Positions 1-64,000 of a stretch of DNA of 64,000 nucleotides are shown here, one piece after another (position 1 is the stretch's first letter; every line of letters starts with the position of its first letter). Both the position numbers and the translations under genes were made by a program. This stretch comes from an uncultured bacterium. GTDB taxonomy: Bacteria > Bacillota_I > Bacilli_A > RF39 > UBA660. Under the pieces are notes generated by a model. It made no database searches, had not been told where the DNA came from, and saw only the letters and a list, made by a program, of their open reading frames with translations. Location: positions 5,763-69,762 of the forward strand of contig CASEVQ010000002.1 in the NCBI GenBank assembly GCA_949291455.1. Reading direction: 5' to 3'.

Positions 1-2499
1 TTCAATGTACTTCCTAAAAGTGTAAAAAGTATTGCAGTATTAGACAGAACTAAAGAACCAGGATCAAAAGAACCTTTATATTTAGATGTATCCGATATTG
101 TTAAAGAAAGTAATAGGAAAATTAAAGTAATTGGTGGACGCTATGGACTATCAAGTAAAAATACAACTCCAGATCATATAAACAGTGTTTTTGAATTTTT
201 AGATATAAAAGATAACTTTAATGGGTTTACAATTGGTATTGATGACGATGTAACAAATTTAAGCTTAAAGCCAGTAAAATTAGATTATAAAAATCCAAAT
301 TATGAGATATTAATATATGGATTTGGTTCTGATGGTATGGTAAGCGTATCAAAAGATATTTTAAAAATAATTGGTAATAATACAAAAGCTTTTACTCAAG
401 GATATTTTGAATATGATTCTAAAAAGTCTGGAGGAGTAACAAAATGCCATATTAGATTAGGTAATAATAAAATAAGATCAACTTATTATGTTGAAAATCC
501 AACGATAGTAGTATGTACCAAAGATACTTATTTAAAAAAATTTAATATGTTAGATAATATAGTAGAAAATGGAATTTTTATTTTAAACACATCTAAGACA
601 AAAGAACAAATATTAGAATACATGGATAATAATGAAAAAGAGATATTGAAAAAAAGACATATAAGATTTTATATAATTAATGCTAATAAAATAGCAATAG
701 AAGAAGGTTTAAATAATAAAATAAATACTATAATGGCTACTATAATATTTAAAATTGGTAAACTTATTGATTTTAATTTTGCAATAAATGAAATAAAAAA
801 ATCTTTAGAAACATTACTTACTAATAAAGGAAAAGAAATTATTGAAAAAAATATAAAAGCAATTGATCGAGCATTAGAAACATTAGAAAACGTTGAAATA
901 GAAAATATAACGATTAAGAATGAGAGAATAATTAAGAATAATAAAAGTGTTTTTGAATTAATCAATGAAAGAAAAGGTAATTCTATACCAGTAAGCAAAT
1001 TAGAACCATATGTTGATGGAACTTTTGAAGGAGGATATTCAAAAAACGAAAAGAAAGACATTACAGAATTTCTTCCTTGTTATAATAAAGAAAATTGTAT
1101 AATGTGCAATCAATGTGCTTTGGTATGTCCGCATGGAGTTATAAGACCATTTTTAGTGGATGATAAAGAAGAAAAAAAAGCTCCGGAATCATTGAAAAAA
1201 GATTTAAAAGATTCATTAATTAAAGACAAAAATTTAAAATTTGTTATTGGTGTAAATATGGATAATTGTACAGGATGTGGTTTATGTAGTAATGTTTGCC
1301 CTGGAAAAAATAACGAAAAAGCATTAATAATGAAACCGACAATGGAAGTAAAAAATGAAGAGAATATTGAAAAAAACAATTATCTTTTTGAAAAAATAAA
1401 AGAAAAGAAAGTAATGAGTTTAAATACCATAAAGGGAAGTCAATTTGCTTATCCAAAGTTTGAATTTTCTGGTGCCTGTGCTGGATGTGGAGAAACTCCA
1501 TATTTAAAATTGTTAACTCAATTATTTGGTAGTGAATTAGTTATTGCTAATGCAACTGGATGTTCATCTATTTATGGTGGAAGTATACCTAGTACTTCAT
1601 ATAGTGTTCCATGGGCTAATTCCCTATTCGAAGACAATGCAGAATTTGGCTTTGGAATGGCTTTGGCCGATAAAGTTCATAAAGAGAGAATAAAAAATGC
1701 AATATATAATAATTTAAAGAAAATACCAAATGAATACAAAGAAATATTTGCTTCATATTATAAAAAATGTGATTATGAATCAAGTTGTCTACTATATGAA
1801 GTAATAGAAAAAACTAAGATAAAAGAATTAATTGAATTGAAACCATTTATAAAAACAAAATCTTTTTGGATAGTTGGTGGAGATGGTTGGGCTTACGATA
1901 TTGGATATAATGGTTTGGATCATGTTTTATCGACAAAAGAAAATGTTAACATTTTAGTATTAGATACTGAAGTATATTCTAATACAGGTGGACAGTCATC
2001 AAAATCAAGTAAAATCGGTAGTGTTGCAAAATTTGCTTCTACTGGCAAAACTGTAGCTAAAAAAGATCTTGCCAAAATTGCACTAGCATATCCCCATGTT
2101 TATGTTGCAACAGTATCTTTAGGAGCAAATATGATGCAAACAATCAAAGCATTTACGGAAGCTAAAAATTATAATGGACCTTCTCTAATAATTGCTTATT
2201 CACCTTGTATTGCTCAAGGAATAAAACTTGGAATGACTAATAGTATTCAAGAAGAAAAGAAAGCTACAGAGTCAGGATATTTTCCAATATTTAGATATAG
2301 CCCAGAAACAAAAGAGTTTTCTTTAGATAGTAAAGTTGACTTTTCTAAATATAGTGAATTCTTAGATGGAGAAACAAGATATTCTTCTTTAGCAAAAGTA
2401 AATCCTGATAAAAAAGATGATTTATATGAGCAAAATCAGAAAAATGCTGAAGAAAGATACAAATATTATGAAAGTTTAACTAATAAGAATAATAATTAA
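1..2499 (+). CDS. nifJ: pyruvate:ferredoxin(flavodoxin) oxidoreductase, C-terminal ~830 aa; 5' end lies outside the window
   Basis: The frame is open from base 1 (FNVLPKSVKSIAVLDRTKEPGS...), upstream of the ATG at 337 used by the ORF track. It has two 4Fe-4S motifs, CIMCNQCALVCP and CTGCGLCSNVCP, and a TPP-binding GDGWAYDIG...GGQSS region. Stop is TAA at 2497-2499. Confidence 0.9.
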   Translation, partial: FNVLPKSVKSIAVLDRTKEPGSKEPLYLDVSDIVKESNRKIKVIGGRYGLSSKNTTPDHINSVFEFLDIKDNFNGFTIGIDDDVTNLSLKPVKLDYKNPNYEILIYGFGSDGMVSVSKDILKIIGNNTKAFTQGYFEYDSKKSGGVTKCHIRLGNNKIRSTYYVENPTIVVCTKDTYLKKFNMLDNIVENGIFILNTSKTKEQILEYMDNNEKEILKKRHIRFYIINANKIAIEEGLNNKINTIMATIIFKIGKLIDFNFAINEIKKSLETLLTNKGKEIIEKNIKAIDRALETLENVEIENITIKNERIIKNNKSVFELINERKGNSIPVSKLEPYVDGTFEGGYSKNEKKDITEFLPCYNKENCIMCNQCALVCPHGVIRPFLVDDKEEKKAPESLKKDLKDSLIKDKNLKFVIGVNMDNCTGCGLCSNVCPGKNNEKALIMKPTMEVKNEENIEKNNYLFEKIKEKKVMSLNTIKGSQFAYPKFEFSGACAGCGETPYLKLLTQLFGSELVIANATGCSSIYGGSIPSTSYSVPWANSLFEDNAEFGFGMALADKVHKERIKNAIYNNLKKIPNEYKEIFASYYKKCDYESSCLLYEVIEKTKIKELIELKPFIKTKSFWIVGGDGWAYDIGYNGLDHVLSTKENVNILVLDTEVYSNTGGQSSKSSKIGSVAKFASTGKTVAKKDLAKIALAYPHVYVATVSLGANMMQTIKAFTEAKNYNGPSLIIAYSPCIAQGIKLGMTNSIQEEKKATESGYFPIFRYSPETKEFSLDSKVDFSKYSEFLDGETRYSSLAKVNPDKKDDLYEQNQKNAEERYKYYESLTNKNNN

Positions 2500-2513
2500 A
2501 GATAAAAATAAAA

Positions 2514-2555
2514 AGACCATTATTATTAAAATAAAAATAATAATAGTCTTTTTTT
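2514..2555 (+). terminator. rho-independent terminator of the PFOR gene
   Basis: A 14-bp AU-rich stem (agaccattattatt / aataataatagtct, one mismatch) is followed by a T6 run directly after the stop codon. Confidence 0.6.
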
Positions 2556-2564
2556 CAAAAAAAA

Positions 2565-2593
2565 GAAGTACCTCCCCCTGAAGAAGGTACTTC
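2565..2593. terminator. hairpin (9-bp perfect stem gaagtacct/aggtacttc) carrying a CCCCCTGAAGAAGG loop, A-run upstream; possible terminator for minus-strand transcription
   Basis: The inverted repeat is read directly from the sequence. It contains a variant of the recurrent CCCCTGAAGG motif. Confidence 0.35.
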
Positions 2594-2794
2594 ACAAAAG
2601 AATAAAAAGGGGTTGGCTAGTGTGATACTAGCGACCAATTCGCCATTTTTCGAATTGGTGATTTCTATAATAATCGAAAGGAAAAGATTTGTCAAGAAGA
2701 ATATAATTAAATTTATATTATTTTAAAGTTAGTAAATTAAAATAGTAAATTCTCGATTAGTTGATTTAAGAGAATTTAATTTTATAATAAATAT

Positions 2795-2827
2795 CCGTTG
2801 AATTATCTTTTTAATTCAACGGATTTT
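2795..2827 (+). terminator. orphan intrinsic terminator-like hairpin
   Basis: The stem ccgttgaatta / aattcaacgg has a 7-nt loop and is followed by ATTTT. There is no annotated ORF upstream on this strand. Confidence 0.45.
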
Positions 2828-2844
2828 AAAGCTAACTTGTTTTT

Positions 2845-2875
2845 GCTTTTTAATTTTTAACTTTTATGATATAAT
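2845..2875 (+). promoter_or_regulatory. extended -10 promoter (TGaTATAAT at 2867-2875) for recG
   Basis: TGATATAAT lies 21 nt upstream of the RBS agaggaag and the ATG at 2896. Confidence 0.4.
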
Positions 2876-2895
2876 ACACAAGAGGAAGTGGTAGT

Positions 2896-4890
2896 ATGGA
2901 TAAGTTATCTAAAGTAAAAGGAATTGGTCCTAAAACAGAGCCTTTATTAAATAAAATAGGTATATTTACAATAGATGATTTAGTTACACATTATCCTTTT
3001 CGATATGATGTTTTAAAAAGAACAGATTTAAAAACTGTTACTGATTTAGAACAAAAAGTAGTAGTAGATGGAAAAGTAGAAAGTATTCCTTTAGTAATTA
3101 GATTTAAAGGTGGAACTAATAAATTAAATTTTCGTTTATCGACTGTAAATGGTATTGTTGGAGTATCAATTTTTGGAAGAGCATTTTTAAAACAAAGTTT
3201 ACCAATAGGAGAAAAAGTAATTGTTATTGGGAAATATGATCCAAATAAAAATATTGTAAATGCTTCAGATATAAAGTTTGGTAATTTAACAAATCAAGAG
3301 AGAATTGAATCTGTATATCATACTACAAGTGGTCTTACTCAAAAAGTTATTTCTAGTGCTATAAATAATGCTTTAGTTAGTTATGGAAATGAAATTGTAG
3401 ATAGTATACCTAAACACTTAATTGAAAAATATAATTTTTTAAATAAAAAGACAGCATTAAATATTGTCCATAATCCTCCTAATTACGATAAACTTAAAGA
3501 AGCTAGTATAAGACTTAAATATGAAGAATTATTTGAATTTATGTTTAAAATAAATTATTTACGTGCAGAAAATAATAAAGATAATATTGGTATTAAAAGA
3601 CACACAGAAAAGAAAATAGATACATTTATAAAAAAATTACCTTTTGAATTAACAGAAGATCAATCAAAGGCTTTAGAAGAAATTATAAATGATTTAAATA
3701 GTGAAAGAAGAATGAATCGTCTTTTACAAGGTGATGTTGGTAGTGGAAAAACAATCGTTGCTATTTTAGCAATGTATTATAATTTTCTTTGTGGTTATCA
3801 AAGTGCTTTGATGGCACCAACGGAAATATTAGCAACTCAGCATTATAATAATATTAAAGAGTTACTTGGAAAAGAAAAAATAAATATTGAATTATTAACT
3901 GGGTCAATTACAAAGAAAGAAAAACAAAGTATATATAATGAATTAAAAGAAGGAAAAGTAAATATAATTATTGGGACACATGCACTTATTCAAGAAGATG
4001 TAGAATATAATAATTTAGGACTAGTAGTGACTGATGAACAGCATAGATTTGGAGTTAATCAACGCTCTAATTTGAAAAATAAAGGTATAAAACCAGATGT
4101 TTTGTATATGAGTGCAACACCAATTCCTAGAACTTATGCTTTAACTATTTATGGTGATATGGATGTATCAATAATAAAACAAATGCCTAAAGGAAGAATA
4201 CCAGTTAAGACTAAAGTATTTACTACTAAAGAAATGAATGATGTTTACAATTTAATGAAAGAAGAATTAAAAGAAAGTCATCAAGTATATGTTATAGCGC
4301 CTTTAATAGAAGAAAATGATGATTTGGATTTAACTAATATATATACTTTACGTGATAAAATAAATTTGATTTTTGGTAATAAGTATAAAATTGACATTGT
4401 ACATGGTAAAATGAAAGCTAAAGAAAAAGAATTAATAATGGAAGAATTTAAACAAAATATTGTAAATATTTTGATAAGTACGACAGTAATAGAAGTAGGA
4501 GTAGATGTTCCTAATGCTACTATGATGGTTATTTTTGATGCTAATAGGTTTGGACTTTCTACTTTACATCAATTAAGAGGAAGAGTGGGAAGAAATTCTT
4601 TAGAATCTAAATGTTTATTAATAAGTGATTCTGATACTAAGAGATTAGAAATAATGGAAAATACAACTGATGGTTTTGTTATTAGCGAAGAAGATTTTAA
4701 ATTACGAGGATCAGGCGATTTATTTGGAACAAAACAAAGTGGGGATATGACTTTTAAAATGGCTAATTTAAAAAATGATTATAAGATATTAGTACAAGCA
4801 AAAATAGATTCTGATGACTATTTAAAAAATGAATGTTATGATAAAGAAGAATTAAAAAAGAGACTTATTGCTACAATAAAAATAGATTAA
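2896..4890 (+). CDS. recG: ATP-dependent DNA helicase RecG
   Basis: The 664-aa protein has an N-terminal wedge/OB region and helicase motifs GDVGSGKT (Walker A) and DEQHRFG (DEQH box). C-terminal helicase motifs are typical of RecG. Confidence 0.9.
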   Translation: MDKLSKVKGIGPKTEPLLNKIGIFTIDDLVTHYPFRYDVLKRTDLKTVTDLEQKVVVDGKVESIPLVIRFKGGTNKLNFRLSTVNGIVGVSIFGRAFLKQSLPIGEKVIVIGKYDPNKNIVNASDIKFGNLTNQERIESVYHTTSGLTQKVISSAINNALVSYGNEIVDSIPKHLIEKYNFLNKKTALNIVHNPPNYDKLKEASIRLKYEELFEFMFKINYLRAENNKDNIGIKRHTEKKIDTFIKKLPFELTEDQSKALEEIINDLNSERRMNRLLQGDVGSGKTIVAILAMYYNFLCGYQSALMAPTEILATQHYNNIKELLGKEKINIELLTGSITKKEKQSIYNELKEGKVNIIIGTHALIQEDVEYNNLGLVVTDEQHRFGVNQRSNLKNKGIKPDVLYMSATPIPRTYALTIYGDMDVSIIKQMPKGRIPVKTKVFTTKEMNDVYNLMKEELKESHQVYVIAPLIEENDDLDLTNIYTLRDKINLIFGNKYKIDIVHGKMKAKEKELIMEEFKQNIVNILISTTVIEVGVDVPNATMMVIFDANRFGLSTLHQLRGRVGRNSLESKCLLISDSDTKRLEIMENTTDGFVISEEDFKLRGSGDLFGTKQSGDMTFKMANLKNDYKILVQAKIDSDDYLKNECYDKEELKKRLIATIKID

Positions 4891-4914
4891 TTTGAAAAAT
4901 AAAAATAAATTCAA

Positions 4915-4943
4915 TTGACAATTTTTAAATAACATATTATGAT
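4915..4943 (+). promoter_or_regulatory. sigma70-like promoter TTGACA-17nt-TATGAT
   Basis: TTGACA at 4915-4920 and TATGAT at 4938-4943 are separated by a 17-nt spacer. No ORF lies downstream before the integrase on the other strand. Confidence 0.4.
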
Positions 4944-4949
4944 TAATAT

Positions 4950-5053
4950 GCATGATGGTAAAACATTGTGCACACTCTTACCGTCATATAATGTAAGAGT
5001 GTATTCAACCAAACCCCCTGAAGGAGCCGAAAGGCTCCGCTTTTGTTTATTTT
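4950..5053 (+). ncRNA. candidate ~100-nt small RNA (unclassified): 9-bp hairpin 4972-5002, CCCCCTGAAGG, then terminator hairpin ggagcc-gaaa-ggctcc plus U-run
   Basis: A promoter, two hairpins and an intrinsic terminator sit without any ORF directly beside the attL of the integrated element. No known RNA family was recognised. Confidence 0.25.
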
Positions 5054-5078
5054 ATAAGGATTTTAAGCCTTTAAAAAT

Positions 5079-5105
5079 ATTTTAGGTGCTATTTAGGTGC
5101 TAAAA
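5079..5105. repeat. 27-bp direct repeat ATTTTAGGTGCTATTTAGGTGCTAAAA (putative attL)
   Basis: It is identical to 13571-13597 and contains an internal tandem 11-mer TTTAGGTGCTA x2. Confidence 0.75.
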
Positions 5106-5153
5106 TACATAAAAAAATAATGGTAAGCGATTAAACTTACCATTATTTTACGT

Positions 5154-6365
5154 TTATAGACATATTTCTATATCATTTTTTTCATTAGTTATATTATCAT
5201 TATCAATAGTATTTTTTTCTTTTTCTCTTTCTCTTTCAGCTAGTAAAATACTATTGTTTCTATTTATGAGCTTAACTATATCTTCAAGTTTATTTTGATA
5301 CATATGAGAGTAGGTATTTAGTGTTTCATCAATTTTAGTATGACCTAAATATTTTGCCACTAGAGTAATACTAGCACCATAATTTATTAAGAAAGAAGCA
5401 CAGGAGTGTCTAAAGTCGTGTATTCTTATTTGCTTTACCTGTGCTAATTTACAATTTCTATTTTTTCTACTTCTAATAGAGTCTTTTGTAAGAGGTAAGT
5501 CATTACCAAAAACAAACCACTCTTGAGAAAAGTTTTTAAACTCTTTTTTATAATCGTATAACTTTTTTAAATCAGCTAGTAGTAAATCATTGATAGGTAA
5601 GTCACGATTACTATTTTGTGTTTTTAATGGACTTAATTTGTAGTTATCCATACTATAAATCGATGGTATTTGTTTATATATTCTCATTATCTTATTTTTA
5701 AAATCTATATCTTTCCATTGTAAGCCTCTTAATTCTCCTTTGCGAAGTCCCATATAATAAAGAGTTTCGAATAGAGATTTAAACATTATATCATCTTCAA
5801 CTGATATAAATTGATTAAACTCATCAATAGTAAAAAATAGCATTTCTTTTTTCAATTCATTAGGATTAGTAAAGTTAGTCATTTTATTATATACTGGAGT
5901 AAAATTAAAATCATACCATTTACTACCATAATTTAATATTGCTTTTATAAACTTAAATAAATCATTTTTATAAGAAGTAGCTAGAGGTAATTTATTAATT
6001 TCTTTCTTCCATAATTCAAAATGATTAATATTAAAATCCTTTAATTTTATATTATCGAAATACTGTAAATACTTAACTCTATCTCTATAAGTTTTTATTG
6101 TACTTTCTCTAACTTTATCACTTTGATAATTGTAAAAAGATAAATATAAATCTTTAAAAGTCATATCTTTATGATTTATATTCTGATCGAGCGATAAGAG
6201 GAACTGCCTTTCAGCTTCTTGTGCCTCTTTCTTCGTCATATATTTTCTTGAACGATATTTTTTATTTAGTCCATCTAATCCTTTATAATAAACTTGAAAA
6301 ATCCATTTTCTACCATCTTTAGTTTGTTCTTTAGGCTTTACTTGTAATACAGCTATAATAATCAC
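5154..6365 (-). CDS. tyrosine site-specific integrase
   Basis: The C-terminus HDFRHSCASFLINYGASITLVAKYLGHTKIDETLNTYSHMY gives the R..H.R.Y catalytic signature. There is an N-terminal SAM-like core-binding region. Confidence 0.85.
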   Translation of the reverse strand: MIIIAVLQVKPKEQTKDGRKWIFQVYYKGLDGLNKKYRSRKYMTKKEAQEAERQFLLSLDQNINHKDMTFKDLYLSFYNYQSDKVRESTIKTYRDRVKYLQYFDNIKLKDFNINHFELWKKEINKLPLATSYKNDLFKFIKAILNYGSKWYDFNFTPVYNKMTNFTNPNELKKEMLFFTIDEFNQFISVEDDIMFKSLFETLYYMGLRKGELRGLQWKDIDFKNKIMRIYKQIPSIYSMDNYKLSPLKTQNSNRDLPINDLLLADLKKLYDYKKEFKNFSQEWFVFGNDLPLTKDSIRSRKNRNCKLAQVKQIRIHDFRHSCASFLINYGASITLVAKYLGHTKIDETLNTYSHMYQNKLEDIVKLINRNNSILLAEREREKEKNTIDNDNITNEKNDIEICL

Positions 6366-6398
6366 GTCCTTTCTTTAAATCTTTTTATTTTAATATTT

Positions 6399-7838
6399 CT
6401 ATAAACCAATTTCATAATCATCTTTGTCTTTATCTTTAGCTTTTCTATTGTCATAATCATAGTAATCATAATTAATAGCATCAGCTAGATTTTCATAATC
6501 TTCAACATAATCTTTAGGCTCTCTATCTAGTAGCTTATCAATAGCCTTACACATTTTTTTAAATAGTTTTTTCCATTTGTTAACTTCAACTTCAAGTTTT
6601 TCTTTTAAATTATCAATACTATTATTTAAAATATTAACAATACCTTTTAATTTATTAATCTCTTTACTTTGTTCTTTAATAGTAGCCTTTTGCTCAGTAA
6701 TAATTTTATCTCGTTTAATAATTTCTTCATTGTTTTTAAAACTGGTATTTTCTTTAGATAATTTCATTATAGTTAAATCTTTGTTTTTAATTTCACTTTG
6801 CTGAAAGATATTAACTTGCTCTAAACCTTTAGAATATTCTACGATTTTTTGAACGTCATTAGAGTTATAACCAACAATAGTTTTTTTAGGATTTAATATA
6901 TCTTTATTAACGGCTTTATTGGACTCTATAAGGGCATTTTTAGAGTTTTCTATCACTTTTAAGGTATTTTCCTTTTCTTGATTTAAAAGCTCTAATTCAG
7001 CCTTATTTTCCTCTATTTGGAACTCTAATTTAGTCTTGTGTTCTACATTAGCTCCAATATTACCTCTATCTAAATTAAAACCTCGTTCTGTAATAAACTT
7101 ATGAAAAGAGTTTTGTAATTTAGCATAAGAGTTTTGAGCTCCTCGTTGTTTCCAAAACTGGTCGTTATTTAAAAAGTTACCTTTAACTTTCTCATAAACG
7201 ATTTTACCTTTTTCATCTCTTAATATTTTAGGAACTAGTGTAGTATTACCATTTTTATTTTTAACTTCTTCTTTAATGACGTTTCCATTTTTATCTTTGA
7301 CGTAACATTTTCTTTTTACTTCATTTACAACTGGTAGAAAATATGCTTGTAGGTGAGGAGTATCTTCATCATAATGTATTTGAGCTAATATAATATTTTC
7401 TTCTCCAACATAATCTTTAAGAAACTCCATACAAGAGTCAAAGAAATAACTAACAGTTTGTGGTATATCTTCTTTAGATTTTATATAAGGAATTTTTACA
7501 CTTTGTCCTTTTTTATTTCCTGTTTTATAAGTTCTACCACTATCTATAAACTTCATACCTAGAGCTTCAAAAAACTCTGTTCCACTTGTAAAGGTAATTC
7601 CATTTAATAGGTTAGTGGAAGCTTTATTTAGATATTCTATATTTCTTTTCTTTAAGGTTTGTTTTACTTCTTGATACAGGTTTCTTTCGCTCATAGATAT
7701 ATATTCTACATTGAACTTTCGTCTTTCAATATCATAATTACCTGTACCTTTTCTATCTTTCATTTCAATACCAATGTTATATAAATCTTTTTGTTTGAAC
7801 TTTGTTTCTACTCGTACTACTTGTTTTCCATCATACAA
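6399..7838 (-). CDS. Mob/Pre-family (MobV) relaxase
   Basis: HYDEDTPHLQAYFLPVV matches the HxDE..PH.H relaxase motif III. The long C-terminus is coiled-coil rich. Confidence 0.7.
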   Translation of the reverse strand: MYDGKQVVRVETKFKQKDLYNIGIEMKDRKGTGNYDIERRKFNVEYISMSERNLYQEVKQTLKKRNIEYLNKASTNLLNGITFTSGTEFFEALGMKFIDSGRTYKTGNKKGQSVKIPYIKSKEDIPQTVSYFFDSCMEFLKDYVGEENIILAQIHYDEDTPHLQAYFLPVVNEVKRKCYVKDKNGNVIKEEVKNKNGNTTLVPKILRDEKGKIVYEKVKGNFLNNDQFWKQRGAQNSYAKLQNSFHKFITERGFNLDRGNIGANVEHKTKLEFQIEENKAELELLNQEKENTLKVIENSKNALIESNKAVNKDILNPKKTIVGYNSNDVQKIVEYSKGLEQVNIFQQSEIKNKDLTIMKLSKENTSFKNNEEIIKRDKIITEQKATIKEQSKEINKLKGIVNILNNSIDNLKEKLEVEVNKWKKLFKKMCKAIDKLLDREPKDYVEDYENLADAINYDYYDYDNRKAKDKDKDDYEIGL

Positions 7839-8163
7839 TAAATGTTCCTCCTTTCTCTTAAAAGGTCATTTACGACCTATCTCACTAGGGCATAGCCCAC
7901 TCGTGAGTTTAGGGAGTTCCCTAAAAACCCCTGTCTCGTTCTTCGCAGAATACCTAAACTTATGTAAAGGTATTCGCTACAAACAAGATTAAAGAATAAC
8001 TATCTACAAGATACTTATTCTTTAAATAATTTTTTAAAGTAACTTTAAAAAATGTAAAAATATTCACTATCGCTACTTTCATTGAAACTCACGTTTCAGC
8101 AAAACGTACCTCGTTCATTTTTTACTAACTTTTTAGAAAAAAGCTACAAAAACTTTATGAAAA

Positions 8164-9117
8164 CTATTCGTTTTCATAAGTAGGTTCTTTATATATTGCA
8201 GTATATGTTCTTTCATTAGAAGTTCTTTTTTGCTCTATATAAAGTCCTTCTTTTTCTAAATTATCAATATTATTATTTAATAATTTACCAAATACAGATG
8301 GGGTAATAGGTAAGTTCAACTTACTTGTTATGTCCGAAGCAGTAAAGGTAAATTCTTTTTGTTTTATTGCATAATTTAGAAAGGTTAATATATTGTAATT
8401 TAAGTCCTCACTTTCAACTTCTGATAACTCAAATATTAGATTATCATTTCTTTTTAGAACTAGATCTAATCCCTCATAATCTCTACTTTCATAAGTGAAT
8501 ATAATTTTATTTTTAATATTAATATCTTGCTTTAAGGTTATCTTCCCATCAACAGAGCCATCAATAGCAGTGCTACCAAGAGAAGTATTGTTTTTATTTA
8601 AGTGATGAATAAGCAAGATAGTAAAATTATATTTTTTACAAATCTCTCTAAACTTTGGAATTACATATTGTCCCATATCTTGATAATTATTTAAGTCATA
8701 GCCATTATTCATATCAATACCACTAAACATATCAATGATTACAAATCTACCATTGTAGTCAGTAGCAAAGGTTTGAAAATCTAATTGTAAGTCCATAAGG
8801 TTTAGTTTTCTTTCGTTAGGACTTTGTTCTATTAAAGCAAAATTACTATCATCAAATTGTAGTTGCATTTTATCAATTCGACTCATAATTTGCGTGTAAT
8901 CCATTTCTGTGCTAATATATAAGACAGGAGATGGAGTAGTTCTAAATCCTAGAAATGGTTGTCCTGTTGCAATAGAGTTGGCAAGTTGTAGTGCTAATAG
9001 AGACTTACCAACTTTAGGTCTTGCAACAAGACAATATAATCCTTTGGACTTCATTAAGTTATCAACGATGAAGTCTTTTTTTGTGAAACTTTTTCTCATC
9101 TCACTTATAGTTTTCAT
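8164..9117 (-). CDS. RecA-fold replication ATPase (AAA_25/RepA-like)
   Basis: It has Walker A LVARPKVGKSLLALQLA and Walker B-like FVIIDMFSGID, followed by LLIHHLNKN. This is typical of plasmid or ICE RepA/primase-associated helicase loaders. Confidence 0.6.
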   Translation of the reverse strand: MKTISEMRKSFTKKDFIVDNLMKSKGLYCLVARPKVGKSLLALQLANSIATGQPFLGFRTTPSPVLYISTEMDYTQIMSRIDKMQLQFDDSNFALIEQSPNERKLNLMDLQLDFQTFATDYNGRFVIIDMFSGIDMNNGYDLNNYQDMGQYVIPKFREICKKYNFTILLIHHLNKNNTSLGSTAIDGSVDGKITLKQDINIKNKIIFTYESRDYEGLDLVLKRNDNLIFELSEVESEDLNYNILTFLNYAIKQKEFTFTASDITSKLNLPITPSVFGKLLNNNIDNLEKEGLYIEQKRTSNERTYTAIYKEPTYENE

Positions 9118-9132
9118 TTCTTACACCTCTCA

Positions 9133-9372
9133 TCAGTTAACAACCTCTTTTGCCATCTTTTGAAGATATGCAATATTGATTTTTAAATAACTTACAACTT
9201 CGTTCATTGGAAGTAGTTTACTAGGTAATTGATAACCTTTATTTTCTAGTGAGGTTTTAATCTCTTTTTTTAATTTAATAGCATTATTTTTACCTAGCCC
9301 TGTAAGCTTTCTTAAATCTTCTAAATCACACCATTGTTTTGATATTAAAGTTAATGTTTCTTTTGCAGTCAT
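9133..9372 (-). CDS. DUF3173-like small protein (found beside integrases in streptococcal-type IMEs)
   Basis: The 79-aa protein has the motif LISKQWCDLEDLRKLTGLG. It sits in the position between rep and int usually occupied by an excisionase-like gene. Confidence 0.45.
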   Translation of the reverse strand: MTAKETLTLISKQWCDLEDLRKLTGLGKNNAIKLKKEIKTSLENKGYQLPSKLLPMNEVVSYLKINIAYLQKMAKEVVN

Positions 9373-9606
9373 TAATTCGCCTCTCTTTCTGTTTTTATAG
9401 TGATGGTTTTAGTGTTACCAACAACTCCCTTTTAGGATGTATATATAGTTATTAGCCATATATCTAAGGAGGATTTTAGATTATCCACAACTCCCGTACC
9501 AATAGGGTTAAGCCTTGTACTTATTTAACGAGTCGGCATATCGGCGATTTCCAACTCTATGTAATTGCCAAAGAGCAATTAATAAGTTGTAAAATGTTTT
9601 AAAATG

Positions 9607-9660
9607 CAACTTATAAGTTGAATATACACTATAAAAACATTGTTGTCAACCTAAAAGTTG
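9607..9660. promoter_or_regulatory. two 14-bp inverted repeats CAACTTATAAGTTG (9607-9620) and CAACCTAAAAGTTG (9647-9660), candidate operators
   Basis: One is a perfect palindrome and the other a near-perfect one. Both lie in the divergent intergenic region between DUF3173 and the XRE gene. Confidence 0.45.
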
Positions 9661-9741
9661 CAAAACAATCTATTTTTAAACAAAAAGGTTGAAATAATGT
9701 TTAAAATATGTTATATTTATACACAAGAAAGGAGTTTTACT

Positions 9742-10245
9742 ATGCAGGAAACAGTAGGACAAATGATAGCAAGAGCGAGAGAAGAAAAAGGTTTGTCTAA
9801 AAGAGAACTATCAAGGATGGCTAATATTAGTGATACAGAACTTGCTAGAATTGAGTCTGGAGAAAGAGAAATTCCTAACCCTAAAACTTTAAGAAAAATC
9901 AGTAAATATATAGGAGTTAATTATAATGATTTAATGTATGCAGCAGGACTTGGTTTTCAAGTTAGTCCTTTAAATCCATTTTTAAAAAAATATTACTCTA
10001 ATTTAAAAGGAGAAGAATTAGAAGAAGCATTAGTTAATACATTAGGTAGTATTGAAAACTGGGAAGCTTTAGTAAAGTCTTTAAAAAGTAGATTAGAAGA
10101 TAATACTTTGATGGACGAAGAAAAAGAAATGATACAACAAACAATAGAAGATACAGAATATCAAATTAATTCGGCTAATGAAATTGTTAAATTATTACAT
10201 AGTGCAAAAACAAAGGAGAGGATCGATAATGAAAGAAAAGATTAA
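9742..10245 (+). CDS. XRE-family HTH transcriptional regulator
   Basis: The start is moved to the ATG at 9742, which follows the RBS aaggag. The HTH is QMIARAREEKGLSKRELSRMANISDTELARIESGER. Confidence 0.7.
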   Translation: MQETVGQMIARAREEKGLSKRELSRMANISDTELARIESGEREIPNPKTLRKISKYIGVNYNDLMYAAGLGFQVSPLNPFLKKYYSNLKGEELEEALVNTLGSIENWEALVKSLKSRLEDNTLMDEEKEMIQQTIEDTEYQINSANEIVKLLHSAKTKERIDNERKD

Positions 10246-10702
10246 ATACTTTAATGTCGTTCAAATTATAGGTAATATTTTATTATTAATATCAGTCATA
10301 GGTAGTTTTGTAGCGACTGGAGAAATACAGAACACAATGATAGGTCTATTTTGGTTTGCATTAACAATTAATATGTTAGGAATTACTTATTTCTTTGCTA
10401 CTTGGACAAAGGGTGGTATAAATGCAGATGTAAAAAAATCAAAACAGATATTTAATGATTTAGACAACGTTGCAGTTACTCTAATTGTTGGTTATATGTT
10501 AGCTTACTTAATAATTATGTTTATAACTAATATGTCTAATGATATTAGAAATAATTTCTATTTAATTGGTGGTTCTTACATACTTACAGTTTTTGTAGAA
10601 GTTATATTATTTACAGTAGTAGAAAAGGCATATAAAGAAACAATAAAATTAGTGAAAAAAAATAATATAGGTAAAAATGACAGGAGTGACAGAAAAAAAT
10701 AG
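10229..10702 (+). CDS. small integral membrane protein
   Basis: The ATG at 10229 follows the RBS aaggagagg. There are four predicted hydrophobic helices. Confidence 0.45.
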   Translation: MKEKIKYFNVVQIIGNILLLISVIGSFVATGEIQNTMIGLFWFALTINMLGITYFFATWTKGGINADVKKSKQIFNDLDNVAVTLIVGYMLAYLIIMFITNMSNDIRNNFYLIGGSYILTVFVEVILFTVVEKAYKETIKLVKKNNIGKNDRSDRKK

Positions 10703-10784
10703 GAGATACCCTCCCAAATGTGCTGTCATAGTGTCATTTGTAATATCAAAAATAAACACCATAAGCTATGAACTTGTGGTGTTT

Positions 10785-11099
10785 TTATATTGAAATTATT
10801 TCAAGAGGGTTTTCATTTGTTATTTTTAGTTTATATTTATTTTCTAATAATTGCTTTATTTTATCGTAATCACAGTCGGCTACATAAAATTGTGATAAAT
10901 CATTTAAAGCAGAGAAAACAATATCATCCATTTGCTCTCTAAAAAGAAAATTGTGTTTTATTCTTTCAGCAATATAATAACTAACATATTCCTCTAAAAT
11001 ATTATTATCTTTAAAATGTTTAGTAAAAGCATTATCAAAGGTTTCGACTAATTTATCAAATTCTTCATTAGTTACTTGGTTTATATCATCTCTTATCAT
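10785..11099 (-). CDS. hypothetical protein
   Basis: This is a 104-aa ORF with no recognisable motif. Confidence 0.4.
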   Translation of the reverse strand: MIRDDINQVTNEEFDKLVETFDNAFTKHFKDNNILEEYVSYYIAERIKHNFLFREQMDDIVFSALNDLSQFYVADCDYDKIKQLLENKYKLKITNENPLEIISI

Positions 11100-11119
11100 T
11101 TGTTGTTCCTCCTAAAAAA

Positions 11120-11410
11120 TTAATTAGATTTATTTTTCATATTTTGTATAAAATCATCAATTAATTGTTCTAACTTTCTTACATCTTCTTTTGTTACTAG
11201 ATAATTGTAATCTTTTTTTGATTTTAATACGTTATAGATTATTTCTTCATAGTCTATACTGGTATTTTGTTTTTTTAAAACTAACTTATTGTTATTTAAA
11301 GTAATATTAATTAAATCATAATCTTTTATATTTAATATTTTTCTATACTCTCTAGGAATAACAATTCTTCCTAGATTATCAATTTTTCTAGTAAATCCAA
11401 CATTTTCCAT
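11120..11410 (-). CDS. AbrB/MazE/SpoVT-family DNA-binding protein
   Basis: The N-terminal GFTRKIDNLGRIVIPREYRK is a swapped-hairpin AbrB-type motif. Confidence 0.6.
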   Translation of the reverse strand: MENVGFTRKIDNLGRIVIPREYRKILNIKDYDLINITLNNNKLVLKKQNTSIDYEEIIYNVLKSKKDYNYLVTKEDVRKLEQLIDDFIQNMKNKSN

Positions 11411-11436
11411 TTTCTACACCCTCTACGTTATTAATT

Positions 11437-11479
11437 TTATGCGAATATCGCATAAAAGTCAATATGCGACAAACGCATA
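11437..11479. promoter_or_regulatory. operator palindromes TTATGCGA-ata-TCGCATAA (11437-11455) and TATGCG-acaaa-CGCATA (11463-11479)
   Basis: The inverted repeats lie in the divergent promoter region between the abrB-like gene and the XRE gene. Confidence 0.5.
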
Positions 11480-11504
11480 ATATAAAATGTTCTTGGTGGT
11501 AGAT

Positions 11505-11705
11505 ATGGAACGATTAAGAGATTTAAGAGAAGATAAAGATTTAACACAACAAGAAGTAGCTGATATGTTAGGTTGTTCTCAAACTACATACTCAAGATAC
11601 GAAACTGGCGACTTAAATGTACCTATAGATATATTAAAAAAGTTAGCAAAGTTTTATAAAGTTAGTATTGATTATATTGTAGGAATAACTAATAAAAAGA
11701 ATTGA
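11505..11705 (+). CDS. small XRE-family HTH regulator (paralog 1)
   Basis: The start is set at the ATG at 11505 (MERLRDLREDKDLTQQEVADMLGCSQTTYSRYETGD), following the RBS ggtgg. Confidence 0.7.
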   Translation: MERLRDLREDKDLTQQEVADMLGCSQTTYSRYETGDLNVPIDILKKLAKFYKVSIDYIVGITNKKN

Positions 11706-11709
11706 TTAA

Positions 11710-11730
11710 TCTATGCGAATATCGCATAGA
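11710..11730. promoter_or_regulatory. operator palindrome TCTATGCGA-ata-TCGCATAGA
   Basis: It has 9-bp perfect arms and the same core as 11437-11455. It lies upstream of the second XRE paralog. Confidence 0.5.
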
Positions 11731-11787
11731 TTTTAACTTATATAACTGGCTTAATCTAAAATTACTTTAGAGAAAGTAGATGTTAAT

Positions 11788-12018
11788 ATGGAAAGAATTA
11801 GAAACTTAAGAGAAGATAAAGATTTAAGTCAAAATGAAATTGCTAAAATATTAAATTGCTCGCAAACAACTTATTCAAGATATGAAACAGGTGATCTAAA
11901 TATACCAGTTGACTCTTTAATTAAGTTAGCAATATATTTTAATACTAGCATTGATTATTTAACTGGACTTACTGATGAAAAAAAGCCTTATAAAAGGTCA
12001 ATAAGAACAGATAAATAA
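11788..12018 (+). CDS. small XRE-family HTH regulator (paralog 2)
   Basis: MERIRNLREDKDLSQNEIAKILNCSQTTYSRYETGD is about 65% identical to paralog 1. Confidence 0.7.
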   Translation: MERIRNLREDKDLSQNEIAKILNCSQTTYSRYETGDLNIPVDSLIKLAIYFNTSIDYLTGLTDEKKPYKRSIRTDK

Positions 12019-12126
12019 ATTATTATATTAAAGAGTAAGTAGTAGGTTGTAATCTACTATTTTTATTTTGTATTTAATGATATAATTATCTAAATAATAA
12101 TTAATTTGTAGTATCGGAGGGTAATA

Positions 12127-12861
12127 ATGAAAAGGGTAATAGTTGGACTTTTAATAATAGCTATAGTAACAGGTTGTAGTTCAAAAAATAATTTTAATAT
12201 CGAATATGAAAATCAAAATGAATGTAATAAACCTAAATTGCTTTTATCAAAAGATGGTAGAAACATTTATACTTATTGTATTGAAAATATAACTATTGAA
12301 ATGAAAAATAGAAAAGCTGAATTAAAAAGTTATATTGAAGATAATAGCAATGCTATAAACGAAATAATAGACATATTAAAACTAGAAGATATTTTAAAGG
12401 ATGGCGGTACTCAAATCTATAGGGGAGATATAACTTTAATCAAATGTAATACATTGGATGGTAATAAAGATATTTATATTGGAAATAATAATATGAAGCA
12501 TAAACAAAACTTTTGTAAAGATAACAATTATACTTTTATAAGAACTTATACGGTAAAAGATATATCAAAATATACTGAACAACAATATGATGAAGATGGG
12601 AATCCAGTTTCTTATGGAAATTCTTTTAAGGTAGAACTAAATGAATTCCAAGGAGAAACAAAAACAGTTATCATAAATAATTTATGGGATGTAACATTAG
12701 AAAAAAATAAAACTTATGAATTTGAGTTTATGATTAATGAAGATGTGACTAATGTAAAAGATGAACTAGAAGATATTTTTAAAAACTCAACTATTGTAGG
12801 TGTTAAAGAAACAACTAAAACAGGTTTAGAACAAATACAAGAGCCAATGGTCAAACAATAA
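12127..12861 (+). CDS. lipoprotein (cargo)
   Basis: The signal peptide MKRVIVGLLIIAIVTGCSS contains a lipobox. Confidence 0.5.
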   Translation: MKRVIVGLLIIAIVTGCSSKNNFNIEYENQNECNKPKLLLSKDGRNIYTYCIENITIEMKNRKAELKSYIEDNSNAINEIIDILKLEDILKDGGTQIYRGDITLIKCNTLDGNKDIYIGNNNMKHKQNFCKDNNYTFIRTYTVKDISKYTEQQYDEDGNPVSYGNSFKVELNEFQGETKTVIINNLWDVTLEKNKTYEFEFMINEDVTNVKDELEDIFKNSTIVGVKETTKTGLEQIQEPMVKQ

Positions 12862-12883
12862 TTATAAATTAGGAGGAATGATT

Positions 12884-13336
12884 ATGAAAAAGACAATGCT
12901 AGCTATTCTACTATGTGGAGTTATGTTATTAGGAGTTACTGGGTGTGGAACTACAAATGAGTTTGATATAGGGAATGTATCAAATCTTGAAATTAATAAT
13001 AACAATAATGTTACATTATCTGTTAAGGATGGGACATTAGAAAACACAAGTGCTACATTAATTCTTGAAAATAACACCGATAAATTATTGCGTTATGATG
13101 AGTATTATAAAATGGAAATAAAAAAAGATAATGAATGGCACACAATTAATGTTGAATTATATTTTAATGATCCACTTTGGGGAGTAAATCAAAACTCTAA
13201 AGAAGAAATTGAATTAAACTGGGAACATGGATATGGCAAATTAGCACCCGGAGAATATAGAATAATCAAAGAAGTTTATTTTGAAAATGAAGAAGAACAA
13301 GAATTTAACATATCGGCAGAGTTTACTATTAAATAA
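12884..13336 (+). CDS. lipoprotein (cargo)
   Basis: The ATG at 12884 lies 7 nt after the RBS aggagg. The lipobox is MKKTMLAILLCGVMLLGVTGCGT. Confidence 0.5.
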   Translation: MKKTMLAILLCGVMLLGVTGCGTTNEFDIGNVSNLEINNNNNVTLSVKDGTLENTSATLILENNTDKLLRYDEYYKMEIKKDNEWHTINVELYFNDPLWGVNQNSKEEIELNWEHGYGKLAPGEYRIIKEVYFENEEEQEFNISAEFTIK

Positions 13337-13370
13337 TAAATTACAATTCATTGAAAGGAGTAAGTAAACA

Positions 13371-13571
13371 GTGAGAAAAACTTTATCAGTTATAGGAGTT
13401 GCAATACTATCATTACTAATAACATTTTTTATATTTGAAATAATGAGTTGGTATGATTTTGGTAGTCCTATAACAAATGTAGTATTATTTAGAATAATTA
13501 TATGTTTTGTTATAATATTCATCATTTTACTAGGATTAATGTTAATAATAAAAAGACAAAGGAATAAATAA
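13371..13571 (+). CDS. small membrane protein
   Basis: It has a GTG start after the RBS aaggag. The 66-aa product has two hydrophobic helices. Confidence 0.35.
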   Translation: MRKTLSVIGVAILSLLITFFIFEIMSWYDFGSPITNVVLFRIIICFVIIFIILLGLMLIIKRQRNK

Positions 13572-13597
13572 TTTTAGGTGCTATTTAGGTGCTAAAA
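13571..13597. repeat. 27-bp direct repeat (putative attR), identical to 5079-5105
   Basis: The match to 5079-5105 is exact. Confidence 0.75.
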
Positions 13598-13712
13598 AGT
13601 TAGAAAACTTTTAAAATTATTTAATTTATGTTGGTATAAAATAAACAAAAAAAGTTAAAAAATAAGGGAAAAATGAAGCTGTAAAATAAAAAGCGACTAA
13701 ACAACTTCGCCC

Positions 13713-13808
13713 CCTGAAGGGCATCGTCGAGAGACGGTGTCCACTTTTTTTATGCGTGTTTGCGTTATAATACACAAAAGTACACAACTTTTATAAATGA
13801 ATAAGTTT
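13713..13808 (+). repeat. ~96-bp direct repeat copy A (GC-rich terminator hairpin + T7 + TTATAAT promoter-like segment)
   Basis: It is about 93% identical to 24438-24533. The hairpin gggcatcgtc-gaga-gacggtgtcc shows a compensatory G.U to A-U change between the two copies. Confidence 0.8.
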
Positions 13809-13846
13809 TTCGTGTTATAATAACAAATTAGAAATGAGTTGATGTT

Positions 13847-15199
13847 GTGTATAAAATTGTCTTACTAATTGATGTAAAAAATAGTAATTTTATTGTTGAA
13901 AAAAGAAACAATAATTGGTTTTTGCCAACTTTATCAAATGTCGAGAATATAGATAAAATACATGAGAGAATCATGAATAAATATAACTTTGATGTTAAAA
14001 ATATCAAGTTGATTATTAAAGAAAAAAATGTTTTGTTTGTAAGATGTAATTTGCAAAGTGAGAACTTTGATAAAAAAAAATTTAAGATAGAAGTGCTTAA
14101 TGAAATTGCTTCTATAATAAATAACAAAAAACAAAAGGAATTGATAACGAATCTTTTAGTTAGGATTGGCTTTGAAATGCTTAACGATTCTTTTTGGCTT
14201 GGTATTATTTTGACAACGGAAGATAATTTGAAAGACATGACATTAAAGGTTCTTTTATCTGATTTTTTAGTTTTCTTTTCATCTATTTTTTGTGAAGAAT
14301 TATTAACATATAAATTTGGTGGGATAAAAAATGATTTAAATATTACTGAAAAACAGATAAAGAAAATTAGAAATTCATATTTAAAAAGTTGCCCATTATT
14401 TGACTCGGATAAAAGTAAGAAAATAATTGATGAAATGGGTATTGATTTAAATTCGACAATATATGATTGTGTTCTATTTTTTGTTAATAAGGATTTGATT
14501 GATATTAACTTTAGAACATGGCAAAATCGTGAACAAGAAATGTACGAAATACTTAATGGTATAGTGTTATCACCAAGAAGATGGATTAAAAATTGTTATC
14601 CCCAATTTGATTCCTTTTTTGAAGAAATAAGAAAATCATATGTAGATTATTTTATAGAAAGGTTTAATAAAATTGAGGTGGAACCTAAATCATATTCAAC
14701 ACATAAGTTATTTAGAAATAGTAAACTTTCAGACAATGAAAAAACTTATATATTACAGAGAATAGGATTGTTGAAAACAACTTTATTAATATCAAAAACT
14801 TTTGGCCATGGTAATTTTATTTCAACAAAAATTGAAAGTGAATTTAAACTAAGTTTTGATAATTATTTATTAAAAGTTAAAGCAACTATTATTGAGATGA
14901 TATGGAATGATTATAATCAAAATAAAGAGAAATTGTTATTTTTAAAAGATGTTCTTAATAATTATCCTAAAGATATTTCTGAAGATTTTTTCAAAATTAA
15001 TAGAAAATGCCGTGATAATATTCATTATGGTTATTATCACGATATTACTCAAGGAGAGATTGCTATTTTAGACAAGTATCAAGAAATGTATATTAGTTAT
15101 GTTATAAAAGAATTTGATAAAGAAATAGAATTTAAATGTGATTTGAGTTATATAATAGGATTATCACTTGCTAAATTACAATATTGGGCATCACATTAA
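13847..15199 (+). CDS. hypothetical protein (450 aa)
   Basis: The ORF has a GTG start. There is a weak N-terminal resemblance to a NUDIX-like W.LP. segment but no confident domain. Confidence 0.45.
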   Translation: MYKIVLLIDVKNSNFIVEKRNNNWFLPTLSNVENIDKIHERIMNKYNFDVKNIKLIIKEKNVLFVRCNLQSENFDKKKFKIEVLNEIASIINNKKQKELITNLLVRIGFEMLNDSFWLGIILTTEDNLKDMTLKVLLSDFLVFFSSIFCEELLTYKFGGIKNDLNITEKQIKKIRNSYLKSCPLFDSDKSKKIIDEMGIDLNSTIYDCVLFFVNKDLIDINFRTWQNREQEMYEILNGIVLSPRRWIKNCYPQFDSFFEEIRKSYVDYFIERFNKIEVEPKSYSTHKLFRNSKLSDNEKTYILQRIGLLKTTLLISKTFGHGNFISTKIESEFKLSFDNYLLKVKATIIEMIWNDYNQNKEKLLFLKDVLNNYPKDISEDFFKINRKCRDNIHYGYYHDITQGEIAILDKYQEMYISYVIKEFDKEIEFKCDLSYIIGLSLAKLQYWASH

Positions 15200-15240
15200 A
15201 AAAGTATGTTATAATAGTTAGCCAAGGGAAGTGACTATCT

Positions 15241-15510
15241 ATGATTATTTATACTTGTAGAACTAAAAAGATTCTAACAACACCAGACTTTATATATAAT
15301 ATTTCAAATGAATATAAAATGTTTGCATACAATTCAGATTTAATGAGTAATTGTGGATGTATAGAGAAACAAGATTTAGTCACAAAGGATGTTTATTATA
15401 CTTATAATACATTGGTTAGTTTTAACAATTCATTGGATAATGGAAACAATAATGCTTTTGATTTATTAAAGGATTATTTAGAAAATCATCCAGTGTTAAA
15501 GTCAATATAA
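15241..15510 (+). CDS. hypothetical protein, probably truncated by the IS insertion
   Basis: Its stop codon at 15508-15510 lies inside the left inverted repeat of the IS21-family element. Confidence 0.35.
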   Translation: MIIYTCRTKKILTTPDFIYNISNEYKMFAYNSDLMSNCGCIEKQDLVTKDVYYTYNTLVSFNNSLDNGNNNAFDLLKDYLENHPVLKSI

Positions 15511-15553
15511 AAATGTGCAAAAAGTTGAAAATAAAAATGTACAAAAAATTTAC

Positions 15554-16324
15554 TTAACTTTGCATGGTTTCAGAGACATCTGAATCCATTTTTAACTTAT
15601 CTTTTAAACGATATGAATTACCATTTATATTAATAATATATGAATGATGTAATAATCTATCTAAAATTGCATTAGCTAATGTTACATCATTAAATATTTC
15701 ATGCCATTTTCCAAATGGTTTATTTGTCGTTATTATAGTTGAATGTTTTTCATATCGCTTATTAATTAATTGAAATAACATATTCGCTCCATCCAAATCC
15801 ATTGGTAAAAATCCAACTTCATCTATTATCAACAATTTATATCTTGCATAATGGTTCAATCTATTTATAAATCTATTTTCAGATTGGGCTTTTTTTAAAT
15901 TAGCTATTAAATCATTACAATTTATAAAGTAAGTTGAATTCCTATTTTGGGCTGCTTCTATCCCTATGGATGTTGCTAAATGTGTTTTTCCCACTCCTGG
16001 TGAACCTACAAAAATAATGTTTTCATTATTTTCGATAAATCTTAAATTTTTAAAATCTAATATTTGTTCCTTATTTATTGTTGGCTGAAAAGAAAAATCA
16101 AAGTCATCAAATGTTTTCAAAAAAGGAAAATCAGCAGTTCTTACACAACCATAAATTGCTTTTTCGTTTCTTAATTCTATTTCTAGATTAGTTAATTCAT
16201 ATAATGCTTCTACAACATCTTTTTCTTTATTATTAATTAAATCTATATATTTATCTAAGTTTTGTTTTATCTTTTCTAATTGTAGTATTTCTAAATTATT
16301 TAGTAATTTTACATAGTTATTCAT
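15554..16324 (-). CDS. istB: IS21-family helper ATPase IstB
   Basis: It has Walker A GSPGVGKTHLATSIG and Walker B LLIIDEVGF, with the typical IstB C-terminus. Confidence 0.85.
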   Translation of the reverse strand: MNNYVKLLNNLEILQLEKIKQNLDKYIDLINNKEKDVVEALYELTNLEIELRNEKAIYGCVRTADFPFLKTFDDFDFSFQPTINKEQILDFKNLRFIENNENIIFVGSPGVGKTHLATSIGIEAAQNRNSTYFINCNDLIANLKKAQSENRFINRLNHYARYKLLIIDEVGFLPMDLDGANMLFQLINKRYEKHSTIITTNKPFGKWHEIFNDVTLANAILDRLLHHSYIININGNSYRLKDKLKMDSDVSETMQS

Positions 16325-16327
16325 CTT

Positions 16328-17535
16328 TTATACCTCATTAAGTTTATTTATTAGTTCTAAATTCTTTTTAGAATTTTCATCTATTTCATTTTTATTTTTA
16401 TATTTTAATAAAGTCATTAACCCTTCAGAGTAGTGTTCATCCTTATAATTAATATATTTATTAGAAATATCATGTATAGTTATTAATTCTTTGTTATAAT
16501 ATACATAAAGTTTATTATTTTCTTCTCTTAAATTTAGAGTTCGATTAATAAACTTTATGGGTACTGAATATTTAGAACCTTTATAATAAAATAATGATTC
16601 GTTTGATACCTTAGTAAGTAAAGTATCATATAAATAATTATTCATTATTTTATTGTTAGGAAGAGGTTTTAAATATTCTTTTTCTTTTTGAAATAACATA
16701 ATTGGTGGCATACCAATTTTTTCATTTGTTTGTCTATTTACTTTTAGGTTTATTTCTTTAATTATATTTATTAATTCTTCCTCAGTTTCAAATTCACCAT
16801 TATATGGAATTAACCAACTAAGAAATCTATTACATGACTCATCTTTACCTTTAGTATATGCATGTCATGGCTTACATTTTTTAGGAATAAACCCCATATC
16901 TTTAGAGAACATAATAAAATCTTTATTGAATTCTTTCTTTTAGCATCTACTATACTACTCATGTTATCAGTTAAAGTTTCTTCTGAAACTCCACCAATGT
17001 ATTGAAATGTTTTAACTAAACATCTTTCAACATCTAATCTTGTTTTATATTTACTATATATAAATACATGTAATCTACTTGCACTTAAGGTAGAAGAAAA
17101 TATATTAAATTCAAAAATTTTCCCAGATTTACTAAACATTTTTATATCTTCTTTCCAATCAAATTGTAATTGTTTACCATATTCAGTTTCATATCTAGGA
17201 TGAAATTTATTTTTATTTTTATTGGTTTTAAATTCTTTAGAATATTTATAAAAATTAGAATAGTTACCTATATTATTATCTATCTCTTTAAAATATTCAT
17301 AAGTTCCTTTTATAGTAGAACCTGGTAATTCTAACTTAGTTTTAATATCTTCTTTATATTTATCTAATTTAGATTCTTTATTTCTATTTTTAGGTTTACC
17401 TTCATAGCCATTATCATATTTATTTACTGTTCTTCGATCACAATTATGTAATCTAGCTAACTCAGAATAATTTGGTTTCATATTTTCTGTTTTCAATATT
17501 ATCAACTCCTGTTTTAGTTTATTTAAATTCTTCAT
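16328..17535 (-). pseudogene. istA: IS21-family transposase IstA, disrupted by frameshift(s)
   Basis: The N-terminal HTH and DDE part (ORF 16810-17568, real start at the ATG at 17535 after ggagg) and the C-terminal part (16328-16711) are in different frames. They are separated near 16712-16810. Confidence 0.7.
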
Positions 17536-17840
17536 GTTATACCTCCGTTTTAAACTAAAGTATAACAAAAAGAATGTACAAAAATGTTCATTTTTATATT
17601 ACATTTTTTGTACATTTTTATATTATCATTAACATTACGGCATTAATAATGATGATTTATTCAATTTATGCTATAATTCAAGAAAAACAAAAGTCAAAAT
17701 ATTATAAAAAGACTATATTATATGAAACAAATTATGATAAATATTTTACAATGGTAAGAAAGCAAAAAATAGTGGTTTTAAAAAAGAGACTACAACTACC
17801 GTTTTTAAAATTTTTTAGTTAAAATAAAGAGGTTAATAAG

Positions 17841-17933
17841 ATGGAAAGAATACAATTGCAGTATATTCTTTTTGGTATGTGTACTATATCAGGTCTTGTC
17901 TTTATAATATATCTTTTAAAAAATAAAGATTAG
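17841..17933 (+). CDS. possible 30-aa hydrophobic peptide MERIQLQYILFGMCTISGLVFIIYLLKNKD
   Basis: The RBS aaagagg lies 8 nt upstream of the ATG. It is below the ORF-track size cutoff and is speculative. Confidence 0.2.
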   Translation: MERIQLQYILFGMCTISGLVFIIYLLKNKD

Positions 17934-18207
17934 GGATTAGATTATGATGAAATTATTGCAATGATGAAAGAACAAACAGAAGATAATTTAAATGTATTAA
18001 AAAGAAAAGATAAAGAGATTAATGAAATTGAAAAAGAAATATTAATTTGTAAAAAAGAATTAGGAATAAAACCTTTTAAAAAAGGTTGAAAAAGGTTAAA
18101 AAAGCAAAAAATTACGCTATTGTTATTGCCTTTTTAAAAATTATATATATAATAAATTCAAATTGTTGGGTGTGTTTGCCCACTTTATATTATATATTGA
18201 TTTGAAA

Positions 18208-18242
18208 GGTGGCAAGCACGTGTGTTTTTTGCCCCCTTTTTT
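18208..18242 (+). terminator. leader hairpin + T6 upstream of the peptide/rSAM operon (terminator or attenuator)
   Basis: The stem ggtggcaa / ttgccccc is followed by TTTTTT. Flanking it are two copies of GTGTGTTT(TTT)GCCC. Confidence 0.3.
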
Positions 18243-18305
18243 AGTACACAACATAGGAAACTATGTATTTATAAAATTTTTTAAAGAGTGAAAGGAGGAT
18301 TTTGT

Positions 18306-18440
18306 ATGAAGAAGATGGCTATTAAAAATGACATTGTAAAAAATTTAAAGACAAAACTTTCAAATCAAAAAATCAAAATTTCTTTTGGTAATAAGATAGG
18401 ATTGGGTTACGACGGTTGCGGAACCCATACTCACAAATAA
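18306..18440 (+). CDS. unannotated 44-aa RiPP-like precursor peptide MKKMAIKNDIVKNLKTKLSNQKIKISFGNKIGLGYDGCGTHTHK
   Basis: A strong RBS aaggagg lies 7 nt upstream of the ATG, and the ORF ends 51 nt before the radical SAM gene. It has a Lys-rich leader-like N-terminus and a Gly/Cys/His/Thr-rich C-terminal core. Confidence 0.55.
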   Translation: MKKMAIKNDIVKNLKTKLSNQKIKISFGNKIGLGYDGCGTHTHK

Positions 18441-18453
18441 TTTTTTAAAATCA

Positions 18454-18486
18454 ACCTCCTATGTTGTGTAATTATTTATTGGAGGT
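18454..18486 (+). promoter_or_regulatory. hairpin pairing anti-SD ACCTCC with the rSAM RBS GGAGGT
   Basis: 6-bp complementary arms at 18454-18459 and 18481-18486 are separated by a 21-nt AU-rich loop. The hairpin sits immediately before the ATG at 18492. Confidence 0.35.
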
Positions 18487-18491
18487 AAGAT

Positions 18492-26886: not shown

Positions 26887-28803
26887 ATGAGCGGAACAAT
26901 ATTTTTAACTGTGTCGGCATTAATTTATACTATTGCAACTACAATTCTTTTCTTTAGGAAAGATACAATAAACAAATTAGAAAATAGAATATTTAAAAAA
27001 TTACTATTGGCTTCTATTACTTCTATGCTTGTTGAATTACTAATAATTATAACTGTAAATTATGGAATTATAGGAACTATAGTTCAAAAAACATTTTTGG
27101 TATGTTTAGTATTATGGCTTTCAATTTTTATGCTCTATACATTTGCTATTACTGTATTTGATGATAAAGAATCAGAAGAAAAAAACATAGAAAAATTTAA
27201 AGTACCGTATATTTTATTCGCTATTGCAAATTTAATTATTTATGGATTTATATATGCATTACCTATAGAATTTGTTTCAATTTCCGATAATGTTAAATAT
27301 ACAGGTGGCCCTTCTGTTAATGTTGTATATGTTGTTTTAGGAGTATATGTAACATTTATGGCTATTCTAGTTTTAAAGAATATTAAAAATATGCATAAGA
27401 AAGGTTATATTCCTATAATTGGTTTTATAATATTAATGGTTACTTCTGGTATAATTCAAAAAACACATCCAGAAATGCTATTAACAAATGCCGTCTTTGG
27501 CTTTATAATTTATTTAATGTATCATACAATTGAAAATCCTGATTTAAAAATGTTAAGACAAATGGAACTAGCTAAGGATCAAGCTGAACGAGCAAATCGT
27601 GCAAAATCAGATTTTTTATCAAGTATGTCTCATGAAATTAGAACGCCACTTAATGCTATCGTTGGCTTTAGCGAAGATATTCAAAGTCGTAAAAGTACAG
27701 CTGATCCTGAAATAGTAGAAGATGCAGATTATATCATGGAAGCATCTAAAACATTACTTGAAATTGTAGGAAATATTCTTGATATAAATAAAATTGAAAG
27801 TAATAAGATGGAAATAACTGAAGTAAAATACAATTACAAAGAAACAATTGAACAACTTTCCAAAATAGACGCAATTAGAATTGGAGAAAAAAATATTAAT
27901 TTTAAGATTAATTTAGCACCAGATATTCCTTATGAATTAGTTGGCGATAAAACTCATATAAAGGAGATAGTTAATAACCTACTTACTAATGCAATTAAAT
28001 ATACTGATGAAGGAGAAATTGAATTAAGTACAAGATGCATAAATAAAGGTAATGTTTGTAATTTAATTATTAGTGTAAGAGATACTGGTAGAGGAATAAA
28101 AGCAGAAAATATTAATAAATTATTTACTAAATTTGAAAGATTAGATGCTGAAAAGAATTCTACTACAGAAGGGACTGGTTTAGGATTAGCAATAACTAAA
28201 GCACTTGTTGATATGATGGGTGGAAAAATTAATGTTCAATCTCAATTTGGAAAAGGCAGTTTATTTGTAGTTCAAATACCACAAAAAATTAGTCAAATGA
28301 CTAATCCTAATCAAATAGTAGAAACACCTATTAAAGATCAAATAAAGGTTGGACAACAACTAGTTCAAGAAATATCTAAAGTAGAAAATATTGCAACTAA
28401 GTTTAGTGGGAAAAAAATACTAATAGTAGATGATAATAAATTAAATATTAAGGTCGCTCGTAGAGCATTAGATGGATTCAATTTTGAAATTGATGAATGC
28501 TATGATGGGCAAGAATGTTTAAATAAAGTTGTTAAAGGAAATGAATATGATTTAATTTTAATGGACATTATGATGCCTAATATGAGTGGAGAAACTGCTA
28601 TAGCAAAATTAAAAGAAAAAACTAACTTTAATATTCCTATAATCGCTTTAACTGCTGATGCAGTTGTAGGCGCTAGAGAAAAATATTTAAGTGAAGGGTT
28701 TGTTGATTATATTGTTAAACCATTTAACAAACAACAAATAAAAGAAAAATTAGACATTATATTTGGAAGTAGTAATTCAGCACAAGAAAATAAAATGGAA
28801 TAA
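26887..28803 (+). CDS. hybrid sensor histidine kinase (6 TM + HisKA + HATPase_c + REC)
   Basis: It has the H-box SHEIRTPLNAI and the G-box GTGLGLAITKALVDMMGG. The C-terminal receiver is KILIVDDNKLNIKVARRAL...LMDIMMP. Confidence 0.85.
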   Translation: MSGTIFLTVSALIYTIATTILFFRKDTINKLENRIFKKLLLASITSMLVELLIIITVNYGIIGTIVQKTFLVCLVLWLSIFMLYTFAITVFDDKESEEKNIEKFKVPYILFAIANLIIYGFIYALPIEFVSISDNVKYTGGPSVNVVYVVLGVYVTFMAILVLKNIKNMHKKGYIPIIGFIILMVTSGIIQKTHPEMLLTNAVFGFIIYLMYHTIENPDLKMLRQMELAKDQAERANRAKSDFLSSMSHEIRTPLNAIVGFSEDIQSRKSTADPEIVEDADYIMEASKTLLEIVGNILDINKIESNKMEITEVKYNYKETIEQLSKIDAIRIGEKNINFKINLAPDIPYELVGDKTHIKEIVNNLLTNAIKYTDEGEIELSTRCINKGNVCNLIISVRDTGRGIKAENINKLFTKFERLDAEKNSTTEGTGLGLAITKALVDMMGGKINVQSQFGKGSLFVVQIPQKISQMTNPNQIVETPIKDQIKVGQQLVQEISKVENIATKFSGKKILIVDDNKLNIKVARRALDGFNFEIDECYDGQECLNKVVKGNEYDLILMDIMMPNMSGETAIAKLKEKTNFNIPIIALTADAVVGAREKYLSEGFVDYIVKPFNKQQIKEKLDIIFGSSNSAQENKME

Positions 28804-29270
28804 TATGAAGTTGTAAAAGCATTTTCTGATATGTCTAACCCAGTAAGTTAAATTGATGTTACGAATGCAGTGCTTGATATAATCCATCAGTAGATAAATT
28901 TAAAGATATTGAAGTATATGTTTTTTTTGTGGATAGGTTTATTAAATACTAGATTAAAAGATTTCTATAATATATATGTATTAATAGATTCAAAAAATGA
29001 AGCAATAAACAAAGATAATTTGATTAAAGCCATTAAAAACACTTTCAAAAAAGAAAAACAAATATTGACATAAATAAATTTAAAGAAGTTATTAATGCTT
29101 TAGGTAGTGAAGATAACATGAATCATTTATAGAATTTATATGCAAAAGAAATATAATTTGACAATACGATTTTTGCTTTAAATGAAATAATAAATATATT
29201 AGAATCATAATTAATGGTAGTTAATTGAATATGATAACAATCAAAGTAGAAAAAAAATCTACTTTTTGTG

Positions 29271-29279
29271 TGATATAAT
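29271..29279 (+). promoter_or_regulatory. extended -10 element TGaTATAAT
   Basis: It lies about 30 nt upstream of the ATG at 29308. Confidence 0.35.
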
Positions 29280-29307
29280 AATATTGAGGTAAAGAGAGGT
29301 GAAAGAA

Positions 29308-29703
29308 ATGAAAAAAGTAATGATTTGGATAATTCCATTGATTATTGGATTACTTCTTATAATTATAAGTTTGTTGTTATTTATTAATAGTAAAAAAGAA
29401 ACTCAATATGCATTAGTAAATGATACTATAAATGGAGGTATTTACATAGACTATCCTGTTAGAGATTTCAATGAATATGTTCTTAATGAAGGAGATACCT
29501 TCAATTTAACTTTTTCAAATGGATATGAAATAAATAATATCAAATATTATACAGATAAAGACATAATTGATGATAACATATATCTCCTAGGAGATGAAAA
29601 GAAAATATATATAAAAATTATATCTAGAAATAATGAAGATTTGTGGAAAAAAGCTAATTTGGATATAGATTCTACAGTTAGAATAGAAACTGTAAACAAA
29701 TAA
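29308..29703 (+). CDS. membrane-anchored hypothetical protein
   Basis: The ATG at 29308 follows agaggtga. There is one N-terminal TM helix. Confidence 0.45.
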   Translation: MKKVMIWIIPLIIGLLLIIISLLLFINSKKETQYALVNDTINGGIYIDYPVRDFNEYVLNEGDTFNLTFSNGYEINNIKYYTDKDIIDDNIYLLGDEKKIYIKIISRNNEDLWKKANLDIDSTVRIETVNK

Positions 29704-29746
29704 ATATACTTTAAACATATTTAAAACACTAATATACATATCTTTA

Positions 29747-29790
29747 TATTAATGATAAAATATTAATGATAAAATATAAGTGATCAAAGA
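29747..29790. promoter_or_regulatory. tandem TATTAATGATAAAA x2 followed by box ATAAGTGATCAAAGA
   Basis: The box at 29776-29790 is the exact reverse complement of 30294-30308. Confidence 0.45.
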
Positions 29791-29796
29791 GAAAAA

Positions 29797-30249
29797 ATGA
29801 ATAGACAAAAAGTGATATACATGAAAATTAATAAGATTTTATTAATAGCATTAGCAATAACAACACTAACATCAGTAAGTAATATTTTTGCATTTTCTCA
29901 GTTTACATCTTTTAAATCAATATCAGGTTCAATTCCTGCATTTAACGGAAGCAAATCATGGACAAAACACTTAACACTTCAAGAAGGTGGATATGAAGGA
30001 CAAGCATTAGCAAGCGTAAGAATAAGTCCAAGTTCGGATACTCTTGACGTAATATTATATAGAACAAGCCAAAAAGCAACAATAAATGGAGGATGGAAAA
30101 TAATATCAAACGGGCAAGACACTGCACTAGCTTGGACAACTAATTGGGGATTTCCACCAGATGCTGACTATAAGTTAACAATTGATTCAAGATGGTATTA
30201 TACAAATTCAACTTCTGTCTCTGGACAATGGGGATTCTATAACAATTAA
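29797..30249 (+). CDS. small secreted Gly/Trp/Tyr-rich protein (signal peptide)
   Basis: The signal peptide is MKINKILLIALAITTLTSVSNIFA. The mature part of ~120 aa has no known motif. Confidence 0.45.
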   Translation: MNRQKVIYMKINKILLIALAITTLTSVSNIFAFSQFTSFKSISGSIPAFNGSKSWTKHLTLQEGGYEGQALASVRISPSSDTLDVILYRTSQKATINGGWKIISNGQDTALAWTTNWGFPPDADYKLTIDSRWYYTNSTSVSGQWGFYNN

Positions 30250-30293
30250 TAATTAAAAAATAATAATCGATAATTAATAATAATTCATTTTTG

Positions 30294-30308
30294 TCTTTGA
30301 TCACTTAT
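30294..30308. promoter_or_regulatory. inverted copy of the ATAAGTGATCAAAGA box
   Basis: TCTTTGATCACTTAT lies 10 nt upstream of the ATG at 30318. Confidence 0.45.
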
Positions 30309-30317
30309 GGAGGATGA

Positions 30318-31124
30318 ATGAAAAATAGAACTTTTTTAATTTATATCATATCAATTATTTTTTTATATGTGTTCAATATTATGTTATTTTTTATCTATAC
30401 AAGTGATAAATTATATCCATTTAAAAATGATGTTAATTGTTACTCGTTTTGGGAATATTCAACACACAACGGTTTATTAACAATTTTCATGTTCTTACTT
30501 CCTATAGCAATTTCTATTATTACAATTAAGAGTATCAATACGAAAATAAAAGGTTCATACTTTAGAAATTATATAATACGAGATAATTATAAAAAACTTA
30601 TAAAAAAAGAATATTTATTATGTTTGGTAAAAACAATACTTCCTTATGTTTTGATATCAACTATTATTTTTATATTAGGTTTTTTACTATTTAAGCACGA
30701 TATTACAAATATTAAATATGCTGATTTATATAGCAATTTTATTTATGATCCTATGTTTAACCCACTTACTTGTATTATTTTAGAAACAATCATAAGCATT
30801 TTCTTTTTTATACTAATAGTAAATATAGAATTAATTGTTTACAGATTTGTCAAAAAGCTTGGATTAACTATAATTTTCAGCTTCCTTTCACTAAATATTC
30901 TAAACTTTATTATTTCGTATTTTTTCAAAATTATATCAACAATAATTAAGAATAAATATTTCAATGAGGCTTTTTATTCATTCAATATTTATCATGGATT
31001 TATTGGAAGCAAATATATCATTTTTACTTTTATAATTTTCATTCTTTTATCTACAATCAGTTTTATTTTTTTAACAAAATTATATAAAAGTAAAGAAAGG
31101 ATGGTATTGGATTTTGAGCAATAA
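30318..31124 (+). CDS. polytopic membrane protein (ABC-2-type permease-like)
   Basis: There are about 6 hydrophobic helices. It is adjacent to an ABC ATPase. Confidence 0.45.
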   Translation: MKNRTFLIYIISIIFLYVFNIMLFFIYTSDKLYPFKNDVNCYSFWEYSTHNGLLTIFMFLLPIAISIITIKSINTKIKGSYFRNYIIRDNYKKLIKKEYLLCLVKTILPYVLISTIIFILGFLLFKHDITNIKYADLYSNFIYDPMFNPLTCIILETIISIFFFILIVNIELIVYRFVKKLGLTIIFSFLSLNILNFIISYFFKIISTIIKNKYFNEAFYSFNIYHGFIGSKYIIFTFIIFILLSTISFIFLTKLYKSKERMVLDFEQ

Positions 31125-31860
31125 AATAATAAGAATTCTAAGTACTAGAATAGAATATTATGCCCTAATTACATATTTGTTTTTTGGAACATTTGCTTTT
31201 ACAATATCATATGCAGATAATTCATACATAGATATATTATTATCGATGATCAATAATAAAATATTTTTGGTAGTCTTTATGCTACCTTCATTTGTTCTAT
31301 TTTGGAATATGATTATTAAATATTCAACAAACGATTATCAAACAATAATTAGAATGGGGAAAAGGAAAAATTATATTATTTTTTTATCAAAAGAATTAAC
31401 TAAAGCATCATGTTTATTGTTCTTTCAATATATAGTATTTCAATTGATATGCATCAATCTAACATCGCACACAAACATTTTTATATCAAATACTTATAAT
31501 TATAATGTGAATGATTTTGTTTTATACATTGTTTGTGTTATAAGACTTTTTTTGAATATTATTACAATTAAATATCTGTTTAGTTTTTTATACTTAAACA
31601 TCCAAAACAAAGAATATAGCATTTTTCTAATGTTTACTTTATTTATAATTATTTATTTTTGTAATCGACTATTCTTTATTAATAGCTTTTTAAATTACAT
31701 CAACATTGGATATCATTACTATGGAATAGATCTTACTAATAACATTTATGAATTAATAATATCGAACCTATTATTTAACTCTATATTATCAATTATTTTA
31801 ATTATTTTAATGAATAAAAAGATTAAAAAGATAAACTTTTATACTGGAAACAGGAGGTAA
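31114..31860 (+). CDS. polytopic membrane protein (ABC-2-type permease-like)
   Basis: There are about 6 hydrophobic helices. It overlaps the upstream gene by 11 nt. Confidence 0.45.
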   Translation: MSNKIIRILSTRIEYYALITYLFFGTFAFTISYADNSYIDILLSMINNKIFLVVFMLPSFVLFWNMIIKYSTNDYQTIIRMGKRKNYIIFLSKELTKASCLLFFQYIVFQLICINLTSHTNIFISNTYNYNVNDFVLYIVCVIRLFLNIITIKYLFSFLYLNIQNKEYSIFLMFTLFIIIYFCNRLFFINSFLNYINIGYHYYGIDLTNNIYELIISNLLFNSILSIILIILMNKKIKKINFYTGNRR

Positions 31861-31861
31861 T

Positions 31862-32497
31862 ATGATTACAGTTGAAACAAAAAATTTAACAAAAAAAATT
31901 GGAAATGAAATAATTTTAAAAGATGTTAATACAAAATTTGAAAACAAGAAGATATATGGTATTGTTGGACGAAATGGTTCTGGTAAAACTATGTTTTTAA
32001 AAAGTTTATGTGGTTTTTTAACACCAACAAGTGGTACTGTATTAATTAACCAAAAAGATATTTATAAAGAAGAAATGTTTTCGAATAATGTAGGAATTTC
32101 GTTTAGTAATAGTAATTATATAAAAGATCTAACAGGTTTTGAAAATTTAGAATTAATTGCTAACATAAAAAAACAGATATCTAAAGAAGACATAATTGAT
32201 GCTTTAAAAAAAGTAAACTTATTAAAAGAAAAAGATAAAAAATATGGTAAATATTCACTTGGAATGAAACAAAAACTTGATATAGCTCAAGCAATAATGG
32301 AAAAACCAGAGATTTTATTACTAGACGAACCATTCAATGGTTTAGATGACGAAAGTGTCAAATTAATTAAAAAATTAATTATAGACTTAAAAAATAGCGG
32401 AAATACAATTATTATTGCAACTCATATAAAAGACGACATTGAAAACTTCTGTGACGAAGTCATTAGATTCGATATGGGAACTATTGTTAATAAATAA
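31862..32497 (+). CDS. ABC transporter ATP-binding protein
   Basis: It has Walker A GRNGSGKT, a signature-like LSLGMKQKLDIA, and Walker B ILLLDEPFNGLD. Confidence 0.8.
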   Translation: MITVETKNLTKKIGNEIILKDVNTKFENKKIYGIVGRNGSGKTMFLKSLCGFLTPTSGTVLINQKDIYKEEMFSNNVGISFSNSNYIKDLTGFENLELIANIKKQISKEDIIDALKKVNLLKEKDKKYGKYSLGMKQKLDIAQAIMEKPEILLLDEPFNGLDDESVKLIKKLIIDLKNSGNTIIIATHIKDDIENFCDEVIRFDMGTIVNK

Positions 32498-33144
32498 AAA
32501 ATTTAAATAAGCTCTTTAATAATTATTATGACATTAAATTTATTGTGGTACCCAAAAAGAAACACCATAAATGTCATTGACAAAAAAGATAAAAAAGAAT
32601 GTAATCTATTGCTAGACTACATTCTTTATTTCTAACCATTATTCACCAATTATTTTTTTATAATTTTGATAGTTTTTAAGCTTTGATTGATAAAATTAGA
32701 AATATGGATGTCAATAGGCTTCTTAATCATCTTTAGTAAAAAAATGTAATTAGTTATTGTTAATATTTTGCAAACAACTGCAAATACTTTGTAATTTAAA
32801 AATAACATTTTGAAATATGAAGCCTTTTTGTATTCGAAAACTTGAAAGCATAAAAAATTTTCATTGAATATAGTAAATTAATATGAGAAATGTGTTAGAA
32901 GAATGTTAAATACTAAAAAAATGAAAATTTGACTGATAGTTGTAAAAGAGTTACTTTACATTAAAAAATGTTTGGATAATAAGCAGAGATTTACCAATCA
33001 GAGATAGAATCTTTAGAAATTATTCCCCATTTTCCATTTCAAAAGAACGAACGATAAGTAATTTACATTATGAAGTTAAGATGTCTAAATATAAAATGTT
33101 AAAAATAAAAAAATTATCATTTCTAATAATTTCTTTATGTGATT

Positions 33145-33594
33145 TCAATTTAATGTAGAATAATTAAGTTTAATTGAAGTAACAATATTATTGCATTCTG
33201 AATCTCTGCATAAATCGAAATATAAATTGTCTTGATTTTCTAGTAAATTATCGATGTAATCATATCCATATTCTTTTTTGTTTGCATTTTTTCTTGAATA
33301 ATCATACATATTTAAAGAATTTCCTAAAACAATATGTTTCTCATCGTTTTGCAAGTAATAGAGATTTGCTGCAACAATGTTGTCATTAGTGTAATGAATA
33401 TTTGTACTATATGTTAATAAATTGCCATTGTTGTTTTGCATTATTATTATGTAAACATCAATATTATTTTCTTCATTTACATATTTTCCTGTGAAAAGAT
33501 ATTCTTTATCTACATCACTAAACAGTATAATACTTCCTAAGATGACAATTATGATAACCAAAACTGGAATTATCAATTTAATATGCTTGTTCAT
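33145..33594 (-). CDS. membrane-anchored hypothetical protein
   Basis: It has an N-terminal TM anchor, MNKHIKLIIPVLVIIIVILGSIILF. Confidence 0.4.
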   Translation of the reverse strand: MNKHIKLIIPVLVIIIVILGSIILFSDVDKEYLFTGKYVNEENNIDVYIIIMQNNNGNLLTYSTNIHYTNDNIVAANLYYLQNDEKHIVLGNSLNMYDYSRKNANKKEYGYDYIDNLLENQDNLYFDLCRDSECNNIVTSIKLNYSTLN

Positions 33595-33767
33595 AATAGC
33601 TTTTCCCTTTCTTTTATTGAATTTATTATAACATGTATAGAATTAAATAGTAAATGTATATATTAGATTTTAAAAAATGGATTGTTATTTTAGACCAAAA
33701 AAACAAAATTTGACAAAATTATGATATAATTGTATAGAAGATTTATTCTTATATTGGAGGTAGTAAT

Positions 33768-36700
33768 ATGCCGGTAAAGAAAAGCGTGCTATATAGTAAA
33801 TTGTGGGATAGTTGTAATACATTAAGAAGTAAAGGTGGCATGGATGCTACTCAATATAAAGATTATGTATTAATTGTTTTATTCATGAAAGTTATTACAG
33901 ATAAGTATTATCATCAAAATGATTCTTTAATAGATGTTCCAGATGATGCAAATTTCAATACGATGATTTCTTTAAAAGGAAAGAAAAATATTGGAGAAGA
34001 GTTTAATAAAATACTCGCAAAGATAGCTGAAGAAAATGATTTACAAAATGTTATTGATGTTGTAGATTTTAATGATGAAAATAAACTTGGTAAAGGTAAG
34101 GATATGATAGAAGCATTAACTGGATTAGTCGAAGTATTTCAAGATCCCGAATTAGATTTTAGTAATAACAGAGCAGATGATAATGATGTATTAGGTGATG
34201 CTTATGAATACTTAATGAAAAAGTTTGCTTCAGAGGCAGGAAAAAGTAAAGGACAGTTCTATACTCCATCTGAAGTATCTAGAATTATGTCAAAGATTTT
34301 AAAAATATCTGAATCTAAAAAGAGCCCAATTGAAGTTTATGATATGACGTGTGGTTCAGGATCACTATTAATTAAAGCTGGTGATGAAACACCTGAAAAT
34401 TTAAAAGTGTACTTGTATGGTCAAGAAAAAGATACTAATACTGCTGGCCTTTGCGTTATGAATATGTTTTTACATGGAAATGCAACTGCACAAATAAAAG
34501 TCGGAAATACTTTAACAAATCCTCAGTTCTTAGAAAATAGAAAAGTAAGAACGTTTGATTTTTGTGTTGCCAACCCACCATTTTCAGTAAAAAAATGGAA
34601 TACAGATTTAACTACAGATAATAATTATGACAGATTTACTGGTTTTGGAACTCCCCCAAACAATTGTGGTGATTATGCATTTTTACTTCATATGTTAAAA
34701 TCTATGGATCCAGTAACTGGTAGAGGTGCCATTATTCTTCCTCATGGAGTTTTATTCAGAGGTGGCCAAGAAGAATTAATTAGAAAGAATTTATTAAAGA
34801 GCGGATTTATTGAGGGAATTATAGGATTACCATCTAACTTATTTTATGGTACAGGTATCCCTGCTTGTATAATAATCCTCGATAAAAAAGATGCTAATGA
34901 TAGAAAAAATGTTTTCATGATTGATGCAAGTAAATTTTTCGTTAAAGATGGTAATAAAAATAGGTTAAGAGAAGAAGATATTAGAAAGATTACTGATACA
35001 TATTTAAACAAAACTGAAATTGAACATTATTCAAAAAATGTGTTAATAACTGATATTGAAAAAGAAGAATACAATTTAAATATTCCAAGATACATTGATT
35101 CTTCTGATGAAGAAGTTATTCAGGATATTAAGGCTCATTTGTTTGGTGGCATTCCAAAGGCAAACATTGATAAATTGTCTGAATATTGGGATATAGCACC
35201 TAAACTAAAAAATAAATTATTTAATAATAATGAAAGAGATGGTTATTTAGATTTGATGGTTGATAAAGATTCTATTAATGAAGAAATAACTAACTCTGAA
35301 GAATTTATTAATTATTCTGTAGAATTGAGTAAAAAAGTTAATTCATGGGAACAAGATAATAAAAACGTATTATATTCAATATCTAAAAACAGTAGAGCAA
35401 AAGATATAATAAATATTTTAGCTGATACAATTTTGAAAGATTTTACTGATGGTAAATTAATTGACAAATATGAAGCATATGAATTTTTAATGGAATATTA
35501 TAATGACACAATGAAAGATGACATTTATTTAATTATTGAAAACGGTTGGATTCCCAAAATAGTTTACGCACAAGATAAAAAAGGAAAAATAAAAGAGAAC
35601 GAATTTGATTCTGACTTATTACCAAAAGAAATAGTTATAAATGAATATTTTAAGAATGAAAATGATAATATCGTAAAATTAAATAATGACTTAAACGATT
35701 TGTCTCAAGAATTTGATTCAATGGTAGAAGAAAACACTGGTGATGAGGAAATCTTTAATGATGAAGATAAAGTTAGTGAAAAATTGATTAAAGATAAAAT
35801 TAAAGAAGAGTCTGATGAAAATATTGCTATATTAAACAAATTGCTTGAAAATTTATCTTTTCAAAAAGAAATAAAGAATAATATAAAAAAATATCAAAAA
35901 GCATTAAATATATTAATTATCGATAAATATAATTCGCTTGATGAAGATACTTCAAAAGATTTAATAATTATTAAAAAATGGTTTAAATCAATTGAAAGAA
36001 CATTCAATGATAAATATGAAGACTTGATTTATGACTTATCAAATAAAATAATAAATGAATATGAAAATTATGAGAACACGTTAAGTCAACTTTCTGAAAA
36101 AACATCTAATTTAGAATCTTTGGTGTTAAAAGATTTAGAGAGGATGGATTTTGAATCCAACAAGCAAAAATTATTAAACAACAAGAAACGAAATGGAAAA
36201 TGGAAAAATGTAAAAATTGGAGATATAGGCGTTTTTGATGGTAATGGTGTTGATAAAACAATCAATGAAAAAGAAAAAAAAGTTCGCCTATTGAATTATA
36301 TGGATATAATGCATAATGATTTTATTTATGATAATATGAGTAAACATTTTGTAACAGCCTCTGAAAGAAAATATAATAAATGCTTAGTAAAAAAAGGGGA
36401 TATATTTTTAACTCCATCTTCAGAAACCAGAAAAGATATTGGTGTCAGTGCTGTTGCTTTAGAAGACAGTGATGATCTTGTGTACAGTTATCATATTGTA
36501 AGGTTTAGACCAACTATTGATATGGATATGAAGTTTAGAGCTTATTTATTTCAGAATCAAAAATTTTTAAATCAAGCATCTAAATATTGTGAGGGTAGTG
36601 GTAAAAGATATGTTTGTTCAAATAAAAAATTTGCATCATTTGAATTGGAAATACCTTTGGATATAAATGAACAAGCTGAAATTGGAAGAGTTTTATATGA

Positions 36701-36821
36701 TATGGAATCAGAAATAGAAATATTGAAAGAAAAACTTTCAAAGTATCAAAAAATAAAAGAAGCCATGATGGAGGACTTATTAACTGGCAAAGTGAGGTTA
36801 AGTTATGAGCAGGATAAATGA
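33768..36821 (+). CDS. hsdM: Type I R-M methyltransferase with fused C-terminal single-TRD specificity domain (HsdM-HsdS fusion)
   Basis: MTase motif I is DMTCGSGSLL and motif IV is VANPPFSVKKW. The C-terminal ~400 aa contain a TRD-like region and the conserved HsdS helix EIEILKEKLSKYQKIKEAMMEDLLTGKVRL. Confidence 0.75.
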   Translation: MPVKKSVLYSKLWDSCNTLRSKGGMDATQYKDYVLIVLFMKVITDKYYHQNDSLIDVPDDANFNTMISLKGKKNIGEEFNKILAKIAEENDLQNVIDVVDFNDENKLGKGKDMIEALTGLVEVFQDPELDFSNNRADDNDVLGDAYEYLMKKFASEAGKSKGQFYTPSEVSRIMSKILKISESKKSPIEVYDMTCGSGSLLIKAGDETPENLKVYLYGQEKDTNTAGLCVMNMFLHGNATAQIKVGNTLTNPQFLENRKVRTFDFCVANPPFSVKKWNTDLTTDNNYDRFTGFGTPPNNCGDYAFLLHMLKSMDPVTGRGAIILPHGVLFRGGQEELIRKNLLKSGFIEGIIGLPSNLFYGTGIPACIIILDKKDANDRKNVFMIDASKFFVKDGNKNRLREEDIRKITDTYLNKTEIEHYSKNVLITDIEKEEYNLNIPRYIDSSDEEVIQDIKAHLFGGIPKANIDKLSEYWDIAPKLKNKLFNNNERDGYLDLMVDKDSINEEITNSEEFINYSVELSKKVNSWEQDNKNVLYSISKNSRAKDIINILADTILKDFTDGKLIDKYEAYEFLMEYYNDTMKDDIYLIIENGWIPKIVYAQDKKGKIKENEFDSDLLPKEIVINEYFKNENDNIVKLNNDLNDLSQEFDSMVEENTGDEEIFNDEDKVSEKLIKDKIKEESDENIAILNKLLENLSFQKEIKNNIKKYQKALNILIIDKYNSLDEDTSKDLIIIKKWFKSIERTFNDKYEDLIYDLSNKIINEYENYENTLSQLSEKTSNLESLVLKDLERMDFESNKQKLLNNKKRNGKWKNVKIGDIGVFDGNGVDKTINEKEKKVRLLNYMDIMHNDFIYDNMSKHFVTASERKYNKCLVKKGDIFLTPSSETRKDIGVSAVALEDSDDLVYSYHIVRFRPTIDMDMKFRAYLFQNQKFLNQASKYCEGSGKRYVCSNKKFASFELEIPLDINEQAEIGRVLYDMESEIEILKEKLSKYQKIKEAMMEDLLTGKVRLSYEQDK

Positions 36822-39800
36822 ATTAGAAGTAAAAACTCAAGAAAGATTATTACATAAAGTGTTTGAAGAAAAACTTGATTATACTTATCTTGGTAATTTT
36901 GAAGATAGAGAAAATAATTCAAATATTGAAGAAGAATTACTTTTTAAATTTTTAATAAAGAAATATCCTGAAGAATTAGCTCGTAAAGCAATTGCAGAGT
37001 TAAAAAAGGTGGCTCATAATGAAACTAAATCATTATATGAAGTTAATAAAGAAGTTTATGAGTTATTAAAATATGGTAAAGGTATTACTCTTTATGTAGG
37101 TCAAAAGGAAGAAAAAATATATTTTATAGATTACGATAATTTTGATAATAATGGTTTTTATGTTGCAGAAGAAGTAACTTATAGAGGTCAAAATGAGAAA
37201 AGACCAGATATAGTTGTTTACATAAATGGTATTGCTATTGGTGTAATTGAATTAAAAAGAAGTACTGTCTCTATAAATGAGGGAATAAGGCAAAATCTTG
37301 ATAATCAAAAGCCTATATTTATTGAAAGATTTTTTACAACAATTCAATTTATTGTAGCAGGGAATGATTCAGAAGGTTTAAAATATGCAACAACATTAAC
37401 TCCGGCAAAATATTATTTGCCATGGATTGAGGATTATAAAGCTATAGGAAAGTTACATGAAAAAGTAAATAATCTTATTGATAAAAATGACTTGTTGATA
37501 GATCAACAAATATCATCATTATTTGAAAAGGAAAGATTGCTTGATTTATTGGATAATTTTATTGTATTTGATGGTGGTATTAAAAAAGTGCCAAGATATA
37601 ATCAATATTTCGGTGTAACAAATGCCAGGGAATTTGCAATGAAACATGAGGGAGGAATACTATGGCATACTCAGGGATCAGGCAAATCATTGTCAATGGT
37701 CTTAATTGCAAAATGGATATTATCCCATATTGCTAATTCAAGAGTATTAGTATTCACTGATAGAAAAGAATTGGATAAGCAAATTAAAGATGTGTTTGAA
37801 AATGTTGGAGAAAAGATTCATAGAGCAACAAGTGGTAGCGATTTATTGCAATCTTTAAATGAATATTCAAAAGGCAGATTAATATGTTCTTTAATACATA
37901 AAGTAGGGAGTTTTGTAGATGAAGAGTCAGATAAAAATTATTCTGAATATGTAAAAGAACTAACAAAATATAAAAACGAAAATTTTTTAGCAAAAGGAGA
38001 TCTATATGTATTTGTAGATGAATGCCATAGAACTCAAGCAGGTTTATTACATGATGAAATGAAACGATTATTACCTAATGCAACATTCTTTGGTTTTACA
38101 GGAACACCATTGATGAAGAAATCAAAGGCAACTACATTAGAAAAATTTGGTAAATATATTCATACATATAAATTCGATCAAGCAGTAAAAGATGGTATTG
38201 TTGTTGATCTATGTTATGAATCAAGAAATATAGAACAAAGAATAAATAATAAAGCTAAAATTGATGAATGGTTTGAAGCTAAAACTGCTGGATTAAATGA
38301 ATATGCAAAACAAAAGCTTAAAGAAAGATGGGGAAATCTTCAAAGTATTACTAGCTCTGGTAGTAGATTAGAAGAAATTGTTAAGGATATTATCTTTGAT
38401 TTTGAAAAGATACCTAGACTTGAACAATGTAAGGGAACTGCTATGTTAGTAGCAAGTTCAATATATGAAGCTTGTAGATATTGGGAAATTTTTCAATCAA
38501 AAGGATTTGATAAATGTGCAATAATATCATCATACTCACCATATATAGCTGATATAAAGGGTGAAGAAGATGGTGAATTTACAATATCTGATAAGCAAAA
38601 AATCTTTGAAGTATATGATAAAATGTGGAATAAAAATAAATACTCTAAATTAAGAAGTGATAATGAATATGATGATTATACTCAATGCTTTGAAGACGAT
38701 GCAATTCATAAGTTTATTAATAGTCCATCAGAAATGAAAGTACTTATAGTTGTGGATAGACTTTTAACAGGTTTTGATGCTCCTTCTGCAACATATTTAT
38801 ATATTGACAAGAAAATGCAAGATCACGGTTTATTTCAAGCTATATGCCGTGTAAACAGGCTTGATTCAGGCAAAGATTTAGGATATATAGTTGACTATAA
38901 AGATTTGTTTGAAAATATTGAGGGTGCTGTAGAAGATTATACTAATGGTGCATTTGATAATTTTGATAAAGACGATATTACTGGGTTATTGAAAGATAGA
39001 TTAAAATTCGGTAGTGAAAGATTAAATAACGCATTAAGAAAAATTAAATCAATATGTGAACCTGTTGAAAATCCTAAAGGAACACTTGAATTTTTACATT
39101 ACTTTGTTGCTGAAGATTTAGATACTATAAGTGAATCTAGAGAAGATAATTTAAAAAATACTGAAGCAAAAAGAGTTGAATTTTATGATGCCGTATCTGA
39201 TCTTGTTATTGCGTACACTAATATTGCTGATGAGATGACTAAAGCCGGTTACACAAAAGAAGAAATACAACAAATAAAAGAAAATGTTAATTTCTATAAT
39301 AATGCTAGAGATGAAGTTATGAAATCGGCTGGAGATTATATTGAACTTAAGAACTATGATAGTTCAATGAGGTATATGATTGATAATTATATAGGTGCTG
39401 AAACATCAGAATCTCAATATAAATTAGATGAAGCAACATTATTAGACGTGATAGTTGCAAGTGGATTAGATAAGGCAACTGAATCAATGCCTAAATCATT
39501 TAAGAAAAATAAAAAAGCAATGGCTTTAGCAATAGAAAATAATATTGCTTCAACTATTATAAATAATCAAAATCAAAATCCTAGATATTATAGTAAAATG
39601 TCAGAACTTTTAAGTAAATTAATTGAACTAAAAAAGGAGCAAAATCTTGATTATCAAGCTTACTTAGAAAAATTAATTGAACTTGTTAAAAAGGTTAAAA
39701 AGCCAGAATTAAGTGGTCAATATCCTAAATCAATTCATAATGCAAGATTAAGAGGATTATTCGATATTTTGGATAGAAATGAAGAAGAAACACTTGACCT

Positions 39801-39951
39801 TTATAATATTTTAACTAATAATGTACCTAAAGACTTCATGGATTCAAAGATGAAACAAAGAGAATTAAAACTATTATTATCCGTAAAATTAAATGATAAT
39901 TCTAAAGTAGAAGAAATCTTTAACCTATGGAAAAATACAAGAGGGTGTTAG
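36805..39951 (+). CDS. hsdR: Type I restriction enzyme HsdR (nuclease + SF2 helicase)
   Basis: The PD-(D/E)xK region is EKRPDIVVYINGIAIGVIELKRS. Helicase motifs are HTQGSGKSLSM, VFVDECHRTQ, GFTGTPL and QAICRVNR. Confidence 0.85.
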   Translation: MSRINELEVKTQERLLHKVFEEKLDYTYLGNFEDRENNSNIEEELLFKFLIKKYPEELARKAIAELKKVAHNETKSLYEVNKEVYELLKYGKGITLYVGQKEEKIYFIDYDNFDNNGFYVAEEVTYRGQNEKRPDIVVYINGIAIGVIELKRSTVSINEGIRQNLDNQKPIFIERFFTTIQFIVAGNDSEGLKYATTLTPAKYYLPWIEDYKAIGKLHEKVNNLIDKNDLLIDQQISSLFEKERLLDLLDNFIVFDGGIKKVPRYNQYFGVTNAREFAMKHEGGILWHTQGSGKSLSMVLIAKWILSHIANSRVLVFTDRKELDKQIKDVFENVGEKIHRATSGSDLLQSLNEYSKGRLICSLIHKVGSFVDEESDKNYSEYVKELTKYKNENFLAKGDLYVFVDECHRTQAGLLHDEMKRLLPNATFFGFTGTPLMKKSKATTLEKFGKYIHTYKFDQAVKDGIVVDLCYESRNIEQRINNKAKIDEWFEAKTAGLNEYAKQKLKERWGNLQSITSSGSRLEEIVKDIIFDFEKIPRLEQCKGTAMLVASSIYEACRYWEIFQSKGFDKCAIISSYSPYIADIKGEEDGEFTISDKQKIFEVYDKMWNKNKYSKLRSDNEYDDYTQCFEDDAIHKFINSPSEMKVLIVVDRLLTGFDAPSATYLYIDKKMQDHGLFQAICRVNRLDSGKDLGYIVDYKDLFENIEGAVEDYTNGAFDNFDKDDITGLLKDRLKFGSERLNNALRKIKSICEPVENPKGTLEFLHYFVAEDLDTISESREDNLKNTEAKRVEFYDAVSDLVIAYTNIADEMTKAGYTKEEIQQIKENVNFYNNARDEVMKSAGDYIELKNYDSSMRYMIDNYIGAETSESQYKLDEATLLDVIVASGLDKATESMPKSFKKNKKAMALAIENNIASTIINNQNQNPRYYSKMSELLSKLIELKKEQNLDYQAYLEKLIELVKKVKKPELSGQYPKSIHNARLRGLFDILDRNEEETLDLYNILTNNVPKDFMDSKMKQRELKLLLSVKLNDNSKVEEIFNLWKNTRGC

Positions 39952-39957
39952 ATACAA

Positions 39958-40659
39958 ATGCTAATAAATAACTACAATATAGAAATCAATAAAAAAGATG
40001 TTAAAAATATAAATCTTAAAGTGTATCCTGATTTATCTATTAAAGCATCAGTCCCCAAAAATATGAATATATCTAAAGTGAAAACAATGGTAATTTCTAA
40101 AAATGAGTGGATTAAAAATCAATTAAGAAAATATGAAGAACAAAATCGTATTTCTAAAAGGAAATATGTATCTGGAGAAGATCATTATTTAAATGGGAAA
40201 AGATATATTCTTAGAGTTTATGATTCAAATACTCCAAGTGTTAAAATTGAAAAAAATAATATATTAGCAATGTATGTAAGAAAGTCTTCAAGCATTAAAA
40301 ACAAAGAGAAATTATTAAATGAATTTTATAAGGATAATTTAAAAGTTAAAATTGATAAATTTATGCCTAAAATTGAAGAAAAAATTGGAGTTAAGTCAAA
40401 TAGTTATTTTATCAGAAAAATGAAGAATAAATGGGGGAGTTGTAATACTGACAAAAAAAATATAGTATTTAATCTTGATTTAGCCAAAAAGAAAGATGTA
40501 GAAATTAAGTATGTAATAACACATGAATTAATTCACTTAATAGAAAGAAAACATAATGATAATTTTAGATTACTTGTGAATAAGTATTGTCCTAAATGGG
40601 AACAATATCATGATTCGCTAAATGAAGTATTAAATGATAATAAAATGTTTGAAAATTAG
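39958..40659 (+). CDS. DUF45/YgjP-like zinc metallopeptidase often associated with Type I R-M loci
   Basis: It has an HExxH motif, YVITHELIHL, near the C-terminus, and the size is typical (233 aa). Confidence 0.7.
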   Translation: MLINNYNIEINKKDVKNINLKVYPDLSIKASVPKNMNISKVKTMVISKNEWIKNQLRKYEEQNRISKRKYVSGEDHYLNGKRYILRVYDSNTPSVKIEKNNILAMYVRKSSSIKNKEKLLNEFYKDNLKVKIDKFMPKIEEKIGVKSNSYFIRKMKNKWGSCNTDKKNIVFNLDLAKKKDVEIKYVITHELIHLIERKHNDNFRLLVNKYCPKWEQYHDSLNEVLNDNKMFEN

Positions 40660-40768
40660 TGAATAAGCAGTAATAAATACAAAAATGTGCTATAATTATA
40701 CATAGATAATAGAGTTACATTTCATTTAATGATGGAGTGTGCTCTATTTTTTGATTGGAGGTGTTAAA

Positions 40769-43700
40769 ATGATTGATAACATTATGTTAGATGTTGAATT
40801 AAAAAAGAAAGATAAAGAAGATATGAAAACTATTGAAATAATACGAGAAGAACTTAAAAATTATAATATGATCGATTTTATAGAAAAAGTTTCGGCTCTT
40901 ATACTTATTCCAGAGAATCAAAGTAAATCAGTTATATTTCAAACAATGATAAGTACTGCTATATCTTTAAATGAGTGCAACTATAATAAAGATAATAAGA
41001 TGAGTTACGGAAAATTCAAGCAATTTGTTTATAAATTCTCTAATTTAAATAAAAAAGTTATGATTGATCCTCCAGAATTTCCATTTGTATTACCAGTTAT
41101 CTATTATGATAATTACTATGTTTTTATGGGTTCTAATTCCTTATCGCCATTATATGTTAATCAAATGTTAAAATTATTTAGTATATATAGTGATAAGTTA
41201 GATCCTACGGAATCCAAAATATTGAAAAAATTAATTAATGGACTGTTGATTATATCAAGCAAAATATTTTTGAAATTAGATATTAATTTTAATGATTTAA
41301 AAAGTTTTAATAAGGATATTGATATAAAGATATTACCTTCCAATATTATGAATAAATACTGTGATATGGTTAAATTTGATACAGAAGAATTAAAAACTTT
41401 GCTAGGGGAAGATTATAGTGACTTAATTATTAATTTTGGTGATATTTCAGTAAATGAAATAAGTAATTTTGACAATCAAAAATTTTATAGAAAACCATTT
41501 ATAATTTCTGATAAGTTCGCAATTATATTAGATGTTACGACTATTATTTCTTTAATAATGAATTTAATTATTAAAAGATTTATTAAATGTAATGAAATAA
41601 ATATATTCACAGAATATAATAAATTAAGTTTACTTAATTTAAACAAAGATTTTTTCAGAATGGGCTTTCAAGAACTTGATCCTAAGACGTTTAGTATCGT
41701 TTTAGATAGAAATGAGAATATTAATGAATCAATATATATTTGTGGAAACGATATTGTATTTTATAATTTAGTCTTATTTGATAACGGACAAAATTATGAA
41801 AACGAACAAAACTATTATCTTGACATTGATAAACACTATATTGCAAAAAGAATAAAATATATATCATCACATCTAAAAAAAGAGAATATAGCTGAAGATA
41901 AGATTATTACAATAATTACTCCAACAACATTAGGAAGAAATATGTATTATATGTTAAGCGTTAATAAAAGTCATAATTTGCTTACATTAAGTCAATATGA
42001 AATAAATGCAATCGCTATTAATGAACAGGATAATTTAATGTTTTTATACAGATATATAAAAGCTAGAAATAGATTAGAACATTACCATAAAAATTTATTT
42101 TCAGAATTAAATATAGTAGCATTATATTCTGAACATGATAATTCGTTTTATTTTAGTGATGATTTTGATACCAAGGAAACACCAATGTATCTAATAGGTG
42201 AATATAGTAGCGATTATATTTTAAAATCATATATAAATGAGTCTTTTCATTTGGCAAAATATAAAAATAGATTTTCTATGATTGAAGTAATAAAACAAGA
42301 TGATAACATTTATTTTGCGCCAGGTTTATTTTTTAATAGACAATTAAATAATCTAATTGAATGTAATAAATTTTTTATTTGGGTATTTAGTGATGAACAA
42401 ATTATCGGAAATCTGTATTCATCTGTGAAGTTAATAATAGATATGATTTCATACTGGCTATCACAATTTTATGATTTTCTAAGTTTAATTAGTGGTGTAT
42501 TCAATATTGTAATCCATTGTGATGACAGTTTAAATATAATTCAATATGATAAAAACGAAAAAGCAGGCGAAATAAAGTTTGTCATAAATAATAATACATT
42601 AGATTTATACTTTATGAAAAATTCTCTTAAATATTTTGATGATAATGGTAATTCTAAAGAAAAGGAATTTATTTTTAATATTATTAATTATATTTGTGAT
42701 GAATATTGTATAAATATAGATCCAAATCTTATAGATAAGAAATTTGAGAATACCTATAAAAAGAAAATTATAACTATGAATTCTCTAGAAGATGCTTATA
42801 TGTTGCCATTTGATGATCAACCTCTTGTAAAAGTTAATAGTTCTGATATAAATTTAATTTTAGATGACGTTGGATTATTTTTGAAAAATGAGCTAAACAT
42901 AGATTATGGGAAAATAAATGATTATAAAGTTTTAAATCATATTGTTGGATTTCTGTATCATAAATTATTAAATATTGTTTCAAAGTATAAAAAAGAGCAG
43001 TTAATAGATTTCTTATATACTGAATTCGAAAAAAATTTATCATCAATGTTAATTAGGCAATCTAAATATGCAAACGATATAGCATGTTATCCAAATAGAA
43101 AAACGGAAATAAATAATATTATAAATGAATTAAACAGAACATCAGTTGCTTTAAAATTTTTAATTGAACTTGTTGGTTCAACGAAAGTTATTGGTATAGA
43201 AGATATATCTATATATGAGTTAAACTATGCTCTTTCACTTTCATCTACAATAATCGATTTTGCTTATACATGTGATATTTATAATTATAATATGGCAGAA
43301 AATACTTTGACATTATTGAATTCAAATAGGATTGGCTATAATAGAAATTTCTTAAATCGTGTTAATAAAGTACTAAAATCTGCTAAAACGGAAAAAATGT
43401 CTCCTGTTATTAAAAATAAACGTGAGCATATATTTAAATATACAGATATAGCAAAAAAAGAGATTCTTGGATTTGAAGATTCGTTTTTTGAAGAGTTTGG
43501 TTTTATGTTTAATGATTTTACTGAAGTTACTGTTTCATTGCTAGAAATAGCAAAAGATCAAGATAGTACATTAAATAGTGTTTTTAGTTTTACAAGAGAT
43601 GAAATAAAAAAATATATAAATAATTGTATAAGTAATGAAACAATTGATAGTATTATTGACTATCTTTCTCAAATTGAAAGAGATGATTATTTATTACCAT

Positions 43701-44374
43701 CTACTCCCTATAAAAAAGAAGATGTATATCCTTGGCGAAATAATAGAGAGTTGTCATTAAACAGAAAACCGTTGATACAATATAAAGATAAAATAATATA
43801 TGGTTATAGAACCTTGATTAATTCAGTGAATTTTCTCTTTGAAATAATAAATAATGGTACCTTTAAATCTCACAACCCTAAAATGAAAAGATACATCTCT
43901 GAAATTTCAAGAGAAAGAGGAGATTATTTCAATGAACTGGTATTTAATTATCTTTCAAGTTATGATGATTTAATTGTAGATAAAAAAGTGAATAAAATAA
44001 ACAAAAAAAGAATAGTGGATAGTAATAATAAAATTCTAGGTGATATTGACATAATAATTATATCAAAAAGAAAAAAGAAAATTATGATTTGTGAAACCAA
44101 AAATTTTGAATTATCTAGAAATATGTATGAATTACATTTTGAATATAAAGATATGTTTGATCCTAAAAATGAAAAGAGTTTTTATAATAAACATATGAAA
44201 AGAGTAAATTGGTGCAGGAAAAGTATTGATGAAATTAAGAAACATTATAAATTATCAAATACAAATTGGATGATAGATTATTGCTTTATTGTCAATGAAC
44301 CATTAGTTAGTAATAAGGCAATGAAAGCTAATGTGAAAACTTGCACAATAGAAGAATTGGATAAATATATATAA
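40769..44374 (+). CDS. large hypothetical protein (1202 aa) with C-terminal PD-(D/E)xK-like nuclease motif
   Basis: The ATG at 40769 follows ggaggtg. The C-terminus has LGDIDIIIISKRKKKIMICETKNFE (D...ExK). No other motif was recognised. Confidence 0.5.
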   Translation: MIDNIMLDVELKKKDKEDMKTIEIIREELKNYNMIDFIEKVSALILIPENQSKSVIFQTMISTAISLNECNYNKDNKMSYGKFKQFVYKFSNLNKKVMIDPPEFPFVLPVIYYDNYYVFMGSNSLSPLYVNQMLKLFSIYSDKLDPTESKILKKLINGLLIISSKIFLKLDINFNDLKSFNKDIDIKILPSNIMNKYCDMVKFDTEELKTLLGEDYSDLIINFGDISVNEISNFDNQKFYRKPFIISDKFAIILDVTTIISLIMNLIIKRFIKCNEINIFTEYNKLSLLNLNKDFFRMGFQELDPKTFSIVLDRNENINESIYICGNDIVFYNLVLFDNGQNYENEQNYYLDIDKHYIAKRIKYISSHLKKENIAEDKIITIITPTTLGRNMYYMLSVNKSHNLLTLSQYEINAIAINEQDNLMFLYRYIKARNRLEHYHKNLFSELNIVALYSEHDNSFYFSDDFDTKETPMYLIGEYSSDYILKSYINESFHLAKYKNRFSMIEVIKQDDNIYFAPGLFFNRQLNNLIECNKFFIWVFSDEQIIGNLYSSVKLIIDMISYWLSQFYDFLSLISGVFNIVIHCDDSLNIIQYDKNEKAGEIKFVINNNTLDLYFMKNSLKYFDDNGNSKEKEFIFNIINYICDEYCINIDPNLIDKKFENTYKKKIITMNSLEDAYMLPFDDQPLVKVNSSDINLILDDVGLFLKNELNIDYGKINDYKVLNHIVGFLYHKLLNIVSKYKKEQLIDFLYTEFEKNLSSMLIRQSKYANDIACYPNRKTEINNIINELNRTSVALKFLIELVGSTKVIGIEDISIYELNYALSLSSTIIDFAYTCDIYNYNMAENTLTLLNSNRIGYNRNFLNRVNKVLKSAKTEKMSPVIKNKREHIFKYTDIAKKEILGFEDSFFEEFGFMFNDFTEVTVSLLEIAKDQDSTLNSVFSFTRDEIKKYINNCISNETIDSIIDYLSQIERDDYLLPSTPYKKEDVYPWRNNRELSLNRKPLIQYKDKIIYGYRTLINSVNFLFEIINNGTFKSHNPKMKRYISEISRERGDYFNELVFNYLSSYDDLIVDKKVNKINKKRIVDSNNKILGDIDIIIISKRKKKIMICETKNFELSRNMYELHFEYKDMFDPKNEKSFYNKHMKRVNWCRKSIDEIKKHYKLSNTNWMIDYCFIVNEPLVSNKAMKANVKTCTIEELDKYI

Positions 44375-44408
44375 AATAAGAGTCGACTGAATCAGATCTT
44401 TTAATATG

Positions 44409-44681
44409 TTAATCTGTATGAGTATCTTCTTTATCATAATTCCATTGAATGGTTGCAAGACTTTTTAGAAATTCAACATCAATATCAAAGCATTTAATTA
44501 CGTATTTAGTAGGTACACAATGAGATGGTAAATATTTATTTGGATACTTATCTCTAAATTTCTTTTCAATATTTCTTTTGATAGTTCCTGCAACTGATTG
44601 AGTAAAATCTGCTATTTTCATTATATCTTGAATCGATACTCATGGTTTAGCTAATATATTTAATATTTCATTAGCTATCAC
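44409..44681 (-). pseudogene. DUF3173-like gene with in-frame TGA at the conserved Trp position
   Basis: From the GTG at 44681 (RBS agggggg) the translation is VIANEILNILAKP*VSIQDIMKIADFTQSVAGTIKRNIEK.... It aligns with LISKQWCDLEDLRKLTGLGKNNAIKLKKEI of the protein at 9133-9372. Confidence 0.35.
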
Positions 44682-45179
44682 AATAAATCCCCCCCTTTTT
44701 CAAAAGGTAGTATATTAATCACTTATTATTAGAAATCGGTCAAGAATAATACAGTTAAAAGATAAAGTTCTTTTTTCTCAAAATGTAAAATGAAATCTTC
44801 TCATTTTGTAAAATGGTTATTTTTAATTAGGCATATCGTGTCTAATTTTATTGGTACCTAAAATGATAAATTTAGCAAAAACAGCGAATAGTAACATCAA
44901 AATAATCATGTCTCAAAATAGGACTTCTCTCATAAAAATATTATATAAAACTGGCTTATAATGTGGCAAAAATGTCTTTGAAAAATATTTGACAAATTGC
45001 TAATTTTTTTTAGCAAAAATAAAATGGCCCCTGAAGGATCCATAATGCTCCTTTTTCACATTTATTTTTTTAGACTATTATTAACTGATGAATTTCTTTT
45101 TTTAGAAAAAAGAGCATATGATATAAAATTTATAAAATGTGATGTATAATATTATAAAAAGATTTGGTGATGTCAATAA

Positions 45180-45830
45180 ATGAAGAATATAAAAAGAAAT
45201 ATTGTATATATTGGTTATGATTCATATTACAAAGATACTCTTAAATTACGTGATACAAAAATAAATAATATTAAACCAAATTTAATTAATATTGATACAT
45301 TAGAAGAACTTGATAGAAAACAAGGATTCTTGTTGTTACTTACAATGGATGAATTATATGATTATTTTCCTAATATAGTAGATATATTTGAACCAGATGT
45401 TTATGAAATTGATAGATATTTGAGAAAAAAGTTTAAAAATTTTGAATACGTAATTGTAATTTCAATTGAAGAGTTTGATTATGGCCATATACCTTTTTCT
45501 AATATGTATGTAGTATTTGCAAATAACTATTTCAATACAGACGAAGGTATTAATGTCTTAATAGATAAAATATCTAAAGAATTTATATCTAAGAAAGAAA
45601 GTAAACTATCAAAAATAAAATGTAATAATGTAGAAAAATTAAGAACTTTTATTAAAAAGTCTAAGAAAGATTTTTTTACAACAGAAGAAATAAAACAAAA
45701 ATTAAATGTAAATGAAAAATGGATTCAAAGATATATGAAAGAAATGAATAATATTTATAATAATATAGGCTATAATAAAAGAAAAAGGTTATGGTATGTT
45801 GTAAAAAAAACAACACGAAAAAATAAATAA
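45180..45830 (+). CDS. hypothetical protein
   Basis: The 216-aa ORF is preceded by the extended -10 TGTATAAT. It has no motifs. Confidence 0.4.
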   Translation: MKNIKRNIVYIGYDSYYKDTLKLRDTKINNIKPNLINIDTLEELDRKQGFLLLLTMDELYDYFPNIVDIFEPDVYEIDRYLRKKFKNFEYVIVISIEEFDYGHIPFSNMYVVFANNYFNTDEGINVLIDKISKEFISKKESKLSKIKCNNVEKLRTFIKKSKKDFFTTEEIKQKLNVNEKWIQRYMKEMNNIYNNIGYNKRKRLWYVVKKTTRKNK

Positions 45831-45943
45831 AAGCAATGAAAAACGTAGAAATACGTTTTATTTTTTTGTCCATCACAAAACACTAGTCCAGCAAAAATTT
45901 TAATTAAGAGTTATAGTTATATCAAGAAAAGGAGGAATAGCAT

Positions 45944-46648
45944 ATGTTAGAGTTTGTTGAAAAACTATTAAGTTCACAAGATAACATTATAGATCAGCTA
46001 AAATTATTAAGAGAAAATAAAGATAATAAGGAGGTTAAGAAATATATGCGAGCTCTTGTTAAAGACAATAACTCGCCATATTTCAAATATTGTATTGACA
46101 AATATTATTTTAATAAAGATGTAAAGGAGGTAAAACCATCAATAAGACCATTAAGACCACTGTATCATTTGAGAAAAACAAAAAAAATACAGAGTCTTTT
46201 AGAATCTAGAAATAATATTATTGATCAACTTAAGTTACTAAAAGAATATAAAGGTACTAAATATGTTGATACTTATATTAAAGAATATTTAGAACTTTGG
46301 TCAAATGAGTACGAAGCTTACTGCATTCAAAAATATTACTATGATATGGATGTTAAAGAAGTAGAACCTAATGCCAAAAGTCTTAATATTACTTTATATA
46401 GAATTTCTTTTAAAGAAACAGAAAGTAAACAAGAAAAAGACAAACAAAATGGTTATGCAAAATCAGTCAAGAAAAACGATAAAATAAAAATACTAGATGG
46501 TCCTTTTAAAAATCAAATCGGAATAGTAAATTCCTTTGATAGAGGTAATTCTAAAATATTTGTTACAATTTGTCTTTTTGAAGAAAAATTTAATATAGAA
46601 TATGATGGTAAGTTTGAAAAAATTAAGGAGGCTAAAAGTGAAAAATAG
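45944..46648 (+). CDS. KOW-domain protein with two N-terminal ~65-aa tandem repeats
   Basis: The C-terminus KILDGPFKNQIGIVNSFDRGNSKIFVTICLFEEKFNIEY is a NusG-type KOW motif. The internal repeat ...NIIDQLKLL...KYY.D.DVKEV.P occurs twice. Confidence 0.5.
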   Translation: MLEFVEKLLSSQDNIIDQLKLLRENKDNKEVKKYMRALVKDNNSPYFKYCIDKYYFNKDVKEVKPSIRPLRPLYHLRKTKKIQSLLESRNNIIDQLKLLKEYKGTKYVDTYIKEYLELWSNEYEAYCIQKYYYDMDVKEVEPNAKSLNITLYRISFKETESKQEKDKQNGYAKSVKKNDKIKILDGPFKNQIGIVNSFDRGNSKIFVTICLFEEKFNIEYDGKFEKIKEAKSEK

Positions 46649-49319
46649 AATAGAGTTACATGCTAAAACAAAATATAGCATAGACCATGAAAGTACAATC
46701 GATATTAAAGAATTAATATTAAAGTGTGCCAGTAATGGTGAAAAAGGTGTAGCTATTGTTGATAAAGATAGCGTCCTTAGTTTTTTAAAAGCAGAGAAAA
46801 TACTAAAAGAATTAAATATAAAAAATTTTAAATTAGTATATGGAATAGAAGTAAATGTTTTTATTGAAAAACTAACTTATAAAGCTGTAATTCTATTAAA
46901 GAAAAGAAATGGACTTTCCACACTATATAGAATGTTATCCCCTTACTTCACTAATAATAAATTACTATTAGAAGATTTAATGCTTAGTAAAAAGAATTTT
47001 ATAATTGGTTTAATATATGAACAAGACAATTATAATTCTAATATATTACAATATTTTAATTATGTAGAAGTAGATGATAAAGTATCTGAAGAAGTAATTG
47101 CCAATTTAAAAAGAAAGACTTTAGTAGTTTACTCAAATAGAATTAATGCCTTATCAAAAGATGAAGAATTAAGTAAAAAAGTTCTTTATAACAAATTACA
47201 TATAAAAGAAAAAATTGATACTAGAATCTATAAAAGTACACAAGAAATTTTAAAACAGGTAAAAGATATGGAAATTGTTATTGATAACCCTAATAAAATA
47301 TTTAATATGATAGAGAATTTCAACTTGTTAGAAAATAACATTTATTTACCTGTAGATGATAATTCATATATTGATTTGTTAGTGAATACTAAACTGAATG
47401 AAAAATATAATAATGATATTCCGTTGAAAGTAAAAAAACGTATTGAAGAAGAATTGAAACTTATTAAAGAACATAATTATGAAGGATTCATTAATTTATA
47501 TAAAAAAATAATTGATAAGTGCAAAGAAGAACAGGAAGAATATGTTATTTGTGATTACATTAATTATTTATATATTGCTTATTTACTAGGAATAACACAT
47601 TTTGATCCAATAAAGCATAATCTAAATTACGAACTTTTTTTTATCAATCATCCCAAAATCACCATTAAAATATCACCAGAATTTGTTAAAAAATTAAATA
47701 TTTTTATTAAAGAAGAACTAAATGTTAATATGATTAGATGTAAAGGATTGATGAGATTAAATAGTAGTAATGTTAAAAATATAATTAGTGATTATGAGAA
47801 AAAATATAATATTAAAATCTCTACTTCGGATAAGTTACTTATAAATAAATATTTAATGAATTATCCAATTAATAATTGGGCATTAACTCCAAAAAAATTT
47901 ATATTACCTGCTGGTGTTAATATATTTGACTTATCACCCCGTGAGCTTATAAAAGAAGATGATTCATATCATAGAGTTACAAATATGGATTATAAGGATA
48001 TTGAAGAAAATTTTATAACATTAGAATTAATATCAACCGATAAATTAATGCATTTAATGGAATTGAAAGACATTACTAAAGATAAGATAATTAATTGTAA
48101 CTATAAAGATAGTAATATTATAAAAAGTGAAGCTTTTCAAGATTATTTAGAATCTTATCAAAAAGATATATTATTGGATGATTTATATGAAGATTGCTTA
48201 AATAGCAAAATTGATTTGATTGAAATATTTAATATAATTAATGAAATAAAGCATGAAAAAAATATTTCTAATAAAACTAAGAAAATATTGACTAAAAACA
48301 ATATAGTAATAAACGACAAGAATGCTAATTTTATTTGTATAGGCATATTAAATGAAAGAACTAGATTAGAATATGAACTATTGTATTTTAAAAAATATTA
48401 TCCATTAGAGTACTATTATGTTTTATTAAAAGATTGTCCTTTTAATGATGTTATAGACATTATAAAAAATGGTTATGAAGAGGTTAAAAATAGAATTAAA
48501 GATTATTCAAAATATAGATATGAACATAAATATTTAAAGTTAGTAGCAAAGTTATATGAATCAAATATTAATTTTTCTATTGAAGAAAGAGAAATAGTAG
48601 AAGATTATTGTTTTGAATTAGATAAGGAAAATAAAAAAATAGTTTTAATAACTAATAAGACAAATAATGAAATTTATAAATATTTATCTAATAATTTATC
48701 TGTAATAGGAACAAGACCAATAAATGGAAAAATGCCTTATATGAGTAAAATAATCGCTAAATTAATAAGAATTAATAAAGATGTAATATTGTTTGGATTA
48801 GATGGAAAAACTAATTTTTATTTAGAATATCTATTATCTGAAATAACTAGAATAGATAGAAAAGCAATTAGGCAATATTTAAATCCATGTTCTTGCTATA
48901 AGGATAGTATTTTAACAATCGATGAAGAAAGTTATATTAATGGAATAAGATATTTGTTATATCATAATTTAACAATAAAAGATTACCATAATGTTAAAGA
49001 TATTATTATTGATGATGTTAATGTTAACATGATGATAGATAAATTAATTTATATGATTGAAGAGAGTGAAAGTAAAGTAATAATCATTGATAGAGTTGAA
49101 TCTATAGACGGTAATATTAGTAATACTTTAGAAAGAATAAAAGAAATTGCTAAATTAAAAAAACTTAATATTATACTTTTTACAAATCTAAAAAAAGAAT
49201 ATGAAGAATCTAACAAAAAGGATATATCTTCGTTTGAAAATAATGAATTGTTGGATAAATATGTTGATTATATAAATATTTTAGATGGTAAAGAGTTATA
49301 TCATATAAAGGAAAAATAA
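46638..49319 (+). CDS. hypothetical protein with degenerate N-terminal PHP-like motif and C-terminal DnaB-C-like RecA fold with degenerate P-loop
   Basis: IELHAKTKYSIDHEST resembles the PHP motif hELHvHTxyS with the second His replaced by Ala. The C-terminal IGTRPINGKM (GKM rather than GKT), VIIIDRVESI and NIILFTNLKKE resemble DnaB helicase motifs H1, H2 and H4. Start is per the ORF-track frame, with a GTG after aaggagg. Confidence 0.45.
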   Translation: MKNRIELHAKTKYSIDHESTIDIKELILKCASNGEKGVAIVDKDSVLSFLKAEKILKELNIKNFKLVYGIEVNVFIEKLTYKAVILLKKRNGLSTLYRMLSPYFTNNKLLLEDLMLSKKNFIIGLIYEQDNYNSNILQYFNYVEVDDKVSEEVIANLKRKTLVVYSNRINALSKDEELSKKVLYNKLHIKEKIDTRIYKSTQEILKQVKDMEIVIDNPNKIFNMIENFNLLENNIYLPVDDNSYIDLLVNTKLNEKYNNDIPLKVKKRIEEELKLIKEHNYEGFINLYKKIIDKCKEEQEEYVICDYINYLYIAYLLGITHFDPIKHNLNYELFFINHPKITIKISPEFVKKLNIFIKEELNVNMIRCKGLMRLNSSNVKNIISDYEKKYNIKISTSDKLLINKYLMNYPINNWALTPKKFILPAGVNIFDLSPRELIKEDDSYHRVTNMDYKDIEENFITLELISTDKLMHLMELKDITKDKIINCNYKDSNIIKSEAFQDYLESYQKDILLDDLYEDCLNSKIDLIEIFNIINEIKHEKNISNKTKKILTKNNIVINDKNANFICIGILNERTRLEYELLYFKKYYPLEYYYVLLKDCPFNDVIDIIKNGYEEVKNRIKDYSKYRYEHKYLKLVAKLYESNINFSIEEREIVEDYCFELDKENKKIVLITNKTNNEIYKYLSNNLSVIGTRPINGKMPYMSKIIAKLIRINKDVILFGLDGKTNFYLEYLLSEITRIDRKAIRQYLNPCSCYKDSILTIDEESYINGIRYLLYHNLTIKDYHNVKDIIIDDVNVNMMIDKLIYMIEESESKVIIIDRVESIDGNISNTLERIKEIAKLKKLNIILFTNLKKEYEESNKKDISSFENNELLDKYVDYINILDGKELYHIKEK

Positions 49320-49320
49320 G

Positions 49321-49992
49321 ATGGACAAGGTTAAAGAATATATTTTAAACAATAAGATTACACTTGTTATTACTTCACCAAACTCAAAAATTTTATCTAT
49401 TATTAATTTACTAAATGAATTATCAATTAAAGGAAAATATAAGACTATTTTATTCAGTTTTAACATTAGCTGTAATTATTATTTACAAAAGTTAATATCA
49501 TTTCTATCAGGCATTAACAATAGTATAATCACAAAGTATTTTTATCCATATGTAATAAATAGTAAAAAGAATAGAGATAAGATTAATCGTAATAAATTTA
49601 TTGATTCATTAGAAGAAATACAGAGTAGCAATATTTTAATGAATAGTGAAAAATATGCTGTTGATAAAGATTATTTAGATTATATTCTAGATTACTCAGA
49701 AAGCAATGTGTTAATAATTGATGATTTTTATGCATTACTAGATAAGACAAAGTATAGTCTAGATGAAATATTAATAAAAGTAAAAGAGAAACAAGATATT
49801 CATTTAGTTTTGTTTATAAAGACAAAATATAAAGAAAAAGTAGTAAGACAATTTGCCGAAGTAATAAGAAATTATATTTTTATAGATGGATTTAATTATG
49901 AGGAATATAAAGAGATAAATATTAATATTTTAAATAAAACATTCAAATTGCAATTCAATAAAATGAATCAAATAATGAAGACAAACGATTAA
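49321..49992 (+). CDS. hypothetical protein, DnaB-C/KaiC-like pseudo-ATPase
   Basis: LVITSPNSKILSI sits in place of a Walker A, VLIIDDFYAL is Walker-B-like, and LVLFIKTKYKEK follows. Confidence 0.35.
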   Translation: MDKVKEYILNNKITLVITSPNSKILSIINLLNELSIKGKYKTILFSFNISCNYYLQKLISFLSGINNSIITKYFYPYVINSKKNRDKINRNKFIDSLEEIQSSNILMNSEKYAVDKDYLDYILDYSESNVLIIDDFYALLDKTKYSLDEILIKVKEKQDIHLVLFIKTKYKEKVVRQFAEVIRNYIFIDGFNYEEYKEININILNKTFKLQFNKMNQIMKTND

Positions 49993-50111
49993 GAAAATTG
50001 ATAAATTTGAAAATATATTGTAAGAGTTTATATTATTAAAGAGCATTGGAGTTTTTAAGAAAAGTAAGGGCTGATATGCTATACTAAGATTAGTAAGTTA
50101 GAGGTGAGTAT

Positions 50112-51347
50112 GTGAAATTAAAAATATTAAAAGGTACTAGTGAAATAGGTGGATGCATAACAGAAATAGTAAGTAATAAAGGAACAAGGATTATTATTGA
50201 TCTAGGCGAAGATTTACCAGATGATAATGTATCAAAATGTGAAAATCCAAATATTGATGGCTTAACTATAGGTGATAAAAAGTATGATGCAGTTTTTATT
50301 ACACATAGCCATGGTGATCATATTGGTCTAATAAATTATGTGTTAGATGGTATCGATGTTTATGTTGAACCTACTTCCAAAATAATATATAGTTTATTAT
50401 CTACTTTTACACATAAGAAAATAAAATTTAAAACTAAAGATATGTTTTTTAAAAAAAAGATAATAATTAATGATGATATAATTGTGACACCATATATTGT
50501 TGATCATTCATCATATAATTCATCAATGTTATTAATTGAGGCTGATGGCAAGAAGGTACTGCACACAGGAGATTTCAGAAATCATGGAGTTAAAGGTAAA
50601 TTGTTTGTACCAACACTAAAAGAAATTGGAAATGTTGATATAATTGTAACTGAAGGAACTTCTTTAAGTAGAGGTAATGTTAAATATAAAACAGAGGAAG
50701 ATATAGTTAAAGAAGCCAAAAGGGTATTTTATAACTATGACCAAGTTTTTATTTTACAATCATCAACAAATATTGATCGTATTAGAGGTTTTTATAAAGC
50801 AGCAACCGCAACTGACAAAAATTTTATAGAAGATCTTTTTACTTCAAATATAACAGTTTCTTTAAAAAATGATTCTATTCCTAATCCTAAAACATTTAAT
50901 GATGTTTATACATGGATACCAAGAAGATATCTAGACAAATCGTTTAGGTTTAAGAAAAAGTATTTGTTTCCTTTTTTGAAATATAGTAAGCAAAAATCTT
51001 ATGTTAATAATAAATATGCATTAATGGTAAAGACATCAATGATTGAAGACATAAAAAAACTATATAATAAAAATCATATTACTAATGCGTGTTTAGTATA
51101 TTCAATGTGGGAAGGATACAAAGAAAAAGTAGAAATGAAAACCTTTTTTGAAGAGGTGAAGAAATATGGAATTTCTGATATAATAAACATACATACTTCA
51201 GGTCACGCTGATAAAGAAACTCTTGGTTTATTAAGTTTTCTTAAAGCAAAAAAGATAATTCCTATTCATACGATTAAAAAAGAAGAATTATCCAATATTT
51301 TAGATAATGTTTATTTATTAGATGATAATGAAACATTAGATGTATAG
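50112..51347 (+). CDS. metallo-beta-lactamase-fold hydrolase
   Basis: It has the HxHxDH motif AVFITHSHGDHIGL and downstream D and H residues in MBL spacing. Confidence 0.7.
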   Translation: MKLKILKGTSEIGGCITEIVSNKGTRIIIDLGEDLPDDNVSKCENPNIDGLTIGDKKYDAVFITHSHGDHIGLINYVLDGIDVYVEPTSKIIYSLLSTFTHKKIKFKTKDMFFKKKIIINDDIIVTPYIVDHSSYNSSMLLIEADGKKVLHTGDFRNHGVKGKLFVPTLKEIGNVDIIVTEGTSLSRGNVKYKTEEDIVKEAKRVFYNYDQVFILQSSTNIDRIRGFYKAATATDKNFIEDLFTSNITVSLKNDSIPNPKTFNDVYTWIPRRYLDKSFRFKKKYLFPFLKYSKQKSYVNNKYALMVKTSMIEDIKKLYNKNHITNACLVYSMWEGYKEKVEMKTFFEEVKKYGISDIINIHTSGHADKETLGLLSFLKAKKIIPIHTIKKEELSNILDNVYLLDDNETLDV

Positions 51348-51359
51348 AAGGTGATATTT

Positions 51360-52790
51360 ATGGATAACATAAGTAATTTAAATATTAGTGGTATTGCTAA
51401 ACAAGTTATTAAAAGATATCTTGGTAAAAAAGATTATGTTATAAGAATTAGAGTAAATAAAAAACACAAAGTAGAAATTGTTGTATATTATGAAGGAAGA
51501 AAATCATTTGAAGTTAAAGACAATAAGTTATTGTTAGATGGTGCTTATTTCTTCACTAAAGGAAATAAAAAAATTGCACATTCTATGGAGATGGAAATTG
51601 CTTGTTTAACTAAATTAGGTTTTTCATTTAAAATTGGTGCCAAGATTGATTCTACTAATCAATATTATAAAGATGGATATAGATATCGTATTTTTGTAGA
51701 ACCTTCTAGTGCTAAAAAAGGATCTAAAGAATGTTATGACAATTATAAAGAAGAAATAAAAGAAAGAATGGAAGTTATTTTAGAAGCTTTAAAAAGATAT
51801 GATAATGATTTTATATATCATTATGATAATGAAACAAATATAAATAGTTTTTATACTAAAAAAGTTGATAATACTATTAATTATTTTAAATTAAATGAAT
51901 TATTAAAAATAGGTATAGATAACACTGTTAAACAAAAAGGCATTAAGAAAATCAAATTTAATGAAAAATTGGTTGGTTCCCAAACGACCTATACTGAAGA
52001 AGAATATAGAATAATAGATTCTATTATGGAAAATAGAATTAAGACATATAATTTTGGAGTTCTTTTAGAAGAAAATAAAGAAGAATATATCGATAACAAT
52101 GAAAAAATATATCAACAATTACTTATGAACAAGATGTTTGATAAAAACGAAAGAGAACAACTTTTCAAAGTGGATAATTGTCCTTTTAAAGATAGCAATG
52201 CATATGAAATGGAATATAACTTATATGCTGCAAATAGAACTAATCGTAAACAGAAAACAAAAAAAGGAAGAGTAGATAATATATTTATCAGTGGTAATAA
52301 GATTTTATTTACTGAATTAAAATATGACGAAAAAGTTATTGGCGGTACAAATGGAATTCATAAGCATTTAATTGATTTAATTAATGGATTTGAAAAAAAT
52401 GATGAAGCTTTATCTGAAATATATGACTATATATGTGATTACAATGATGTGTTAACTTATATTAATGATAAAGAAGAATATATTATTAAAAATGTGAAGA
52501 GATTTAATGACAAAGAAGTAGAAAGAGAATTTATAATTATATGTGGATATTCAAACAATAAAAGAGATATTGTTTATAATGAATTGGAAAGAGTTTATCC
52601 ACTAACAGGAAAAAATGCTGAAGTAGAAAAATCATATAATATATTTTTAGATAATAAAAAAATCAATTTAGAGAATATGACTACTGAAGAGTTGATTTAT
52701 TTACTTAAAAATAGATATCATTGTGAAACTAAGATTTTCTTAGTAAATAATAATTATACTAAATTTGAAATATATCAAAAAAAAGTATAG
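51360..52790 (+). CDS. hypothetical protein with PD-(D/E)xK-like motif
   Basis: The ATG at 51360 follows aaggtga. The motif is GRVDNIFISGNKILFTELKYD (D...ExK). Confidence 0.4.
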   Translation: MDNISNLNISGIAKQVIKRYLGKKDYVIRIRVNKKHKVEIVVYYEGRKSFEVKDNKLLLDGAYFFTKGNKKIAHSMEMEIACLTKLGFSFKIGAKIDSTNQYYKDGYRYRIFVEPSSAKKGSKECYDNYKEEIKERMEVILEALKRYDNDFIYHYDNETNINSFYTKKVDNTINYFKLNELLKIGIDNTVKQKGIKKIKFNEKLVGSQTTYTEEEYRIIDSIMENRIKTYNFGVLLEENKEEYIDNNEKIYQQLLMNKMFDKNEREQLFKVDNCPFKDSNAYEMEYNLYAANRTNRKQKTKKGRVDNIFISGNKILFTELKYDEKVIGGTNGIHKHLIDLINGFEKNDEALSEIYDYICDYNDVLTYINDKEEYIIKNVKRFNDKEVEREFIIICGYSNNKRDIVYNELERVYPLTGKNAEVEKSYNIFLDNKKINLENMTTEELIYLLKNRYHCETKIFLVNNNYTKFEIYQKKV

Positions 52791-52879
52791 AGTATGTAAA
52801 TATGAAATCCTTTCATGATAACAAAATAATCTTTGATAGAAAGTGTATAAAATACAAATAAGTGATGATTATTTGAACT

Positions 52880-52909
52880 GTCAATGCGTTAAGCATTGAC
52901 TATTTTTTT
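52880..52909 (+). terminator. rho-independent terminator
   Basis: The stem gtcaatgc / gcattgac with loop gttaa is followed by TATTTTTTT. Confidence 0.6.
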
Positions 52910-53330
52910 AATTACTTTAATAAAATATTACTTTTTTTAATAAAGATGTTATGATAATTATTACCAAGACTATTTTTAATAAAAGGTAAAAAAATTAGTA
53001 ATGTTTTAATTTGAAGTTTTCATATAAGAATAAATATTTGATTTATAATTATTCAATTAATTTTTCAGCAAACTATAATTTTTATGATTTAAAGTATATA
53101 ATAAGTCTTGATAAATTATATAAAATTCTTATAATTCATTATCTAAATTAATTGATAAATAAACAATGTTTCTTCCTATAATTATCTGTTTTATTTAAAT
53201 TTCCTATAATGACATTTTCAATAAACGTTTCGAATCAATAGTAATGTTGCATTTTAAGTTTAAATTAGAATTTATAATATCTTTACTTAATTTAATCATA
53301 ATGATAAAATTACTATGGTGATGATTAGTT

Positions 53331-53909
53331 ATGAAAAAATATTGGAAAATAATAATTATTATAGTTGGTATAATTGCTGTTTTTGCTTTGTTTTTATTAA
53401 TTTATTTTAAAGTTACTTTTATTGGAAAAGATGCTGTAAAAAAAATAGTTATTGATAATATGAATGTTTCAAGCAGTGATGTTTTTTTTGAAAGCATCGA
53501 ATTAGAACTTGATAAGAATTATTACGAAGTCGAAGTTTACTATAAAAATAAAGATTATGAATATAAAATAGATGCTAAAGAAGGTAAAATAATCTATACT
53601 GATTTTCAAAGTTACAACAGTGATAACAATACTAATAATAATGGAAATGGTAATGATAATTCAAATAGTAATGGAAATAATAATACTAATAACACAAAAA
53701 TTAGCTTACAAGAAGCTAGAAATATTGCTTTAGCTCATGCTAATTTAGATATTAGTGTTGTTAACATAGTAAAATGTGAAAGTGAATATGATAATGGTAT
53801 TTTAATTTATGAAGTAGAATTTACTTATAACAATTATGAATATGATTATAAAATAGATGCTAGGACAGGAGAAATTGTTAGCTTTGATAAAGATAATATT
53901 TATAATTAA
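53331..53909 (+). CDS. membrane-anchored protein with two PepSY-like repeats and an Asn-rich linker
   Basis: The repeats are YEVEVYYKNKDYEYKIDAKEGKII and YEVEFTYNNYEYDYKIDARTGEIV. Confidence 0.6.
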   Translation: MKKYWKIIIIIVGIIAVFALFLLIYFKVTFIGKDAVKKIVIDNMNVSSSDVFFESIELELDKNYYEVEVYYKNKDYEYKIDAKEGKIIYTDFQSYNSDNNTNNNGNGNDNSNSNGNNNTNNTKISLQEARNIALAHANLDISVVNIVKCESEYDNGILIYEVEFTYNNYEYDYKIDARTGEIVSFDKDNIYN

Positions 53910-54023
53910 TTTTAGAAAACCATCTATGTAAATGTACTGCAGAAGATTTGAAAAAAGGAATTTTAGAAGTTATTTACAAATGATTAATCTTTTAAAAGAT
54001 TTAATAATTGAAGGAGAAAATTT

Positions 54024-54914
54024 ATGAAATCATATAAAAAAATATTAATAGCTTTTATTTTAAATATTTCGTTTTCAATTTTTGAATTTATTGGTGGATT
54101 GTTTACAAATAGTATATCAATTATGTCAGATGCAGTACATGATTTTGGCGATGCATTAAGTATTGGCACATCACTAGTATTAGAAAAGATAAGTAAAAGA
54201 AAACCTGATTCATCATATACCTATGGTTATGCAAGATATTCTATACTAGGAGCATTGATTACAACTATCGTTTTAACAATCGGTTCAATTTTTGTTATAA
54301 CAAATGGAATAAGTAGAATATTAAATCCAGAGGTTATAGATTATAATGGAATGATATTGTTTGCTATATTTGGTGTATTAATTAATTTTACAGCAGCTTA
54401 TTTTACAAGAGATGGAGAATCAATTAACCAAAAAGCTGTCAATTTACATATGTTAGAAGACGTTTTAGGTTGGGTAATAGTTTTAATTGGTTCTATATTA
54501 ATAAAATATACAAACATTTCAATATTAGATTCAATTATGTCTATTTGTATCGCAATATTTATATTAATAAATGCATTTAAAAATATGAAAGAAATATTGG
54601 ATTTGTTTTTAGAAAAAACTCCAAAAAATATATCTATTGAAAAAATTAAGTATCATATAATGAAAATAAAAGGAATTGCTGATGTTCATCATATTCATGT
54701 CTGGAGTATGGATGGAATAGCTAATTATTCTACTATGCATATAGTTACAAAAGAAAAAAACATTAAAGAAATAAAAAATAAAGTTAAAGAAGAAATGAAA
54801 AAACATAATATTATCCATACAACTATTGAAGTTGAAGAAACCAATGATGACTGTAATGAAAAAGATTGTATTGTAAAAATAGATAATGAGCATTCGACTC
54901 ACCATCATCATTAA
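54024..54914 (+). CDS. cation diffusion facilitator family transporter with C-terminal His-rich tail
   Basis: There are six TM helices. The conserved HDFGDALS and cytoplasmic domain are present. The C-terminus is EHSTHHHH. Confidence 0.8.
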   Translation: MKSYKKILIAFILNISFSIFEFIGGLFTNSISIMSDAVHDFGDALSIGTSLVLEKISKRKPDSSYTYGYARYSILGALITTIVLTIGSIFVITNGISRILNPEVIDYNGMILFAIFGVLINFTAAYFTRDGESINQKAVNLHMLEDVLGWVIVLIGSILIKYTNISILDSIMSICIAIFILINAFKNMKEILDLFLEKTPKNISIEKIKYHIMKIKGIADVHHIHVWSMDGIANYSTMHIVTKEKNIKEIKNKVKEEMKKHNIIHTTIEVEETNDDCNEKDCIVKIDNEHSTHHHH

Positions 54915-55120
54915 TAAAAAAATATTTAATATCTAAAATAAAAAAGATTAGAAAATTAAAAAAAATATTGTTATAATTTTTAGACTATTGACAAATAAAT
55001 GTTAATTGTTTTTTTATTTATAAATAAAAAATTAAATATAAATAACAATACTATAATACTATTAAATAATAAAAATAAACGATAAAATATGCTATAATTT
55101 CATTAAGAGGTGATTAGTTG

Positions 55121-56821
55121 ATGGGGACTATTAGAGAATTTATGGATCAAGCTGAAGGAGGAAAATTAATATTACCATCTATACAAAGAGAATATGTATG
55201 GAACGAAGAACAAATCTGTAGACTATTTGATTCAATAATGAGTGAATATCCAATTGGTCATATGATGTTGTGGAAATTAGATGGAAGTAAAATAAATGAA
55301 AAAGGGATAACATTTTATAAATTATTAAATAATTATAATGAAATGATTCCAGAAAACAATGAGAAACTTGAAAACCCATCACCTGATAAAACTTATTTTG
55401 CTATATTAGATGGACAACAAAGAACACAATCATTATATATTGGTTTAAAAGGTTATTTAAAATTAAAAATATATAGAGCACGAAAAAATAATGTAGAATC
55501 CTATAAAAATAAATATTTATATATTAACTTAATAGGAGAAGAAAGTGAACTTGATGAATATAAATATGAATTTAAATTTTTTGCCGATGAAGAATTAAAA
55601 AACAAAGAAAATGAAAATAAATTTTTCTTTAGAGTAGGCAAAATATTGCAATATGATAGATTACCTAATATAAATGATATCGAAAATATTAAAAATATAC
55701 AACTTAATGATGAACAAAAAAGAATAGCTCAAGATATTTTATTTAATTTATATCAAAAAATAAATGTTAATGACAGTATACTTCATTGGGATATTATTTC
55801 AAGTGATAAGTCATTGGATAATGTATTAAATATTTTTATAAGAACTAATAGTGGCGGAACTGTATTAAGTAAAACAGATTTATTATTTTCTACTGTTGTA
55901 GCTAATTGGGAAGATGCAAGAAAAAATATTGAAGAGTTACTTGACAGAATTAATAATAAAGGTGGGCAAGGAGTAAGATTTAATTTTACAAAAGATTTTA
56001 TTATGAGAACTCTTATGTATCTATTGGATGAACCTGTAACATTAAAACTTAATGACATAAAAGATAATATACAAAGCATGAGAGAAAACTGGGAATTATT
56101 AAGTAGTGCTATTTCAAAAGCTCCATCAGTATTAAAATATGCTGGATATAATGGAGAAAATTTAATTTCATATAATGCAGTTATGCCTATAATATATTAT
56201 ATATATAAAGGAGGATTTTTAAAGAAAACTGACACAATAGATTATAATCCTATGGAAGAACTAAAAAAATATTTAGTAATTGCTCAAATGAAAAAATTAT
56301 TTGGAGTTGCAAGCAATAATACTTTAACTAATGTTAGAAATGCCCTTATTGACAAAAATAAAAAATTGCGTAATAAATATTTTAAACTCAATGATTTAAA
56401 TAATGTTAATATTGTAGGAAACAGAGATTTCAGTGTAAACGATGAAATAATTGAATCGTGGTTTGAAGAAAATAAAAATGACTATACTTTTATGATTTTA
56501 ACATTGCTATATCCATGTGCTGATATTGAAAAAGTTAAATATCATCAGGATCACATGCATCCAGAGTCTAAATTAAAAAACAATCCAAAATTTTACAATC
56601 TAAGAAATCGTTTAGCAAATCTTCAATTGCTTCCCGGAGATGAAAATGAAAGTAAAAACGACACAGACTTGGAAGAATGGTTAAACTTAGACAATGATAG
56701 ATTAAAAAATACAAGGTATCTACCAGAGTGTTCTAAAAAAATTGAAGATTATGAAATTTTTTTGGAAGAACGAAAAAAGTTAATGAAAGAAGAATTATTA
56801 AAAATTTTAAAAATTAATTAA
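55121..56821 (+). CDS. GmrSD-like type IV (modification-dependent) restriction enzyme, DUF262 + DUF1524
   Basis: N-terminal motifs are ILPSIQREYVW and DGQQR. The C-terminal His-Me finger is YHQDHMHPES...N. The ATG at 55121 follows agaggtga. Confidence 0.7.
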   Translation: MGTIREFMDQAEGGKLILPSIQREYVWNEEQICRLFDSIMSEYPIGHMMLWKLDGSKINEKGITFYKLLNNYNEMIPENNEKLENPSPDKTYFAILDGQQRTQSLYIGLKGYLKLKIYRARKNNVESYKNKYLYINLIGEESELDEYKYEFKFFADEELKNKENENKFFFRVGKILQYDRLPNINDIENIKNIQLNDEQKRIAQDILFNLYQKINVNDSILHWDIISSDKSLDNVLNIFIRTNSGGTVLSKTDLLFSTVVANWEDARKNIEELLDRINNKGGQGVRFNFTKDFIMRTLMYLLDEPVTLKLNDIKDNIQSMRENWELLSSAISKAPSVLKYAGYNGENLISYNAVMPIIYYIYKGGFLKKTDTIDYNPMEELKKYLVIAQMKKLFGVASNNTLTNVRNALIDKNKKLRNKYFKLNDLNNVNIVGNRDFSVNDEIIESWFEENKNDYTFMILTLLYPCADIEKVKYHQDHMHPESKLKNNPKFYNLRNRLANLQLLPGDENESKNDTDLEEWLNLDNDRLKNTRYLPECSKKIEDYEIFLEERKKLMKEELLKILKIN

Positions 56822-56920
56822 ATTTAAAAAAAATATTATTTTAAATTTGAAAAGAATTAAAAGTTTATAACAATAAAAATGATATAATTTTTTTGTTTAT
56901 AAAAAGAAAGTGGGATATAA

Positions 56921-57835
56921 ATGAATCGTTTTAGAGAAGTAAAAATAGCAAGTATCGTTGGAATAATAGGAAATTTATTTTTACTTATAATTAAATCAAT
57001 TATTGGTATTATATCTAATAGTCAAGCAATGATAGCAGATGCTTTTAATAGTGCAGGAGATATATTTTCATCATTTATGACTTTTATTGGAAATAAAATA
57101 GCTAGTACACCATCTGATGATGATCATAATTTAGGTCATGGTAAAGCAGAATATATATATTCTTTATTAATTAGCATTGTAATGATTTTAATGACAATTA
57201 CAATCTTTAAAAATTCTTTTTCATCAATATTAAATGGTAGTAAGTATACATTTTCAATTTGGTTAATTATTGTTTGTTTAACAACAATGATTGTTAAAGC
57301 TTCTCTTTATTTATATACTAATTCAATATCTAAAAAGTATAATAATTTATTAATAAAAGCTAACTCAAAAGATCATCGAAATGACTTCTTTATTACTACT
57401 TTAAATTTAATTTCAGTTATTTTTGCTGAAAATAACTTTTATTTGCTGGATGGAATAGTAGGAATTGGTATAGCCATTTGGATATTTATAACAGCTGTTA
57501 ATATCTTTAAAGAAAGTTACGATGTATTGATGGACAAATCAATTGATAGTGTTACAAAACAAAAAGTATTTGAAATAATAAAAAGACATAAAGAAGTGAA
57601 GAAAATTATTCATTTTAATTCCACACCAGTTGGGTATCGCTATCAAATATCTTTTACTATTTATGTTAACGGTAATCTATCAACTTTTAAAAGTCATGAT
57701 ATTGCTAATAAATTGGAAAAAGAAATAATAAGAGAACTGGACGAAATATATTTAGCAGTAATTCATGTAAATCCAATGAAGATAACTGTAAAAAAATGTA
57801 ATAATAAAAGAAAAAAGTTGATTGATTCAAAATAA
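56921..57835 (+). CDS. cation diffusion facilitator family transporter (second paralog)
   Basis: It has a TM core with DAFNSAGD and HNLGHGKAE motifs and a C-terminal cytoplasmic domain. Confidence 0.8.
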   Translation: MNRFREVKIASIVGIIGNLFLLIIKSIIGIISNSQAMIADAFNSAGDIFSSFMTFIGNKIASTPSDDDHNLGHGKAEYIYSLLISIVMILMTITIFKNSFSSILNGSKYTFSIWLIIVCLTTMIVKASLYLYTNSISKKYNNLLIKANSKDHRNDFFITTLNLISVIFAENNFYLLDGIVGIGIAIWIFITAVNIFKESYDVLMDKSIDSVTKQKVFEIIKRHKEVKKIIHFNSTPVGYRYQISFTIYVNGNLSTFKSHDIANKLEKEIIRELDEIYLAVIHVNPMKITVKKCNNKRKKLIDSK

Positions 57836-57862
57836 CTATATAAAATAAAAATAGGAGGAGAT

Positions 57863-58651
57863 ATGAAAAAATTAGATAATAAAGTAGCAATAATAACTGG
57901 TGGTGCAATGGGAAATGGTCTAGGAATAGCAAAAGTATTTTTAAATTATGGAGCAAAAGTAATTATTCTAGATTATGATAGTTCATTAGAAAGTACAGTA
58001 CAAACATTAAAAAATGATAATAACATAGTTGAAGGATATTCTGTCGACATTCGTGATAATAATAAAGTTAGTGAAATTATCGATGAGATAGGGAAAAAAT
58101 ATAATGGAATAGACATTTTAGTAAATAATGCAGGAGTATGTCGATTAGAAAAATTTGAAAAAATGAATGATGAATTGCGTGATTTACATTTTGATATTAA
58201 CATAAAAGGAACATGGAATGTTACAAAATCTGCCATTAAATATATGAAAAAAAGAAATGCCTCAATTATTAATTTATCTAGTGTAACTGGACCAATGGTT
58301 GCTGATAGTGGAGAAGTAGCTTATGCAACTACAAAATCAGCAATTTTAGGATTTACTAAAGCTCTAGCAAGAGAAGTAATAGACGATGACATTAGGGTTA
58401 ATGCTATTATGCCTGGATATATAAGAACACCAATGGTTGATAAAATGGCTATCGAAAGCAGTCCTAGTGATCCTGAAAGCGTCATAGATGGAATAGCATC
58501 AGCAATTCCTATGAAAAGATTAGGTACAATTGAAGAGTTAGGAGAATTAGCAGCTTTTCTAGCTTCTAATGAATCATCATATATAACAGCGCAGGGAATT
58601 GTAATAGATGGTGCAAGTACATTACCAGAAACTTTAACAATGGGAGTATAA
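57863..58651 (+). CDS. SDR-family oxidoreductase (FabG-like)
   Basis: It has the TGGAMGNGLGIA Rossmann motif, NNAG, and the catalytic YATTKSAILG (YxxxK). Confidence 0.85.
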   Translation: MKKLDNKVAIITGGAMGNGLGIAKVFLNYGAKVIILDYDSSLESTVQTLKNDNNIVEGYSVDIRDNNKVSEIIDEIGKKYNGIDILVNNAGVCRLEKFEKMNDELRDLHFDINIKGTWNVTKSAIKYMKKRNASIINLSSVTGPMVADSGEVAYATTKSAILGFTKALAREVIDDDIRVNAIMPGYIRTPMVDKMAIESSPSDPESVIDGIASAIPMKRLGTIEELGELAAFLASNESSYITAQGIVIDGASTLPETLTMGV

Positions 58652-58722
58652 AAGTATACTTCTATTTTTTATTGACAATTTTTAATTTTTATATAGAATA
58701 ATACATACATTGAGGTATTCTT

Positions 58723-59907
58723 ATGGGAAAAAAATATAATAGCAAAACCATTTTCGACTATACTGTTGGTAATGATTTAGATGGACATAGTATAGATGAA
58801 CTAGAAAATAATCCAAATTTTATGATGGATGTTATAAAAATAACACACGATAAAAAAATGTACAATTTGTGTTCAGACGATGTAAAGAAAAACTGCGATT
58901 TTGTTGAATTTTTAATTGAATTTTTTAAAGATGATTTAGATTTTATTATAAATATTGCCGATAACTATATTCAAAATCCTGATGTTGATGTTATCGATAA
59001 AGAGGAAATAAAAATCTTTATTGGAAATTTTTATGATAATGATAAGTATTCTGCTTTAGAAAAATATAAGGTATCAAGTTATGGCTTTTATAACTCTGTC
59101 GTTACAGATTACACAGCTATTTTATATGAGATGCCAGATAGTGAAAGAGAAAGTTGTAGTCTATTTAGAATTATAGAGTTAACTTTTTTTGATAGAAAAG
59201 TGATTAAAGATTATTTTGCCAAAAATATGGTTTATGAATATTTATGCGAAAATTTAGAATGTAGTTTTGCAGATTTAATACATTATTATTTTAATGATAT
59301 AAGCACTTTAGAATCGTATGGCGAAACAAATTTTTTATTATTTTATTTGTCTAGTAATGATAGATTTTTAAGAGATTATCTATCTGTTCATCCTAATTTA
59401 TTAGAGAGCTATTGCAAAGATATCGAAAAGGTAAAAAAAGATTGGAATAATTATAATAATCGTTTAAATTTTGACAGAGTTCAACAAGTTATTGATTATA
59501 TATTTGAATGTTTAAGTAGTGAATATTTTCCTTTCAATACTAATCTTTTTGAAATTCTAATAGATGCAATAAATCCTTTAGGATTAAAAGATATTTTCGA
59601 TAAAAATATTTCTTTAGAAGATAAACAAATAATGGAAGATGACAACGAGGATTTATTTTTAGGATGTTCTGATGAAAACTTTGAATGTAATGATTATCTA
59701 GATGAAGAAGAAAAGAAATCTTTTGAATATTTATCTTTTATTATTAAAATAAGAAACTTTGCAAAAAAAACATTTTCAAAACGTCAATTAGTTAATTCAA
59801 ATAATGAGGAAGAACCTAATATTCCTGATAAAGTTGATAAAGGCAGAAGAAAAGTAATTCAGTATGATTTTACAAATAGATGTCCAATTAATAATAATGA
59901 TGATTAA
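58723..59907 (+). CDS. hypothetical acidic protein
   Basis: The 394-aa ORF has no motifs. Confidence 0.4.
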   Translation: MGKKYNSKTIFDYTVGNDLDGHSIDELENNPNFMMDVIKITHDKKMYNLCSDDVKKNCDFVEFLIEFFKDDLDFIINIADNYIQNPDVDVIDKEEIKIFIGNFYDNDKYSALEKYKVSSYGFYNSVVTDYTAILYEMPDSERESCSLFRIIELTFFDRKVIKDYFAKNMVYEYLCENLECSFADLIHYYFNDISTLESYGETNFLLFYLSSNDRFLRDYLSVHPNLLESYCKDIEKVKKDWNNYNNRLNFDRVQQVIDYIFECLSSEYFPFNTNLFEILIDAINPLGLKDIFDKNISLEDKQIMEDDNEDLFLGCSDENFECNDYLDEEEKKSFEYLSFIIKIRNFAKKTFSKRQLVNSNNEEEPNIPDKVDKGRRKVIQYDFTNRCPINNNDD

Positions 59908-60111
59908 CAAAATATGCTTGTAAAAATATTTTATCAGTTTAATATTGATTAATCTTTTATTTAGAAACTTACAATTTAATATTTATAATTTTATTTGCAT
60001 TTAAGTAAAAACAGCTTAATAAAAGAAAAATAAACTCGTATGTGTTTTAGGCAATTAAAATATCTCTATTTTCAAAGCTTTCATATTATAGACTAGATAG
60101 GAGGAATATAG

Positions 60112-60447
60112 ATGTTTAATACTTTGGGGTGCCAAAGACAAAATACTTTCAATCAAAATTTTTCTGGTGATAATGAAATTAACATGGATATTGATGTAAA
60201 TATGAGCAATAACCAACAAATGGGCATGCAATCAATGATGGGAGGAACACAACAGCCTATTATTGAACCCATGCAAGAAAGAGTTATCAACAGAACAATC
60301 ATGCATGAAGTACCACATGTTTGCCCAATAAGAACTAAAATAATTAACAATCATGTATTTAGACATACATATAGACCAAGTTATTCATGTTGTGAAGAAA
60401 ATACATGTACTAATGTACAATGTGGTTCATGTTGTCAATTTAGATAA
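60112..60447 (+). CDS. CotD-like spore coat protein
   Basis: The His/Cys/Pro-rich pattern IMHEVPHVCPIRTKIINNHVFRHTYRP...CC...C resembles the spore coat protein D family. Confidence 0.45.
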   Translation: MFNTLGCQRQNTFNQNFSGDNEINMDIDVNMSNNQQMGMQSMMGGTQQPIIEPMQERVINRTIMHEVPHVCPIRTKIINNHVFRHTYRPSYSCCEENTCTNVQCGSCCQFR

Positions 60448-60536
60448 GTCTCGAAAGAGACTTTTTTAATTTGATTAATAAAATGTTACAATATAATCAA
60501 TATATGATAAAATAATCTAAGAAGTTGGTGATATAA

Positions 60537-61685
60537 ATGAGTAATAAAAGAAAATTAAAAGTAAAATATAGTAATGTTTTCTTTATAATAATTTTAATAA
60601 TATTTATATTTTTTTTAAGTTCAGCAAAAATATTATTAGAAAAAGAAATTCCTAAAATAGAGATAGAAGAACCTAAAATTACAGAAACAAGTCTATCATT
60701 AATAATGGTTGGTGATTGTTTAATTCATGGTGCTATTTATGATGATGCTAAAACAACAAATGGAAGCTATGACTTTTCAAAAATGTTAGAGTTAGTTAAA
60801 CCAATTATTCGAAGTTATGATTTAGCATTCTATAATCAAGAATCAATCCTTGGAGGTGTAGAATTAGGACTTTCAAGTTATCCAAGATTTAATGCTCCTA
60901 AAGAAGTAGGAGATGCTTTTTTAGATTTAGGTTTTAACTTAGTTTCACTTGCTAATAATCATACATTGGACAAAGGGAAAAGTGGGATTTATTCATCGCT
61001 TAATTATTGGCAAGGAAAAGAAAATGTAATGACAGCTGGAACTTATTCTAGTGAAGAAAATAGAATAACTCCAAATATTATGGAAAAAAACGGAATAACG
61101 TATGCACTTTTAGCCTATACCACTACTACTAATGGCTTAACCCCCTTTAAAGATGAACCTTATTTAATAACAGTATATGATGAAGAATTAGTTAAAGCTG
61201 ATATAGAAAGATTAAGAGATAAAGTTGATTTATTAATGGTATCTATGCATTGGGGAGAAGAATATACTCACAATCCAACTGAAGAACAGAAGATAATTGC
61301 CGAGTATCTGGCAAGTTTAAATGTTGATATTATAATTGGACATCATCCACATGTAGTACAGCCTATTGATTTTATAGGTAATACTATGGTAATATATTCA
61401 CTTGGGAATTTTATTGCGTCTCAGTATGGTATTAATAAATTGACAGGATTAATGGCTGGAGTGACGGTAAAGAAAACAACTATTGATGATCAAACAACCC
61501 TAACATTAGAAGAACCAACAGCTCAATTAGTATATATTGATTCTAAAATAACTAATTATAGACATGACTATAAATTATATCCTTACAATTTATTAACAGA
61601 CGATATTTTAGAAAATTATAAAGACCATTATAATAAATATATGGGAATTGTTACAAGTTTAAATAATAGAGTAACTCCATTATAA
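60537..61685 (+). CDS. CapA/PgsA-family poly-gamma-glutamate synthesis (metallophosphatase-like) protein
   Basis: It has an N-terminal TM anchor, then MVGDCLIHG, LANNHTLDKG and GHHPHVVQP motifs. Confidence 0.8.
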   Translation: MSNKRKLKVKYSNVFFIIILIIFIFFLSSAKILLEKEIPKIEIEEPKITETSLSLIMVGDCLIHGAIYDDAKTTNGSYDFSKMLELVKPIIRSYDLAFYNQESILGGVELGLSSYPRFNAPKEVGDAFLDLGFNLVSLANNHTLDKGKSGIYSSLNYWQGKENVMTAGTYSSEENRITPNIMEKNGITYALLAYTTTTNGLTPFKDEPYLITVYDEELVKADIERLRDKVDLLMVSMHWGEEYTHNPTEEQKIIAEYLASLNVDIIIGHHPHVVQPIDFIGNTMVIYSLGNFIASQYGINKLTGLMAGVTVKKTTIDDQTTLTLEEPTAQLVYIDSKITNYRHDYKLYPYNLLTDDILENYKDHYNKYMGIVTSLNNRVTPL

Positions 61686-61737
61686 TTATATTGAAAAAAA
61701 AATTAATAAATGATATATTACTAAAGTAGGTGATTGA

Positions 61738-62349
61738 ATGAAAAGGGAATATGCAAAGTTATTTAGCTTTTTAATTGGCATTACATTTATTTTAAGTGGA
61801 ATAATATTTACTTTAACTAGAGTTTATAAAGATAATAAATTTCAAAATGCTCAAGAAGAAAGTATTATTGCTGATGAAATAAAGGATATTTATGAAGCAT
61901 TTAAAATAAAGGTTGAAGAATTTAGTACTAAAAGAGATTTGATTAATAGTGATATTTCAGAATATGTATCTTATTATACTGGGATAGAAGAAAATCATGA
62001 TGATATGATTGAAGAATTAAAAAAATATGAAAACTTAGTTGCTGAAGTAGAAGATTCAGCAGTATATTTAAAAAGCCATTGTTTAAATGAAAATTATAGT
62101 GATCAAGATGCTAACAACAAATGTAATGCTTATATTATTAATTATGAGAAAACTGTAAATAGTTTTGTTAGTGATATAGAATTCTTTAATAGTAAAATAG
62201 ATGAATATAACAACTGGATTATTGACGAAAATGAAGAATTAGATGATGAAGAAAAATATAAAGAAGTAGATAGATACAAAGCATCAAAATATAAAGAGTA
62301 TATAGACATAAATAATGATGGTTTCTATCTAGGAAGAAATAGTGATTAG
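61738..62349 (+). CDS. membrane-anchored hypothetical protein
   Basis: It has a single N-terminal TM helix. Confidence 0.4.
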   Translation: MKREYAKLFSFLIGITFILSGIIFTLTRVYKDNKFQNAQEESIIADEIKDIYEAFKIKVEEFSTKRDLINSDISEYVSYYTGIEENHDDMIEELKKYENLVAEVEDSAVYLKSHCLNENYSDQDANNKCNAYIINYEKTVNSFVSDIEFFNSKIDEYNNWIIDENEELDDEEKYKEVDRYKASKYKEYIDINNDGFYLGRNSD

Positions 62350-62363
62350 GAGGTTTGGAAGTA

Positions 62364-63632
62364 GTGAATAAAAATGAATTACCCAAAAGAAAACTTGGTA
62401 GATTATTTATTATAATTGGAATAATTCTATTCCCATTACTATCAAGTTTATATATTGTATCAGTTAATAGTAATAGATTAATTAATGATACACTATCATT
62501 AATTATATTAATACTTGCATGTTATTCCTTTGTAATGTTAGTAACAGGTGTTTTTTTCTATAAAACTGGAACGGATAAAATAAATAAAAGACTGAAAAAA
62601 AGTCTTAGAATAACTCTTTCTATTTTTGCATTCTTTTATATTGTAGGTGGATATTCAATAGTAACTATTTTATATTTTCCTGGAAGTAAATTTAAAGATT
62701 GGCTTATTACGACAGCAATGACAACAATGAATCATCAATATTTTGCAACTTGGTTTTATGATGATTACGATGTAAATAAAGTTTTGGCTAATAATGTTGT
62801 AATAGAAACAGGTGAAGAGACTAATCCTGATTTAATTAATTTTACAGAGCCAAACTTTAATCAAGTAACTTATAAGACAGAATATGAAAGAGATATATTC
62901 ACTAAAGATGAAGGAAATGATCTATACAAAATAATTGATATATCACGCGATGGATTTAAAGGAAAATTAGCAATAATTTATGATCCTTCAAAAGTTAAAC
63001 TAGGAGTATCTAAAGGTATAGGGGATGAATTACAAAGTTCATATGGTCAATTCATAACGGAGATTTCTAGTAGATATAATGCTGTTATTGCGATAAATGC
63101 AGGAGGATTTTATGACCCAGATTGGAACTCTACTGGTGGAGTTCCACATGGTGTTGTTATTTCTAATGGTAAATTAATTGCAAATAATTCTAGAGCCAAT
63201 AATAGCGGTGGAATAATTGGATTTAATAAAGATAATAAATTAATACTATCTAGAATGACAGCTAGTCAAGCACTTGCGGCAGGAATAAGAGATGCTGTTG
63301 ATTTTGGACCATTTTTAATAGTTAATGGGAATCCGTCATTTGTTAAAGGTAATGGTGGATGGGGAGACGCACCAAGAACAGCAATTGGACAACGTGCTGA
63401 TGGAATTGTTTTATTGTTAGTAATTGACGGAAGACAAGCAGGAAGTATTGGTGCAGATATGAATGATTTAACACAAATCATGCTAGATTATGGTGCTATT
63501 AATGCTGCAAATTTAGATGGTGGAACATCCACTGCAATGTCACTAAATGGACAAATAATTTCAAATCCTAGAAATGGTAATTTTCAAGCTAAAACTAGAC
63601 CAGTACCAAATGCTTGGATTGTTGTAGAATAA
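62364..63632 (+). CDS. phosphodiester glycosidase-family protein (DUF2233-like)
   Basis: C-terminal motifs are AINAGGFYD, PRTAIGQRADGIVLLLVIDGRQ and ANLDGGTSTAM. The start is uncertain (GTG at 62364 after aggagg, or ATG at 62374). Confidence 0.65.
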   Translation: MNKNELPKRKLGRLFIIIGIILFPLLSSLYIVSVNSNRLINDTLSLIILILACYSFVMLVTGVFFYKTGTDKINKRLKKSLRITLSIFAFFYIVGGYSIVTILYFPGSKFKDWLITTAMTTMNHQYFATWFYDDYDVNKVLANNVVIETGEETNPDLINFTEPNFNQVTYKTEYERDIFTKDEGNDLYKIIDISRDGFKGKLAIIYDPSKVKLGVSKGIGDELQSSYGQFITEISSRYNAVIAINAGGFYDPDWNSTGGVPHGVVISNGKLIANNSRANNSGGIIGFNKDNKLILSRMTASQALAAGIRDAVDFGPFLIVNGNPSFVKGNGGWGDAPRTAIGQRADGIVLLLVIDGRQAGSIGADMNDLTQIMLDYGAINAANLDGGTSTAMSLNGQIISNPRNGNFQAKTRPVPNAWIVVE

Positions 63633-63755
63633 ATAAAAATAATGCAAATGGTATTTATTTTTTGTAAAACATTAACTGATATTTTGTCAATTTTTGTCTA
63701 AACTATTGAATTTATATATTTAATAATATATCCTTAAAATAGGGAAGGTGATAGA

Positions 63756-63953
63756 GTGATATATCCATCTATTGATAAACTTTTAAATATCGTAGATTCA
63801 AAATATCAATTAGTGTATATTTCAGCTAGAAGAAGTAAAGAAATAACAAGAACAGGGCACTTACAAATGCCAATAAATAAATATATATCAAAGAAAAATA
63901 TTGGAAGAGCACTAGAAGAACTAGCTGAAGGTTATATAAAAGTAAAAAAATAG
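63756..63953 (+). CDS. rpoZ: DNA-directed RNA polymerase subunit omega
   Basis: It has a GTG start. MIYPSIDKLLNIVDSKYQLVYISARRSKEI matches the RpoZ N-terminus (compare B. subtilis [30 protein letters not shown]). Confidence 0.7.
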   Translation: MIYPSIDKLLNIVDSKYQLVYISARRSKEITRTGHLQMPINKYISKKNIGRALEELAEGYIKVKK

Positions 63954-64000
63954 ACATTGTAAAAAAATGTCTTTTATTTTGTCAATATTTGAACAATAAT

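What the first reader, a model, noticed from the sequence alone, without database searches (positions are those of the whole stretch)
5079..13597. Integrative mobilizable element bounded by perfect 27-bp direct repeats that themselves contain a tandem 11-mer
ATTTTAGGTGCTATTTAGGTGCTAAAA occurs exactly twice, at 5079-5105 and 13571-13597. These copies flank int, mob (MobV), a RepA-like ATPase, DUF3173, XRE/AbrB regulators and lipoprotein cargo. That is the gene set of a streptococcal-type IME that relies on a co-resident conjugative element for transfer. The repeat's internal structure (TTTAGGTGCTA x2) is unusual for an att core and may reflect the integrase binding/crossover arrangement. The element sits directly downstream of recG, next to a promoter-hairpin-terminator unit with no ORF.
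Basis: partly seen in the sequence, partly recalled or inferred. Interest (0 to 1): 0.55.

Follow-up and report, generated by a model that had tools for sequence, protein, structure and literature searches.

The report
Mobilizable island inserted in small-RNA gene
The 27-bp repeats are real, but they are most likely integrase "arm" binding sites lying inside an 8.7-kb mobilizable island; the island's true ends are 11-bp repeats (CCCCCTGAAGG) at the 3' end of a conserved small-RNA gene, a site that many different mobile elements in uncultured gut Bacilli use.

Summary
ATTTTAGGTGCTATTTAGGTGCTAAAA occurs exactly twice (5079-5105, 13571-13597), and the two copies bracket int, a MobV relaxase, an AAA_25 RepA-like ATPase, XRE and AbrB regulators and lipoproteins. 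DUF3173 was not found.

The 27-mers are not the element ends or the crossover site. Comparison with 58 related loci puts every homology breakpoint at the 11-mer CCCCCTGAAGG (5014-5024 and 13710-13720). These loci include other strains of the same species and an empty/occupied pair in a related species. The mobile unit is therefore about 8,696 bp.

The "promoter-hairpin-terminator unit with no ORF" is the target. It is a conserved, covarying small RNA of about 96 nt, absent from Rfam. The element replaces this RNA's terminator with its own copy.

The tandem 11-mers lie 56 bp inside the left core and 115 bp inside the right core. Every other integrase lineage using this site has its own tandem 9-12-mer at the same positions. 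This integrase has an arm-DNA-binding domain. Arm-type Int sites of a lambda-like attP are the best reading (inferred, not tested).

The int-mob-rep module is 97-99% identical in species whose recG is about 70% identical, which indicates recent horizontal transfer. The site is a hotspot with tandem accretion. This is a new member of a known kind.

The parts
4915..4943 (+). Promoter of the target small RNA ('sRNA A'): TTGACA, 17-nt spacer, TATGAT. Chromosomal.
   Evidence: 11 of 12 consensus matches. The same TTGAC-N17-TATGAT arrangement is conserved in 15 loci.
4950..5013 (+). Chromosomal 5' body of sRNA A: two hairpins plus the single-stranded stretch AUUCAACCAAA.
   Evidence: RNAalifold on 13 sequences predicts 19 pairs, and 10 of them show compensatory double changes. 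CAACC-RAA-CCCCCTGAAG is invariant. No Rfam family matches.
5014..5024 (+). attL core CCCCCTGAAGG, the true left end of the element. It is also the C-rich single-stranded segment of sRNA A.
   Evidence: It is the only sequence shared by attL and attR flanks. Homology to other species and strains begins here. An empty/occupied pair in a related species breaks at this motif.
5023..5048 (+). Element-borne replacement terminator for sRNA A (GGAGCC-GAAA-GGCTCC plus T-run).
   Evidence: Called as a terminator. It travels with the element at 97-99% identity into unrelated left flanks, including a protein-coding gene in L006. Other elements bring different hairpins to the same place.
5079..5105 (+). 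Left copy of the 27-bp repeat, containing the tandem TTTAGGTGCTA x2 at 5081-5102. Inferred P' arm-type integrase binding sites, 56 bp inside the core.
   Evidence: The position is constant at +58 to +93 from the core in all element types, each with its own tandem motif.
5114..5149 (-). Terminator hairpin of int.
   Evidence: 15-pair stem plus T-run.
5154..6365 (-). Tyrosine integrase, 403 aa, with an N-terminal arm-DNA-binding domain.
   Evidence: Phage_integrase 1.1e-26; Arm-DNA-bind_4 5.6e-08, residues 20-63. The HDFRH...GH...NTYSH catalytic motifs are visible in the translation. The closest annotated relatives are Clostridioides and Bacillus phage integrases at about 33% identity.
6399..7838 (-). 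MobV-family relaxase, 479 aa.
   Evidence: Pfam Mob_Pre scores 36.7 bits against a cut-off of 25.5. NCBIfam MobV scores 78 bits over the whole profile, below its cut-off of 100. An HYDEDTPH motif is visible in the translation. The closest plasmid MobV proteins are 22-27% identical.
7839..8163 (-). Intergenic region upstream of mob with several inverted repeats. Candidate oriT (inferred).
   Evidence: Eight inverted-repeat pairs, for example 7989-8025, 7908-7925 and 7948-7975. No nick site was identified.
8164..9117 (-). AAA_25 / DnaB-like (RepA-like) ATPase, 317 aa.
   Evidence: AAA_25 1.9e-28. PHROG matches to primase/helicase families.
9133..9372 (-). 79-aa conserved small protein ('p79'). 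Possible excisionase or regulator. It is not DUF3173.
   Evidence: No Pfam or NCBIfam hit. 231 homologue clusters, none with a Pfam domain. The AlphaFold model is all-helical with pLDDT 62 and has no Foldseek PDB match below E=1. Homologues sit beside rep in all related elements and beside a cro-like XRE gene in the prophage-like locus L033; a weaker homologue is also found in prophage L043.
9658..10245 (+). XRE-family HTH regulator, divergent from p79/rep. The likely true start is the ATG at 9743.
   Evidence: HTH_19 8.3e-15, HTH_3 3.4e-13. A Shine-Dalgarno sequence and ATG are seen.
10178..13571 (.). Accessory and cargo genes: a membrane protein (10178-10702 +), a 104-aa protein (10785-11099 -), an AbrB/MazE-fold protein (11120-11410 -), two XRE proteins (11487-11705 and 11788-12018, both +), two lipoproteins (12127-12861 and 12878-13336, both +) and a 66-aa membrane peptide (13371-13571 +).
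   Evidence: MazE_antitoxin 6.6e-09 and HTH_3. LPAM_1 lipobox and Big_14. The cargo right of about 12892 differs between otherwise 97% identical copies.
13571..13597 (+). Right copy of the 27-bp repeat, containing the tandem TTTAGGTGCTA x2 at 13573-13594. Inferred P arm-type integrase binding sites, 115 bp inside the right core.
   Evidence: Tandem motifs lie at -129 to -139 from the right core in all element types. Element E2 of L008 has the same TAGGTACCCA pair at both of its ends.
13598..13709 (+). Element-borne 'R segment' (P arm spacer). It contains a possible extended -10 (TGgTATAAA) and a Shine-Dalgarno sequence followed by ATG AAG CTG TAA.
   Evidence: About 97% identical in 9 other species' loci, with homology stopping at 13720. 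The promoter was not called by the consensus scan, so transcription is unproven.
13710..13720 (+). attR core CCCCCTGAAGG, the true right end of the element.
   Evidence: In a same-species strain carrying a different element (L027), identity with the window resumes exactly here.
13719..13742 (+). Resident terminator hairpin (GGGCATCGTC-GAGA-GACGGTGTCC plus T-run). It is displaced from sRNA A by the insertion and now follows the R segment.
   Evidence: Called as a terminator. It resembles the native sRNA A terminator at the empty site of a related species, GAGACTAGTC-GAGA-GACTAGTCTC.

Best explanation
Window 5014/5025 to 13709/13720 is an integrative mobilizable element of about 8.7 kb. It carries a tyrosine integrase, a MobV relaxase, an AAA_25 Rep-like ATPase, regulators and lipoprotein cargo.

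The element is inserted by site-specific recombination into the 11-bp sequence CCCCCTGAAGG. That sequence lies between the body and the terminator of a conserved small RNA gene of about 96 nt, downstream of recG. The element supplies a substitute terminator, so the small RNA stays complete. The resident terminator ends up beyond the right end.

The two 27-bp repeats are subterminal. Each holds two 11-bp sites spaced one helical turn apart. They are most likely the arm-type sites bound by the integrase's N-terminal domain. In the excised circle they would flank the core at about -137 and +67, giving a lambda-like attP of about 230 bp.

Transfer would need a helper conjugative element, because the element has a relaxase but no mating-pore genes.

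Shown here: the boundaries, the target RNA, the recent inter-species spread, and the use of this site by many integrase lineages with tandem accretion.

Inferred: integrase binding to the 11-mers, excision, the position of oriT, and mobilization.
For: Boundaries:
1. BLAST breakpoints with loci from other species fall at 5013/5014 and 13720.
2. L027 has an identical right-flank gene and so is the same species, but carries a different element. Its identity with the window resumes at gCCCCCTGAAGG.
3. L032 is the same species (98.8% identity) and diverges right after the core.
4. In one related species, identical sequence runs up to CCCCCTGAAG and then splits into at least 6 variants.
5. An empty/occupied pair exists. 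L054 and L057 are empty. L055 and L056 carry a 1,738-bp insert bounded by CCCCCTGAAGAGAC.
6. L006 has the same IME left end inside a surface-protein coding sequence, sharing only the 11-mer with the window's site.

The 27-mers are internal:
- 0 of 25 genomic occurrences of the 22-mer are in an unoccupied configuration.

Arm-site reading:
- The integrase has an Arm-DNA-bind_4 domain.
- Each integrase lineage has its own tandem 9-12-mer at the same distances on both arms: TTTAGGTGCTA, TTTAGGTAGCA, TTTAGGTGGCA, TTTAGGTACGA, TTAGGTACCCA, TACCCATCA, TACCTACCCA, AGATACCAA, and TTAGATACT x3.

Target RNA:
- Promoter and terminator are called, and the hairpins covary.

Mobility:
- int/mob/rep DNA is 97-99% identical where recG is 69-75% identical.

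IME definition:
- Integrase plus relaxase, flanking direct repeats, and no T4SS genes (definition in PMC5357655).
Against: - No empty site and no excised circle was found for this particular element in its own species. The one metagenome scan for the predicted attB returned only a chance hit in a 65% GC contig.
- Binding of the integrase to the 11-mers is untested.
- The NCBIfam MobV score (78 bits) is below its cut-off of 100.
- No oriT nick site and no recognisable excisionase was identified. The p79 model is poor.
- No helper conjugative element was identified among the window ORFs scanned, which did not cover the whole window.
Confidence: 0.8

Rival explanations
1. One reading: the 27-bp repeats are attL and attR, meaning the crossover site. 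The element is 5079-13597, and the tandem 11-mer is an unusual att core.
For: The repeat is perfect and occurs only twice. It sits 49 bp from the int stop codon.
Against: The flanking 54-bp and 112-bp segments between the 27-mers and CCCCCTGAAGG move with the element. They are 97-99% identical in species whose recG is about 70% identical, and they change whenever the integrase type changes. No unoccupied 27-mer site exists among 25 genomic occurrences. L006, L027, L032 and the empty/occupied pair L054/L055 all break at the 11-mer.
Confidence: 0.03
2. The boundaries are as in the best explanation, but the tandem 11-mers bind something other than the integrase arm domain. Candidates are an excisionase or directionality factor, the XRE regulators, or the Rep-like ATPase (iterons).
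For: No binding data exist. p79 and three XRE proteins have no assigned sites.
Against: The repeats are present on both arms, next to the int end. They also occur in prophage-like relatives that have a different replication module (L033 with Phage_rep_org_N, and L043), so they track int rather than rep. Excisionase sites are classically on one arm only (general knowledge of lambda-type systems). The integrase carries an arm-binding domain.
Confidence: 0.1
3. The element is not conjugatively mobilized. Instead it is a phage satellite (PICI-like), or a now-immobile island that merely carries a relaxase gene.
For: The int / Rep-ATPase / small protein / divergent XRE backbone resembles that of satellites. 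L027 has the same backbone without any relaxase, plus defence cargo. Prophages use the same site with related int and p79 genes.
Against: A full-length MobV-type relaxase with the HxDExxPH motif is conserved at 99% protein identity in copies from several other species' MAGs. No terS, capsid or other packaging genes were detected. The very recent inter-species spread argues against immobility.
Confidence: 0.07

Closest known systems
Integrative and mobilizable elements (IMEs) with tyrosine integrases that insert into the 3' end of tRNA or housekeeping genes (reviews PMC5704250 and PMC5357655; for example IMESag-rpsI, NBU1, SGI1)
   Same: Integrase plus a single relaxase and no mating pore. Site-specific insertion at the 3' end of a conserved gene, with the element restoring the gene's end. 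Frequent tandem accretion with decayed, int-less relatives (CIMEs), as the review describes and as seen here in L008, L019, L032, L055 and the window's own second island.
   Different: The target is a small regulatory-type RNA gene not in Rfam, rather than a tRNA or protein gene. What is replaced is only its intrinsic terminator. The combination of tyrosine integrase with MobV as sole relaxase is not among the ten streptococcal IME classes. The hosts are uncultured gut Bacilli with about 25% GC.
Lambda-type heterobivalent tyrosine integrases with arm-type sites (lambda, L5, HP1, Tn916 DR2 repeats). This comparison rests on general knowledge, not on a test run here.
   Same: An N-terminal arm-binding domain plus a C-terminal catalytic domain. 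Short direct repeats in tandem on both sides of the core, roughly 55-140 bp away, giving an attP of about 230 bp. A short core identity with attB (11 bp).
   Different: There are only two sites per arm and they are exact copies of each other, which is what produced the perfect 27-bp repeat. Binding, the bending factor and the directionality factor are all unknown.
pMV158-type MobV relaxases of small mobilizable plasmids
   Same: Mob_Pre domain and HxDExxPH motif. The plasmid hits are annotated as MobV relaxases.
   Different: Only 22-27% identity over about 60% of the protein. It is chromosomally integrated, and oriT was not identified.

Membership tests
IME (operational definition of PMC5357655: delimited by direct repeats, at least one complete integrase, at least one complete relaxase, no VirB4 or other T4SS genes) | Flanking direct repeats generated by site-specific integration | tested here: met
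   11-bp CCCCCTGAAGG at 5014-5024 and 13710-13720. Its status as the breakpoint is shown. The 27-bp repeats are not the delimiting repeats.
IME (operational definition of PMC5357655) | Complete integrase gene | tested here: met
   403-aa ORF, Phage_integrase 1.1e-26, with catalytic HxxR and Y motifs present.
IME (operational definition of PMC5357655) | Complete relaxase gene | tested here: met
   479-aa ORF. Pfam Mob_Pre is above the gathering score. NCBIfam MobV aligns over the full profile but scores below its cut-off.
IME (operational definition of PMC5357655) | No VirB4, coupling protein or other T4SS genes | tested here: met
   None of the 14 ORFs between the cores has such a domain.
IME (functional sense) | Excision to a circle and mobilization in trans by a helper conjugative element | not testable with these tools
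   The only support is indirect. The int/mob/rep module is 97-99% identical in MAGs whose recG is 69-75% identical. No circular contig was found.
Lambda-type (arm-binding) tyrosine integrase system | N-terminal arm-DNA-binding domain on the integrase | tested here: met
   Arm-DNA-bind_4, E 5.6e-08, residues 20-63.
Lambda-type (arm-binding) tyrosine integrase system | Repeated arm-type sites on both sides of the core in attP, distinct in sequence from the core | tested here: met
   TTTAGGTGCTA x2 at +67 and -137 from the core. Equivalent lineage-specific tandem repeats are present in all other elements at this site.
Lambda-type (arm-binding) tyrosine integrase system | Integrase N-terminal domain actually binds those repeats | not testable with these tools
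   Needs EMSA or footprinting.
   In that survey MobV alone goes with serine integrases (Class_6), and with tyrosine integrases only together with MobT (Class_10). Here a tyrosine integrase occurs with MobV alone.
   No DUF3173 match for any ORF, including p79 at E<=1.
Phage-inducible chromosomal island (satellite) | Packaging or capsid-redirection genes (terS, cpm-like, and similar) | tested here: not met
   No such Pfam or PHROG matches.

The most novel reading that the evidence does not exclude
The invariant C-rich stretch CCCCCUGAAGG is the functional seed of an undescribed small RNA, possibly anti-Shine-Dalgarno. Because it cannot drift, at least nine integrase lineages (IMEs, prophages, defence islands) have converged on it as a shared attB.

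The elements may not be neutral passengers. Each swaps the RNA's terminator. Some carry their own promoter-like R segment, so that a second transcript ending in the same seed may be made after integration. Integration could therefore retune the host small-RNA regulon.

A second conserved small RNA on the other side of recG has a terminator loop complementary to this seed and might act as its partner or sponge.
Probability: 0.12. Interest if true: 0.65.

Novelty: new member of a known kind. Interest (0 to 1): 0.4.

Why it matters
The result corrects the element's borders by 65 bp on the left and 123 bp on the right. That changes the predicted junctions for any excision or empty-site PCR:
- attP: ...AACAACTTCG-CCCCCTGAAGG-AGCCGAAAGG...
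- attB: ...TTCAACCAAA-CCCCCTGAAGG-GCATCGTCGAG...

It gives a clean sequence-level example of how arm-type integrase sites can be mistaken for att repeats.

It also uncovers an uncatalogued small RNA whose 3' end is a highly polymorphic integration hotspot in uncultured gut Bacilli. In a single species at least six different occupants were seen, carrying restriction-modification, Abi and other defence cargo. A nearly identical mobilizable element has recently spread across several species.

None of this is outside known biology of IMEs and lambda-type integrases.

Tried and rejected
1. Metagenome scan for the predicted empty site of the window's own species (AACCCCCTGAAGGGCATCGTCG). It returned one hit, in a 60-68% GC contig, which is clearly chance.
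2. Exact-protein look-up of the window's RecG found nothing. The look-up of Int gave only a 3.2-kb contig with the same junction.
3. Rfam at gathering score on the whole window, and at E-value threshold on 4850-5150, 2500-2900 and 13560-13850, gave no credible family for either small RNA or for the R segment. No tRNA or tmRNA is present.
4. Search for a circular copy. The 8,667-bp contig L044 looked promising by length but is an integrated attL in a tandem array, with cargo between the arm sites and int.
5. p79 as excisionase or DUF3173. There are no family hits. The AlphaFold model has pLDDT 62, and the Foldseek PDB search gave nothing below E=1, only weak HTH-like neighbours. This remains inconclusive.
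6. IMG/VR scan for the 22-mer found nothing.
7. Literature search for the two motifs gave only chance matches in unrelated papers.
8. L036/L041 as an empty site. This is plausible, with no arm repeats and no second core within 7.7 kb, but there is no matching occupied strain with the same right flank, so it was not used as proof.
9. An R-segment promoter. An extended -10-like TGgTATAAA is visible, but the consensus scan did not call it, and R segments of other lineages show no common promoter.

Full report
**1. The observation**

The 27-mer ATTTTAGGTGCTATTTAGGTGCTAAAA occurs exactly twice, at 5079-5105 and 13571-13597. None is expected by chance, and no further copy appears with up to three mismatches. 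It contains TTTAGGTGCTA twice in tandem.

Between the two copies lie these genes:
- A tyrosine integrase (5154-6365, minus strand) with Phage_integrase and Arm-DNA-bind_4 domains.
- A MobV/Mob_Pre relaxase (6399-7838, minus strand).
- An AAA_25 RepA-like ATPase (8164-9117, minus strand).
- A 79-aa protein with no family match.
- Three XRE proteins and an AbrB/MazE-fold protein.
- Two lipobox proteins.

recG ends at 4890. DUF3173 was not found. GC content is about 25% throughout, so composition does not mark the element.

**2. Where the element really ends**

A scan of one genome per species for the 22-mer gave 25 loci. All are gut MAGs labelled uncultured Bacilli, Tenericutes or Mycoplasmatota, or Candidatus Onthousia or Faecimonas. 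Every occurrence has one of two layouts. Either a chromosomal-looking left side is followed by the int end, or a cargo end is followed by a conserved right side.

BLAST of the window against these loci shows homology that repeatedly begins at 5013/5014 and stops at 13720. Those positions hold the 11-mer CCCCCTGAAGG, at 5014-5024 and 13710-13720. With up to one mismatch, 0.09 copies are expected and 4 are seen.

Six independent comparisons place the recombination breakpoint at this 11-mer:
- **L027.** This strain has a right-flank gene identical to the window's, so it is the same species. It carries a different element (int, AAA_25, an R-M system, YobI-ATPase, TnpV). Its identity with the window resumes exactly at gCCCCCTGAAGG.
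- **L032.** This is the same species, 98.8% identical across recG. It diverges directly after the core and holds a 4.1-kb int-less AbiE/helicase island ending at a second core.
- **One related species.** Contigs encoding an identical RecG protein (P0097) are identical up to ...CAACCAAAACCCCCTGAAG. They then split into at least six variants.
- **Another related species.** L054 and L057 are empty. L055 and L056 carry a 1,738-bp insert bounded by CCCCCTGAAGAGAC. The three-way alignment shows the classical attB/attL/attR pattern.
- **L006.** The window-type element's left end, 99% identical from 5013 onward, abuts the coding sequence of a large glycine-rich surface protein. It shares only the 11-mer with the window's site.
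- **The flanking segments.** The 54-bp and 112-bp stretches between the cores and the 27-mers are 97-99% identical in MAGs whose recG DNA is only 69-75% identical to the window's. They therefore travel with the element.

The mobile unit is thus 5025-13720 (equivalently 5014-13709), which is 8,696 bp.

**3. The target**

It has a near-consensus promoter at 4915-4943, with 11 of 12 matches. It has two hairpins, then an invariant single-stranded AUUCAACC-RAA-CCCCCUGAAG, then a terminator.

Across 13 sequences, 10 of 19 predicted pairs show compensatory double changes. It matches nothing in Rfam 15.

The terminator now attached to it (5023-5038) belongs to the element. Each different element brings a different hairpin to this position. 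The resident hairpin (13719-13742) sits beyond attR and resembles the native terminator seen at the empty site of the related species. This parallels elements that insert into the 3' end of tRNA or housekeeping genes and restore the gene's end (PMC5704250).

**4. What the 27-bp repeats are**

They lie inside the element, 56 bp from the left core and 115 bp from the right core. Every other element at this site has its own tandem 9-12-mer at the same distances: +58 to +93 after a left core, and -129 to -139 before a right core.

The motifs seen are:
- TTTAGGTAGCA
- TTTAGGTGGCA / TTTGGGTGGCA
- TTTAGGTACGA
- TTTAGGTACCCA / TTTAGGTACTCA
- TTAGGTACCCAA (present at both ends of element E2 in L008)
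- TACCCATCA
- TACCTACCCA
- AGATACCAA
- TTAGATACT x3 (in an IMG/VR prophage)

The repeats track the integrase lineage, whose identity to the window's Int ranges from 43% to 84%. They do not track the replication module.

The integrase has an N-terminal arm-DNA-binding domain. The best reading is that the 11-mers are arm-type integrase sites of a lambda-like attP of about 230 bp. The comparison with lambda and Tn916 rests on general knowledge, and binding itself was not tested. The perfect 27-bp identity arises because two identical sites, plus a few A/T flanking bases, are present on each arm.

**5. Is it an IME, and is it active?**

It meets the operational definition used in PMC5357655: flanking direct repeats, a complete integrase, a complete relaxase and no T4SS genes. 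It does not match any of that paper's streptococcal classes, because there a tyrosine integrase never occurs with MobV as sole relaxase.

The relaxase is distant from characterised plasmid MobV proteins, at 22-27% identity. The integrase is about 33% identical to Clostridioides and Bacillus phage integrases.

Recent transfer is strongly implied. The int, mob and rep DNA is 97-99% identical in L009, L011, L012, L017, L020, L023 and L025, while recG is 69-76% identical.

Four things remain unproven. They are excision, oriT (several inverted repeats lie upstream of mob), the directionality factor, and the helper element. The p79 analyses were inconclusive.

**6. Context: a hotspot with accretion**

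Tandem arrays and decayed int-less remnants are common at this site. Examples are:
- L008, with three elements in a row.
- L007 and L013.
- L019, which has an inverted int fragment.
- L032 and L055.

These come, and they match the accretion and CIME picture in PMC5704250.

In the window itself, 24424-24533 is a 90% copy of 13710-13820 with a degenerate core (caCCaTGAAGG). Hence 13721-24444 looks like a second, int-less island in tandem. That island holds a 450-aa protein, an IS21 copy, a radical-SAM protein and a UvrD/GajB-like helicase.

**7. Verdict**

The element is a new member of a known kind (IME). Its borders are corrected, and the repeats are re-assigned from att core to arm-type sites. 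The added value is the uncatalogued small-RNA target and the hotspot it forms.

Noticed in passing
window 2565-2695, minus strand: A second conserved ORF-less unit lies upstream of recG. It has a promoter TTGACA-17-TATTAT (2695-2667), a body of about 100 nt (CACCAAUUCG...CGAAUUGGUCGCUAGUAUCACACUAGCCAACCCCUUUUUAUUC) and a terminator hairpin (2593-2565). The stem of that hairpin covaries between species. Its loop (UCUUCAGGGGG here, CCUUCAGGGGGU elsewhere) is complementary to the CCCCCUGAAGG of sRNA A. It may be a partner or sponge RNA. There is no Rfam match.
   Followed up: partly
window 13721-24444: A probable second, int-less island lies in tandem with the IME. It is bounded on the right by a 90% copy (24424-24533) of 13710-13820 with a degenerate core caCCaTGAAGG. 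It contains a 450-aa and an 89-aa protein of unknown function, an IS21-family element (istB intact at 15554-16324; istA split into 16328-16711 and 16810-17568), a radical-SAM protein with weak viperin-like similarity (18492-20093) and a UvrD/GajB-like helicase (20694-22772).
   Followed up: partly
window 45027-45037: Another core-like sequence, GCCCCTGAAGG, lies in an intergenic region after a 1,211-aa Upx-like protein and a type I R-M system (hsdM-like 33768-36821, hsdR 36805-39951). It could be a further att remnant bounding a defence island.
   Followed up: no
L006 7829-7839 (contig CASDWO010000045.1): The same IME is inserted at a secondary site inside the coding sequence of a glycine-rich surface protein of more than 2,044 aa (minus strand...PSGGAGG...). 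The gene is disrupted. The same MAG also has the sRNA A junction (L024).
   Followed up: yes
window about 5055-5065 and 13662-13672; the equivalent arm spacers in L005, L008, L013, L027, L033, L037, L038 and L043: A TATAAGG(G/A)-like motif recurs between the core and the arm repeats on both arms, across integrase lineages that otherwise share no spacer sequence. It may be a site for a host bending protein or the directionality factor. No statistical test was done.
   Followed up: no
window 13664-13686: The conserved R segment contains AAGGGAAAA followed by ATG AAG CTG TAA, a three-codon mini-ORF just upstream of the right core. Its meaning is unknown. It is conserved at about 97% in other copies, with AAGTTG in most of them.
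   Followed up: no
L059 4796-4900: One strain has a hybrid arrangement: the native terminator stem of sRNA A is followed by the element-type spacer and arm repeats. This suggests an exchange downstream of the usual core, or gene conversion between terminators.
   Followed up: no
L027 1-9863: In the same species and at the same site, an alternative element has the int / AAA_25 / 78-aa / XRE backbone but no relaxase. It carries a Type II R-M system (DNA_methylase plus RE_Eco47II), ASCH, a 1,130-aa YobI-ATPase and TnpV. The backbone therefore also exists in a non-IME, defence-island form.
   Followed up: partly
window 35194-35204, minus strand: A single exact copy of the arm 11-mer TTTAGGTGCTA lies inside the hsdM-like gene. 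It is isolated and not tandem, so it is most likely chance.
   Followed up: yes

What the first reader, a model, noticed from the sequence alone, without database searches (positions are those of the whole stretch)
45944..52790. Five-gene operon of divergent replication-like and nuclease-like proteins with inactivated catalytic motifs
The genes are consecutive and tightly spaced. The first is a KOW-domain protein with two internal repeats. The second is a 905-aa protein with a PHP-like N-terminus whose second metal-binding His is Ala (ELHAKT rather than ELHxHT) and a DnaB-C-like RecA fold whose P-loop is GKM instead of GKT. The third is a second DnaB-C-like protein lacking a Walker A. The fourth is an MBL-fold hydrolase with intact HxHxDH. 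The fifth is a protein with a D…ELK PD-(D/E)xK-like motif. Pseudo-enzymatic helicase/PHP scaffolds combined with two predicted nucleases do not resemble a normal replication module. The cluster could be a satellite/phage-derived module or an undescribed defence system.
Basis: partly seen in the sequence, partly recalled or inferred. Interest (0 to 1): 0.6.

Follow-up and report, generated by a model that had tools for sequence, protein, structure and literature searches.

The report
Dead-replisome plus nuclease defence-island operon
This is a conserved six-gene cluster in which catalytically dead copies of a DNA polymerase and a replicative helicase sit next to two intact-looking nucleases, always among anti-phage genes, so it is most likely an undescribed immune system built from disabled replication parts.

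Summary

It is a complete PolC-type polymerase core (PHP, palm, thumb, fingers) fused to a DnaB C-terminal RecA domain. All three polymerase carboxylates are replaced, only 2 of 9 PHP metal ligands are retained, and the P-loop reads GKM.
- **Gene 3** is a paralogue of that DnaB-like domain and has no Walker A.
- **Genes 4 and 5:** Gene 4 is a β-CASP-like MBL nuclease with every metal motif conserved. Gene 5 carries an invariant GRxDN…ExK motif.
- **Extra components:** A sixth gene, an HTH protein at 45180-45830, belongs to the unit. Relatives also carry a mostly dead DnaQ-like exonuclease gene that this window lacks.
- **Conservation:** The gene set is syntenic or permuted in about 11 independent metagenomic loci, down to 30% identity. 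All six genes show dN/dS of 0.1-0.3.
- **Context:** The flanks differ between loci but hold restriction-modification, Upx-like, GmrSD, IetAS and PDC-S57 genes.
- **Prior description:** I found no PADLOC match apart from one marginal gene 1 hit to NsnC, no phage or plasmid homologue, and no paper describing it.

My best reading is a new candidate anti-mobile-element system with a pseudo-replisome sensor or scaffold and nuclease effectors. The function itself is inferred, not shown.

The parts
45180..45830 (+). g0: 216-aa protein with an N-terminal alpha/beta-like domain and a C-terminal winged HTH.
   Evidence: HTH_11 at E 2e-4 over residues 152-191. It lies directly upstream of g1 or g2 in every related locus at 26-83% identity. 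dN/dS is 0.18-0.25.
45944..46648 (+). g1: 234-aa protein with two ~75-aa tandem repeats followed by a NusG-type KOW domain. No NGN domain is present.
   Evidence: KOW support comes (1nz9 at E 1e-6, residues ~160-231 only). The repeats score 161 against shuffles of 30 +/- 5.7. In other lineages the KOW domain is fused to the N-terminus of g5 homologues (P0078, P0079, P0081, L090).
46638..49319 (+). g2: 893-aa protein (the ORF opens at 46602) made of a catalytically dead PolC-like core (PHP, palm, thumb, fingers) fused to a DnaB_C-like RecA domain.
   Evidence: Pfam PHP plus DNA_pol3_alpha. The AF2 model matches PolC 3f2c at E 1e-35 and DnaB helicases for the C-terminus. The start was chosen from the RBS and the homologues' starts.
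46653..46670 (+). Degenerate PHP motif I, ELHAKT (canonical form hLHxHT).
   Evidence: Of the nine PHP ligand positions only H8 and E71 are kept. The rest read K10, E18, K43, K82, Y127, R168 and N170.
47652..47675 (+). PKITIKIS, occupying the place of the polymerase catalytic motif PDIDLNFS.
   Evidence: It aligns with PD(I/F)D(I/L)NF of P0022, P0023 and about 50 mini-PolC-like proteins.
48018..48035 (+). TLELIS, occupying the place of KLDILG, which holds the third catalytic Asp.
   Evidence: Supported by the HMMER alignment to PolC 9qpc and 3f2b and.
48669..49316 (+). DnaB_C-like RecA domain of g2. Its Walker A is GTRPINGKM (48708-48734), and Asp replaces the DnaB catalytic Glu (LFGLDG against FSLEM).
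   Evidence: GKM is also conserved in stand-alone ~220-aa relatives.
49321..49992 (+). g3: 223-aa paralogue of the g2 DnaB_C-like domain with no Walker A (TSPNSKIL). The Walker B-like LIIDD is kept.
   Evidence: hhalign gives 97% probability and E 4e-11. There are tblastn cross-hits. It is present only in the closest loci: window, L001, L081-84 and L092-93.
49993..50111 (.). 119-nt gap at the position where all relatives encode a DnaQ-like exonuclease homologue of 258-346 aa. That gene is absent here.
   Evidence: No remnant is detectable in the window by tblastn. The ExoI motif is degenerate in most copies.
50112..51347 (+). g4: 411-aa MBL-fold, beta-CASP-like nuclease with intact metal motifs. 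HSHGDH lies at 50304-50321.
   Evidence: Lactamase_B at E 6e-9 and RMMBL at E 8e-4. RNase J family models hit at E 6e-17 but far below their cut-offs. The best PDB match is 2az4 (EF2904), followed by RNase J. The motifs are invariant in 8 homologues, and g4 is the most conserved gene of the set (46% identity where g2 is 30%).
51351..52790 (+). g5: 479-aa protein (probably 476 aa from ATG 51360). The N-terminal half is beta-rich. The C-terminal half is PD-(D/E)xK-like, with GRVDN at 52266-52280 and ELK at 52314-52322.
   Evidence: The AF2 model has pLDDT 90. The top Foldseek hits are Can2, McrC and bunyaviral cap-snatching endonucleases, but with E of 6.5e-3 or worse.
52880..52910 (+). Terminator-like hairpin plus T-tract about 90 nt after g5, marking the likely operon end.
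   Evidence: It is the only terminator-like site in 44300-53400.

Best explanation
The cluster at 45180-52790 is a self-contained, horizontally mobile gene system of the defence-island type.

**Proposed mechanism (inferred).**
- g2 is a PolC-like polymerase core that can no longer polymerise or proofread, fused to a DnaB-type RecA domain that probably cannot hydrolyse NTP.
- With its paralogue g3 (and in relatives a dead DnaQ-like subunit) it forms a 'pseudo-replisome'. This complex still has the shapes that bind primer-template or forked DNA and/or the partner proteins of a mobile-element replisome.
- It acts as the sensor and scaffold.
- When it engages invading-element replication intermediates or replication proteins, it recruits or licenses two nucleases that keep their catalytic motifs, the beta-CASP/MBL enzyme g4 and the PD-(D/E)xK-like g5.
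- These cut the invader's, or the cell's, nucleic acid.
- g1 is an adaptor that couples to g5 through its KOW domain.
- g0 is the transcriptional regulator.

**What is shown.** Domain identities, loss of catalytic residues, conserved nuclease motifs, conserved gene content, purifying selection and defence-gene neighbourhoods.

**What is inferred.** Complex formation, what is sensed, the substrates, and the immune role itself.
For: **Architecture and dead sites of g2 and g3.**

**Intact g4 and g5 motifs.** These hold across 8 and 23 homologues respectively.

**Gene content.** g0, g2, exo, g4 and g5-like, plus a KOW domain (free or fused), are kept from 98% down to ~30% identity. They are even kept when the order is permuted, as in L089.

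**KOW-g5 fusions.** Seen.

**Purifying selection.** dN/dS is 0.10-0.32 for all six genes.

**Flanking genes differ but are defence genes.**
- Window: Type I R-M (REase_I E 0, MTase_I 6e-295), an Upx-like protein (5.5e-20) and GmrSD/HEC-05 (1.5e-151).
- L093: PDC-S57 (4e-92) and IetAS (2e-41 and 3e-64).
- L085: PemK, NERD, MamI R-M and PD-Lambda-2_B-like (1e-25).
- L092: HsdR, an OLD-like ATPase and MamI R-M.

**Patchy, rare distribution.** Only 15 cluster representatives at E<=1e-30 among 1.84 billion, and 1 of 185,579 GTDB species.

**Not found in** phage, plasmid or IMG/VR collections.

**MBL plus g5-like pairs** also occur as smaller stand-alone modules. This fits an effector cassette to which a sensor was added.
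Against: - There is no experimental or direct evidence of immunity.
- No PADLOC model matches any of the genes, apart from a marginal g1 hit to NsnC, so there is no homology bridge to a validated system.
- Guilt by association is weaker in small, island-rich genomes.
- In L081-84 a tyrosine integrase sits just upstream, so the unit may simply be cargo or part of an integrative element.
- The window copy lacks the exonuclease-like gene that every relative has, so it could be a reduced or impaired version.
- The PD-(D/E)xK assignment of g5 lacks a significant fold match.
- A Met in the P-loop does not prove loss of nucleotide binding.
Confidence: 0.55

Rival explanations
1. It is a replication-control or maintenance module of an integrative mobile element or phage satellite. 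The dead polymerase and helicase subunits would hijack or poison a helper's or competitor's replisome for the element's own benefit, and the nucleases would process DNA for excision or replication.
For: - The family clearly derives from mobile-element-type mini-PolC plus DnaB modules. One example is L091: WYL, TubZ/FtsZ, a 731-aa PolC-like protein that still keeps the PDFD motif, a split DnaB and an AAA protein.
- An integrase sits immediately upstream in L081-84 and a transposase downstream.
- The HTH and KOW or sigma-factor genes at the head resemble mobile-element regulatory cassettes.
Against: - Most loci (window, L085, L089, L092, L093) have no integrase, relaxase or structural genes adjacent.
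- No homologues were found in 50,697 phage records, 72,556 plasmid records or IMG/VR.
- No flanking direct repeats were seen.
- With no active polymerase, helicase or primase, the module cannot replicate anything itself.
Confidence: 0.2
2. It is a DNA repair or damage-tolerance complex analogous to the ImuA-ImuB-DnaE2 mutasome. Inactive RecA-fold and polymerase-fold subunits would act as adaptors at stalled forks, and the two nucleases would process the lesion.
For: - There is precedent for dead RecA-like and dead polymerase subunits in a bacterial DNA-damage cassette (PMC3919608, PMC6511836).
- beta-CASP enzymes of the SNM1/Artemis type and PD-(D/E)xK enzymes are classic repair nucleases (established knowledge).
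Against: - The mutasome contains an active DnaE2, whereas this cluster has no active polymerase.
- Its distribution is extremely sporadic, its genomic position is variable and it is surrounded by restriction and abortive-infection genes. That is not the pattern of a housekeeping repair pathway.
Confidence: 0.1
3. It is a decaying, non-functional remnant of a mobile-element replication operon.
For: - Every replication-type active site is destroyed.
- The window copy has lost one gene, the exonuclease homologue.
Against: - All ORFs are intact in more than 10 loci spanning 30-98% identity.
- dN/dS is 0.1-0.3.
- The substitutions themselves are conserved: HAKT, GKM and the E of TLELIS.
- AF2 models are confident, with pLDDT 88-90.
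Confidence: 0.03

Closest known systems
PolC / C-family replicative polymerase, especially the short 'mini-PolC' plus DnaB replication modules of mobile elements (for example locus L091)
   Same: - It has the same fold order: PHP, palm, thumb, fingers. Foldseek to PolC 3f2c gives E 1e-35 and TM 0.64.
- It shows the same partnership with a DnaB-type RecA domain and a DnaQ-like exonuclease.
   Different: - All three catalytic carboxylates are lost (PKITIK and TLELIS).
- Seven of nine PHP ligands are changed.
- There are no HhH, OB or clamp-binding C-terminal domains.
- The DnaB N-terminal domain is missing and Walker A reads GKM.
- The unit is associated with two nucleases instead of primase or loader genes.
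ImuA-ImuB-DnaE2 mutasome
   Same: It is an operon that combines a catalytically inactive RecA-fold protein with a catalytically inactive polymerase homologue acting as adaptors (PMC3919608).
   Different: - There the dead polymerase is Y-family and an active C-family DnaE2 does the chemistry.
- Here the C-family member itself is dead, nucleases are the only plausible catalysts, and the context is defence islands rather than the SOS regulon.
Nuclease-plus-helicase defence systems (Hachiman HamAB, Gabija GajAB, Nhi)
   Same: - The logic is the same: a replication or repair-type DNA-engaging module is coupled to a nuclease effector.
- The location in defence islands is the same (PMC11914072 listed; otherwise established knowledge).
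   Different: - Those use active SF1/SF2 helicases.
- Here the motor is a DnaB-type RecA domain with a broken P-loop, fused to a dead polymerase.
- There is no sequence match to any of their PADLOC models.
Ppl and other PHP-domain defence proteins (OpnB of Ophion)
   Same: A PHP domain occurs in an anti-phage context (bioRxiv 10.1101/2025.09.30.679545).
   Different: - In those proteins the PHP domain is treated as a catalytic phosphoesterase and is not part of a PolIII-alpha core.
- Here the PHP site is degenerate, and there is no PADLOC Ppl hit.
beta-CASP nucleases (RNase J, CPSF73; Cas14 of type VII CRISPR-Cas)
   Same: - g4 has the MBL motifs and an RMMBL-like HTSGHA segment.
- There is precedent for a beta-CASP enzyme recruited as the effector of an immune complex (PMC13069675).
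   Different: g4 scores far below the RNase J equivalog cut-offs (61 bits against 400-820). Its best solved relative is the uncharacterised EF2904, PDB 2az4.

Membership tests
C-family DNA polymerase (PolIII-alpha / PolC) | PHP-palm-thumb-fingers fold | tested here: met
   Pfam PF02811 at E 1e-8 and PF07733 at E 9e-11. The AF2 model matches PolC 3f2c at E 1e-35 with TMq 0.64, and DnaE structures at E 1e-21 to 1e-25.
C-family DNA polymerase (PolIII-alpha / PolC) | Three catalytic carboxylates (PDxD motif plus the Asp of KLDxLG) | tested here: not met
   The sites read P-K-I-T-I-K and T-L-E-L-I-S. These are conserved in the family, while intact mini-PolC relatives show PDIDLNF and KLDILGH.
C-family DNA polymerase (PolIII-alpha / PolC) | Nine-residue PHP metal site (HHDHEH[C/H]DH, as defined in PMC12926913) | tested here: not met
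   Only H8 and E71 are retained, with K10, E18, K43, K82, Y127, R168 and N170 at the other positions.
C-family DNA polymerase (PolIII-alpha / PolC) | C-terminal HhH, clamp-binding and OB modules | tested here: not met
   No PF14579, PF01336 or PF17657 hit. The PolC-like part ends near residue 660 and is followed by the DnaB_C-like domain.
DnaB-family replicative helicase | C-terminal RecA-like domain (PF03796) | tested here: met
   The window domain scores E 2.4e-6 and 27.6 bits (cut-off 27). Eleven of 13 relatives hit, with a best E of 3e-11. The profile hits only DnaB, G40P and gp4 chains in the PDB. Foldseek matches 4a1f, 3bh0 and 1cr4. g3 is linked to it by hhalign at E 4e-11.
DnaB-family replicative helicase | Walker A GxxxxGK[T/S] and the catalytic Glu (SLEM) | tested here: not met
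   g2 has GTRPINGKM and LFGLDG. g3 has ITSPNSKIL and LFSFNIS.
DnaB-family replicative helicase | N-terminal DnaB domain (PF00772) that binds primase | tested here: not met
   There is no PF00772 hit in g2 or g3, whereas the L091 module has one.
beta-CASP metallo-beta-lactamase nucleases (RNase J / CPSF73 / SNM1) | MBL motifs HxHxDH, H, D, H | tested here: met
   THSHxDH, VDHS, HTGDF, EGT, HTSGH and HT are invariant in 8 homologues. Lactamase_B scores E 6e-9.
beta-CASP metallo-beta-lactamase nucleases (RNase J / CPSF73 / SNM1) | beta-CASP insert and RMMBL segment, and orthology to RNase J | tested here: inconclusive
   RMMBL scores E 7.8e-4 and 19.8 bits, below the 21.6 cut-off. The RNase J models score 61 bits against cut-offs of 400-820. 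g4 is therefore a family relative, not an RNase J orthologue.
PD-(D/E)xK nuclease superfamily (g5) | Conserved D ... (D/E)xK catalytic motif | tested here: met
   D309, E322 and K324 (with G306, R307 and N310) are invariant in 23 sequences down to 27% identity.
PD-(D/E)xK nuclease superfamily (g5) | Restriction-endonuclease-like fold | tested here: inconclusive
NusG/Spt5 transcription factors (g1) | KOW domain | tested here: met
   PF00467 scores E 1.2e-4 and 22.2 bits, with a cut-off of 22.3. The family profile hits NusG KOW domains, with 1nz9 at E 1e-6.
NusG/Spt5 transcription factors (g1) | N-terminal NGN domain that binds RNA polymerase | tested here: not met
   All NusG matches cover residues ~160-231 only. 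Residues 1-155 are two copies of a novel ~75-aa repeat. g1 is therefore not a NusG, LoaP or UpxY paralogue in the functional sense.
Any defence system modelled in PADLOC-DB v2.0.0 | Significant match of a component to a system model | tested here: not met
   g0, g2, g3, g4 and g5 have no hit at E<=0.1. g1 has a marginal NsnC hit of 18.5 bits with no domain-level match.
ImuA-ImuB-DnaE2 mutasome | Active DnaE2 polymerase with an inactive Y-family ImuB and a RecA-like ImuA | tested here: not met
   The only polymerase homologue is inactive, and there is no Y-family homologue.

The most novel reading that the evidence does not exclude
The system works as an 'integrated decoy' or Trojan-subunit immune sensor. 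The dead PolC-like, DnaB-like and DnaQ-like proteins are descended from a mobile element's own replisome. They co-assemble with, or are bound by, the replication proteins of invading phages or plasmids, such as helicase loaders, helicase hexamers and polymerase partners. That engagement brings the beta-CASP and PD-(D/E)xK nucleases onto the invader's replication fork. This would be the first immune system whose sensor is a disabled replisome. It may also be one clade of a much larger, unrecognised set of inactivated mini-PolC proteins seen in metagenomes.
Probability: 0.25. Interest if true: 0.85.

Novelty: categorically new. Interest (0 to 1): 0.68.

Why it matters
- **New sensing principle.** If it is an immune system, it adds exapted, catalytically dead replisome subunits (C-family polymerase, DnaB helicase, DnaQ exonuclease) as sensor or scaffold for nuclease effectors. 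As far as I could find, C-family polymerase homologues with an inactivated polymerase site have not been described. Two surveys of bacterial polymerases discuss inactivation only for PHP, DnaQ, PolX and Y-family members, on the passages I searched (PMC3919608, PMC12926913).
- **Wider dark matter.** The same search shows many other 600-950-aa PolC-like proteins in metagenomes that have lost the catalytic motifs. This suggests a wider class of pseudo-polymerases that no one has catalogued.
- **Testable.** The operon is about 7.6 kb, has clear point-mutant controls and predicts a physical complex.

Tried and rejected
- **Defence and phage libraries.** PADLOC, PHROGs and NCBIfam gave no system-level match. 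There was only generic polymerase, hydrolase and antiterminator similarity.
- **Phage and plasmid tblastn with g2.** Only true PolC-type genes were hit, at 23-26% identity.
- **IMG/VR and JGI metagenome pattern scans.** They gave no additional loci of the family.
- **GTDB scan.** Only one species representative carries it (L001, an uncultured Bacilli MAG of 1.31 Mb, 98% identical).
- **g3 against a single DnaB_C sequence.** hhalign failed. It succeeded against the g2 C-terminal domain profile.
- **g3, g5 and g0 profiles against PDB sequences.** Nothing was found.
- **Non-coding features.**
  - Rfam found no RNA family in 44300-53400.
  - The repeat search found no att-like or array-like repeats.
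  - The promoter scan is uninformative in 23% GC DNA (92 found against 95 expected).
- **Exonuclease remnant.** tblastn found no significant trace of the exonuclease gene in the window.
- **g1 as a NusG, LoaP or UpxY-type antiterminator.** I rejected this because there is no NGN domain.
- **Pseudogene decay.** I rejected this on dN/dS and conserved substitutions.
- **Literature.** Five full-text searches found no description of such a system.
Full report
**Observation.** The window is very AT-rich, about 20-28% GC.
- On the + strand the ORFs 45944-46648, 46602-49319, 49321-49992, 50112-51347 and 51351-52790 are present as described.
- Taking the start of gene 2 as GTG 46638, the spacings are -11, +1, +119 and +3 nt. 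That start is preceded by AAGGAGG and coincides with the N-termini of all homologues.
- A terminator-like hairpin at 52880-52900 follows the last gene.
- A further gene, 45180-45830 (g0), lies 113 nt upstream and accompanies the cluster in every related locus. I therefore treat the unit as six genes, g0 to g5.

**Gene 2, the hallmark.**
- Pfam finds PHP (E 1e-8) and the PolIII-alpha palm (E 9e-11).
- phmmer against PDB sequences aligns four collinear segments to PolC.
- An AlphaFold2 model built on 22 sequences has mean pLDDT 87.6. It matches G. kaustophilus PolC 3f2c at E 1e-35 with TM 0.64 over 841 columns, then DnaE structures. For the C-terminal ~215 residues it matches DnaB helicases: 4zc0, 4a1f, G40P 3bh0 and T7 gp4 1cr4.
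- The isolated C-terminal domain passes the Pfam DnaB_C threshold (27.6 bits, E 2.4e-6). Eleven of 13 relatives hit, with a best E of 3e-11. Its profile retrieves only DnaB-family chains from the PDB.
- The active sites are gone.
  - PolC-type relatives read PD(I/F)D(I/L)NF where g2 reads PKITIK.
  - They read KLD(I/L)LGH where g2 reads TLELIS.
  - Of the nine PHP metal ligands only two survive.
  - The Walker A motif is GTRPINGKM, and the DnaB catalytic Glu is Asp.
- These substitutions are conserved through the family. GKM also appears in stand-alone ~220-aa relatives of the domain. They are therefore selected states, not decay.

**The other genes.**
- **g3** is a paralogue of the g2 DnaB_C-like domain (hhalign probability 97%, E 4e-11). 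It has TSPNSKIL at the P-loop position.
- **g4** is an MBL/beta-CASP-like enzyme. Its HxHxDH, HTGD and HTSGH motifs are invariant in eight homologues. It is the best-conserved protein of the set.
- **g5** has no family match.
  - It has an invariant GRxDN…ExK…NGIHKHLxD…CGY signature in 23 homologues.
  - Its model (pLDDT 90) has as top Foldseek hits the PD-(D/E)xK enzymes Can2, McrC and bunyaviral endonucleases. None of these is significant.
- **g1** ends in a NusG-type KOW domain. It begins with two copies of a ~75-aa repeat (score 161 against 30 +/- 5.7 for shuffles) rather than an NGN domain.
- **KOW fusions.** In several lineages a KOW domain is fused to the N-terminus of the g5 homologue. 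This links g1 functionally to g5 rather than to transcription.
- **g0** has a C-terminal winged HTH.

**Conservation elsewhere.** Exact-protein look-ups for seven g2 homologues returned loci from independent samples.
- The order g0-g1-g2-g3-(exo)-g4-g5 is kept in L001, L081-84 and L092-93.
- L085 keeps g0-g1-g2-exo-g4, followed by an unrelated 366-aa protein in the g5 position.
- L089 permutes the order (g5-like, g0, g2, exo, g4, KOW protein).
- The short-g2 loci L086-88 and L090 (g2 at ~30% identity, without the DnaB_C fusion) still have g0, g2, exo and g4, plus g5 in L090.
- A DnaQ-like exonuclease homologue is therefore a core component that the window and L001 lack. No remnant is detectable. 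Its ExoI motif is degenerate in most copies (NIETNG, NIKTNG; only L087 keeps DIE).
- Pairwise dN/dS is 0.10-0.32 for all six genes.
- The family is rare. phmmer against 1.84 billion cluster representatives gives 15 hits at E<=1e-30. Only one of 185,579 GTDB species representatives carries it, a 1.31-Mb uncultured Bacilli MAG that is 98% identical to the window.

**Context.** The flanks differ from locus to locus but are consistently defence genes.
- **Window:** upstream are a Type I R-M system (MTase-S fusion 33768-36821, REase 36805-39951), a YgjP-like peptidase and a divergent Upx-like protein (40739-44374). Downstream is a GmrSD/HEC-05 enzyme (55118-56821).
- **L093:** PDC-S57 and IetAS.
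- **L085:** PemK, NERD, MamI R-M and a PD-Lambda-2_B-like protein.
- **L092:** HsdR, an OLD-like ATPase and MamI R-M.
- **L081-84:** a tyrosine integrase precedes g0 and a transposase follows g5. This is compatible with the unit travelling as island cargo.
- No homologue beyond ordinary PolC genes exists in the phage, plasmid or IMG/VR collections.

**Origin.**
- The nearest proteins with intact catalytic motifs are 700-850-aa 'mini-PolC' proteins. One of them, in L091, sits in a WYL, TubZ/FtsZ, PolC-like, split-DnaB, AAA module typical of a mobile-element replication cassette.
- The simplest history is exaptation of such a module.
- The same alignment shows many other mini-PolC-like proteins that have independently lost the motifs. 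I could not examine their context with the tools available.
- Distant g5 homologues occur in smaller units: [357 aa][MBL, 47% identical to g4][g5-like] in L096, and [246 aa][g5-like] in L094. This suggests that g4 and g5 form an effector cassette.

**Interpretation.**
- Shown: a conserved, selected gene set made of disabled replisome proteins plus two enzymes with intact nuclease motifs, located in defence islands.
- Inferred: the pseudo-replisome senses or docks onto invader replication intermediates or proteins and directs the nucleases. g1 acts as an adaptor and g0 as a regulator.
- I put 0.55 on the immune-system reading. The rivals are a mobile-element replication-interference or maintenance module (0.2), a mutasome-like repair complex (0.1) and a decaying remnant (0.03).
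- The remainder covers functions I have not thought of.

**Comparison with known systems.**
- It is not a member of any PADLOC v2 system.
- It fails the catalytic criteria of C-family polymerases and of DnaB helicases while meeting their fold criteria.
- It is not a NusG paralogue because it has no NGN domain.
- Conceptually the nearest precedents are the ImuA-ImuB-DnaE2 mutasome, which uses dead RecA-like and polymerase adaptors (PMC3919608), and nuclease-helicase defence systems.
- Five full-text literature searches, and term searches within two surveys of bacterial polymerases, found no description of an inactivated C-family polymerase or of this gene set.

**Verdict.** On present evidence this lies outside every described kind of system, but its function is untested.

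Noticed in passing
window 5154-9117 (- strand): A tyrosine integrase (5154-6365), a Mob_Pre relaxase (6399-7838) and an AAA_25/DnaB_C-type RepA-like ATPase (8164-9117) sit immediately after recG (2896-4890). This looks like a small integrative mobilisable element marking the start of the variable region.
   Followed up: partly
window 40739-44374 (+): A 1211-aa protein matches the anti-phage Upx models only weakly (NCBIfam 70 bits against a cut-off of 1900; PADLOC E 1e-18, C-terminal part only). It also has faint Card1-like and DUF6602 nuclease similarity. It is a very divergent Upx-like protein.
   Followed up: partly
window 33768-40659 (+): A Type I R-M system has the specificity domain fused to the methyltransferase (1017 aa; MTase_I E 6e-295 plus Specificity_I over residues ~800-1015). 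It is followed by HsdR (E 0) and a YgjP-like metallopeptidase gene.
   Followed up: partly
window 54024-57835 (+): A GmrSD/HEC-05 type IV restriction gene (55118-56821, E 1.5e-151) is wedged between two paralogous cation-efflux (CDF) genes (54024-54914 and 56921-57835). This may be an insertion into a duplicated transporter locus.
   Followed up: no
window 18492-23857 (+): A tight five-ORF run comprises a radical-SAM/SPASM protein (weak pVip similarity, E 1e-8), a 209-aa ORF, a UvrD/GajB-like helicase (E 4e-15) and two ORFs of ~180 aa with no matches. It could be another uncharacterised defence or RiPP-like cluster.
   Followed up: partly
window 15554-17568 (- strand): An IS21-type IstB ATPase gene (15554-16324, E 2e-75) is followed by two short ORFs (16328-16711 and 16810-17568) that may be a split IstA transposase.
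   Followed up: no
proteins P0137, P0140, P0148, P0152, P0157, P0172, P0181, P0185, P0240, P0258 and others: Many other 600-950-aa PolC-like proteins from metagenomes also lack the PDxD and KLD catalytic motifs (for example YGFYFEIF and VTLRF). This suggests several independent clades of inactivated mini-PolC. Their genomic context could not be retrieved with the tools available.
   Followed up: partly
L096 6661-10197; L094 4265-6426: Distant g5 homologues sit in minimal modules: [357 aa][MBL, 47% identical to g4][g5-like 398 aa] in L096 and [246 aa][g5-like 467 aa] in L094. The small upstream proteins share an N-terminal domain with the 308-aa protein of the L087 variant.
   Followed up: partly
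L091 1657-8953: A WYL regulator, a tubulin/FtsZ-like protein, a 731-aa PolC-like protein that keeps PDFD, a split DnaB (90 and 310 aa) and an AAA ATPase form a compact replication and segregation cassette, probably of a mobile element. It resembles the ancestor of the dead module.
   Followed up: no
L086/L087 (for example L087 1066-1599 and 8187-9155): The short-form variant of the system starts with a sigma-70-family gene instead of a KOW gene. It also carries a separate 322-aa fragment homologous to the PolIII-alpha palm (35% identity to g2 residues 247-358).
   Followed up: partly
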